Source of the DNA: Candidatus Saccharimonadota bacterium
GTDB lineage: Archaea; Micrarchaeota; Micrarchaeia; Micrarchaeales; Micrarchaeaceae
Assembly (NCBI GenBank): GCA_963698035.1
Contig: OY969114.1
Coordinates: 90,001-122,000 of the forward strand
Length of the DNA stretch: 32,000 bases
Direction: 5' to 3'
This document shows positions 1 through 32,000 of this stretch, piece after piece; within the stretch, counting starts at the first letter, position 1; each line of letters starts with the position of its first letter. The translations under genes and the position numbers were made by a program. The notes beneath the pieces are model-generated. The model saw only the letters and a program-made list of their open reading frames with translations. It was not told the DNA's origin and searched no databases.

Positions 1-39
1 GTGGTTTGTAATAGAGCTTGCAAGTTCATGTCCTTAAGT

Positions 40-153
40 CTAGCAAGCCTCTAGCCAAGGAAGGTGTGGAATGCTCTCCTGAAGCGAGGAAACAACATCC
101 GCTGGTATGCCCAACGGATTGACATTGACAGCCAGATCGATAACCTTTGCCAT
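40..153 (-). pseudogene. Possible N-terminal remnant of a class I/II (HisC/CobD-like) PLP aminotransferase; 37 codons, then stops in all frames
   Basis: The ATG at 153 lies 7 nt downstream of the decarboxylase stop (161-163). The peptide MAKVIDLAVNVNPLGIPADVVSSLQESIPHL resembles the xDLSxNxNPLGxP N-terminus of HisC/CobD-type aminotransferases; this is a short match recalled from memory. TAG at 40-42 and stops in the other two minus frames before nt 1 rule out a full-length gene. Confidence 0.3.
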
Positions 154-160
154 GATAGAA

Positions 161-1721
161 CTAACCCCTGTTTTTATAGTTTGCCCATTCCCTCTCCCCA
201 AGCTTTTCGGTATAATGCACCAGTTCCTCGAGATCCGCCTTGGTTGTAAGAGGGTTGCCAAGCATAAGCCTCTGCATCTGGTATACTTTGTCCTTTCCGG
301 CACCAAGGACATTCTTGAAGTCGTTCAGGTTGAATGTATGGACATAGAATTCCCCTTCCATGAACATCTTCTTCTGAATTCTGAGGTTCAACTCGCTTAT
401 CTTTCTTGCAGTCCCTATGGATTTGGTTGCATCGAGCTCCTCCTTGAGCTCCTTTGGCACGTACAAGTATACGGCGCTGTTTATCGCGATGTTGTTCATA
501 AGGTAAAAGTTCTGGGTCTTTTCTATCACCGCCGCGAAATATTTCACCATCTCGTGCCTTCTCTCTATGAGCCTTCCGATCTTTTCCTTCCCCAGGTTCT
601 TGATCAGGAACCAGAGCTTGAGGCTTTCAAAAGCCCTGCTGCCCAGAAACGGCGTTATCTGGCCGAACGAGAGCCTTTCCTTTGTTATCAAATCGCTCAC
701 TCCGGACACCGACCTGATTGTTTCCGGATCCTTTACTAAAACGTAACTGAGCGGGTACGGTACGAAAAGAACCTTGTGAGGATCTATCGTAACCGAATCG
801 GCGAGGTTTATGCCCTTTACTTTTGCCTTCAGCTTGTCGCTGAAACACAGCGATGCCCCGTGGCAGGCGTCTATGTGGAACCAGATCTTGTATCTCTTCG
901 CTATTTTTGAGAGGCTAACGAAATCATCTATTGCCATGGTCCTTGAGTCTCCAGCGTAGGCTATGAGAGCGAATGGATGCCCGTCCACTTTTGCCTTTTC
1001 CAATTTTTCTACGAGATCCTTTTGGTCTATTGTGAAGTTCTCGGTCGTCTTCACCTCTATAATGTTCTCATCCCCAAGACCGAGCCATGCCATCGCAGCC
1101 TTTGAGGTATAGTGGCCTATGCCTTCCGGGATGAACATCTTGAGCGTTTTTTTGAGGCGTAGAGGCCCTTTGCCATGGTGTTCGGATAAGCGACCCCCTC
1201 GCCAGGAGCAACGCTATGGTATTCGCCAGCGTGCCTCCAGGCACGCTCATACCCCCAACCTGCAGTACTTCTGCGGGGTTTTTTATGATGTCGTAGCCTA
1301 TAAGCTCCCTGATCCAGTTTATCACCGCTATCTCCACATAGGTCGCGGTCGGCGAGGTGTGGATAGAGTTGAGCGTGTTTTGGTTCAGCAGGCCATAGGC
1401 GATGTACCCTGTGACCGCAGCCACAGAGTTTCCGCTGTCCGGAAATGCAAGAAAGTGAGGACTGGAGAAGTTCACCGACCCGTCCACTATCTTTGCATTG
1501 AATTCCTCTATCACCTTGTGCATGTCCTTGGGCTTTTTGGGTATCGGTTCGATCAGTTCCCTGAATATGGTATCCTGATCCTTGTAGCACAGGACCGATC
1601 TTCCGAGGTCCTTGCCGAGCTTGAAGTCCAGACCGACCTTGATCGCCTCCGAAAATATCTTTTCAACTTTCTTGCGATTTTTCTGGTTCACAAAGTCGTT
1701 TTCAAACTCATCCCCTTCCAT
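161..1721 (-). pseudogene. Group II PLP-dependent amino-acid decarboxylase (Glu/Tyr/Asp decarboxylase family), interrupted by two frameshifts
   Basis: Minus ORFs 1068..1721 and 161..1138 plus a short bridging frame make one protein. The N-part reads ...SPHFLAFPDSGNS...GGTLANTIALLLARG. The C-part reads ...GHYTSKAAMAWLGLG...WFHIDACHGASL...SVTIDPHKVLF, which carries the PLP-lysine DPHK motif. Three different frames are joined at a G5 run (plus C-run 1194-1198) and an A7 run (plus T-run 1147-1153). Confidence 0.8.
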
Positions 1722-1754
1722 AAAATATCGCCAATTTCAAGATTATAATGTGAT

Positions 1755-1800
1755 ACAGTTATATCTATATATATTTAACAACGTAATTAGATTGACGTAC
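1755..1800. promoter_or_regulatory. Shared divergent A/T-rich promoter region (TATA-like boxes) for the decarboxylase and MetRS
   Basis: The block ttatatctatatatatttaac sits between the divergent starts at 1721 (minus) and ~1802-1809 (plus). TATA-like octamers are readable on both strands about 25-45 nt from each start. Confidence 0.4.
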
Positions 1801-1801
1801 T

Positions 1802-3463
1802 ATTAACGGTGATTTTTTCAAGTATTTAGTTACGGCGGCCCTGCCGTATATAAACAATGTTCCCCACCTAGGACACCTTATAAGCACACTCTTGCCGGGT
1901 GATGTCTACAGTAGGTTTCTTAAACTGAAAGGGGAAGAATGCGTATATGTCTGCGGTACTGACGAGTACGGAACGACTATAGAAATAGAGGCACTAAAAA
2001 TGAATATAACACCACAGAAGCTTACAGATGCCAATTTTCTTGTAACAAAAAGCGGCTTTGGCAGGCTGGATTGCAAGCCTGACATATTTTCAAGAACATC
2101 TGATCCAGCCCATACAAGACTTGTCCAGAAGTTCTATGAGCAGGTAAAGGGCAACGGCTATATCTACACTAAGAATATAGAACAGCTGTACTGCGACAAG
2201 GACCAAAGATTCTTGGCGGACAGGTTTGTCGAAGGTACTTGCCCCAATTGCGACTACGAAAGGGCAAAGGGAGATCAATGCGAAAATTGCGGCAAAATTC
2301 TGACACCCACCGATTTGAAGAACCCGCATTGTGTGATTTGCGGCGAAACACCGCACCTGAAAAAGAGTGAGCATGTCTTCTTTGCGCTAAGCAAACTTCA
2401 GGACCAGCTCCAGACTTTCGTACAAAAACAAGTACATTGGTTTCCCAACGCGAGAAATTTTGCACTTAGCTGGTTGAACGAGGGGCTTGTTGATATAGAC
2501 ATACAAAGGGATATAAAATGGGGAGTACCAATTCCAGATTCTGATGGCAAGGTGTTTTACTCGTGGTTTGACGCCCCGCTGGGCTACATCACATTCACCA
2601 ATCAGCTCGGGAAAGGCAAATGGTGGCACGAGGATGATGTTAAGCTTGTACATTTTATCGGTAAGGATAATATAGCGTTCCATACTCTGTTCTTCCCCGG
2701 TATGCTAATGGCAGCCGGGGGGTATATTCTTCCTTGGCAGGTGGCATCATATGAGTTCCTAAACTGGGTGGCCGGTGAGAAGTTCTCGAAGTCAAGGGGC
2801 ATAGGACTGACAGTTCCTCAGGCTGTAGACCTATATCCAGCGGATTACTGGAGGTACTATTTGCTCACAATTCTTACAGAGAAGAGGGATACGAACTTTT
2901 CATGGGATGAGTTTGACACAAAGATTAACGGCGATTTGAACGGCGTACTCGGAAATTTCGTGCACAGGACTCTCACATTTACCGAGAGGTTTTTCCAGGG
3001 CAAAGCGCCCGAGCCAAAGGAGTACAGCGAAAGCGACAAGAAGGCATTGGAGGCCATAGACGACGCATTTGAAAAGGTGACCGTCCATTTTGAAAACATA
3101 GAGCTCAAATCCGGATTGGGCGAGATTATCAACCTGGCCAGGATCGGAAACCAGTATATGCAGAGCGAGGAGCCTTGGAAGAACGAAGACACCAGAGCGA
3201 ACACGATCTACGTGGTGCTGAACATAGTACACGCCCTGTCAATACTATTAGAGCCTGTCATCCCATCCAGCGCTGCGAAGATCAGGAAACAACTGAACGA
3301 GACTGAAAAGCCGGACTGGAAGGATATAACAAAAAGGATTGCGCCAAGGCATGAAATCGGGAAAGTAGAACCAATTTTCAAGAAGATAGAGCCTAAGGAA
3401 ATTTCCGCGCTGAAAGAAAAATATGGAAGCAACTTCAGTCAGGCAAATAATCGCACGCCCTGA
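1802..3463 (+). CDS. metG: Methionyl-tRNA synthetase (class I aaRS)
   Basis: In-frame codons upstream of the ORF-track start encode FFKYLVTAALPYINNVPHLGH, which contains the HIGH motif. Other motifs are the zinc knuckles CPNCDY...CENCG and CVICG and a KFSKS (KMSKS-type) motif. The TTG start at 1892 would delete the HIGH motif. The frame is open back to 1796 with no ATG, GTG or TTG. Position 1802 is an in-frame ATT, and GTG at 1809 is one frame off across a T6 run (1813-1818). Confidence 0.9.
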   Translation: MNGDFFKYLVTAALPYINNVPHLGHLISTLLPGDVYSRFLKLKGEECVYVCGTDEYGTTIEIEALKMNITPQKLTDANFLVTKSGFGRLDCKPDIFSRTSDPAHTRLVQKFYEQVKGNGYIYTKNIEQLYCDKDQRFLADRFVEGTCPNCDYERAKGDQCENCGKILTPTDLKNPHCVICGETPHLKKSEHVFFALSKLQDQLQTFVQKQVHWFPNARNFALSWLNEGLVDIDIQRDIKWGVPIPDSDGKVFYSWFDAPLGYITFTNQLGKGKWWHEDDVKLVHFIGKDNIAFHTLFFPGMLMAAGGYILPWQVASYEFLNWVAGEKFSKSRGIGLTVPQAVDLYPADYWRYYLLTILTEKRDTNFSWDEFDTKINGDLNGVLGNFVHRTLTFTERFFQGKAPEPKEYSESDKKALEAIDDAFEKVTVHFENIELKSGLGEIINLARIGNQYMQSEEPWKNEDTRANTIYVVLNIVHALSILLEPVIPSSAAKIRKQLNETEKPDWKDITKRIAPRHEIGKVEPIFKKIEPKEISALKEKYGSNFSQANNRTP

Positions 3464-3467
3464 TATA

Positions 3468-3497
3468 CACACTCTATATATGAGCCCTACCCCGGTG
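3468..3497. repeat. 30-nt direct repeat, copy 1 (partner at 4246-4275), starting 5 nt after the MetRS stop
   Basis: cacactctatatatgagccctaccccggtg versus cacactctatatgtgagccttaccctagtg gives 26/30 identical positions in the same orientation. Both copies are preceded by gcc(c)tga. Each contains a TATA-like core. Confidence 0.6.
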
Positions 3498-3552
3498 TGC
3501 ATCTGCCTTAGCTAAATGGAGGCAAAGGTGTTTTTAAAGGTATGGATTTTAG

Positions 3553-4050
3553 ATGTTACTAATTGGTGTTTGCTTGGAAGAAAGGGATAAAATATGGCAC
3601 GGCGCCTTCGTCTGCGTATTCAACAAGAGCTTCTCAAAGATACTTCTGCTGAGCCGCAACTGGAAAAAGAAGAAACGGGAAGGAAAGGTATGGGAAAGCA
3701 AGGCGATGTGGGGCAACATCGGAGGGTCAATGGAAGCGGGGGAAACGCCTCGGCAGGCATGCGTAAGGGAGGCGGGGGAGGAAATCGGCGTGAGATTAAA
3801 CCCCAAGGACCTGGTGCAGGTCTATGTTAAGAAGAGGCCGGTCTCCGAACCAAAGCCGTATGTTGTATGCTTCCATGCCACTACTATTGATGAAGGCACA
3901 AAGATTAGTCTAAACGACGAATCGTACAAATATAGATGGTTTAGCATTGAAAAGCTTCCTAATGGAATGCTGGATAAGAAGGAAGACATACTCAAATGGA
4001 GGAATCTGGCAATGTCCGGCCTTGGTGCGGCAAAAGACACAGCATCATAG
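3553..4050 (+). CDS. NUDIX hydrolase
   Basis: The 165-aa ORF contains the Nudix box GGSMEAGETPRQACVREAGEEIGV, which fits GX5EX7REUXEEXGU. Confidence 0.85.
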   Translation: MLLIGVCLEERDKIWHGAFVCVFNKSFSKILLLSRNWKKKKREGKVWESKAMWGNIGGSMEAGETPRQACVREAGEEIGVRLNPKDLVQVYVKKRPVSEPKPYVVCFHATTIDEGTKISLNDESYKYRWFSIEKLPNGMLDKKEDILKWRNLAMSGLGAAKDTAS

Positions 4051-4085
4051 TACTGAATTGTATTTGTGAGTAAAAAACACTGCAA

Positions 4086-4110
4086 AAACCGGTTTAGGGG
4101 TCTCGTTTTT
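4086..4110 (+). terminator. Candidate terminator for the NUDIX gene: 10-nt palindrome followed by a T5 tract
   Basis: aaaccggttt (4086-4095, a perfect palindrome) is followed by aggggtctcg and ttttt (4106-4110), 36 nt after the stop. Oligo-T tracts are typical archaeal terminators. T-runs also occur on the minus strand here. Confidence 0.3.
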
Positions 4111-4245
4111 CTTCAATACCTATATCCCTCATGCAAGGTGTTCCGGCCGTAATTTGAACGCTTTGTAGCAAAATAGCCCATTTTTAAAATTCCCCGCTGT
4201 CAAAACTATGCTTCAACCTCAACCGGCCTGGCGAGCCTGAATGTC

Positions 4246-4275
4246 CACACTCTATATGTGAGCCTTACCCTAGTG
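4246..4275. repeat. 30-nt direct repeat, copy 2 (partner at 3468-3497)
   Basis: See copy 1. This copy lies in the 295-nt spacer between the convergent NUDIX and ATPase genes. Confidence 0.6.
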
Positions 4276-4345
4276 GACCTTTTCTCTTCTTTCGACAAAA
4301 GTTCCTGCAATGTCCACCGGTCTGGGCGGGGGCGTGGACCTCTTT

Positions 4346-6499
4346 CTAAGATTGTTTGAGTATATCCCTGACGGGTAACTTCAAGCATTTGTACTTATTA
4401 TCTGTTAATCTTTCTATTTCTTCTTTTGTTTTGCTTCCGTTTGTGACAAATATCAGTTCTGTGTTCTGACCGCTTGCCTTTTCTATGCACCTCTCTATCT
4501 CGCTCCTTATCGCATTGGTCTGGATCTCGTATGCGGTTACGTTGTAGTAGTCCCATAACCCCTTTATCTTTGAATCCGTCTTGAGTTCCCCGACATCGAA
4601 GCTCTCCCTTTCCTTCAGCACGAACGGAAAATTACCATTATCCTGAATCATTTCAATGGTATTTTTCATGAGCCCAGAGTGTTCTTCACTTCCTTTGTTC
4701 ACTCCTTGCCTTTGTATTATCCTGTATGAATCCAATAACTCCTGAGCCTTCTTGGTCAGCTTGCCATCCATGAAATATCCCGAATCTGTTGCCCTTCGCA
4801 GCAATGATGGCTTGCTTGGAGTGCCATAAATTGTTGTCTTGCTTGTTATCCAACCCCTATTCTTCAGCATTTTGTGCGCTTCGGTAAGGTTGTTTGTCCT
4901 GCTGAACGCCACGAGGAACCTGTACACGCTTACACCGGGGATGTCCAGCTGCCTTATCACCGCGTGCATCTCCCTGTCAGGCTGCCTGCTCGGCCCGGAG
5001 TCCCTCGCATTGCCTATGTCCAGCCTCTTTATGCTCTCCCTGAGCCTGTTCTTCTCCTCCCTGCTTATCATGTCGATCTCTATGTACGCGGGATGCGGCT
5101 GTCCGTTCTGTATCGCGTTCTGGTCGAAGAGCATTGCGCCCCCGACGGGCATCCTGTGCAGTATCGCCTTCTCTATCTCGGTGAAGACCAGCATCTTGTG
5201 TATGCTCTCGAGCGCCCTTGGCTCGTGGTACGAGAGCACGAACTTGACGGAGGTGTTTGCCACTATGGGCGCGGGCAGGTCCTCCAGCAACTGCGTTGAA
5301 ATCAGCAGCCCGAACCCGTATTTCCGGCCCTCCCTCACCACCTTCGTTATATTGGTCTCCTTGTTGTAGTAGTTGACTATCGCCTGATAGGCGTCGTCCA
5401 GCGCTATGTAGAGCTTTATCCTGTCCTGGACCCTGAACTCCTCTATTATCCTCTGCATTATCGTGTGGGTGACCAGCTTCTTCTCTATGTCCGTAAGGCC
5501 CTCCATGTCGATTATGTTGCACGTCTTGTCGTAGTTGTCCCAGAACTCCTGCGCCTCGTATCCGAAGATCTCGAAAGCCTGCCTCAGCTTGTTGGTTGTG
5601 TACCTCAGCTGCAGCTTCATCTCCTTGTAGCGCTCCCTGTCGGCCTCTTCCAATAGGCGATCATGAAGGGTCCTTATGGTCGGTTCCTTTCCTTCGTTGT
5701 ACATTTCTGCTAATGTTTCCCTGACCTTCTGGGCCTGGAGGTCCGTCAATGCAAGGGATACCTGAAGGAGCTCTGACGCGATTCCGCACCTCCTCTCTGT
5801 GCTCATTCCCCTCAACGGGAATGGGTTGACCTTCAGGTTCGCGGGCACGCGCCAGATATTGACATCCATAGCGTTGTGCTTGTACGAGCCCGACCAGTCC
5901 ATTATCAGGAATGGTATGCCGAACCTGGTATAGCTCCTTGTGAGGAATGTCAATGTAAGGTTGGTCTTGCCCGAGCCCGACTCCCCTATTATCATCACAT
6001 GCGGATTGGGTTCGCTCTTTGTCTGCAGGTCGTATATGCCCTTCGAGCCGGAAATAGAGAGCTTTGAGGATTTTGTCTGCACCCCGGTGGCCATCGTCCT
6101 GATTGTTGTTTCCGTCCCTGTGGGATGCGGATACTCGTACCCTATCGCGATGCCGTTGTGGCGGTGCATCTTTACGCGGTCGCCGAGCACCGCAAGGTAG
6201 TAGGAGATTATCGCTGTTATGGGGATGTATATCCAGATTGGTATGATGGAATAAAGGACGATGTAGAGCAGCTGCGTAAGCAGGAAGAACATGAGGAAGT
6301 CGCCCAGCGCGGCCACCCTCTTGTGCCCCCTCTTGACGTACTTGAAGAAGTCGTTTATAGCGTGGCTCTCGCTCTTGTGCTGGTACTTGAAGCCGAAGGC
6401 AAGGAAGACCAGAACGAGGATGTATATTGCGTACAGCATTACGGCAGAGACCGCGCCGAATGTGGTTGCAAGAAGGACCAACGAACCCCCCCCATACAC
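4346..6499 (-). CDS. Membrane-anchored HerA/FtsK-superfamily P-loop ATPase with a C-terminal wHTH-like and PD-(D/E)xK-like extension
   Basis: - Motifs: Walker A GESGSGKT (nt 5963-5986), Walker B-like LYIALDDA, and a GRKYGFGLLISTQ box typical of HerA/DUF87-type ATPases.
- N-terminus: 3-4 hydrophobic helices.
- Start: GTG 6499 (VYGGGSLVLL...) is preferred, because the ORF-track extension to 6589 runs through TATA-like boxes (minus-strand tttatatatttta).
- Alternative start: the ATGs at 6510 and 6495 are one frame off across a G8 run (plus C-run 6486-6493). Confidence 0.75.
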   Translation of the reverse strand: MYGGGSLVLLATTFGAVSAVMLYAIYILVLVFLAFGFKYQHKSESHAINDFFKYVKRGHKRVAALGDFLMFFLLTQLLYIVLYSIIPIWIYIPITAIISYYLAVLGDRVKMHRHNGIAIGYEYPHPTGTETTIRTMATGVQTKSSKLSISGSKGIYDLQTKSEPNPHVMIIGESGSGKTNLTLTFLTRSYTRFGIPFLIMDWSGSYKHNAMDVNIWRVPANLKVNPFPLRGMSTERRCGIASELLQVSLALTDLQAQKVRETLAEMYNEGKEPTIRTLHDRLLEEADRERYKEMKLQLRYTTNKLRQAFEIFGYEAQEFWDNYDKTCNIIDMEGLTDIEKKLVTHTIMQRIIEEFRVQDRIKLYIALDDAYQAIVNYYNKETNITKVVREGRKYGFGLLISTQLLEDLPAPIVANTSVKFVLSYHEPRALESIHKMLVFTEIEKAILHRMPVGGAMLFDQNAIQNGQPHPAYIEIDMISREEKNRLRESIKRLDIGNARDSGPSRQPDREMHAVIRQLDIPGVSVYRFLVAFSRTNNLTEAHKMLKNRGWITSKTTIYGTPSKPSLLRRATDSGYFMDGKLTKKAQELLDSYRIIQRQGVNKGSEEHSGLMKNTIEMIQDNGNFPFVLKERESFDVGELKTDSKIKGLWDYYNVTAYEIQTNAIRSEIERCIEKASGQNTELIFVTNGSKTKEEIERLTDNKYKCLKLPVRDILKQS

Positions 6500-6636
6500 T
6501 TGATATTCATATTTGGATAATAAAATATATAAATGTTTACTTTGGTATAAATTAGGGGAAGAATGCCGGACAAACCGACCAGGGAGCAAAGAAGTAAGCG
6601 GAGGTTATGTTTATGCCATAGGCAGCAAGATAGAGT

Positions 6637-6705
6637 AGTCCGCCAATAAAGTATCAAACCCGCTAACAAAATCAATTAATTAGCAGATTTTATTAGCAAA
6701 GCTAC
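6637..6705. promoter_or_regulatory. Intergenic ATTAGCA-box array (locus 1), homologous to 12325-12392
   Basis: ATTAGCAG (6680-6687) and ATTAGCAA (6693-6700) are 13 nt apart, next to an AATTAATT palindrome. caattaattagcaga is identical to 12343-12357. ttattagcaaagcta is identical to the reverse complement of 12325-12339. The array lies ~75 nt upstream of the SDR remnant start at 6780. Confidence 0.45.
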
Positions 6706-6779
6706 GGCAACAGCAAGGTATAATAATGGAAAAGTAGAACTATGGGATGTTGGAGTCTATTCTTAAAAGGCGGAATAAA

Positions 6780-6941
6780 ATGGAGAGAGTACTTCTAACT
6801 GGAGCCACTGGATTTATAGGAAAGGAGCTTGCAGCCAAGCTGGCAGAGAAGAATTTGGAGGTGCACTCCCTAGAGCTGCACTCTCTAGAGCGCTATGTGC
6901 TTGCAGTAGAGGTTTGCGGACTGGAGGCTGGGAGGATATAG
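6780..6941 (+). pseudogene. N-terminal remnant (~40 codons) of an NAD-dependent epimerase/dehydratase (SDR) gene
   Basis: MERVLLTGATGFIGKELAAKLAEKNLEVHSLE(LHSLE)RYV aligns with the N-terminus of the intact paralog at 21423..22385 (MERVLITGSTGFIGKALLNKLGGGKYEIHTLERYV). Similarity stops at ~6899, where the convergent gene 6893..7927 ends. There is a 15-nt tandem duplication (6862-6876 and 6877-6891, one mismatch). Confidence 0.7.
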
Positions 6942-7927
6942 GCTTTTAGATAGGCCATAGAGCTTATTATGTCACTGGTTTTGTTGACAATGAGATAAGC
7001 TCCTAGAACGGGCACCCGTACCACTTTATATGAGATTCCTCTGAACTCCTCTGTAACATGGAACATGAAATTGTTATTCATCTGTGTTAAAACGCCGAAT
7101 TCTGCGCAGCTGCCCAAGGTACTAAAATTCAGGGCGCCCCTAGTTCCAAGAGCCGTAACACCACCGGCATTCATTTTTATGTAATTAAGATACTCCTGAA
7201 ACGGCGCAACTCCGAGATTACTTATGCCAGAATAATTACGCATATAGAACTCAATCGCAGGTTGGTTTGCAGAGAAGGCGACCTTGAATGAGGTATTGCT
7301 ACCGGCGGAGCAGACGGGAACTAGCGCATAGTTTATCGGCACAACAATTCCCGCGCTCAGGTTGTAGCTCCTGGTCAAGATCGAATTATAGATTGGGATT
7401 GTCTGATTGACATACGTTTGATGATAATACGCTAAACTGACCGGCCAGAAAGGTCCGATTATAAGTATAAGCGCTATGATAAATAGTAGATATGAGAGAC
7501 CAGCACTGTTGCGCCAAATGAATTTCTTAATTTTTTTTACTTTTGATTCAAGAGAATAATTCTGGATTATTGTGTAGATGATGAAAGCGATAAGGCAATC
7601 TACCAACAGATAGTATCCAAGTGCATTGAGATTGTTCCCTATTTTCTGCATGCGTAGATAGAAAATCGTCCAAGTGGGGGGAGGAAACGAGAGGTATAAT
7701 GTGCTCCCAACTATAACAAACCCAAGCATCACTAAGATTACTTGCTTGATGTACTTTGGATATATAGACAGAATGGGGACTATTAGGACGAGGGTCAGGA
7801 GATAGGAATACAATGGCTTAGTGTTCAATATTAAAAAGTCCAAAATCAAGAAGACGGCAAGCAGAGAGTAGAGAAGCACATTCGCCCCCTTGATATAGGC
7901 GGTCAATCTTAATTTGATTTGCTTCAT
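6893..7927 (-). CDS. Integral membrane protein of unknown function: ~5 N-terminal TM helices plus a ~180-aa extracytoplasmic domain
   Basis: The 344-aa ORF starts 1 nt after the stop of the upstream 776-aa gene (TAA-G-ATG). The N-terminal half is hydrophobic. The C-terminal half contains 6 N-X-S/T sequons by my count. I recognise no family motif. Confidence 0.6.
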   Translation of the reverse strand: MKQIKLRLTAYIKGANVLLYSLLAVFLILDFLILNTKPLYSYLLTLVLIVPILSIYPKYIKQVILVMLGFVIVGSTLYLSFPPPTWTIFYLRMQKIGNNLNALGYYLLVDCLIAFIIYTIIQNYSLESKVKKIKKFIWRNSAGLSYLLFIIALILIIGPFWPVSLAYYHQTYVNQTIPIYNSILTRSYNLSAGIVVPINYALVPVCSAGSNTSFKVAFSANQPAIEFYMRNYSGISNLGVAPFQEYLNYIKMNAGGVTALGTRGALNFSTLGSCAEFGVLTQMNNNFMFHVTEEFRGISYKVVRVPVLGAYLIVNKTSDIISSMAYLKAYILPASSPQTSTAST

Positions 7928-7928
7928 C

Positions 7929-10259
7929 TTATCGCCTTTTTCTCCTTACAAGCCCAAAGCACCCAATACAGATGGTGAATCCGAGCGCACCGAGGCTTAT
8001 TGCCCATGTAATCCATGCGAGCGTCTGCGGTGCATAGTACAGCGTCATGGTGTAATTGCCGGTTTTGGTTATATACCATGCATTAGCAAAACCGTTGACC
8101 TGGATGTGTTCACTCTGATTTACCATACTTCCATTGCTGTAAAAGGCATTCCATCCGGGATCGTATGTCTCCCTGAATACAAGATAGAAGGGGCTTGTGG
8201 CATTAGAGACTTTTACATCAACCCTCGTGGGAGAACTGTAATCAAATGAAATGTCTGCCTGCTTAAAATTTGATATCCATGAAATGGGAATCTTTCCGCT
8301 GCTATTATAAAGACCGATGCTCTGCGTGGTGTAAATTGCAGTATTGCTTGTGTCAAACGTGCTATTTCCCATAGCATCAAAGACCGCACCGCTAGAGGAG
8401 TTGCCTATGCTCTTAATATTGGACGAATAGACAAGGGGAGTATAATTAATAACTTCGAAGATGGCAGAAGTATTATAGGATGTTACGTATTTGATGCTTT
8501 TTGACCTATTGAGATTATAATATATCATGCTCTCGTTCCAGACAGGTGCCAGGGGCGAGGAACTGCTCATGTGCAACGTGTCACCCTGTATTATGATGTA
8601 TTTTATCCCAAACACGCTGAATATATTAGATATGGAATAATTAACACTGGATGTAGAAATTTTCCCGTTAAGATAATTATAATAGCTTTGTGGGAACCAG
8701 GGGCTAAAACCTTCATCATAAACATCGCCAAGGCCGGTATATACGGGTGATTTAATTAGCGACTGGTATACGTTGGTACCGGTGTACCAATTGCTAACCT
8801 GCCAACTAGTAAGTGGGGATACTTCCGGGAGAGTTCCGACAGAAAAAGTACCATTCTGCGAGTTGATGTAGTTAGATATATTATAAACATATGCGGGAAC
8901 CGTGCTTAGACCGGGGGTGTTAGCGGCATTGGTTATGCCTAGCGACAATTCCAACGCTTGCGCACCGACTGGAGTGTGTAGTGTGTTTTGTTCAATCGGT
9001 ATATAATCGTAATTGTAAAGGTATACCACTATGAAAATTAATATAGCAACAATAAATAGGATCAGGTACACATTGTGCTTGTTATTAATTATTCCTGATA
9101 TGTTGGCTACAGCATATCCTATCAACAAAGAGGAAAGAAAAGTGAGTATGGGATAGCTGTGTTCGACCAGAAATATCCATGTATATGGCACGTCACTATA
9201 CAGGGTTGTTATAAATCCTGAGAAAGGGGTACTGAGCGTGCTTAGGTTCAGAAAGAGAAAATATGAAATAACAGCTCCTAGAACAAACACTTTGCTTGGG
9301 TCTTTGGGATCAAATTTAAGCAGCGACCCAAATACAGCTACAAAAAATAAGAGCATTAGAAAAATGGTAATAATTGAGTATGGTGTCCCAAAAAGAGTAA
9401 ACATGCTGAATGCATAAAGTATAGCTCCGTTGCTGTACTGCGTGTAGACAATTTTATTGCCTGTTACTGTTTGGTTGTAGATGCTCTTTTGATTTTGGAT
9501 TAGAAGATAGTTGGTTACAGGCGTTGGGAGGAATATCGCCAAAGCTAATAATATCGAAATTAGGGTGGTGATGGCCGCTCTATAGAATCTGATTTTCCTG
9601 CCATACACCACAATAACAAAAATGGAGAAGAATAGGATTAGGGATAGATTTTGAATGAAGTATTCCGCGCCTCCGATGCTCAATGTAATGGTGATTGCTA
9701 GGGTCAGGAGCGAAAATGTCAGGAGAGTCTGACGATTTTTAAAAGAGATTGGATCTGGACTTAATATTACCCTATATAAAAGCAAGAAGACCCATGGTAA
9801 AAATACTGCCGCATCTAACTGGCCACCAAAAGGCTCTGTGAAGGTTATTGTAAAAAATATTGCAGATACGTACGCACCAAAAAATGCAAATTTTTTATTA
9901 AATTTTTTAGAAAGTTCCAAAACGAGTAGAAATATGCCTATACCCCCTATTGTCAGGAAAAGCCATGTATCGAATACCTCAAAGGCCTTCATACTAAGAA
10001 TTAATTGTATTGGAGTAAAAACTATCCCGATAAGCAGACCGATTGATCCAGAGAATGCTGTTATAATTCCTGAATAGTTTAATGGCTGCCAGATGAACAA
10101 CGAATTATATAGGTAGGATAGGCCGAATAGTGATAAACTTTGGTCGCCTTGCAGCGGGTGATAGATACTTGCATAAATAAGTGTGTTGATCAGCACCATT
10201 AGCGAAATTATGATGCATGCCCCTCTTTTTGACAGAATGTTGTTTGTAATGCGACCCAT
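7929..10259 (-). CDS. Large polytopic membrane protein, GT-C-like (YfhO/AglB-like topology); candidate glycan transferase or polymerase
   Basis: The 776-aa protein has a dozen or so hydrophobic segments across the first ~440 aa. A ~330-aa Asn/Ser/Thr/Tyr-rich domain follows, with 14 N-X-S/T sequons by my count. It ends in a single TM helix (LAWITWAISLGALGFTICIGCFGLV) and an RRKRR tail. No WWDYG motif is present, so it is not a canonical AglB. Confidence 0.55.
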   Translation of the reverse strand: MGRITNNILSKRGACIIISLMVLINTLIYASIYHPLQGDQSLSLFGLSYLYNSLFIWQPLNYSGIITAFSGSIGLLIGIVFTPIQLILSMKAFEVFDTWLFLTIGGIGIFLLVLELSKKFNKKFAFFGAYVSAIFFTITFTEPFGGQLDAAVFLPWVFLLLYRVILSPDPISFKNRQTLLTFSLLTLAITITLSIGGAEYFIQNLSLILFFSIFVIVVYGRKIRFYRAAITTLISILLALAIFLPTPVTNYLLIQNQKSIYNQTVTGNKIVYTQYSNGAILYAFSMFTLFGTPYSIITIFLMLLFFVAVFGSLLKFDPKDPSKVFVLGAVISYFLFLNLSTLSTPFSGFITTLYSDVPYTWIFLVEHSYPILTFLSSLLIGYAVANISGIINNKHNVYLILFIVAILIFIVVYLYNYDYIPIEQNTLHTPVGAQALELSLGITNAANTPGLSTVPAYVYNISNYINSQNGTFSVGTLPEVSPLTSWQVSNWYTGTNVYQSLIKSPVYTGLGDVYDEGFSPWFPQSYYNYLNGKISTSSVNYSISNIFSVFGIKYIIIQGDTLHMSSSSPLAPVWNESMIYYNLNRSKSIKYVTSYNTSAIFEVINYTPLVYSSNIKSIGNSSSGAVFDAMGNSTFDTSNTAIYTTQSIGLYNSSGKIPISWISNFKQADISFDYSSPTRVDVKVSNATSPFYLVFRETYDPGWNAFYSNGSMVNQSEHIQVNGFANAWYITKTGNYTMTLYYAPQTLAWITWAISLGALGFTICIGCFGLVRRKRR

Positions 10260-10353
10260 AAATACCCCGTTGTCATCTTACTCTTATAAGACCTCTAGAA
10301 TAATGGCATTGGTTATCTTGTTTAATAAGAATGGCGTAAAACCCACACCGATA

Positions 10354-11319
10354 TTATATTCTTTCTGCATAGAGATATCCGCAATATAATATTTCCTGAG
10401 GGGGTCTACAAACGAAGGGCATCGTATGCGTGACCCTGAACCCGCATTCCTCAAGCCATTTTGTTAGCACTTTGTAACCATAATGGTATTCCATCACAAT
10501 CTGGCTGAACTTTCTCAGCGTCTTTCTTGAACTATTTAAAATTGATGGATATTCCCATCCCTCGCAATCCATCTTCAATACTGCATCGTTTATATTGTAA
10601 GTTTTTAATAAAGTATCAAAGCAAATTAGAGGGACTGTCTTCCTTTTTTTGGAGGGTTTTAATTCTGAAAATTCTGAAGTGTCGAAGGAAATGTTTTTGT
10701 CGGTCGGGCTTAGTTCTATTGAACCGTCTCTTGCATCTATGCCTGCATTTATTGCTATCACCTTATTGCTTATTGGCTTGCTTGCCTTTACATTCTTTAG
10801 CAACCTGTTGAAATGATATGGGTATGGCTCTAACGCATACACTCTTTTCGCCCCCTCCAATGCATAGTATAATGCCGTATCCCCTATAAATGCACCTATG
10901 TCTACAACAGTTTTATCTTTAACATTCAATCGATGATAAGCACCTAAAATTATATCATTTATAAGCGAAACTATTACTTCTTGTTCCCTGTCTGTGGAAT
11001 AATTGAATACTGCACTTCCAACATTTATTGTGCGCTTATTGATTTTTATATGTAAATGCGGATGTCTTTTGGCACTCTCCCGAAGGACAAGGAGAGGAAA
11101 GACTTTAGCATATTCATCCTTATCTTTTATTGCTACTGTTCTGCCGTCTTTCAATTTTAAATTGATGCCACTTACGAACCCCAATTTGAAGAATACAAGA
11201 GCCCACCAATTATTGAAAATATTTGCATAATTCAATAAGTCAGAAAATAATACTGCGGGATAACCCAATCTCGACTTCGCCTGTATCTTTTCTGTTATTG
11301 TTATTGGTGGATGCCACAT
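10354..11319 (-). CDS. FkbM-family SAM-dependent methyltransferase with a ~110-aa N-terminal extension
   Basis: VVDIGAFIGDTALYYALEGAKRVYALEP (SAM-binding DIGAxxG) and ...LKMDCEGWEY..., as in the FkbM (Methyltransf_21-type) domain. Confidence 0.8.
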   Translation of the reverse strand: MWHPPITITEKIQAKSRLGYPAVLFSDLLNYANIFNNWWALVFFKLGFVSGINLKLKDGRTVAIKDKDEYAKVFPLLVLRESAKRHPHLHIKINKRTINVGSAVFNYSTDREQEVIVSLINDIILGAYHRLNVKDKTVVDIGAFIGDTALYYALEGAKRVYALEPYPYHFNRLLKNVKASKPISNKVIAINAGIDARDGSIELSPTDKNISFDTSEFSELKPSKKRKTVPLICFDTLLKTYNINDAVLKMDCEGWEYPSILNSSRKTLRKFSQIVMEYHYGYKVLTKWLEECGFRVTHTMPFVCRPPQEILYCGYLYAERI

Positions 11320-11368
11320 ACTACCGCTTGCGTTATTTGTTTTAGTAAAATATAATCCTCTAAGGCTC

Positions 11369-12262
11369 TTATTTTTTTGAGCTGAACTTCTCGCTTAAGT
11401 ATTTTATAGCTGCCGTAGTATCTGTAAACTTATATTCGCCAATCGTCTCAAAGAGCCTTCTGGTGTCCGCCTGCGTATGATATTGATAGGTTGAGAGGGG
11501 ATTCGGAACAAATTTCTTGCCATCTTTTTGTATTAGGTCTGCTATCTCATTGAAACTTATCGCTTTTCCTGTCCCGATGTTGTACACGGGATACGTTCCT
11601 TTCTCAAGCAGCATAAGAGAAATATTTACTGCATCGTCTATATATATGTAATCCCTGCTCTGCTTTCCATCTCCGTATACCAAGAGTGGCTTGCCCTCCT
11701 CGCGCTGGCGCAGGAACTGCCCCACGACGCTTGCGTGTGGACCTTTCTCATCATCGCCAAGACCGAAGACGTTGAAGTATCGCACCCCAACTATATCCAT
11801 CTTGTATATATCCAGATATGAATGCGCTATCATCTCATTTATCATCTTTGACTTAGCATAGTGGTTACGCTGCTTCTTGATATCGATGATGGCGTTCTCG
11901 GAGAAATCATCGAGATACATAGACGCGCTAGATGCATAGAAGAATCTTTTTACTCCGTGCTTCTGTGCTGCGTCAATAACATTTATGAAACCATTTACAT
12001 TTGTGCTGTAGCACCTTGCCGGGTCTTCTATAAAGGCTACTGGAGAGGTTATGGCAGCAAGATGCATAACATAATCTACACCCGTCATTGCGTTCTTTAC
12101 GGTCTCTGGATCTCTGATATCGCCCTCGATGTGCTTTGCACCCTCTACAACCGGATCTTCTAGGTCTAGCCCAACGACATTGTAACCCGACTCGATGGCC
12201 TTCCTTACCATGTGCCTGCCGATGAACCCTGAAGATCCTGTTATAAGTAGTCTTCCCTGCAT
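11369..12262 (-). CDS. NAD-dependent nucleotide-sugar epimerase (SDR, GalE/WbpP-like)
   Basis: Rossmann motif ITGSSGFIGRH, a YASSASMY serine region, and catalytic YAKSK (YxxxK). Confidence 0.85.
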   Translation of the reverse strand: MQGRLLITGSSGFIGRHMVRKAIESGYNVVGLDLEDPVVEGAKHIEGDIRDPETVKNAMTGVDYVMHLAAITSPVAFIEDPARCYSTNVNGFINVIDAAQKHGVKRFFYASSASMYLDDFSENAIIDIKKQRNHYAKSKMINEMIAHSYLDIYKMDIVGVRYFNVFGLGDDEKGPHASVVGQFLRQREEGKPLLVYGDGKQSRDYIYIDDAVNISLMLLEKGTYPVYNIGTGKAISFNEIADLIQKDGKKFVPNPLSTYQYHTQADTRRLFETIGEYKFTDTTAAIKYLSEKFSSKK

Positions 12263-12324
12263 TAACTCGACCTAGTCTCGCTTTTACTCTGATTGTTTGG
12301 ATATTTATTTATTACGTTTCAGGA

Positions 12325-12392
12325 TAGCTTTGCTAATAAAGCCAATTAATTAGCAGACTGAATTAGCAGTTTCATTACTTTATTAGCAGACT
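12325..12392. promoter_or_regulatory. Intergenic ATTAGCA-box array (locus 2), homologous to 6637-6705
   Basis: TGCTAAT (12331-12337) plus three ATTAGCAG boxes (12349-12356, 12362-12369, 12382-12389) and an AATTAATT palindrome. The array lies in a 165-nt spacer, ~62 nt upstream of the SDR epimerase start (12262, minus). Confidence 0.45.
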
Positions 12393-12427
12393 ATTCTGTC
12401 ATGCTATCAAGAAGGTCTTGATCTGTG

Positions 12428-13129
12428 TCATTTTGCCTGCCTCCAAGCTCCCATTATTCCGCATCTGTTCTTGTCGGTAGGACCTATATCCTTTATCTTG
12501 AATCCCTTGCCTTGCAACACCTTCGCCACTTCATCGTGGCATCCCCAATGATACTCCAGTATTATCGCATAAACCTTGCTTAAGTCTGCATCTGGGAATA
12601 TAATTTTCTCGTCTCCCTCTACGTCGCACTTTATGGCTATATGTCCGTTTATCCCTTTGATTATGTGGTCTAGGGTATGCTGGCTTATTTTCCATCTGCC
12701 CTTTCCATTTACCTTGCTTAATGCCCAGCCCTTTCCTGCCCAGCCTCCCCATTCGTCGCTGTATATTACGCCATCAGTATTGGTTATCGCTGCGTTGTTG
12801 AATTGTATCTTTTCCTTGTATCTGTTTGTTTCAAGCATCCGCTTTGCCAAGTCATAGGTCTTTGGTACTGGCTCGAAGGATATGACCTTTTTTACATTTG
12901 GAGAACTTGCGAAATATATTGATGCATCGCCCATGCTTGCGCCTATGTCCAGCAGTGTTGTGTTCGGCTTGAGCCTTTTGAGAAGCCACCTGTATTGCTC
13001 TTTTATGAATGTCTCTTCCATCTGCCCTGATTTCACGTCCATTGCCCAATATTTCTGCCTTGTCTTTGCTGGGCTTCTTATGAATTCCATTGCCCTGCGC
13101 AAGCCCCATTCTGCGTTTGATTCGGTCAT
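12428..13129 (-). CDS. FkbM-family methyltransferase (tandem paralog 2)
   Basis: LLDIGASMGDASIYFAS...VISFEP...IKCDVEGDEKIIFPDADLSKVYAIILEYHWG. A strong SD-like GGAGGG sits 7 nt upstream of the ATG. Confidence 0.8.
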   Translation of the reverse strand: MTESNAEWGLRRAMEFIRSPAKTRQKYWAMDVKSGQMEETFIKEQYRWLLKRLKPNTTLLDIGASMGDASIYFASSPNVKKVISFEPVPKTYDLAKRMLETNRYKEKIQFNNAAITNTDGVIYSDEWGGWAGKGWALSKVNGKGRWKISQHTLDHIIKGINGHIAIKCDVEGDEKIIFPDADLSKVYAIILEYHWGCHDEVAKVLQGKGFKIKDIGPTDKNRCGIMGAWRQAK

Positions 13130-13130
13130 G

Positions 13131-13781
13131 TTAATCCCTCCATGCTCCCAGCATTCCGCTGCCCTCTTTGTTGAGAGATGTCAATTCTACTGTCTTGAAG
13201 CCCTTGCCTGCGAAAACCCGTTTCATCTCATCCCTGCAATACCAATGATCTTCCAGAATTATCGCATAGACCTTTGAGAGGTCTGCATCTGGGAATATAA
13301 TTTTCTCGTCTCCTTCGCAGTCACACTTTATAGCTATAGGCTTATGTATGTCTTTTGTTATCTGATTTAGGGTATATAATTGTATTTTTCTTCCGCCGTG
13401 CTGCTCCTTCATAGTGCTGAACTGCCTGCTATCCAATACTTCTTTGCTGCCAATCTTGAAGCCCTCTTTGTCGGATACCGCTGCATTGTTGAATTCTATC
13501 TTGCCCTTTAACGGGCACTTCTGAAGCAGCTCCATCGCCCCGTTATATAGACCTGGTGTTGGTTCGAACGAGATAACTTTGCTCACGTTTGGGAACTGCG
13601 CGAAATAGAGTGCCGTATCGCCTATGCTCCCCCCTATATCTATTACTACCGTATCTGGCCTAAGTCTTTCTGCTAACCAATGATAGGGTTGTTCTACGAA
13701 GGTCTCGCTTAAATGCTCCGCCTTGCTGAAGTGCAGCTTGTACCTTGCGGGCAGATGCTCTTGTATCCAGTGCTTCATCAT
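13131..13781 (-). CDS. FkbM-family methyltransferase (tandem paralog 1)
   Basis: VIDIGGSIGDTALYFAQ...VISFEP...IKCDCEGDEKIIFPDADLSKVYAIILEDHW. The stop is 1 nt from the next gene's ATG. Confidence 0.8.
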   Translation of the reverse strand: MMKHWIQEHLPARYKLHFSKAEHLSETFVEQPYHWLAERLRPDTVVIDIGGSIGDTALYFAQFPNVSKVISFEPTPGLYNGAMELLQKCPLKGKIEFNNAAVSDKEGFKIGSKEVLDSRQFSTMKEQHGGRKIQLYTLNQITKDIHKPIAIKCDCEGDEKIIFPDADLSKVYAIILEDHWYCRDEMKRVFAGKGFKTVELTSLNKEGSGMLGAWRD

Positions 13782-13813
13782 AATCGCCTTTGTTTATCCT
13801 TTGTAGTAGTTGG

Positions 13814-14887
13814 TCACGCTAATCCCCTCGCCGTCCTATACGCCTTCAATGTGTTCTGAATCTGCGCCTTCCATGTGAATCTCCTTGCATACTCTGTTGA
13901 GGCCTTCCTGCTGCTGTCCGAGTATCCGTTCTGCTTTAGCTTAACGAACAGGCTCGCCATCTCGGATTCATCCCTTGCCTCGAGGCAGTGCCTGCTCACC
14001 TCCTCCGCCATGCTGGCGCCCTTCATGACTATCACTGGCAGGCCCCGGGCCTGCGCCTCTATTATCGGTATGCCGAAACCCTCGCTTATCGTAGGGAAGA
14101 CAAACACGTCAAACGAATCGTAGATCGAGACCATCCTGTCCTCCGGTGCCAAGCCCATGTATCTTATCCTTTTGTCCTTGCCTATTGCATCTTGAAGCTC
14201 TGGATACATCTGGCCGGGCAACCCATATATCCTGAACTCGATGTCGCTGTCCTTTATCGTGCTCAAAGCCCGCACCGCCATTATCACGTTCTTGTTCTCC
14301 CCAAGACCACCGATATATCCTATCCTGAACTTATGTGGCTCCATTCCGTGCTTCGGCTCCCTGATGTATTTGTCCTTTATGGAGTCGGTCACAAGCATCA
14401 TCCTTTCCTTTGGATAGCCAAGCTGCTCGCATTCGTTCATAACTTTCGTGCTTCTGGCTATTATGAAATCCGACCACAATGCCAGCCTGTATGTGTTCTT
14501 GACTACCAGCTCGTACCAGAGCCTTGTCTTCAGCCCAAAATGCCTGACTTCTGGTTGGGTTTTGGGGTAGAGTATGGGGTTGAGGCTGTGCATCGTTGCG
14601 ACCTGAGTTGTGCCATCCTTCCTCATTGCATAGAGGAGGTCTGGTCCTGGATTGTGGATTATGTCGTATTCCTTGAAGCTCCTTAGCAGGTTGCTCTTGA
14701 AGAATGCTACTCCTGCTCCCATACCCATAAACCTCTTTGGCGTCTGTATGCAGGTAACCTCGAAGCCCTTGTTCTCATGCTCCACCATGCCTTCATACAA
14801 GCCATGAAAGTAATTGTTCATCCCACCTGGCTCCTTGTTGCCCAGCGAGTCCGCCGTGTAGAGCAATGCCACTTTTAGGTTCGTCAT
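13814..14887 (-). CDS. GT-B glycosyltransferase (GT4 / Glycos_transf_1-type)
   Basis: EX7E-type motif region PTISEGFGIPIIEAQARGLPVIV. It is a paralog of 20274..21347 and 26145..27218. Start chosen at MTNLKVALLY (ATG 14887), preceded by the SD-like gggag; the ORF-track start 14908 adds 7 codons. Confidence 0.85.
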   Translation of the reverse strand: MTNLKVALLYTADSLGNKEPGGMNNYFHGLYEGMVEHENKGFEVTCIQTPKRFMGMGAGVAFFKSNLLRSFKEYDIIHNPGPDLLYAMRKDGTTQVATMHSLNPILYPKTQPEVRHFGLKTRLWYELVVKNTYRLALWSDFIIARSTKVMNECEQLGYPKERMMLVTDSIKDKYIREPKHGMEPHKFRIGYIGGLGENKNVIMAVRALSTIKDSDIEFRIYGLPGQMYPELQDAIGKDKRIRYMGLAPEDRMVSIYDSFDVFVFPTISEGFGIPIIEAQARGLPVIVMKGASMAEEVSRHCLEARDESEMASLFVKLKQNGYSDSSRKASTEYARRFTWKAQIQNTLKAYRTARGLA

Positions 14888-14997
14888 GCTGTACACTCCC
14901 GTTTGCATTTATCTATATTCAACTATTTATTAATATTGCTATAATAAGGTGTCAATAAATAGGTAAATTAAGTCAGCAAGCCCGTTTGTAGAGGCTA

Positions 14998-15939
14998 TTA
15001 AGTAGAATTTGATTTATACCATTCTACTGTCTTTCGAAGTCCTTCTTCAAACGTGTATTTGGGCGACCAGCCTAGCTCGTTTCTGATCTTCGTGGGGTCG
15101 ATAGCGTATCTTACATCATGTCCCAATCTGTCCGTAACGTGCTTTATCAGCGTTTCTGGTTTGCCCAAAAGTTCTAGAATCATCTTGATGACATCTATAT
15201 TATGCTTCTCCTGATCCGCACCTACTAAATAAGTTTCACCGGGAACGCCCTTTGTAAGTATGCTTTCCAGAGCTGAGCAATGGTCATCTACATAAATCCA
15301 ATCTCTTACCTGCATGCCGCTTGCATAAACTGGTATATCCTTGTTATTCAGGGCATTTGTTATTGTTTTTGGTATGAGCTTCTCGGTGTGTTGCCTTAGT
15401 CCGAAATTGTTGCTGCAGTTCGATATCGTTACTTTCATTTTGTATGTATTGTAATAGGCCCTTACCAAGTGATCCGCTGCAGCCTTTGTAGCTGCGTATG
15501 GATTTCTCGGGGCGTATGGGGATTTCTCGCTGAATCTCTTTTTTGACCTCAATGACAAGGAACCGTATACCTCATCGGTAGAAACCTGATGGAATCGCTT
15601 CTCGTATTTCTTAGCTGCATCAAGAAGGGTATGCACGCCAACAATGTTTGAATGAATGAAAGCCTTCGATGAAAGTATTGAGTTGTCAACATGGCTCTCC
15701 GCCGCGAAGTTGATTATGGCATCCACATCTTTAACAATATTATCTACAGTGCTTTCATCTGCGATGTCGCCCTTAACAAAACTGTAGTTGAATTTTTCTG
15801 TACCTGTCAGATTCGACAGGTTTGCAGCGTATGTCAACTTGTCGATGTTTACTATTTCATCCCTCGGATGATTACTAAACCAGTAGTGTATGAAATTAGA
15901 GCCAATAAAACCAGCGCCGCCGGTAACAAGCAGTTTCAT
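14998..15939 (-). CDS. rmlB: dTDP-glucose 4,6-dehydratase
   Basis: MKLLVTGGAGFIGSNF, STDEVYG and YAATKAAADHL (YxxxK). The ORF-track N-terminal extension (15940-16038) is non-homologous and was rejected. Confidence 0.9.
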   Translation of the reverse strand: MKLLVTGGAGFIGSNFIHYWFSNHPRDEIVNIDKLTYAANLSNLTGTEKFNYSFVKGDIADESTVDNIVKDVDAIINFAAESHVDNSILSSKAFIHSNIVGVHTLLDAAKKYEKRFHQVSTDEVYGSLSLRSKKRFSEKSPYAPRNPYAATKAAADHLVRAYYNTYKMKVTISNCSNNFGLRQHTEKLIPKTITNALNNKDIPVYASGMQVRDWIYVDDHCSALESILTKGVPGETYLVGADQEKHNIDVIKMILELLGKPETLIKHVTDRLGHDVRYAIDPTKIRNELGWSPKYTFEEGLRKTVEWYKSNST

Positions 15940-16039
15940 TCTATCACACATGTTTATGTTGTCTATTTCGCAGAAATTAAGCAGTATGCAGTCTTTTGCC
16001 GTTGCAAACCTTGCAGATATAATCAGCCATGCAATCACC

Positions 16040-16930
16040 TTATCGATTATCGCCTATCTGTTTTTTTAATAATAGCAACCCTTCCTTTATTGTCAGGGTC
16101 TTGAGGTTCGCCGCCCTTTCCGCTTTGTCAGTAACCACGTTTACGCTCCCCGGTCTTGGCGCTATCTGGTTCAGCTCCGGGCTGGTCACCGGAGTTATAA
16201 GACTGGGATCAAGATCGAAATGCTTTGCTATTTCTTTTGCAAAATCGTATCTGCTCACGCAGTCCTTTCCAGTTATGTGGAAGATTCCCGTCTCGTCCTT
16301 TCCATAGAGCCTGAAAAGAAATTCGGATAAATTATCCGTAAAGGTTGGATTGCTCTTCTGGTCTGTCACTATGCGCACTGTTTCGTTGTTTTGTAGCTTG
16401 GCTATCAGCCAGAGAGCAAAACTCACCTTGCCGCTGCCGCCAACCCCGTAAAGCACAGATGTCCTCGCAACTATGTAGTTCATGTCAAGGGCAGAGAGCA
16501 TGTACTCTACAACAAGCTTTGTTTTGGCGTAGTAATTCAGCGGATGGGGTTTGTCCTTTTCCGTATATTTAAGCTTCGCGCCGTCAAATACGTGATCGGT
16601 AGATATGAATATCAATTTGCTGCCAAGCTGTTTGCATGCTTCGGCAACGTGCCTCGTGCCCTCAACGTTTACCTGCCATGCCTCATCAGTATGGGTCTCG
16701 CAATAGTCTAGGTTTGTGAGGGAGTGTGTGTCTATCACGCAATCTGGCTTTACCTTTTCCATTAATTTAAAAACAGCCTTTCTGTCTGTTGCATCCAGCT
16801 TTAGGATGTTGCTTCCTCCCCTTGGCTCGTGGGTATTATAGGTTCCCCACATTTCGTAATCGTTCTTGCCAAGCTCCGTGAGCCTTGATCCAAGAAGACC
16901 GCTGCAGCCTATTACCAATAACCTTTCCAT
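16040..16930 (-). CDS. rmlD: dTDP-4-dehydrorhamnose reductase
   Basis: MERLLVIGCSGLLGSRL...; length ~297 aa; it sits with rmlA/B/C. A TATA-like tttaaata lies ~24 nt upstream of ATG 16930, which suggests a leaderless transcript. The ORF-track extension to 17059 overlaps rmlA and was rejected. Confidence 0.85.
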   Translation of the reverse strand: MERLLVIGCSGLLGSRLTELGKNDYEMWGTYNTHEPRGGSNILKLDATDRKAVFKLMEKVKPDCVIDTHSLTNLDYCETHTDEAWQVNVEGTRHVAEACKQLGSKLIFISTDHVFDGAKLKYTEKDKPHPLNYYAKTKLVVEYMLSALDMNYIVARTSVLYGVGGSGKVSFALWLIAKLQNNETVRIVTDQKSNPTFTDNLSEFLFRLYGKDETGIFHITGKDCVSRYDFAKEIAKHFDLDPSLITPVTSPELNQIAPRPGSVNVVTDKAERAANLKTLTIKEGLLLLKKQIGDNR

Positions 16931-16991
16931 GATTATATGATTAGATGGTAAGATATTTAAATGTTTATGCACTAACGATAATGCGAATAAT
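16931..16991. promoter_or_regulatory. Bidirectional promoter between rmlD-rmlB (minus) and rmlA-rmlC (plus)
   Basis: A 61-nt A/T-rich spacer with atatttaaatg (16953-16963) is readable as a TATA box on both strands, 24-35 nt from both ATGs. No SD-like sequence is present, consistent with leaderless mRNAs. Confidence 0.45.
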
Positions 16992-17744
16992 ATGAAAGGA
17001 GTTATACTAGCTGGAGGGAGTGGCTCTAGGCTTAGGCCGCTTACACAGGTTACAAACAAGCACTTACTGGCTATATATGACAGGCCAATGGTCCACTATC
17101 CATTGGAGCTTCTAAAGGGCTTTGGGTTAACCAATATTATACTGATAACAGGAAAGGAGTTTGGAGGCGATTTTACAAACCTTTTCGGAGATGGGAGCGC
17201 TTACGGCGTGGATTTCACATACAAAGTACAGGAGGACGCGTTCGGAATAGCCCACGCGCTTGGTATATGCAGAAATATTGTAAAGGATGACTCGGTGCTT
17301 GTGGTCCTGGGCGATAACATATTCAATTTTGAGAAAAACGAGATGGCAGAGCTGAGAAAAACCGTAAAGGGGTTTGCAGCGCACCCCAGAGGGGCTAGGA
17401 TATTTCTCAAGGAGGTGCCCGATCCCGAGCGTTTTGGAGTTGCAGAGCTTGATGGCAATGGTAGGGTCAGGAGCATAGAGGAAAAACCAAAGAAACCAAA
17501 ATCAAACTATGCTGTCACAGGCCTGTACATGTACGATAAAACAGTATTCAACAAAATAACTGCGCTGAAGCCATCGCACAGGGGCGAGCTCGAGATCACA
17601 GATGTAAACAACGCATACATAAGAGAGGGCAAGATGAAGTACAACATAATTAGGGGAGACTGGACAGATGCGGGAACATTCGATTCTCTGTTCAGAGCTG
17701 GGCAGATTGCAAAGAAAATTTCGGATGAAAAAAAGGGGAGATGA
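16992..17744 (+). CDS. rmlA: Glucose-1-phosphate thymidylyltransferase
   Basis: MKGVILAGGSGSRLRPLT...NKHLLAIYDRPMVHYPL...LGDNIF: nucleotidyltransferase signature. Confidence 0.9.
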   Translation: MKGVILAGGSGSRLRPLTQVTNKHLLAIYDRPMVHYPLELLKGFGLTNIILITGKEFGGDFTNLFGDGSAYGVDFTYKVQEDAFGIAHALGICRNIVKDDSVLVVLGDNIFNFEKNEMAELRKTVKGFAAHPRGARIFLKEVPDPERFGVAELDGNGRVRSIEEKPKKPKSNYAVTGLYMYDKTVFNKITALKPSHRGELEITDVNNAYIREGKMKYNIIRGDWTDAGTFDSLFRAGQIAKKISDEKKGR

Positions 17745-18297
17745 TCACTTGTTCAAATTTACAAAGCTCGGCATTCCGGGCATGATATTGATTGAAGCTC
17801 AGAAATTTGGAGATAATAGAGGTTCACTGTCTGAATCGTACAAGGCGCCCGAGTTTCTGGAGAACGGCATTCCGGCCTTTAATCAGGATATTATTTCTAT
17901 ATCAAAGAAGAATGTAATACGGGGCTTGCACTATCAGCTGGAGCCCATGGAGCAGGGAAAGCTTGTCAGGGTCCTTAAGGGGCGCATATTCGATGTTGGC
18001 GTAGACATTAGAAGGGGTTCACCGCATTTTGGCAAGTGGCACGGTGAGGAACTCTCAGAAGAGAACAGCAGGATTCTTTGGATACCAAAGGGATTTGCAC
18101 ATGGCTTTTCAGCCCTGGAAGATGATTCAGTCGTATTCTACAAAACAACAAAGATTTATTCAAAAGAGCACGAGCGCGGAATCGCTTGGAACGATTCAGA
18201 CATCAACATAGCCTGGCCGGTAAAAGAACCGGTGATATCCGAGAGGGATGCAAAGCTTCCGGGGCTTAAGGAAGCGGAAATGAATTTTGACTTTTGA
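17725..18297 (+). CDS. rmlC: dTDP-4-dehydrorhamnose 3,5-epimerase
   Basis: FGDNRGSLSESY...RGLHYQ...GKLVRVLKGRIFDVGVDIR...WIPKGFAHGF. The start is either ATG 17725 (20-nt overlap with rmlA) or in-frame TTG 17749. The ORF-track start 17668 is unlikely. Confidence 0.85.
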   Translation: MKKRGDDHLFKFTKLGIPGMILIEAQKFGDNRGSLSESYKAPEFLENGIPAFNQDIISISKKNVIRGLHYQLEPMEQGKLVRVLKGRIFDVGVDIRRGSPHFGKWHGEELSEENSRILWIPKGFAHGFSALEDDSVVFYKTTKIYSKEHERGIAWNDSDINIAWPVKEPVISERDAKLPGLKEAEMNFDF

Positions 18298-18338
18298 AGA
18301 ACCGCAGTTTTTATACATCTTGCAAAGATAAAACCATT

Positions 18339-18368
18339 ACTGAATCAGAGCGGGCCTTATTATTCAGT
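18339..18368. terminator. Candidate bidirectional terminator hairpin between convergent rmlC and the acetyltransferase gene
   Basis: actgaat (18339-18345) pairs with attcagt (18362-18368): a 7-bp stem with a 16-nt loop. A T5 tract lies just upstream at 18308-18312. Confidence 0.3.
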
Positions 18369-18372
18369 GCCT

Positions 18373-19140
18373 CTAGAAACCACGCCGTTTACGGCGTTGG
18401 AGGAAAGAAGTGGTTTCATTTTCTTTTAGTGCCAATAACTTTTTATATGCAATCTCGGGTTTTTCGTAAAATAAATTCCAGTGCTCTTTTAAAACCTCAG
18501 CGTTAAGCTCCCACCATCGAAGCTCCTTCAACTTCTTTATTGTTGCTTTATTGAATCTGTATCGTATCAGCCTGACAGGAACGCCTGCATATATGCCATA
18601 GTCATCCAATTTCTTGCCTTGCGGGATAAGACTTTTAGCACCTACTACTACGCCGTCCCCGATTTTCACTCCTCCCAGTATAGTAACATCATCTCCGATC
18701 AAGACATCATTTCCGATTTCTACTTTGCCCAAATCAAATGTATACTCTTTATTTGTTGGCTCATTTACTATCATATGATAAAAGGGATATGTAGAGATTA
18801 AATCTGGATTGTGCCCTCCTGTAGCAATTACAGATAAGTTTTGGCCTATACTTACAAAATTACCTATTGTTATTGATGCTTTATCCGTTATATTAACATT
18901 TCCGTAGCTTCCAACTCCAACCCTAACGTCGCTAGGTCTACCGCCGGTAGGATGAAATACAACCATACCTACTTTGTATGTCTTTTTCTTATTTAGGAAA
19001 AAACCAAAGAATCCCTCCCAGAATATGCCCTTTCTGAAATCCCTCCAAGCTCGAAGAAAAATATTAGGTCGGTCAGGTAAAAAGGAAGAAGATTGGTTTG
19101 TTCTGTTTCGCATTTCAATCGCGTTTTTAAGATGTCCCAT
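18373..19140 (-). CDS. Hexapeptide-repeat acetyltransferase, XAT (CatB/Vat-like) class
   Basis: Left-handed beta-helix repeats (IGNFVSIGQNLSVI..., IGNDVLIGDDVTILGGVKIGDGVVVGA). GGHNPDLISTYPF is the XAT signature. The C-terminal RF...LKELRWWEL resembles the Vat/CatB tail. The N-terminal ~65 aa include the hydrophobic GIFWEGFFGFFL. Confidence 0.8.
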   Translation of the reverse strand: MGHLKNAIEMRNRTNQSSSFLPDRPNIFLRAWRDFRKGIFWEGFFGFFLNKKKTYKVGMVVFHPTGGRPSDVRVGVGSYGNVNITDKASITIGNFVSIGQNLSVIATGGHNPDLISTYPFYHMIVNEPTNKEYTFDLGKVEIGNDVLIGDDVTILGGVKIGDGVVVGAKSLIPQGKKLDDYGIYAGVPVRLIRYRFNKATIKKLKELRWWELNAEVLKEHWNLFYEKPEIAYKKLLALKENETTSFLQRRKRRGF

Positions 19141-19220
19141 CCTTTAGGTGGGAACTAAGTTATTTTGATTTTATTAGTAGGTATATATTTGTTTGCATGA
19201 CGGAAACCTAAGCCACACTG

Positions 19221-20272
19221 CTACCATTTGATTTTTTTATAGTAACTAAACGCTGCACCTTTATTCAGCGTCTTGTCAAGATTGTAATCTACTACGGCCT
19301 TGATGCCTGCTGGCAGATTCCACAGAGATCCATACTTTTTAACGCCGAATATATGTCTTTCTCCTTTTGGTATTGTTCTTGTAAGAAAGGTACTAAAAAA
19401 TACTACCGGAACTTCTGCAAGAGACTTTCTGATCCTTTGCTTTGCGGTAAGCGAATCACGGTGCTTGTCAAAGAAATAGAGATAGTTTCTAATGCTTTTG
19501 TATGTCATTACCTTCTGAGCCGAAATAGACATGCTCCATAGCTTTGCATGGGTGGAACTGCCAACGTGTATTATAGATGCTTTATCTGTTACCAGCACCT
19601 TATATCCGGCATCTTTTGCCCTAAGAGAATAGTCCAGATCTTCAAACCCGACAACGAAATTCTCATCCAGCATCCCTATTTTTTTAATAACTTCACGTTT
19701 TATTAGGAACGCAGGACCGGGGAATACATCCACGTCGATGCATCCGTGGAATCTCTTTTCCTTTCCGGGTTTTATTGGAACATTTTTACCATTTAGAAAA
19801 ACTCCGCCAATAGACTGCAATGTACCATCTGGGTTTAATATTCTGCAGGAGACGATCCCAGCCTGATTTTCAGCATCTGCTACTTTCACAATCTCTGTCA
19901 ACCAATTAGTGTTCTTAACAAAAGCATCGTTGTTGTAAAGCATTATGTATTTTGGGTTGTATTTTTTAATCGCATATTTGATGCCGATATTGCAAATCTT
20001 AGAGAAGTTGTATATGTTTTTCTTGATATCGATAGTTTCTACTCCGCGCTTTTTAAGAAAATCCTTTGAAGAGTCGGTCGATCCATCATCAACAACCACT
20101 ACTTTGTAATCTTTGTACGTAGTTCTCTTCAACGAGTCCAAACACCGTTCTATTATTCCGTGCCCTTTAAACTTTATATCGACTCCGTTGTAGTTTAGAA
20201 TTAAAATTACGACTTTTGCTTTCCTATTTGGAGCTATTAAACCACTTTTTTCTTTAATATCGAATACTGCAT
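19221..20272 (-). CDS. GT2-family glycosyltransferase with an apparent frameshift near the 5' end
   Basis: The body encodes ...AKVVILILNYNGVD...IERCLDSLKRTTYKDYKVVVVDDGSTD...FEDLDYSLR (GT2 DxD/ED motifs). The conserved N-terminal strand lies upstream of the ORF-track TTG (20141), in a frame with no canonical start. ATG 20272 lies 1 nt after the upstream stop (TAAT-ATG) and is one frame off across an A6 run (plus T-run 20246-20251). Confidence 0.8.
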
Positions 20273-20273
20273 A

Positions 20274-21347
20274 TTAAACCAAATGCTCTTTCTCTTGTAT
20301 AATCTTATACACTTCTAGGGTATTTCGGGCTGTTTTCTCCCATGTGAAGCTTCTCGCGTATTCAATTGCCTTTCTCCTTGATTTTTCATTGTAACCGTTG
20401 CTCTTAAGGTTCTCAAATAACTGCGCCATATGACTTTCATCTTCGGCCTCAAGGCAGTACCTTCTAACCTCTTTTGGGGTTTTACTTTTTTTGTAGATTA
20501 TAACAGGAAGACCCCTTGCCTGTGCCTCCAGTATCGGCAGGCCAAATCCCTCATAGATAGATGGGTGCACAAAAACATCAAAAGAGTCGTATGTTTCCAC
20601 AAGCTTATCTTCTGGAGCGAATCCCTTAAACATAATTCTTCTATCACCCTTGCTCAGGTCTACAAGTTTATCGTACTGTGCCTTTTTGGACCCCCAAAGC
20701 TCAAATGACATGTTTTGGTCGCTCGTTTTTTTGAACGCCTTTATCGCCATGCTCAGGTTTTTTGCACTGTTGAACGAACCTATATATCCGACCTTAAAGG
20801 TTTTTTTGTTATGCTTCTTGCCTTTTAATTTCTTTGACGTAAACCTTCTGTCTACCCCAAGAGAGGTCATAAAAATCCGATTTTTGTCAAAGCCATACCT
20901 AACGCACTCCTCTGTTGCCTGTGTTGAATCGGTTATCAGGTAATCGGCCTTCAGCGTGCTCTTTATGCCAGGTGTCATCAACAAATTTAGACCTAGAAAA
21001 CCCCGAACCGTCCTGTACTCTGGGCGGGCCCTCATACTTGGCAGCAATACGTGCAGGTCGAATATTGTATGAACAGAAATTGCCTTCCCGTACCTGATAC
21101 GTGGTATATTATCGGCAAACTCATGTATTATGTCATATTTGCTCAGGTCCTTTAGGGGGCCGTAGATAAACTGGGAGAAACCGAGGAAGACCGAGGGCAG
21201 CGCTTTAAGTGTTTCCTGGTATATGTCTATTCCTGGATGCTTCATTATTGCAAAATTTTTTACCAATTCGTATATGTACCTTTGTGTACCCTGATCTGCA
21301 GGGGTGAAATCAAAGTTTCTTTTCATCCCTACCATGCATACTTTCAT
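20274..21347 (-). CDS. GT-B glycosyltransferase (GT4-type), paralog family A
   Basis: PSIYEGFGLPILEAQARGLPVII. The C-terminus YARSFTWEKTARNTLEVYKII is nearly identical to that of 26145..27218. Confidence 0.85.
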   Translation of the reverse strand: MKVCMVGMKRNFDFTPADQGTQRYIYELVKNFAIMKHPGIDIYQETLKALPSVFLGFSQFIYGPLKDLSKYDIIHEFADNIPRIRYGKAISVHTIFDLHVLLPSMRARPEYRTVRGFLGLNLLMTPGIKSTLKADYLITDSTQATEECVRYGFDKNRIFMTSLGVDRRFTSKKLKGKKHNKKTFKVGYIGSFNSAKNLSMAIKAFKKTSDQNMSFELWGSKKAQYDKLVDLSKGDRRIMFKGFAPEDKLVETYDSFDVFVHPSIYEGFGLPILEAQARGLPVIIYKKSKTPKEVRRYCLEAEDESHMAQLFENLKSNGYNEKSRRKAIEYARSFTWEKTARNTLEVYKIIQEKEHLV

Positions 21348-21371
21348 TTTTTCTACCCAGATTTAATATTG

Positions 21372-21412
21372 GGCATTTTATAGATCTAGAGATCTAATCC
21401 GTATAAAATGCC
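21372..21412. promoter_or_regulatory. 41-nt nested inverted repeat containing TATA-like boxes; terminator and/or promoter-operator between the SDR gene and the GT4 gene
   Basis: The outer arms ggcattttata (21372-21382) and tataaaatgcc (21402-21412) are perfect complements. The inner arms are tagatct / agatcta (21381-21396). On the minus strand, tataaaat lies ~27 nt upstream of ATG 21347. Confidence 0.45.
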
Positions 21413-21422
21413 TAAAAAGGAT

Positions 21423-22385
21423 TTAATTTGAAGAGTGTTTATTTTTAATTGCATTTCTCCAATAGGCTATAGTTAACTTTAGACCTGCCTTCAAATCATA
21501 TTTGGGTTCCCAGTTCAGTAATTTATGTGCTTTAGTATTATCACCTATTAAATATTGTGCATCGAGAGGCCGTCTTGGTGTGCTATTCCATACGATTTCG
21601 CCATCGAACTTTGTAAGTTCAGCTATAAGCTCAGCAACTTGTTTTGTAGAATAGCCTACGCCTGTACACAAGTTAATCACCTGCCCGATTGCCTTTTCAT
21701 TGCCGATTGCCTTTACATAGCCGTTTGCATGATCATCAACATAAACCCAATCTCTTACTGCTTTAGGATCGCCAAGATAAATCCTGTTTTTCGTAAGCAT
21801 TTGTGTTATTGTTCTTTCAATAAAGAAATGGGGGTTGTCGGTTCTTCCGTAGGTGTTGAATGGCCTTAGTATCGTGCATGGAAAATTATACGCAATGTGC
21901 ATGTATTTAAGATAATACTCAGCAGCAACTTTTGCAACAGCATAGGGGCTGTTGGGCAGCTGGATCATATCTTCCTTTAGTTTACTTTTGTTATCTTTTA
22001 GTAGCATGCCATATTCCTCGCTTGTACCAGCGAATAGGAACTGTTTGAGGTTGGGTGCTTCTCTGTAGCAGGCCTCGGCCAAATTTAGCGTTCCTATGTA
22101 ATTAACATCGGAGACCTCGATATATCTATCATAGGAAAATGAAACAGCGGAAATGCTGGCGAGGTGTATTACGTAATCTGGCTTCACATCCTTTACTATA
22201 TTTTTTATTGAGGAATAATCAGTAAGGTTTGCGTTATGCCTTACTACGTCCCCGCTTTGATCGAGCGAATACCTACCCGTAACATACCTTTCAAGGGTAT
22301 GAATTTCGTATTTGCCGCCCCCTAGCTTATTTAGCAATGCTTTTCCTATAAAACCGGTAGATCCGGTAATCAACACCCTTTCCAT
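21423..22385 (-). CDS. NDP-sugar dehydratase/epimerase (extended SDR)
   Basis: MERVLITGSTGFIGKAL, GTSEEYG (a Thr-Ser-Glu pattern like 4,6-dehydratases) and YAVAKVAAEYY (YxxxK). Start taken at ATG 22385; the ORF-track start 22409 adds 8 non-homologous codons. Confidence 0.85.
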   Translation of the reverse strand: MERVLITGSTGFIGKALLNKLGGGKYEIHTLERYVTGRYSLDQSGDVVRHNANLTDYSSIKNIVKDVKPDYVIHLASISAVSFSYDRYIEVSDVNYIGTLNLAEACYREAPNLKQFLFAGTSEEYGMLLKDNKSKLKEDMIQLPNSPYAVAKVAAEYYLKYMHIAYNFPCTILRPFNTYGRTDNPHFFIERTITQMLTKNRIYLGDPKAVRDWVYVDDHANGYVKAIGNEKAIGQVINLCTGVGYSTKQVAELIAELTKFDGEIVWNSTPRRPLDAQYLIGDNTKAHKLLNWEPKYDLKAGLKLTIAYWRNAIKNKHSSN

Positions 22386-22478
22386 TAAATAACCTTCAAT
22401 CAGCAACAATAATAGTATATTTAGTGTTAGATGTATTTAAAATACTACTCATGTATCAAAGTTCATATATCCGCCCTT

Positions 22479-23681
22479 TTAGGGTGCCTCTATAATTTGG
22501 AGGATTTTCGACCAGAAATCAAGCGCATCTTTTTCGTAGTGCCCCTTTAGTGCGCTATATACATTGTCTTGGATTTTGCGCATGAGTTTCGGATTTCTCT
22601 CAAGCTCCCTTATCCTGCCCGCGTATTTGCTGATGTCATCCTCCACTATTGCGTTGTACCTATCAATCGCGTTAAAACCTAAAAATGCATCGGTTGTAGC
22701 TATTACAATCTTGCCAGCCGTCAGATAATCAAATACCTTAATTTTGTACCCCGTGTTCCCAGCTGGAAGCGGGCATATGCATAAATCAATATCAGCAAAA
22801 AGCTTCTTAAGCGGCAGGTATTTGCCAGAGTATTTTACATTTCCTGAAGTGCGCTCCGGGCAGCCATGTCCGTGTATAATAAATTCTTTTTCAGGAAACT
22901 GAGGTGCGATTTTGTATTCTATTTCATCCATTGCTTTAGTGTGCTGAGCTGACCCGTAACTTGACATGAATAGTATCTTTTTTATTGTTAACACCCTCTT
23001 CCTTTTTATCAATTTATCTTTAGTGACATAGCTGCCCATGGCGGTAAATATCTTGCCTCGGGCGTTTGGAAATCTTTTCAAGACCGTTTTTGCATGCTGC
23101 TTGGCGGGCACAACAAATGCATCAGAAACATCGATCAAAGTGCTGTATAGATGGTCCTGGTACTTAAGGTAATTTTTCTTCAGAAATTTACTTAGATACC
23201 TTATCGCAAGAGAGGATTGGTTATTGCTGCTTATGCTTTTAGTAAGCGCAAAATTGAATTCGTTGCTGGGTGCATCCATGTATGTTATTACCTTTACATG
23301 CGGATCCTCGCGCTTGTACCTTATCATGGTCTTCGCAGGTAGCGTGCCGACTAGAAATATTATATCAGGATTGTACCTGTGCAGGGCATCTGTAAGGCGT
23401 TTTGATCTGCCGAATAGTTCGATTCTGGGCTTGAAACCAAGCGTGCTAAGGACAAAGAACTCTATGATCCTTAGGGATACAGGATTATTAACTTCGGGGT
23501 TTGGCAAGTTTACCTGATTCTGCTTATAGCCATAGAGATATCCGGTTTTGTTGACCGTTGATAACGAGAATGCCTCGACATGCATGCCCAGCTTCTCGAA
23601 GGCCCTTATAATGTCGCGAAGAATATTGAAACCAGTAAATGAGTCCAGTGGCACCTGGGCAATCAACGCTAACTTTTTCAT
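22479..23681 (-). CDS. GT-B-fold glycosyltransferase-like protein (tandem paralog family C)
   Basis: The 400-aa protein is a paralog of 23705..24946 (MKKLALIAQ... versus MKKVALINM...). Its C-terminal half has a Glycos_transf_1-like layout: KKILFMSSYG...IIHGHG...NVKYSG...DLCICPL...GYKIKVFDYLTAGKIVIAT. Confidence 0.6.
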   Translation of the reverse strand: MKKLALIAQVPLDSFTGFNILRDIIRAFEKLGMHVEAFSLSTVNKTGYLYGYKQNQVNLPNPEVNNPVSLRIIEFFVLSTLGFKPRIELFGRSKRLTDALHRYNPDIIFLVGTLPAKTMIRYKREDPHVKVITYMDAPSNEFNFALTKSISSNNQSSLAIRYLSKFLKKNYLKYQDHLYSTLIDVSDAFVVPAKQHAKTVLKRFPNARGKIFTAMGSYVTKDKLIKRKRVLTIKKILFMSSYGSAQHTKAMDEIEYKIAPQFPEKEFIIHGHGCPERTSGNVKYSGKYLPLKKLFADIDLCICPLPAGNTGYKIKVFDYLTAGKIVIATTDAFLGFNAIDRYNAIVEDDISKYAGRIRELERNPKLMRKIQDNVYSALKGHYEKDALDFWSKILQIIEAP

Positions 23682-23704
23682 CTAATCCCCAATAGATCTG
23701 CCAT

Positions 23705-24946
23705 CTAAACACCCCTGCTTGGACTTGAGCTGAAGATGTGCTTTAATATGGTAGCCCATTTTTTAATCACATCTGGTTTGTAATGTCCATCCAGAGCGGT
23801 ATTGGCATTTTTCTGTATCTTGTCCCTGAGCTTGTGATTCCTGTCGAGTTGTGATATTCTATCCGGGTACCTGTCTATTTTGTCTTCTATGATGGAATTA
23901 AAGCCGTCTACCACCCTATATCCCGTAAATGTCAGTTTTGTCCCGATTACAATCTTGCTCGCTTCCATGTAATCTGATATTTTGGTTTTTATGCCGGAAA
24001 CATATCCAATAATCGGCGAGATGCACACGTCCGCATCTCTCAGGACGCCATCAGAGGACATTTTTGTGCCGTCAATGAACTGAACATTTCCAATCTTCTT
24101 GTTAGGGCATCCCCTTCCAAAGATTACAAATTTTTTATCGGGCAATTTAGGTGCGATGAATTCCGTTATGTTCTTCATTGCAATAGCGTTTGGGATGTGG
24201 CCATAGCTTCCAATAAAAAGAATACTCTTTATCTTCCCTTTAATCTTTTTTGGTTTAGTTGACTTGGGCTCCCACCATTCAGGGTATAGAGCGAATATGT
24301 TTTTCCTGAACTTTGGGAACTGCCTGCTTATTTCCTTCCTGTGCATATCGTCTGTCGCCAGGAACGCATCTGTTATCGAGACTTGCAGCCCGTAGATTGA
24401 TAGATAATATTTGACGTATCTGCCCCTCAAAACCTTATCAATAAACTTCAAGAGTATTGGATTGCCTTTGTTGATTTTCAACCAATCTATGGCATCATCA
24501 ATCTCTGCCTCGATTCCCTTGCAAGAGTCAGAGAAGCACATCATTTTTACGTTTTGGTTTCCTGACTGATCCAGATACTTCTTCATTAATTTTGCCGTTA
24601 TGCAATCGGCTGCAAATATTATGTCTGGTTTGTAGTTATCGAGTTCTCGCAGCAATGCTGGAGAATGATTAATGAATTCAATGGTGGGCCTGAACCCAAA
24701 CAAAACCAAAAAAATGAAGTCTAGATACCTCGCTGCGCCGAATTTGTCTCCTAGGGGTCTGAACGATTTTATTTCGTGCTGCTTGAAACCGTAGACCTCT
24801 GAAGTTTTATTTTTGTCTGAAAATGAGAAGAACTCGGAGTGCATGCCCAACTCATCAAAGGCGTACGCGCTGTATCTTGTTATCTTGTTCGCGTACTGGT
24901 TCTCGCCTTCAAATGGATACATATTTATTAAAGCTACTTTCTTCAT
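23705..24946 (-). CDS. GT-B-fold glycosyltransferase-like protein (tandem paralog family C)
   Basis: The 413-aa protein has the same layout as 22479..23681: SILFIGSYG...VIFGRG...NVQFIDG...DVCISPI...GIKTKISDYMEASKIVIGT. Confidence 0.6.
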   Translation of the reverse strand: MKKVALINMYPFEGENQYANKITRYSAYAFDELGMHSEFFSFSDKNKTSEVYGFKQHEIKSFRPLGDKFGAARYLDFIFLVLFGFRPTIEFINHSPALLRELDNYKPDIIFAADCITAKLMKKYLDQSGNQNVKMMCFSDSCKGIEAEIDDAIDWLKINKGNPILLKFIDKVLRGRYVKYYLSIYGLQVSITDAFLATDDMHRKEISRQFPKFRKNIFALYPEWWEPKSTKPKKIKGKIKSILFIGSYGHIPNAIAMKNITEFIAPKLPDKKFVIFGRGCPNKKIGNVQFIDGTKMSSDGVLRDADVCISPIIGYVSGIKTKISDYMEASKIVIGTKLTFTGYRVVDGFNSIIEDKIDRYPDRISQLDRNHKLRDKIQKNANTALDGHYKPDVIKKWATILKHIFSSSPSRGV

Positions 24947-24960
24947 TGGATCAGTTTCTT

Positions 24961-26148
24961 TTAGATGTTTAGGCGCTTGAAAAACTCATGAAACGCGTTG
25001 GCTATGTATTGCACGTCAACATCTTGGTAAATTCCAAAATAGAATGAGTTGTACATCACGTTTTCTGCATTGGTTAGGTCTCCGGCCCTGTACTTTATCT
25101 TTTTGTCCCTAAACACCGGGTGATCTAGAAGATTCCCAGCTATCAAGCTCCTGGTTTCTATACTACTCTTTTCCAGGTGCTCCGTCAATCTATTCCTATC
25201 AAAGATCTTGTTCTTTTTTACGGTTATTGGGAATGCAAACCAAGATGGAACTACATTTTGATTGTGCGATGGTAATGCAAGGTATTCTTCATATTGCTGC
25301 AACTCCTTCACCAATTCTTTAACGTTACTATTGCGGGTCGCTATTATACCGTCAAGCTTCTTTAGTTGGTCGATACCCATAACGGCATTTAGTTCGGTAG
25401 GCCTAAGGTTAAATCCAAGATTTATAAACATGAAACGGGGGTCTATGTTCGGGTACCTTTTAATAAACTCGTTCTTCTTTGCCGAATCTCGCACTTGTCC
25501 GTGGTTTCTCATTACCCTGACGATATCGGTAAGTTCTGCGTCATCCGACACCAGCATGCCTCCCTCTATTGTGGTTATATGGTGGGAAAAGTAGAAGCTG
25601 TAGGTGCCGATGTCACCAAAGGTTCCAGCCTGTCTCTTTTTGTAGGACGCCCCAAGTGATTCGCAGGTGTCTTCTACAACATACAAATCGTGCTTTTTGG
25701 CGATGGAGTTAATCTCGTCCATAGCACATACGTTGCCAAGTATATGCGTTGGCATTATGGCTTTTGTTTTATCCGTTATAAGGGATTCTATTTTGCTCGG
25801 GTCTATTTGATAATCTGGACCGCAGTCAGCGAACACAGGAACGCCCCCCGCTTGCACTATTGGGAAGACTGTCGTAGACCAGCTTACTGCCGGGACTATC
25901 ACCTCGTCGTCTCTTTTGAGATTTTTCTCTAGAAAGGGGTTGAATAGCGTGAATAGGGCGAGCAGGTTTGCGCTTGATCCGGAGTTGACCATTATCGCGT
26001 TCTGTGCACCGACGCGAGAGGCGAATTGCTCTTCGAATTTCGCAACCTTCTTACCCATTGTGACGGACTTGCTTTTTAGACAGGAGGTCACGTCGTTTAT
26101 CTCTTCGTCAGAGATGGTTGTAGTTGCAAGTGGGATTTTATAGTTCAT
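24961..26148 (-). CDS. DegT/DnrJ/EryC1-family PLP/PMP enzyme of the sugar 3-dehydratase type (ColD / E1 RfbH-like)
   Basis: NSGSSANLLA motif. The active-site segment YSFYFSHHITTIEGGML carries His where aminotransferases of this family carry the PLP lysine, as in ColD and CDP-4-keto-6-deoxyglucose 3-dehydrase E1. There is an ATGA overlap with the next gene. Confidence 0.75.
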   Translation of the reverse strand: MNYKIPLATTTISDEEINDVTSCLKSKSVTMGKKVAKFEEQFASRVGAQNAIMVNSGSSANLLALFTLFNPFLEKNLKRDDEVIVPAVSWSTTVFPIVQAGGVPVFADCGPDYQIDPSKIESLITDKTKAIMPTHILGNVCAMDEINSIAKKHDLYVVEDTCESLGASYKKRQAGTFGDIGTYSFYFSHHITTIEGGMLVSDDAELTDIVRVMRNHGQVRDSAKKNEFIKRYPNIDPRFMFINLGFNLRPTELNAVMGIDQLKKLDGIIATRNSNVKELVKELQQYEEYLALPSHNQNVVPSWFAFPITVKKNKIFDRNRLTEHLEKSSIETRSLIAGNLLDHPVFRDKKIKYRAGDLTNAENVMYNSFYFGIYQDVDVQYIANAFHEFFKRLNI

Positions 26149-27218
26149 ATCTTTCCCTTTGCGTTAATTATGTTTTTATATACTTCTAACGTGTCTCTGG
26201 CCGTTTTCTCCCATGTGAAACTTCTTGCATATCCCATAGCATCTTTCCTGCGTTTTTCATTGTAACCATTGTTTTTCAGGTCCTGGATTATTTGTGCAAC
26301 GTGGGCTTCGTCATCCGCCTCGAAGCAGTATTTTTTTACTTCGGCCGATATTTTCCCGCGCTTGCATACGATTACTGGTACACCTCTTGCCTGGGCCTCC
26401 AGTATCTCGAGTTCGAATCCGGTGTATAGAATCGGATGAACTAGAACGTCGAACGAGTCATAGGTTCCCACAAGTTTCTCTTCGGGTACAAATCCCATGA
26501 ACCCGATGTTCTTGTTGGACTTGCTCAGGTCGATTAAATGCTTGTAATAATCTGAAGCAAGAGGTTTGCCCCAGATCTCAAAAACAGCATCGGATCTATC
26601 CAGTTTGTTGAATGCCTTTATTGCGAACTCCACATTTTTTGTTGATGCGAGCGTACCTATGTAGCCGATTTTAAATATTTTATTCTTTTTTCTTTTAACG
26701 GGTGTATCAATAAACCTTTTATCTACGCCAAGGCTGACCACGAATATCCTTTTCCGGTCGTAGCCCAGGCTTATCGCCTCGTCGCGCGTCTGGGTCGAGC
26801 TCGCGCAGATGAAGTCCGAGGCGAGCTCAAATCTGGCTCCTTTTTGCAGCACAAAGTACGCCCCCAGTATCCTCTTTAAGCTTGCTTTGTCCTCCGCACG
26901 GGCTTCTGGCGCTACAAGAACCCTGATATCGTGAACCGTTGAAAGCGTGATCGCATTGCCGCGCCTAAGCATGCACAGCGGTCTTGCGGCCAGGTTGTGC
27001 ACTATGTCATATTTGCTGAAATCGTAGAATATGCTGTGGATGTAAGGAGAAAAGCCTTCTGCGAAGAAAGGCAGTGTATTAAATTCCACCTTTTCTATTA
27101 TCTGGTTAGGTTTTTTCTCCTGCAACAAGTTCCTATAAAGCTCGTACATGACCCTATGGGCTCCGCTCCCGTGGGGGCTGCTGAATTCGTGTTTTGTACC
27201 GGGCAGGCAGACTCGCAT
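26145..27218 (-). CDS. GT-B glycosyltransferase (GT4-type), paralog family A
   Basis: HPILYTGFELEILEAQARGVPVIV and C-terminal YARSFTWEKTARDTLEVYKNI. Start taken at MRVCLPGT (ATG 27218), 4 nt after the upstream stop; the ORF-track start 27245 would overlap the upstream gene. Confidence 0.85.
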   Translation of the reverse strand: MRVCLPGTKHEFSSPHGSGAHRVMYELYRNLLQEKKPNQIIEKVEFNTLPFFAEGFSPYIHSIFYDFSKYDIVHNLAARPLCMLRRGNAITLSTVHDIRVLVAPEARAEDKASLKRILGAYFVLQKGARFELASDFICASSTQTRDEAISLGYDRKRIFVVSLGVDKRFIDTPVKRKKNKIFKIGYIGTLASTKNVEFAIKAFNKLDRSDAVFEIWGKPLASDYYKHLIDLSKSNKNIGFMGFVPEEKLVGTYDSFDVLVHPILYTGFELEILEAQARGVPVIVCKRGKISAEVKKYCFEADDEAHVAQIIQDLKNNGYNEKRRKDAMGYARSFTWEKTARDTLEVYKNIINAKGKI

Positions 27219-27222
27219 TCTA

Positions 27223-28377
27223 TTACCTCTCTGGTTTGCTTGCAACCCTAAGAAACATCGCTCGGAGTTTTTTGAGTACGTGCTCTTTATCGAATTCGGT
27301 TGCTGCTATATCTCTGTTTTTCCTTCTTAGTCTATTAAAAGACTTACTTTTAAGTTTCTGATCGGCAAGCTTCAACAGCGGCGCGACGTATTCTTTCGCC
27401 AAGCCATTATCAACAATAAATATCTTCATCCCGGCTCTTTTTGCATCCTTGTAGGCGGAGTTGCGCCTGCTGGTTATTATGAGCAGGCCGCTCGCAAACC
27501 CCTCAAGCATGCTTTTTGGAAATACCTCATAAGCAGGCAGAATCATCACGTCCATCGTGGCCAACAACCTTAACTTTTCCCTCTCGCTCACCTCGCCAAG
27601 GAAATGCACGTTTTCAATTTTTCCATGCCTCTTCTTGAATTGCTCTGTAGTTCGTCCTATGAAATAAAATTCGAATCTATCGGAGTTTCCGCTATGCCTT
27701 AGCATGCCGACTGCGTCGAGCACTATTCCGGCGGATTTTTCTTCTCCGCCGACGTGCACCACCCTAAGCTTGTCAGATGTGTTCTTTGAAAGCTTATAGA
27801 GCCCGGTATCCACCATCGAAGGAATGCAAAATACGTTCTCTCGCTTGAAGTTAAATCTACTTACCATATACTCGGCCTGCTCCCGGTTCAGCGCGTGGCA
27901 GTATAGGTTCTTCATCTCGTCCTTCCTGATTTTCAATATACCGTTCACCCAAGAGTTCAAGGCAGCCTCCAATCCTGGCCGACCTTCCACTAGGTGTCCC
28001 ATTTTCAAGTGCATTCCGTGGCAGCCGATTATGTATTTTTGTCCCTTCGGTTTGGTAAGGATGTTCATTACGTAATCGTATATGCTGTACGGGAAATATA
28101 TTGCGCCGACCCTTGGTAGCTCTTGGTATACAAAGAGATGCCATTTCATAGGTAGCAGGTACTCCTTGCATCTCGCCTCCGCTTTCGGAACTGATTTGTA
28201 AGGTTCCAGTATCTTCCTATAACCCGGCAGCTCCTTGTATCCCCTAACGTTCTCCGTCACTAGTATCTGGGTGTCCATTCCATGCTCGCGGAGGTATTTT
28301 GCGTATTCGTATATGTGCAGCTCGGTGCCTTTGTAGCTGTACTTTAGATCAACAGGTGAAATGAGATAAATCTTCAA
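27223..28377 (-). CDS. GT-B glycosyltransferase (GT4-like), tandem paralog family B
   Basis: MKIYLISPVDLKYSYKG (TTG start), ...YIIGCHGMHL..., RVVHVGG..., PAYEVFPKSMLEGFASGLLIITS (EX7E-like region). Confidence 0.7.
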   Translation of the reverse strand: MKIYLISPVDLKYSYKGTELHIYEYAKYLREHGMDTQILVTENVRGYKELPGYRKILEPYKSVPKAEARCKEYLLPMKWHLFVYQELPRVGAIYFPYSIYDYVMNILTKPKGQKYIIGCHGMHLKMGHLVEGRPGLEAALNSWVNGILKIRKDEMKNLYCHALNREQAEYMVSRFNFKRENVFCIPSMVDTGLYKLSKNTSDKLRVVHVGGEEKSAGIVLDAVGMLRHSGNSDRFEFYFIGRTTEQFKKRHGKIENVHFLGEVSEREKLRLLATMDVMILPAYEVFPKSMLEGFASGLLIITSRRNSAYKDAKRAGMKIFIVDNGLAKEYVAPLLKLADQKLKSKSFNRLRRKNRDIAATEFDKEHVLKKLRAMFLRVASKPER

Positions 28378-28385
28378 TAAACCAT

Positions 28386-29522
28386 CTATTTCGTGTCCAT
28401 AACATCCGTAAACATTTTCAGAAGTTTTGGCAGAACATTATTCTGATCAAAATTTCTAACCACAATTTCCCGGTCTCTCTTCTTGTTTGGATTATATCTT
28501 CTTCCAAGCCTAGCTTTTGCATTAGCAGCCTTTAGTAGAGGCTTTATGTACTCTTCTGGCATTCCCTTCTCGGTTATTGTCATGTCCACTCCGAGGTCTC
28601 TTACGTCCAGGCTTGCGGGGTTGCGCTTGCTAGCCATTATGTACAGGCCGCTAGTGATTCCCTCTATCATAGTCTTTGAAAATGTCTCTACTGCAGGCAC
28701 AATCATAACATCCATCTGTGACAGAAGTTTTGTTTTCTCTGCATCGCTTATGTCGCCAAGTAGGTGTATGTTTTGGCGTTCGCGCGCATAGCTATGGAGT
28801 TCTGCAGGCTGCTCATGCCAGACAAAAAAGAACTCAAACTTTTCTATTTCTCCTCTGTCTATAAGGATCTTTATTATTTCAAGCAGTGTGCCTGAATTTT
28901 TACCTGTGCCGCCGACGTGCACCACCCTTAACCTCCTTGTCTGGTTGCTTGCAATTTTATACTTGTTTGTATCGAGCATCGTAGGCACATAGATTATGTT
29001 CTCTCTTTTTACACCCAACCGAACAAGGTACGGGATCTGCACCTTATTTATCACATGAAAGTACATGTTGCGCGCGTCGTCGCCTTTTGATGCCATTATG
29101 AATCTGGCCGTGGAGTTTACCATCCCGTCCAGCAGCCTGTGCCCCTCTATCACTTGGCCAAACCTAAGGTGCATTCCGTGGCAGCCGATTATGTACTTCT
29201 GGCCCCTGGGCTTTGTCATTACGTTGAATAGGTATTGGTATATGCCGTACGGCATATATATCAGGGAATCTTTTGGAAGATCCCTGTAGACAAACAGGTG
29301 GTAGTTGAACGGCAGAACCACCTCAGTGCAATCTACGTATCTTTTTGGCAGCTTCGCGTAACGCTTTTTTGCGCGCACGTAATCCTTATTGATAACACCA
29401 CCAGTGGTCTTTGTTATGAGCAACTCAACATCAAGGCCGCTCTCCATAAGGAACTTGGCGTACTCGTAGGACTGCTGCTCGGTGGCCTTATAGCTATATT
29501 TGATGTCCGCTTGGCTCAGCAC
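28386..29522 (-). CDS. GT-B glycosyltransferase (GT4-like), tandem paralog family B; the true start is probably a few codons upstream
   Basis: It is a paralog of 27223..28377: YIIGCHGMHL, RVVHVGG, PAVETFSKTMIEGITSGLYIMAS. The in-frame upstream codons LKISVLSQADIKYSYK align with the paralog's MKIYLISPVDLKYSYK. The aligned position is CTG 29534 (ATA at 29537). GTG 29522 is the first canonical start. Confidence 0.7.
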   Translation of the reverse strand: MLSQADIKYSYKATEQQSYEYAKFLMESGLDVELLITKTTGGVINKDYVRAKKRYAKLPKRYVDCTEVVLPFNYHLFVYRDLPKDSLIYMPYGIYQYLFNVMTKPRGQKYIIGCHGMHLRFGQVIEGHRLLDGMVNSTARFIMASKGDDARNMYFHVINKVQIPYLVRLGVKRENIIYVPTMLDTNKYKIASNQTRRLRVVHVGGTGKNSGTLLEIIKILIDRGEIEKFEFFFVWHEQPAELHSYARERQNIHLLGDISDAEKTKLLSQMDVMIVPAVETFSKTMIEGITSGLYIMASKRNPASLDVRDLGVDMTITEKGMPEEYIKPLLKAANAKARLGRRYNPNKKRDREIVVRNFDQNNVLPKLLKMFTDVMDTK

Positions 29523-29544
29523 AGAAATTTTCAGTATATCATCC

Positions 29545-30567
29545 TCATCTACTTAAAGCGCTGATGAGTTCCTGTCTCACCTGCTTTGGCGCCCACTTTT
29601 CCTTTATCGCCTTTACCGCTATGTTGTATCCTATGCTGTATCCCCGGTTCTGGTTCATTGTCATAAGTCGTGCCATAAATTCGTCTATCTCTGTTCTGCG
29701 TTTCAGGATATCGAGATCAACATTATACATCCTTGACACGTAATAAGAAAATACCACGCTCTCTGCAGGCAGTACAGGCGGGAGCGATATTAATGACGTG
29801 CCTCTGCTGTCAGACCTTTGTAGCGGGTGGTATACTGTAGCTCTGTCAAACCAAACAGCGGTGAACTTCCTGGCCAGGACTTCGAGAGTTGCGGCTGACT
29901 CGTTCCTCCCTCCCATTTTCGTATATCCAGGAAGTTTGAACCCGCGCAGCGCGTCCCTCTTCCACGACATGTTCACTCCGTGCTGCTTGAAGGTCTTTAT
30001 CATGTTGTATCTCTTTCCTGTATCGACCAGCATTCCAGACCTTCCTATGTACATCCCATAGTCTTTGAATCTTCCATCTATCGGCGTGTCTATTATTGTG
30101 TGCTTGTTCATCCTCCACTTCTGCGCATTGAGGAGCCTTGTGAAGAATGGTATGGGAGCCCCTTCTGGCAGTGTGCTTTCATCTACGATGCCGGTCGCCA
30201 ACCCGACTCCTTTGTGCTTCTTGTGCAGTCCTACGTGGTCTTTGATCCAGTCTTTTGACACATATGCGTCATCATCAGTATGCATGACAATGTCCCCATC
30301 TGCTTTCCTGTATATGGTGTTCAGCGCCTCTTCGAAGAGGCCATTATCTTGCTTTATGAGCCTCACGTCCAGACCGCTGTATTCCTTGGCTCTGCCAAGG
30401 GTTTCGTTGCACCCGCTCCATGGTTTATAGACAAGCATTATACTGAAATTCTTGTAGGATTGCGACTGCAAGCTATACAGGAGCTTGAATATTGTATTCC
30501 TTGTCTTGTATGTAGGTATGGCAACGGTGACGTGCAAATTATCACTTATTCTTGACGATTTTCCCAT
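29545..30567 (-). CDS. GT2-family glycosyltransferase
   Basis: VTVAIPTYKTRNTIFKLLYSLQSQSYKNFSIMLVYKP and ...IVMHTDDDAYVSKDWI (DxD region). Its 5' end overlaps the upstream amidohydrolase gene by 26 nt. Confidence 0.8.
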   Translation of the reverse strand: MGKSSRISDNLHVTVAIPTYKTRNTIFKLLYSLQSQSYKNFSIMLVYKPWSGCNETLGRAKEYSGLDVRLIKQDNGLFEEALNTIYRKADGDIVMHTDDDAYVSKDWIKDHVGLHKKHKGVGLATGIVDESTLPEGAPIPFFTRLLNAQKWRMNKHTIIDTPIDGRFKDYGMYIGRSGMLVDTGKRYNMIKTFKQHGVNMSWKRDALRGFKLPGYTKMGGRNESAATLEVLARKFTAVWFDRATVYHPLQRSDSRGTSLISLPPVLPAESVVFSYYVSRMYNVDLDILKRRTEIDEFMARLMTMNQNRGYSIGYNIAVKAIKEKWAPKQVRQELISALSR

Positions 30568-31717
30568 TTATTATACTTACAGCAACATCCCTTCCTTGTG
30601 CTGCAAAGACGACATTGCTCACAGCGTTTTCCCTGTCCAGTGGCATTAGCGATGCGCTCTTGCCTACAATTATGATGTCGGCCTTCTTCCCCTTTTCTAT
30701 GCTGCCCATGTTTGCCCGCAGGGCTTTCGACGCATTTACTGTAGCCATATCGAGAGCCTCTTGCGCGGTCAGCCCGTTCATCAGCGCTGAGAACTTCATC
30801 GTTTGGAACATGTCAAGGCTGTCGTTAGATGCCGCGCTGTCCGTTCCAAAGGTAACGTTGATACCGCTGCCCAGCATTCTCTTAATGTCTGCGGTTCCGC
30901 TTCCCAGCTTCGCGTTGCTTATTGCGTTGTTGACTATGGTGGTGCCAGACCTAGCGAGCATGGCCGTCTCTTTCCGGTTCACCCAGACCCCGTGTGCTGC
31001 CACCAAGTCTCTTGACAGGAAACCATTCCTATACATCCATTCTACAGGTCTGAGCGAATAACTTGCCGTATGGTTCGCTACCTCCTGTCTTGTCTCCGCA
31101 AGATGCATGTGAACGATTGTGTTATACCTCTTGGAGAGCGCTTTCGTCTGTCGAATCGTATCTTTGGAGCAGACATAGACCCCTTGGAGGCCGAACGACG
31201 GCATTATCATTTTCTTGTTCCTGTACCTCTTTACGAACGCCTCGGCATTCTTTATCGGAATGCCCTTTTGGGTTGTATACTCCTTGTCGAGAACCACCCA
31301 CGATAGGAATGCCCTCAGTCCGAATCTTGAAACCGTGTCTGCGATCGTGTCCTCGGAGTAGTAGAGGTCGAAGAAGGAGGTTGTGCCCGATTTTAGCATC
31401 TCTCTTGCGGCCAGCCCTGCAGACCTCTTTATCATCTCCTTTGTGTTCTTTCTGTCGAACTCGGAGGTCTTCTCGAGAAACTGTTCGAGATTCATCCCAT
31501 TGCACACGCCTCTCAGCATCGTCATACCTATATGGGTATGCATGTTCACCAGACCCGGCATGACCACAGATCCAACAGCGTCAACCACGACGTCGGACTT
31601 GTTTGACTCTTTTCCAACAGATGAGATGGTGTCTTCTTCTACCAGCACGTTTCCGGTCAGTACTCGGCGCCGTTCGTCTTGGGTTACTATCAGCCCATTC
31701 CTTATCATTATGGTCAT
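30542..31717 (-). CDS. Amidohydrolase-superfamily deaminase (MTA/SAH or 5'-deoxyadenosine deaminase MtaD/DadD-like)
   Basis: MPGLVNMHTHIGMTMLRG (metal-binding HxH), VHMHLAET, and the GTDSAASNDSLDMF tail motifs typical of the MtaD/DadD/chlorohydrolase group. Confidence 0.75.
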   Translation of the reverse strand: MTIMIRNGLIVTQDERRRVLTGNVLVEEDTISSVGKESNKSDVVVDAVGSVVMPGLVNMHTHIGMTMLRGVCNGMNLEQFLEKTSEFDRKNTKEMIKRSAGLAAREMLKSGTTSFFDLYYSEDTIADTVSRFGLRAFLSWVVLDKEYTTQKGIPIKNAEAFVKRYRNKKMIMPSFGLQGVYVCSKDTIRQTKALSKRYNTIVHMHLAETRQEVANHTASYSLRPVEWMYRNGFLSRDLVAAHGVWVNRKETAMLARSGTTIVNNAISNAKLGSGTADIKRMLGSGINVTFGTDSAASNDSLDMFQTMKFSALMNGLTAQEALDMATVNASKALRANMGSIEKGKKADIIIVGKSASLMPLDRENAVSNVVFAAQGRDVAVSIINGKIVKNK

Positions 31718-31799
31718 TTCGATCTACTATAGTACAATTGCTATTAAAGGCTTATACCATGATTTTTAATGATTTATGTAGAAATAAAAGAGTGCCTTT

Positions 31800-32000
31800 A
31801 TGGTAGAAGTTAGCATAATCGCTCCGACGATGCATGAGGAGCGAGCCCCCGAAATCGCAAAGGAGATATTTAAGACCTTTGGCAGGGATGCAGAGGTCAT
31901 AATAGTAGATAAAAGCGACCTCAGCTACAGGAGGCTCTTCAAAGGAACAGGCGCAAGGGTTAGGGTGCAGAGGTCAAAGGGCTACGAATATGCGATAATG
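31800..32000 (+). CDS. Partial (5' end only) GT2-like glycosyltransferase, open to the window edge
   Basis: ATG 31800 opens a frame that runs to nt 32000: MVEVSIIAPTMHEERAPEIAKEIFKTFGRDAEVIIVDKSDLSY...RSKGYEYAIM. This resembles the GT2 (Dpm1-like) N-terminal layout. It is absent from the ORF track because no stop lies in the window. Confidence 0.45.
   Translation, partial: MVEVSIIAPTMHEERAPEIAKEIFKTFGRDAEVIIVDKSDLSYRRLFKGTGARVRVQRSKGYEYAIM

Follow-up and report, generated by a model that had tools for sequence, protein, structure and literature searches.

The DNA exchange systems of Crenarchaea are driven by the ATPases CedB/CedD and TedB, archaeal proteins in which an N-terminal membrane anchor precedes a HerA/VirB4-like core. 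CedB and CedD are required for DNA import, and Ced/Ted ATPase genes stand alone, not always adjoining the genes of their partners (bioRxiv 10.1101/2024.09.27.615246; PMC9905601). These partners are CedA and a pilin, and in Sulfolobales the Ced genes are core genes that are UV-induced. A different logic is shared by the HerA-NurA, SIR2-HerA/Nezha, DUF4297-HerA, TdpAB, and DndFGH complexes, which combine a HerA-type hexameric motor with a nuclease. In these HerA-effector complexes, the nucleases are separate proteins of several types (RNase-H-like NurA, SIR2, Cap4-like), and the complexes are soluble.

Another set of motors, exemplified by FtsK/SpoIIIE and by TraB from Streptomyces, shows the order of a membrane anchor, a ring ATPase, and a C-terminal DNA-recognising winged helix, with a core of the FtsK branch and no nuclease domain. 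TraB is a stand-alone DNA-transfer ATPase that recognises clt repeats, is by itself enough for the conjugative transfer of dsDNA, and is found on integrative elements (PMC12857230). The MOBC relaxases, such as TraX of pAD1 and MobC of CloDF13, are relatives of the PD-(D/E)xK enzymes and use a restriction-endonuclease-type domain to process DNA in transfer; a small RHH partner is encoded upstream of them, and relaxosome accessory proteins mostly have the ribbon-helix-helix fold (PMC12857230). Finally, restriction endonucleases of the FokI, Mrr, and BglII/NotI types place a winged-helix recognition module ahead of a cleavage domain of alpha-beta-beta-beta-alpha-beta order. BglII and NotI have a D...ExQ variant of the active site, and the active enzymes BglII, NotI, and BamHI have Gln or Glu where the motif has Lys (PMC3025569).

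How DNA is exchanged, acquired, or kept out in DPANN archaea is poorly understood. Their way of life requires direct contact with host cells as well as scavenged nucleotides. The gene analysed here, from a 32,000-nucleotide stretch of DNA (the window) of a tiny symbiotic archaeon of the Micrarchaeota, appears to encode a phylum-restricted single-gene machine, in which one chain is predicted to carry a DNA motor with its membrane anchor, a module for DNA binding, and a probable nuclease. The gene is real, and the family to which it belongs is undescribed and unannotated. Its limits are as follows:

4346..6499, minus strand: complete CDS, 717 aa plus stop, GTG start (ORF list, identical public protein P0001, full-length homologues)
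6526..6533, minus strand: TTTATATA, resembling an archaeal TATA box, 27-34 nt ahead of the GTG start (sequence reading)

In the ORF list, the minus-strand frame spans 4346..6589 and gives 747 aa when read from a TTG, and this numbering was used in the first-pass annotation. The public gene call P0001 (100% identity) is 717 aa long and starts at GTG 6499, which is also the end coordinate given in the first-pass annotation. Because TTTATATA falls within the 747-aa extension and the N-termini of homologues align near GTG 6499, the latter is the likelier start; the TTG start is unlikely and was dropped, and 717-aa numbering is used below. Given the known spacing of archaeal promoters, TTTATATA may be a promoter element, which would imply a leaderless or short-leader mRNA.

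All of the motifs quoted in the first-pass annotation are present in the protein, and its central part is an ATPase core with the following ones:

5015..6022, minus strand: HerA/VirB4/CedB-like ATPase core, aa 160-495 (Pfam, NCBIfam, PADLOC, Foldseek, PDB profiles)
5963-5986, minus strand: Walker A, GESGSGKT, aa 172-179 (sequence)
5393-5413, minus strand: Walker B, LYIALDD, aa 363-369 (sequence)
5309-5338, minus strand: VREGRKYGFG motif, within VREGRKYGFG...STQ, aa 388-403 (sequence)
5291-5299, minus strand: STQ motif (sequence)

GESGSGKT, LYIALDD, REGRKYG, and STQ are invariant or nearly so in the family alignment, and the features that define the FtsK-HerA superfamily are all present on a RecA-like core: both Walker motifs, the conserved Arg of the finger, and, where the sensor strand ends, a polar Gln. 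Assignment to this superfamily, proposed from the motifs, is borne out by Pfam DUF87 (48.6 bits against a cut-off of 23.2, E 1.5e-12), with a match to the TraG P-loop as well; Pfam FtsK_SpoIIIE scores only 0.016. The best NCBIfam matches are CedB (1.4e-20, 73.5 bits) and CedD (3.2e-20, 72.3 bits). Foldseek matches the core to HerA (5.9e-13), VirB4 (8.8e-12), DndH-C, and TrwB at 1e-13 to 1e-9, and its matches also include SIR2-HerA, DUF4297-HerA, and TdpAB; HerA is best in the PDB profile search. By NCBIfam, Foldseek, and PDB profiles, the core groups with the HerA/VirB4 clade, and not with FtsK, TraB, or the T4CPs proper.

Membership of several named families was considered and rejected. The CedB/CedD equivalogs NF041017 and NF053655 score far under their cut-offs (73.5 against 700 bits and 72.3 against 600), with only the ATPase core aligned. 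Canonical HerA, the DSB-repair helicase that shares an operon with NurA, Mre11, and Rad50, fails on HerA_Thermprot (26.7 bits against 800), and no NurA, Mre11, or Rad50 gene lies nearby. VirB4/TraC proteins have a large N-terminal domain of VirB4 type and belong to T4SS clusters; here TIGR00929 gives 29.8 bits against 643, and there are no T4SS neighbours. As for known defence systems, PADLOC returns mad8 (2.9e-18, 64.5 bits), DndH (2.4e-13, 46.6 bits), and several HerA models, all over the ATPase core only, and no MADS or Dnd partners are found among the annotated neighbours.

Ahead of the core lies an N-terminal region that begins in the membrane:

6185..6487, minus strand: membrane anchor, TM1 aa 5-38, TM2 aa 65-82, TM3 aa 88-105 (Kyte-Doolittle peaks, AF2 helices, conservation in the family alignment)
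6026..6151, minus strand: small beta-rich N-domain, aa 117-158, ahead of the P-loop core (four strands in the AF2 model)

Three transmembrane helices are given both by hydropathy and by the AlphaFold2 model, which upholds the proposed membrane anchor. In addition, a conserved amphipathic helix (aa 44-56) lies in a Lys/Arg-rich cytoplasmic loop. The seven Lys/Arg residues of loop 37-62 predict a topology with the N-terminus outside and the ATPase in the cytoplasm. In the N-domain region, G116, G120, and H125 are invariant.

The C-terminal tail comprises the following elements:

4940..5014, minus strand: linker, aa 496-520, poorly conserved and of low confidence (pLDDT <50 for aa 498-508; length varies in the alignment)
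4754..4939, minus strand: putative winged-helix-like DNA-binding module, aa 521-582 (AF2 tail model residues 15-76: helices, then a beta-hairpin)
4379..4693, minus strand: PD-(D/E)xK-like domain, aa 603-707 (alpha-beta-beta-beta-alpha-beta order in the AF2 model; invariant residues)
4679-4681, minus strand: H607 codon, invariant residue
4595-4597, minus strand: D635 codon, invariant residue at the start of strand 2
4526-4528, minus strand: E658 codon, invariant residue in strand 3
4520-4522, minus strand: Q660 codon, invariant residue in strand 3

The AlphaFold2 model of the 200-aa tail is confident (pLDDT 92.6, pTM 0.90). In tail numbering, the winged-helix-like module consists of helices 17-29, 32-42, and 60-66 followed by a hairpin at 70-75; P521, S553, Y558, and G559 are invariant in the family alignment, and its Foldseek matches to the FokI recognition domain, NanR, and MarR-type proteins are weak and non-significant. 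The motifs read earlier in the nuclease-like domain are present (GSEEH 603-607, FD 634-635, YEIQ 657-660), and the order of secondary-structure elements predicted for it is that of the model, in which strand 2 begins with D635 and strand 3 contains E658-x-Q660. Collection of homologues showed that H607, D635, W649, Y657, E658, and Q660 are kept throughout, and the Asp, Glu, and Gln at catalytic-type positions are invariant across relatives down to 25-30% identity; distant relatives have a literal 'PD' at the Asp position. The acidic residue of helix 1 varies, whereas H607 does not. The modelled tail would thus have a restriction-endonuclease layout with the BglII/NotI-type Gln variant.

A Foldseek search of PDB and BFVD with the tail model returned nothing at E<=1e-3; sub-threshold matches lean to restriction endonucleases, and the top PDB match is FokI (E 0.044, probability 0.94, TM 0.33). 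Enzymes of the FokI, Mrr, and BglII/NotI types show no sequence similarity to the tail and have no motor or membrane anchor fused to them. Pfam, NCBIfam, and PDB sequence profiles yielded chance-level matches only (glycosyltransferase, S24e, designed proteins) for the tail and for the nuclease-only alignment. Comparison of the nuclease alignment by hhalign with single restriction-enzyme sequences from neighbouring genes (ThaI, MvaI/BcnI, HsdR N-terminus, Vsr, MmeI N-terminus, and the UvrD PDDEXK domain) gave probabilities <1%, no better than negative controls. The first-pass claim of a wHTH followed by a PD-(D/E)xK domain therefore stands for topology and residue placement in the model but not for significant profile or structure similarity, and as a test of that claim the sub-threshold match to FokI is borderline. 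Since neither profiles nor Foldseek produced a significant match, the nuclease fold is probable, not proven.

The gene had been called an orphan, and no partner genes are indeed found in the window, but the protein has a well-populated, Micrarchaeota-wide family. The search recovered 59 homologues, about 45 of them full length at 42-81% identity, essentially all from Micrarchaeota; judged from these alignments, the feature is conserved far beyond chance. One homologue is ARM1_0662 of ARM-1, a member of a Micrarchaeota-host co-culture. About 50 further Micrarchaeota matches at 25% identity were set aside from the family as tail-less paralogues (HerA-like or T4SS-like). When the tail was searched against 1.84 billion representative proteins, all 95 matches were C-termini of such ATPases or fragments, so that the tail appears private to this Micrarchaeota ATPase family. 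Three tail proteins (P0168, P0169, and P0172) appear as stand-alone entries. The family is patchily distributed within the phylum, and split, decayed, or truncated copies occur at five loci (L012, L014, L019, L016, and L017).

In the window, the gene lies between the two features described in the first-pass annotation: a NUDIX gene flanked by a 35-nt direct repeat (3463-3497 and 4241-4275, 83% identical) and a truncated gene, a 64-aa epimerase fragment at 6747-6941 that adjoins the ATPase gene's promoter. The GC3 of the gene (0.716) is the highest among the genes of the window. As had been noted for the window, no pilus, channel, or T4SS gene lies within 8-10 kb of the gene, and the same holds at 17 other loci. 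In the family, no T4SS, pilus, or channel gene is conserved beside the gene. The flanks of the window copy show no synteny with those of the other loci. Just one neighbour recurs, a small gene that lies directly upstream at four loci and whose product has the plasmid repressor CopG as best PDB profile match (residues 2-44 of 45 collinear, E 0.6) and no RHH match in Pfam. This CopG-like gene is absent from the window by tblastn. Scans of the window for tRNA and Rfam families were empty, so no tRNA att site is available there, and the window copy has no integrase, att site, tRNA gene, or CopG-like gene nearby.

The loci of relatives are variable islands rich in restriction-modification, integrase, transposase, and toxin-antitoxin genes. 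Homologues of restriction-modification, integrase, or transposase genes were found at 6 of the 18 family loci and at none of 42 controls (Fisher p = 3.7e-4, self-matches left out), the controls being Micrarchaeota loci centred on conserved operons and hence imperfect. Tyrosine integrases lie near the gene in L006, L075, L078, and L016; L075 and L078 have segments of 11-12 kb that contain the ATPase gene and restriction-modification cargo and that end at integrase genes or fragments of them. By Pfam, integrases are found in only 3 of 12 well-sampled loci, with an integrase homologue in addition beside the truncated L016 copy. Transposases, a reverse transcriptase, and TFIIB-like genes also occur near family members. 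No replication gene or origin-of-transfer-like repeat was found, and PHROGs gave nothing informative for the small ORFs of the L075 element. This island context moves the likely role towards mobile-element or defence biology and away from Ced-type uptake.

The best reading is that of a self-contained translocase-nuclease of the mobile/defence gene pool, acting either in the transfer of an element or in the restriction of entering DNA. Transfer of DNA for the integrated element that carries the gene is the most likely role, although we put it forward tentatively. Homology to HerA, VirB4, and CedB suggests that the P-loop core forms a hexameric ring, which 6 x 3 transmembrane helices would tether to the membrane on its cytoplasmic side. 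DNA would be bound by the C-terminal winged-helix-like module, and the restriction-endonuclease-like domain (Asp ... Glu-x-Gln) would nick or cut the bound DNA to create an end, after which the ATPase would thread the DNA. Such a protein would unite on one chain the tasks of a coupling ATPase, of a domain that recognises an origin, and of a relaxase of restriction-endonuclease type (MOBC-like), and could be compared with the FtsK-like TraB of Streptomyces plasmids, which also acts alone. The likeness to MOBC proteins is one of logic only, as these are separate, soluble, and unfused to an ATPase. The small CopG-like gene at four loci recalls their upstream RHH partner, and its product may be an accessory factor or a repressor where present. 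The window copy could be a solitary, apparently intact gene that has lost its element.

Several observations speak for a role in transfer: the anchor and intact core, the confident tail model and the apparent privacy of the tail, the nearby integrases and transposases and their enrichment over control loci, the non-syntenic flanks, the decayed copies, the GC3 value, the epimerase fragment, the CopG-like gene, and the precedents of TraB and the MOBC relaxases. Against it stand the lack of a significant tail match, a core of HerA/VirB4 rather than FtsK type, the small number of integrases, the bare locus in the window, the absence of a replication gene or origin-of-transfer-like repeat, the missing RHH match in Pfam for the upstream protein, and the imperfect controls of the enrichment test. 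A more specific proposal, which we regard as somewhat unlikely, is that the protein and its CopG-like partner are a minimal DNA-transfer engine of integrated elements in DPANN, with no pilus or T4SS channel. Its cargo would be the DNA of the element, and perhaps also that of the chromosome, passed from one Micrarchaeota cell to another or across the contact of symbiont and host. If DNA transfer is the true function, no simpler conjugation-like device would be known in archaea, and TraB-type transfer would have an archaeal counterpart.

Next to transfer for an integrated element, a possible though doubtful role is single-gene defence against viruses or plasmids, in which a membrane-parked HerA-type motor with a nuclease effector in cis would bind, reel in, and cut incoming DNA. 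AbiEii, HicA, VapBC, and MazE genes lie near family members, the count of zero in 42 control loci given above can be read in favour of defence too, and the defence-island context is shared with the HerA-effector complexes, which also provide the top fold and sequence matches (SIR2-HerA, DUF4297-HerA, TdpAB, and DndH-C by Foldseek). The top PADLOC matches are likewise defence ATPases, but all of the PADLOC scores cover the generic ATPase core only. A self-contained system would predict the observed lack of a conserved partner gene, and patchy distribution and pseudogenes point the same way. However, known HerA defence systems are soluble, two-gene complexes, whereas the Micrarchaeota protein is membrane-anchored and has its nuclease-like domain fused C-terminally after the wHTH-like module. 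Integrase-bounded segments at 2-3 loci also argue against defence, and restriction-modification genes are frequent cargo of integrated elements as well, so that their co-location cannot separate transfer from defence. To our knowledge, every characterised membrane-anchored member of the ATPase superfamily moves a substrate across a membrane and none acts in restriction. Were defence the function, a HerA-nuclease system that is fused in cis and anchored in the membrane would be seen for the first time, and archaea would have one more immunity gene. Under transfer and defence alike, the private wHTH-nuclease tail would be a new domain family.

It is improbable, in our judgement, that the tail keeps the fold but not the nuclease activity and serves DNA binding or oligomerisation only, in an FtsK/SpoIIIE-like membrane pump used, for instance, in segregation at division or at cell-cell contacts. 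The absence of a significant nuclease match, the missing motif lysine (Q660), and the variable helix 1 acidic residue beside an invariant H607 are consistent with such a pump, and a winged helix placed C-terminal to the motor has its parallel in TraB and in the gamma domain of FtsK (PMC12857230). Yet it is the catalytic positions themselves that keep Asp, Glu, and Gln without exception in distant relatives, ExQ/ExE variants are active in the enzymes cited above, and patchiness and decay speak against housekeeping segregation.

Very unlikely is a Ced/Ted-like cellular ATPase that imports DNA, for example from a Thermoplasmata host or from kin, with a nuclease that processes it for recombination or nucleotide salvage. 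The best curated-family matches are DNA import proteins that are membrane-anchored and encoded by stand-alone genes, as here, and the organism is a reduced symbiont (777-kb contig), but the scores are about one tenth of the equivalog cut-offs, and Ced proteins lack the wHTH-nuclease tail. No CedA/VirB6-like channel gene or CedA1/TedC-like pilin gene lies within 8-10 kb at any of the 18 loci. Whereas Ced genes are core genes, the Micrarchaeota family is patchy, sits in variable islands, and includes pseudogenes, which is unexpected for a core nutritional function. Finally, a viral packaging ATPase is not supported, since no relative was found among IMG/VR viral contigs; the plasmid collection gave only TraC, at about 25% identity over the ATPase core.

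The ATPase gene lies on the minus strand of the window, where its open reading frame (4346..6589) would give 747 aa if read from TTG. The identical public gene call, P0001, on a 776,853-bp contig, starts at the GTG at 6499 and encodes 717 aa. Because of this call, of the TATA-box-like TTTATATA at 6526-6533 (27-34 nt upstream of GTG 6499 and within the 747-aa extension), and of homologues whose N-termini also start near this GTG, the 717-aa numbering is adopted here. Residue numbers of the first-pass annotation, which followed the 747-aa form and gave that same GTG (6499) as end coordinate, are reduced by 30. Every motif it quoted was found in the protein.

Features of the ATPase (window 4346-6499, minus strand)
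aa 117-158: small four-stranded domain ahead of the P-loop core (AlphaFold2)
aa 160-495: P-loop core
aa 172-179: Walker A GESGSGKT, core
aa 363-369: Walker B LYIALDD, core
aa 388-403: VREGRKYGFG...STQ, core
aa 496-520: low-confidence linker between core and tail
aa 603-607: GSEEH, tail
aa 634-635: FD, tail
aa 657-660: YEIQ, tail
Tail residues 99-114, 159-171 and 183-192: modelled helices alpha1, alpha2 and alpha3 of the second tail domain
Tail residues 118-120, 130-133, 149-153, 175-180 and 198-201: modelled strands beta1 to beta5 of the same domain

The protein had been proposed to carry a membrane anchor and a HerA/FtsK-type core, and both proposals hold. Hydropathy delineates two hydrophobic blocks (aa 4-40 and 62-106), which a full-length AlphaFold2 model (28 homologues as input; mean pLDDT 84.4) resolves into three membrane helices, aa 5-38, 65-82 and 88-105. 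The model also places a conserved amphipathic helix (aa 44-56) in a loop with seven Lys/Arg residues; by the positive-inside rule, the N-terminus is therefore predicted to lie outside and everything past residue 106 in the cytoplasm. Pfam assigns the core to the DUF87/HerA central domain (1.5e-12) and also to the TraG P-loop, and of the NCBIfam families CedB (1.4e-20) and CedD (3.2e-20), both archaeal DNA-import ATPases, score best, with VirB4 and HerA next. Foldseek with the full model matches HerA (5.9e-13), DndH-C, VirB4 (TM up to 0.71 on target), defence HerAs and TrwB, and S. solfataricus HerA is the top match in a sequence-profile search of the PDB. The ATPase belongs to the FtsK-HerA superfamily. 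It is not an orthologue of CedB/CedD, HerA or VirB4, every NCBIfam match scoring far under its equivalog cut-off. PADLOC matches to mad8 and DndH are confined to the core.

The tail had been read as a winged helix followed by a PD-(D/E)xK domain. Modelled on its own (AlphaFold2, 25 homologues, pLDDT 92.6, pTM 0.90), it begins with a predicted bundle of helices plus a beta-hairpin (tail residues 15-76), for which a winged helix is plausible from topology; two short helices lead on to the second domain. The modelled element order there, alpha1-beta1-beta2-beta3-alpha2-beta4-alpha3-beta5, with the invariant D635 (tail residue 129) at the opening of beta2 and the invariant E658-x-Q660 within beta3, is exactly the PD-(D/E)xK arrangement, and the Asp and Glu stand 23 residues apart, within the usual range. 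The acidic residue of helix 1 is not invariant; His607 is. This much of the reading stood, but Pfam and PDB profile searches with the whole tail and with a broader nuclease-only alignment gave chance matches only, and Foldseek of the tail model against PDB and BFVD gave nothing at E<=1e-3. Likewise, hhalign of the nuclease alignment against restriction enzymes from neighbouring genes scored no better than controls. The sub-threshold lists lean nuclease-ward: FokI heads the PDB list (E 0.044, probability 0.94, 148 aligned columns), followed by Can2, Lassa L endonuclease and BsaWI, and the BFVD list includes restriction endonucleases, Mrr, RecB-family, VRR-NUC and PD-(D/E)XK nucleases. In FokI itself, a PD-(D/E)xK cleavage domain comes after winged helices. 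Independent support at the level of sequence comes from several distant relatives found by tail-profile search, in which the Asp is literally preceded by Pro, a hydrophobic strand comes next (VPDLIG, SPDLIA, GPDLIA) and YE(I/A/V)QT is retained; a single, very remote member shows an ExE form, RPDIL ... VEVET. Replacement of the motif Lys by Gln (BglII, NotI) or Glu (BamHI), as well as loss of the Pro before the Asp, is recorded in active enzymes (PMC3025569). On balance, the second tail domain probably has a restriction-endonuclease-like fold whose metal site is functional.

A word-indexed search returned 59 homologues, about 45 of them full length (677-725 aa, 42-81% identity); the few with organism names are Micrarchaeota. 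When 1.84 billion representative proteins were searched exhaustively by HMMER with the tail profile, no more than 95 matched, and each match is either the C-terminus of a 580-750-aa ATPase of the same kind or a fragment. The tail is thus a module private to this ATPase family. In remoter members, including ARM1_0662 of the cultured Micrarchaeota strain ARM-1, the same tail is joined to rather different P-loop cores and N-termini, two of them apparently without membrane helices. Some proteins of roughly 200 aa are the tail alone, as in the metagenome proteins P0168, P0169 and P0172 (203-226 aa), which have only the winged-helix and nuclease-like parts. They might come from split genes, form an independent module or stem from a wrongly binned contig; one is labelled as coming from a Thermoplasmata archaeon MAG, the clade that includes the known Micrarchaeota hosts. 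When one genome was scanned for each GTDB species, relatives turned up almost exclusively in Micrarchaeota; the tail-bearing form is present in about a dozen species and only tail-less paralogues (roughly 25% identity) in about 50. The copies in that dozen include split or decayed ones (L012, L014, L019) and ones cut off ahead of the tail (L016, L017). Database names are limited to 'hypothetical', 'DUF87 domain-containing' or 'ATP-binding', and a literature search found no description of the family.

Neighbours are not conserved, except for a small same-strand gene lying immediately upstream of the ATPase gene in four loci:

L006 9680-9835: small CopG-like gene
L008 9782-9988: small CopG-like gene
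L013 90-353: small CopG-like gene
L078 9620-9796: small CopG-like gene

Its product has an invariant GYKK motif and no Pfam match; the plasmid repressor CopG (RHH) is its best PDB profile match, collinear end to end though at E 0.6. The gene is absent from the window, whose flanks (MetRS, NUDIX, glycan genes) share no synteny with any other locus. As noted at first pass, channel and pilus genes are not adjacent: no pilin, VirB6/CedA-like or other T4SS gene was seen among the neighbours examined. Within 10 kb of context at 12 independent loci, tyrosine integrases occur in three, transposases in five, toxin-antitoxin or Abi genes in five and TFIIB-like genes in two; glycan-synthesis genes adjoin the ATPase only in the window and L005. 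Segments of ~11-12 kb lie between tyrosine-integrase genes or fragments at L075 (6283-18813, bordered also by a tRNA-like stretch) and L078 (4744-16698); each contains restriction-modification genes and a tail-bearing ATPase of the distant kind, and each is a candidate for an element integrated in a Micrarchaeota genome. As a control, tblastn with restriction-modification, integrase and transposase proteins from family loci matched 6/18 family loci (self-matches excluded) versus 0/42 other Micrarchaeota loci (673 kb; Fisher p = 3.7e-4), an enrichment that is indicative only, the controls being centred on conserved operons. Elsewhere, a tail-less Micrarchaeota DUF87/AAA_10 ATPase (464 aa; L042 6102-13365) shares a co-directional cluster with genes for about four proteins predicted to lie in the membrane and for a Zot-like P-loop protein of 754 aa; the cluster may encode a T4SS-like or Ted-like apparatus.

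By homology, the core would form a hexameric ring travelling along DNA, held by the anchor at the inner membrane face, and the tail would recognize and cut DNA, giving the ring an end to thread. Such a device would resemble in logic a terminase (recognition, nuclease and motor) or a relaxosome with its coupling protein. Tentatively, its role may be transfer of the integrated element carrying the gene. Transfer would account for the membrane anchor, for a winged helix that follows the motor, a position it shares with the FtsK gamma domain and with that of TraB, which binds clt (PMC12857230), and for the integrase-bounded segments and non-syntenic, decaying copies. It would also account for a restriction-endonuclease-type domain, because MOBC relaxases are PD-(D/E)xK relatives, and for a CopG-like partner, because relaxosome accessory proteins are mostly RHH (PMC12857230). 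A single-gene defence protein, possible if somewhat doubtful, stands close to transfer: tight embedding among defence genes and likeness to defence HerAs would follow from it, whereas the anchor and winged helix are not specifically accounted for. A non-catalytic tail, or a segregation pump, is unlikely. Ced-like import, for which only the generic core similarity speaks, is improbable given the patchy distribution of the family and the lack of visible partner genes. Each pairing has a known counterpart (motor and nuclease, membrane-anchored motor, motor and winged helix); all three combined in a single polypeptide appear to be undescribed, as does the tail family. Should the ATPase prove to be a minimal device of DPANN archaea for DNA transfer or for restriction at the membrane, the interest of its family would be high.

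In the window itself, both borders first ascribed to the gene were found. On one side, an NAD-dependent epimerase is present as an N-terminal fragment of 64 aa (6747-6941, plus strand; GATGFIG motif; 53% identical to an epimerase in L015), which stops abruptly just upstream of the ATPase promoter and indicates a past rearrangement at the glycan-island border. On the other, a 35-nt direct repeat (3463-3497 and 4241-4275; 83% identical), with two copies only in the window, flanks the NUDIX gene (3553-4050), the second copy lying ~70 nt beyond the ATPase stop codon. The repeat may represent a terminator or intergenic element that was duplicated, or an insertion footprint. No integrase or att site is left in the window, and tRNA and Rfam scans of it gave no feature. 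The GC3 of the ATPase gene (0.716) is the highest among window genes and, with the abutting truncated epimerase, fits a past insertion or rearrangement at this locus. A pyridoxal-dependent decarboxylase (161-1721, minus strand) is divided between two ORFs that overlap, 161-1138 and 1068-1721 (310 and 217 aa in the public calls), and this points to a frameshift or pseudogene. Between 6893 and 31717, on the minus strand, glycosylation and membrane-protein genes form a long co-directional block of low GC (0.37-0.46), which encodes among others a polytopic membrane protein of 776 aa, an FkbM-type methyltransferase and epimerases.

Follow-up and report, generated by a model that had tools for sequence, protein, structure and literature searches.

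A divergent AftD-type GT-C glycosyltransferase and its candidate membrane partner at the end of a Micrarchaeota glycan-biosynthesis island

Results

The two genes and their junction

Analysis of the window (the whole 32-kb stretch of DNA studied here, from a Micrarchaeota (DPANN) archaeon) revealed two tightly coupled genes on the minus strand at the end of a large glycan-biosynthesis island. They encode a 776-aa protein, referred to below as the GT-C protein, and a 344-aa membrane protein, referred to as its partner (Table 1). Both open reading frames lie where the original prediction had placed them. It had also called the genes translationally coupled at 7927-7931, and we found there the sequence CAT-C-TTA on the plus strand, which reads TAA-G-ATG on the minus strand and leaves a spacer of 1 nt.

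The 344-aa start of the partner is backed by homologues that align from residue 1; one gene caller placed the start 16 codons further in, which gives 328 aa. A TTATAA sequence is located about 30 nt before the ATG of the GT-C gene, inside the upstream gap. Judged from the sequence alone, this gap might hold a promoter of the two-gene unit.

Table 1. Features of the GT-C gene, its partner gene and their surroundings in the window.
Feature	Position	Strand	Basis or remark
Gap upstream of GT-C gene, 94 nt	10260..10353	-	Sequence only
776-aa GT-C gene	7929..10259	-	ORF; AftD-type, divergent; Micrarchaeota clade
GT-C membrane domain, residues 1-423, ~11 TM helices	8991..10259	-	Hydropathy; AF2 helices; family profile
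D39 codon, loop-1 aspartate	10143..10145	-	Conservation; profile alignment to AftD
GT-C extracytoplasmic domain, residues 424-743	8031..8990	-	AF2 secondary structure; sequon statistics
GT-C C-terminal TM anchor, residues 744-776, basic RRKRR tail	7932..8030	-	Hydropathy; model helix 744-775
Stop/start junction of GT-C and partner genes, TAA-G-ATG	7925..7931	-	Sequence
344-aa partner gene	6893..7927	-	ORF; Micrarchaeota membrane-protein family, undescribed
Partner membrane part, residues 1-162, 5 TM helices	7442..7927	-	Family alignment; hydropathy
Partner ectodomain, residues 163-344	6896..7441	-	Family alignment; sequon count

Architecture of the two proteins

A hydropathy scan of the GT-C protein gave 11 N-terminal TM segments and one C-terminal TM segment (residues 747-772) followed by a VRRKRR tail. 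Extracytoplasmic loop 1 corresponds to residues 31-71. In the AF2 model (pLDDT 86.3, pTM 0.89), the ectodomain consists of an alpha/beta part and then a beta-sandwich. The most conserved part of the protein is its last ~145 residues (632-776), which run through the C-terminal TM anchor, match P0004 at E = 1e-17 and have relatives in many archaea and bacteria.

The protein contains 19 N-X-S/T sequons, 14 of them within residues 421-745. This equals 43 sequons per 1000 aa of ectodomain; in 20 neighbouring proteins the density is 6.5 per 1000 aa. Composition-preserving shuffles gave a mean of 6.8 sequons (P = 0.0014).

For the partner, the same scan gave 5 TM segments and a weak sixth peak, and members of its family have 5-7 TM helices; two cysteines of the ectodomain (C206 and C274 in the window protein) are invariant. 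Six of its 7 sequons are found within residues 166-344 (shuffle mean 2.5, P = 0.02). In the membrane part, the family alignment showed that N99 and P162 are invariant and that G104-Y105-Y106 and P159 are near-invariant; P159 and P162 belong to a P-x-W-P motif where TM5 reaches the outer side. An N-in/C-out topology is suggested by a basic N-terminus and by a loop rich in K (residues 125-140), and the density of sequons supports an outside orientation for both ectodomains. These results bear out the layouts that had been described for the two proteins, including the 14 and 6 ectodomain sequons and the RRKRR tail.

The partner has no similarity to any entry in Pfam, NCBIfam or PDB, and none to the GT-C protein by hhalign. 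By sequence comparison it belongs to a previously undescribed family with no detectable relatives outside the Micrarchaeota phylum.

Fold and family of the 776-aa protein

No Pfam family matched the GT-C protein at E ≤ 1, so that it stays below the gathering threshold of GT-C_AftD (PF11847), and no match was found in NCBIfam. A word-indexed search returned only 3 relatives. An exhaustive profile search for the family, on the other hand, returned 7,349 representatives. Pfam GT-C_AftD was passed by 17 out of 62 full-length relatives, with a best E value of 4.6e-27, but among 26 Micrarchaeota homologues only one reached even E = 0.057.

An alignment of Micrarchaeota sequences only was then compared by hhalign with 8 Pfam-positive GT-C_AftD proteins. 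The probability was 100% (E = 8.6e-68, 705 columns), and the homology extends from end to end. The mixed family profile matched AftD in PDB (6w98/6wbx) at E = 2.7e-11 over AftD residues 20-569. The Micrarchaeota-only profile did not reach AftD in PDB directly, and the link to AftD therefore runs through intermediate sequences and the predicted structure. In a Foldseek comparison of the AF2 model with PDB, the best matches were AftD structures (6w98/6wby/6wbx; E = 4e-11, probability 1.00, TM-scores 0.49-0.51), and the 12 best were all GT-C enzymes: AftD, then STT3, AglB, DPY19, AftA and ArnT.

On these sequence and model comparisons, the 776-aa protein is a GT-C-fold glycosyltransferase of the AftD type (PF11847), in a highly divergent branch specific to Micrarchaeota. 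Profile-profile homology and structure comparison thus agree on the GT-C fold that had been proposed, and similarity to GT-C folds, whose absence had been named as counter-evidence, was found. As for the families offered with that proposal, namely AglB, YfhO and ArnT, both sequence and structure matches lead to the AftD type instead.

Three closer identities were considered and rejected. AglB/STT3 enzymes share the GT-C fold and likewise carry their extracytoplasmic domain after a multi-TM domain, but the GT-C protein contains no WW[DN]xG motif, as the original prediction had noted for the AglB signature WWDYG, has no match to Pfam STT3, and shows weaker structural similarity to them. YfhO (PF09586) was matched neither by the protein nor, at E ≤ 0.01, by one of the 62 relatives, and the terminal TM helix that it has in common with YfhO is not specific to YfhO. 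It is also not mycobacterial AftD proper, the enzyme of arabinan branching, because it has one beta-sandwich region and one terminal TM helix in 776 aa.

Co-occurrence of the two genes

Of about 30 Micrarchaeota loci, about 17 have the partner gene adjoining the GT-C gene, and this pairing was seen only in Micrarchaeota. Of these loci, 15 besides that of the window came from an iterative HMM search for the partner family. In a database of 5.8 billion clusters, both relatives of the partner adjoin a GT-C homologue. Where the two genes are on the same strand, they overlap or are closely spaced (-41 to +54 nt in 12 pairs other than that of the window); a junction of -169 nt in locus L012 probably comes from an over-extended start call. 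The two genes are co-inherited, and their distance matrices are correlated (Mantel r = 0.71, P = 2e-4). The junctions and the correlated matrices argue for a functional unit.

However, at least 10 loci lack the partner beside the GT-C gene although there is space for it, and one relative of the partner (locus L086) has no GT-C gene nearby. The co-occurrence expected in the original prediction is therefore frequent but not obligate.

Candidate active-site residues

An acidic motif in the first loop had also been raised in the original prediction, and a conserved aspartate, D39, is present there. Its conservation is 90% or more in the 26 Micrarchaeota homologues, and D occupies this position in 33 out of 43 Micrarchaeota-type and 17 out of 19 AftD-type representatives. 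In M. abscessus AftD, the essential residues are K39, D41, E251, K361 and D474 (bioRxiv 10.1101/2019.12.22.885152). In the profile alignment D39 is no more than 4 residues away from the essential K39/D41, in a loop whose alignment is uncertain at ~10% identity. From its conservation and position, D39 is a candidate catalytic or metal-binding residue.

Of the essential AftD residues, the loop-1 Asp is the only one that seems to be matched by a conserved residue in the GT-C clade. The position of K361 is not conserved there (in an alignment at ~10% identity), and the E251 region aligns poorly with the family profile. D474/E475 align with N496 of the window protein, a position held by N in 27 and by D in 15 members of the clade. 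In addition, L364 replaces an Arg which is present in 19 out of 19 AftD-type and 34 out of 43 Micrarchaeota-type representatives. With these positions altered, catalysis or donor binding in the window protein may differ from that of AftD, or its activity may be reduced.

The lost near-invariant Arg and the Asn at the D474/E475 position would also fit a GT-C that is impaired or repurposed as a glycan-binding, membrane-anchored surface protein, with the partner being an unrelated surface glycoprotein which only shares its operon. Both ectodomains are sequon-rich, as in surface glycoproteins, and the linkage to the partner is not universal. Nevertheless, D39 and most of the family-wide conserved positions are kept, position 496 varies between N and D across the clade, and the whole TM domain is 57-74% identical among close relatives. 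The tight or overlapping junctions and the correlated distance matrices also speak against this explanation, and we regard it as very improbable.

The glycan island and its membrane proteins

The island contains about ten GT4/GT2 enzymes, the dTDP-rhamnose pathway, an aminotransferase and methyltransferases; similar islands were found in L001 and L002. Neither of its GT2 genes at 19221..20141 and 29545..30567 encodes TM segments. No flippase (GtrA, SMR, MATE or Wzx-like) and no membrane-anchored Dol-P-sugar synthase could be recognised in the window. The GT-C protein is the sole GT-C in the window and one of its few integral membrane proteins, which also include the partner and a downstream HerA-like ATPase. 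No Wzy, ligase or AglB was found in the 32 kb.

This content could suggest that the GT-C protein is the en-bloc transferase of the island, acting as oligosaccharyltransferase, ligase or polymerase and passing the entire glycan from its lipid-diphosphate carrier to a protein, a lipid or a growing chain, which is the alternative of the original prediction. STT3 and AglB are indeed among the structural matches (E = 1e-4 to 4e-4). But the TM-scores to them are lower (0.34-0.39), the WWDxG motif and the Pfam STT3 match are missing, and AftD, the best match in both sequence and structure, uses a lipid-monophosphate donor to add single sugars. Furthermore, a divergent AglB/STT3 homologue with an LWPDGS motif adjoins the orthologous GT-C and partner genes in three related Micrarchaeota genomes (L010, L022 and L027). 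This indicates that the two enzymes coexist and that neither has replaced the other, and it argues against the GT-C protein being the oligosaccharyltransferase. En-bloc transfer is thus unlikely, and the proposal of a non-canonical AglB member does not hold.

The same inventory bears on the partner, which could act in a Gtr-like system as the flippase that is missing here, or as the component delivering the donor, and so bring a lipid-linked sugar to the outer leaflet. Three-component systems of synthase, flippase and GT-C are common (PMC11127046), no flippase is recognisable in the window, and the partner family has 5-7 TM helices, with the invariant polar N99 inside one of them and the conserved G-Y-Y motif. 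On the other side, the known flippases of the GtrA, SMR and MATE types do not carry a large glycosylated, disulfide-bonded ectodomain, the partner resembles none of them, and at least 10 GT-C loci with room for a partner do without it. We find this role for the partner hardly probable.

Discussion

The closest characterised relative of the GT-C protein in our comparisons is AftD (6W98, 6WBX, 6WBY; PF11847). The two share the GT-C fold, a family profile alignment that spans the TM domain and the first soluble domain of AftD, the conserved loop-1 Asp, and a beta-sandwich after the GT-C super-domain. However, the window protein is about half the size of AftD (776 aa against 1,413 residues in the deposited 6W98 chain), and its model has one beta-sandwich region and a single C-terminal TM helix, whereas AftD has been described with three CBMs, 16 TM helices and a bound acyl carrier protein (bioRxiv 10.1101/2019.12.22.885152). 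Sequence identity between them is ~10%, and neither K361 nor D474 seems to have a conserved counterpart. In an archaeal host, moreover, one would expect a dolichyl phosphate sugar as donor in place of the decaprenyl one, and no arabinan.

More similar in size are uncharacterised GT-C_AftD proteins of 750-810 aa (P0071, P0100, P0113) from Bathyarchaeia, methanogens, Chloroflexota and others. They have the same order of TM domain, soluble domain, beta-sandwich and terminal TM helix, and share the loop-1 GGD, the PFG region, IPxY, WYxG and the C-terminal NGFANAWY. They differ in being only 17-21% identical, in passing PF11847, and in having no neighbour of the partner family. No characterised archaeal member of the AftD family was found in the searched literature.

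As for the pairing, GT-C enzymes with membrane cofactors have been reported for mycobacteria (bioRxiv 10.64898/2026.07.15.738315). These and the three-component Gtr/YfhO-type systems (PMC11127046) likewise unite a GT-C, a membrane protein of small or medium size and cytoplasmic GT2 enzymes, and act outside the cell on a pre-made glycan. But the partner is unlike any of the known flippases and cofactors, and it carries a large glycosylated ectodomain and a conserved cysteine pair.

Kinship with AftD favours, by analogy, an enzyme that decorates or elongates a glycan from a lipid-phosphate monosaccharide donor over one that transfers a glycan en bloc. We infer, with a probability of roughly 65%, that the GT-C protein is an extracytoplasmic enzyme that would transfer a sugar from a dolichyl-phosphate-sugar onto the glycan of the island, and that the partner would be its accessory subunit. 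By analogy with characterised GT-C enzymes, the sugar would be taken from a lipid-phosphate donor, in an archaeon a dolichyl-phosphate-sugar, presented in a groove that separates the TM domain from extracytoplasmic loop 1, the site of D39. The ectodomain of 320 residues would hold an acceptor glycan, which would receive the sugar on the outer side of the membrane; the last TM helix would anchor the C-terminal beta-sandwich of this ectodomain in the membrane. Most probably the acceptor is the glycan made by the enzymes of the same island, and it might be modified while still lipid-linked after flipping, or once it is on a surface (S-layer) protein. The partner, presumably made from the same transcript in a fixed ratio, would most likely sit beside the GT-C protein in the membrane, in a putative complex, and its disulfide-stabilised, glycosylated ectodomain may help to handle the acceptor or the donor.

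The cells of Micrarchaeota are ultra-small, their genomes are reduced, and they live attached to other archaea; their surface therefore forms the interface with the host. A glycosylated S-layer has been reported in one cultured member. In many Micrarchaeota, databases label the GT-C protein as a hypothetical protein; this unannotated enzyme clade is a remote branch of the AftD family, which has thousands of representatives. The association of the enzyme with glycan islands, and in some genomes with AglB, points to a step that follows flipping when archaea glycosylate their surface. The logic would resemble that of side-chain addition to O-antigen in bacteria or of arabinan branching in mycobacteria. 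The partner is a candidate new GT-C cofactor.

A bolder reading, which we think rather doubtful, is that the two proteins are the obligate subunits of an extracytoplasmic glycosylation machine restricted to Micrarchaeota, in which the partner has a function novel among GT-C cofactors, such as donor delivery or flipping, or selection of S-layer N-glycan acceptors. If so, decoration of surface glycans would contribute to host recognition or attachment by these episymbionts. Experiments on the GT-C and partner pair are feasible, since the cultured strain ARM-1 carries it (locus L026).

Gene arrangement and membrane topology

The 776-aa protein (the GT-C protein) and its 344-aa partner are encoded by adjoining minus-strand genes whose junction reads TAA-G-ATG. 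A Kyte-Doolittle scan revealed 11 N-terminal TM segments in the large protein, with a C-terminal TM segment (residues 747-772) and a VRRKRR end, and five clear TM segments in the partner, whose loop charges agree with an N-in/C-out topology. In the large protein, 14 of the 19 N-X-S/T sequons fall within residues 421-745, a density of 43 per 1000 aa; for 20 neighbouring proteins the figure is 6.5 per 1000 aa. The mean over composition-preserving shuffles was 6.8 sequons (P = 0.0014). Six of the seven sequons of the partner lie within residues 166-344 (P = 0.02). The sequon enrichment exceeds the expectation from composition. The original prediction of two coupled genes, with this TM layout and sequon-dense ectodomains in both products, is thus borne out by the sequence, the hydropathy scan and the sequon counts. 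The ectodomain of the 776-aa protein is outward-facing, glycosylated and held by the terminal TM anchor.

Features of the GT-C/partner module, its surroundings and related loci (window positions unless a locus is named)
Feature	Position	Strand	Remark
Gene of the 776-aa protein	7929..10259	-	ORF
Gene of the 344-aa partner	6893..7927	-	ORF, adjoins GT-C gene
HerA/DUF87 (TraG-like P-loop) ATPase, 747 aa	4346-6589	-	Three N-terminal TM segments; directly downstream of GT-C/partner module
RmlB	14998..16038	-	dTDP-rhamnose set
RmlD	16040..17059	-	dTDP-rhamnose set
RmlA	16992..17744	+	dTDP-rhamnose set
RmlC	17668..18297	+	dTDP-rhamnose set
AglB/STT3 homologue	L022:11766-14183	+	Adjoins GT-C or partner
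AglB/STT3 homologue	L027:10437-12878	-	Adjoins GT-C or partner
AglB/STT3 homologue	L010:8436-11012	-	Adjoins GT-C or partner

Family and fold of the 776-aa protein

Single-sequence searches with the 776-aa protein gave no match in Pfam, NCBIfam or PDB sequences. A word-indexed search of 5.8 billion clusters returned only three relatives, and its repetition with an alignment as query added only four proteins, all distant. An exhaustive HMM search retrieved 7,349 representatives at E <= 1e-3, many of them aligned end to end. One relative (P0004), which aligns with the 776-aa protein in two collinear blocks (E = 2e-5 and 1e-17), exceeded the Pfam gathering score for GT-C_AftD, the family of the mycobacterial arabinofuranosyltransferase AftD (31.3 bits vs a cut-off of 26). 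The same model matched 17 of 62 sampled full-length relatives, with a best E of 4.6e-27. When a profile of these 62 relatives was searched against PDB, its positions 18-573 matched mycobacterial AftD, as solved by cryo-EM, at E = 2.7e-11. Since this profile includes AftD-positive members, the link to AftD was tested separately with a Micrarchaeota-only alignment (26 sequences). As a profile against PDB it gave no match; aligned by hhalign with eight Pfam-positive proteins, it gave a probability of 100%, E = 8.6e-68 and 705 aligned columns.

The AlphaFold model built from the 62-sequence alignment had a pLDDT of 86.3 and a pTM of 0.89; an earlier model from 4 sequences (pLDDT 35.7) was set aside. 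The best PDB matches of the 62-sequence model were AftD (E = 4e-11, TM-score 0.49-0.51), and the next were STT3, AglB, DPY19, AftA and ArnT, all of them GT-C enzymes. Together, the hhalign result and these independent structural matches show that the 776-aa protein has the GT-C fold, as had been proposed; the outcome that would have refuted the proposal, a lack of likeness to every GT-C fold, does not apply. AftD is the closest family, however, and not one of those named originally (AglB, YfhO, ArnT).

Taxonomic spread was assessed by a family-profile scan of GTDB representative genomes. The closest relative, with 74% identity, belongs to a MAG of Micrarchaeota. The same phylum accounts for about 25 more full-length relatives (28-35% identity), among them those of the cultured strains A_DKE, with genome NZ_CP060530.1, and ARM-1, with genome AP024486.1. 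In Bathyarchaeia, methanogens, Chloroflexota and others, the match was restricted to the C-terminal part. This spread assigns the window to a Micrarchaeota archaeon, a member of DPANN. One metagenomic contig (L005:7688-17614) carries three AftD-type GT-C genes (571, 1047 and 689 aa) alternating with one GT4 gene and methyltransferase genes, which looks like a paralogous array of AftD-type enzymes.

Comparison with the AftD active site

Residues K39, D41, E251, K361 and D474 were found to be essential in AftD by Tan et al. (bioRxiv 10.1101/2019.12.22.885152). We compared these positions through the HMM alignment of the 62-sequence profile and column counts; identity is about 10%, and the loop alignments are uncertain. 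In loop 1, D39 of the window protein lies about 4 residues off the K39/D41 segment of AftD; this Asp is conserved, being present in 33 of 43 Micrarchaeota-type and 17 of 19 AftD-type sequences. K361 has no conserved counterpart in the window protein, and the position is unconserved in the Micrarchaeota clade. The Arg just before it (19/19 AftD-type, 34/43 Micrarchaeota-type) is replaced by L364. D474/E475 corresponds to N496, where the Micrarchaeota clade has N in 27 and D in 15 sequences and the AftD-type sequences mostly have D. E251 falls in a poorly aligning region of the window protein. The sub-clade of the window protein appears to have a modified active-site periphery. With these changes on one side and the conserved loop-1 Asp on the other, we regard as improbable the reading in which the GT-C is inactive or has taken on another purpose and the glycoprotein in its operon is unrelated to it.

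A separate AglB in relatives

Our analysis revealed AglB/STT3 homologues of 805-858 aa with 15 TM segments in three related loci (L022, L027 and L010). They are conserved and clearly homologous to one another. Only the L022 copy passed the Pfam STT3 model (42.3 bits vs a cut-off of 24.5), and a profile of the three matched STT3 chains weakly (E = 0.007-0.009). Unlike canonical AglB, which has WWDYG, they have LWPDGS, with FEPDGFFHY in loop 1. Micrarchaeota therefore possess their own divergent AglB, and the AftD-type enzyme is a further, different GT-C whose gene is in some cases physically linked to that of the AglB. Because this separate AglB adjoins the GT-C or partner gene in relatives, the suggestion that the 776-aa protein is a non-canonical AglB was rejected. 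The adjacency loosely ties the 776-aa protein to the pathway of N-glycosylation, and we consider it unlikely that the GT-C carries out en-bloc transfer or polymerisation.

The partner family

Only two relatives of the partner were found in the 5.8-billion-cluster database, and for both a GT-C homologue is encoded immediately upstream; the contig of a third locus (L003) stops 35 codons into the partner. An iterative HMM search of the ORFs of all loci retrieved added 15 Micrarchaeota loci in which a partner-family protein (335-599 aa) is encoded immediately next to the GT-C. The two genes are mostly on the same strand, with junctions of -41 to +54 nt, and are convergent or divergent in three loci. 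In the family alignment, a TM helix contains a G-Y-Y motif and an Asn that is invariant (N99), the last TM helix has P-x-W-P at its outer end, and two cysteines of the ectodomain are invariant; the long forms contain an inserted domain (about 130 aa) and two more TM helices. No similarity beyond noise was detected in Pfam (ten long forms), in NCBIfam (15 members), in a PDB profile search, or by hhalign against the GT-C family.

The distance matrices of GT-C and partner were correlated (Mantel r = 0.71, P = 2e-4; without the closest pair, r = 0.47, P = 8e-4, the test ignoring species phylogeny in both cases), which shows that the two are co-inherited. The expected co-occurrence therefore stands for many Micrarchaeota loci, but the linkage is non-obligate. 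In at least ten Micrarchaeota loci whose flanking DNA is long enough, the place of the partner is taken by a soluble GT4-like gene, and loci with and without partner are interleaved in the NJ tree except for one partner-free clade, so partner presence was rejected as a sub-clade marker. Non-Micrarchaeota AftD-type genes had no partner-family neighbour, and a search beside them for an analogous multi-TM neighbour gave no consistent pattern. A metagenome scan found no relatives with the short-form alignment and a single locus with the long-form one. On this 4.2-kb contig (L086, region 455-3945), the long-form partner relative is accompanied by thioredoxin-like and TnpB-like (IS200/IS605) genes; no GT-C is encoded in the 0.7 kb upstream or the 2.1 kb downstream of it, or elsewhere on the contig.

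Proposed function

By analogy with characterised GT-C enzymes, the 776-aa protein would use a dolichyl-phosphate-linked monosaccharide as donor at the outer face. The sugar would be added to the glycan that the island produces, whether this is still lipid-bound after its flipping or already carried by S-layer or other surface proteins. Such an addition would be comparable to O-antigen side-chain addition (PMC11127046) and to arabinan branching by AftD (bioRxiv 10.1101/2019.12.22.885152). The partner is most plausibly a membrane cofactor of the GT-C; reliance on membrane partners has been argued, in a 2026 preprint, to be general among mycobacterial GT-Cs (bioRxiv 10.64898/2026.07.15.738315). 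We give extracytoplasmic AftD-type monosaccharide transfer with a membrane cofactor a probability of about 0.65, with less confidence in the role of the partner than in that of the GT-C. That this multi-TM protein, coupled to the GT-C, is instead a flippase seems doubtful to us.

GT-C enzymes, AftD-like families and GT-C cofactors are already known kinds, and the finding is no surprise in this respect. The novelty lies in a branch of the AftD family that is phylum-specific and invisible to databases; its active-site periphery appears altered, and it is coupled to membrane proteins of a family without detectable relatives. Members of the branch are labelled "hypothetical protein". In our literature search, no work on archaeal DUF3367 or AftD-like enzymes came up, and we saw no mention of the module in the A_DKE and ARM-1 papers. 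The result improves annotation and, because the cultured ARM-1 carries the pair, gives DPANN surface biology a lead that can be tested.

Glycan island and surroundings

The GT-C gene lies at the end of a glycan-biosynthesis island that occupies 10354-31717 on the same strand, upstream of the two genes. The island encodes about nine GT4 and two GT2 glycosyltransferases, SDR epimerases/dehydratases, a DegT-type aminotransferase, a hexapeptide acyltransferase and two FkbM methyltransferases. The dTDP-rhamnose pathway is complete within 14998-18297; since the cultured Micrarchaeon A_DKE has been reported to lack synthesis of activated sugars, the window organism appears more self-sufficient in this respect. 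Only the GT-C, the partner and the HerA/DUF87-type ATPase are integral membrane proteins among those encoded in the window.

FkbM-type methyltransferases and a conserved familyless protein of about 215 aa are encoded immediately upstream of the GT-C gene both in the window (10354-13781, minus strand) and in its closest relative (L001:5621-7675), and the AftD-type genes of L002 and L005 are likewise flanked by methyltransferases. This hints that methylated sugars are part of the GT-C's pathway.

The gap past the partner gene (6780-6892, plus strand) encodes the N-terminal part of an SDR epimerase (MERVLLTGATGFIGKELAAKLAEKNLEVHSLE...); as no ORF continues from it, this looks like a gene remnant. 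The equivalent position in L001 carries a Y1 transposase and a full-length 308-aa epimerase, and the comparison suggests a rearrangement at the end of the island. The G+C content is higher in the ATPase region (0.54 at 5001-6000) vs about 0.37-0.43 for the GT-C/partner module. At 161-1721 (minus strand), the overlapping consecutive ORFs 1068..1721 and 161..1138 match the N- and C-terminal halves of a pyridoxal-dependent decarboxylase, suggesting that this gene is frameshifted or split.
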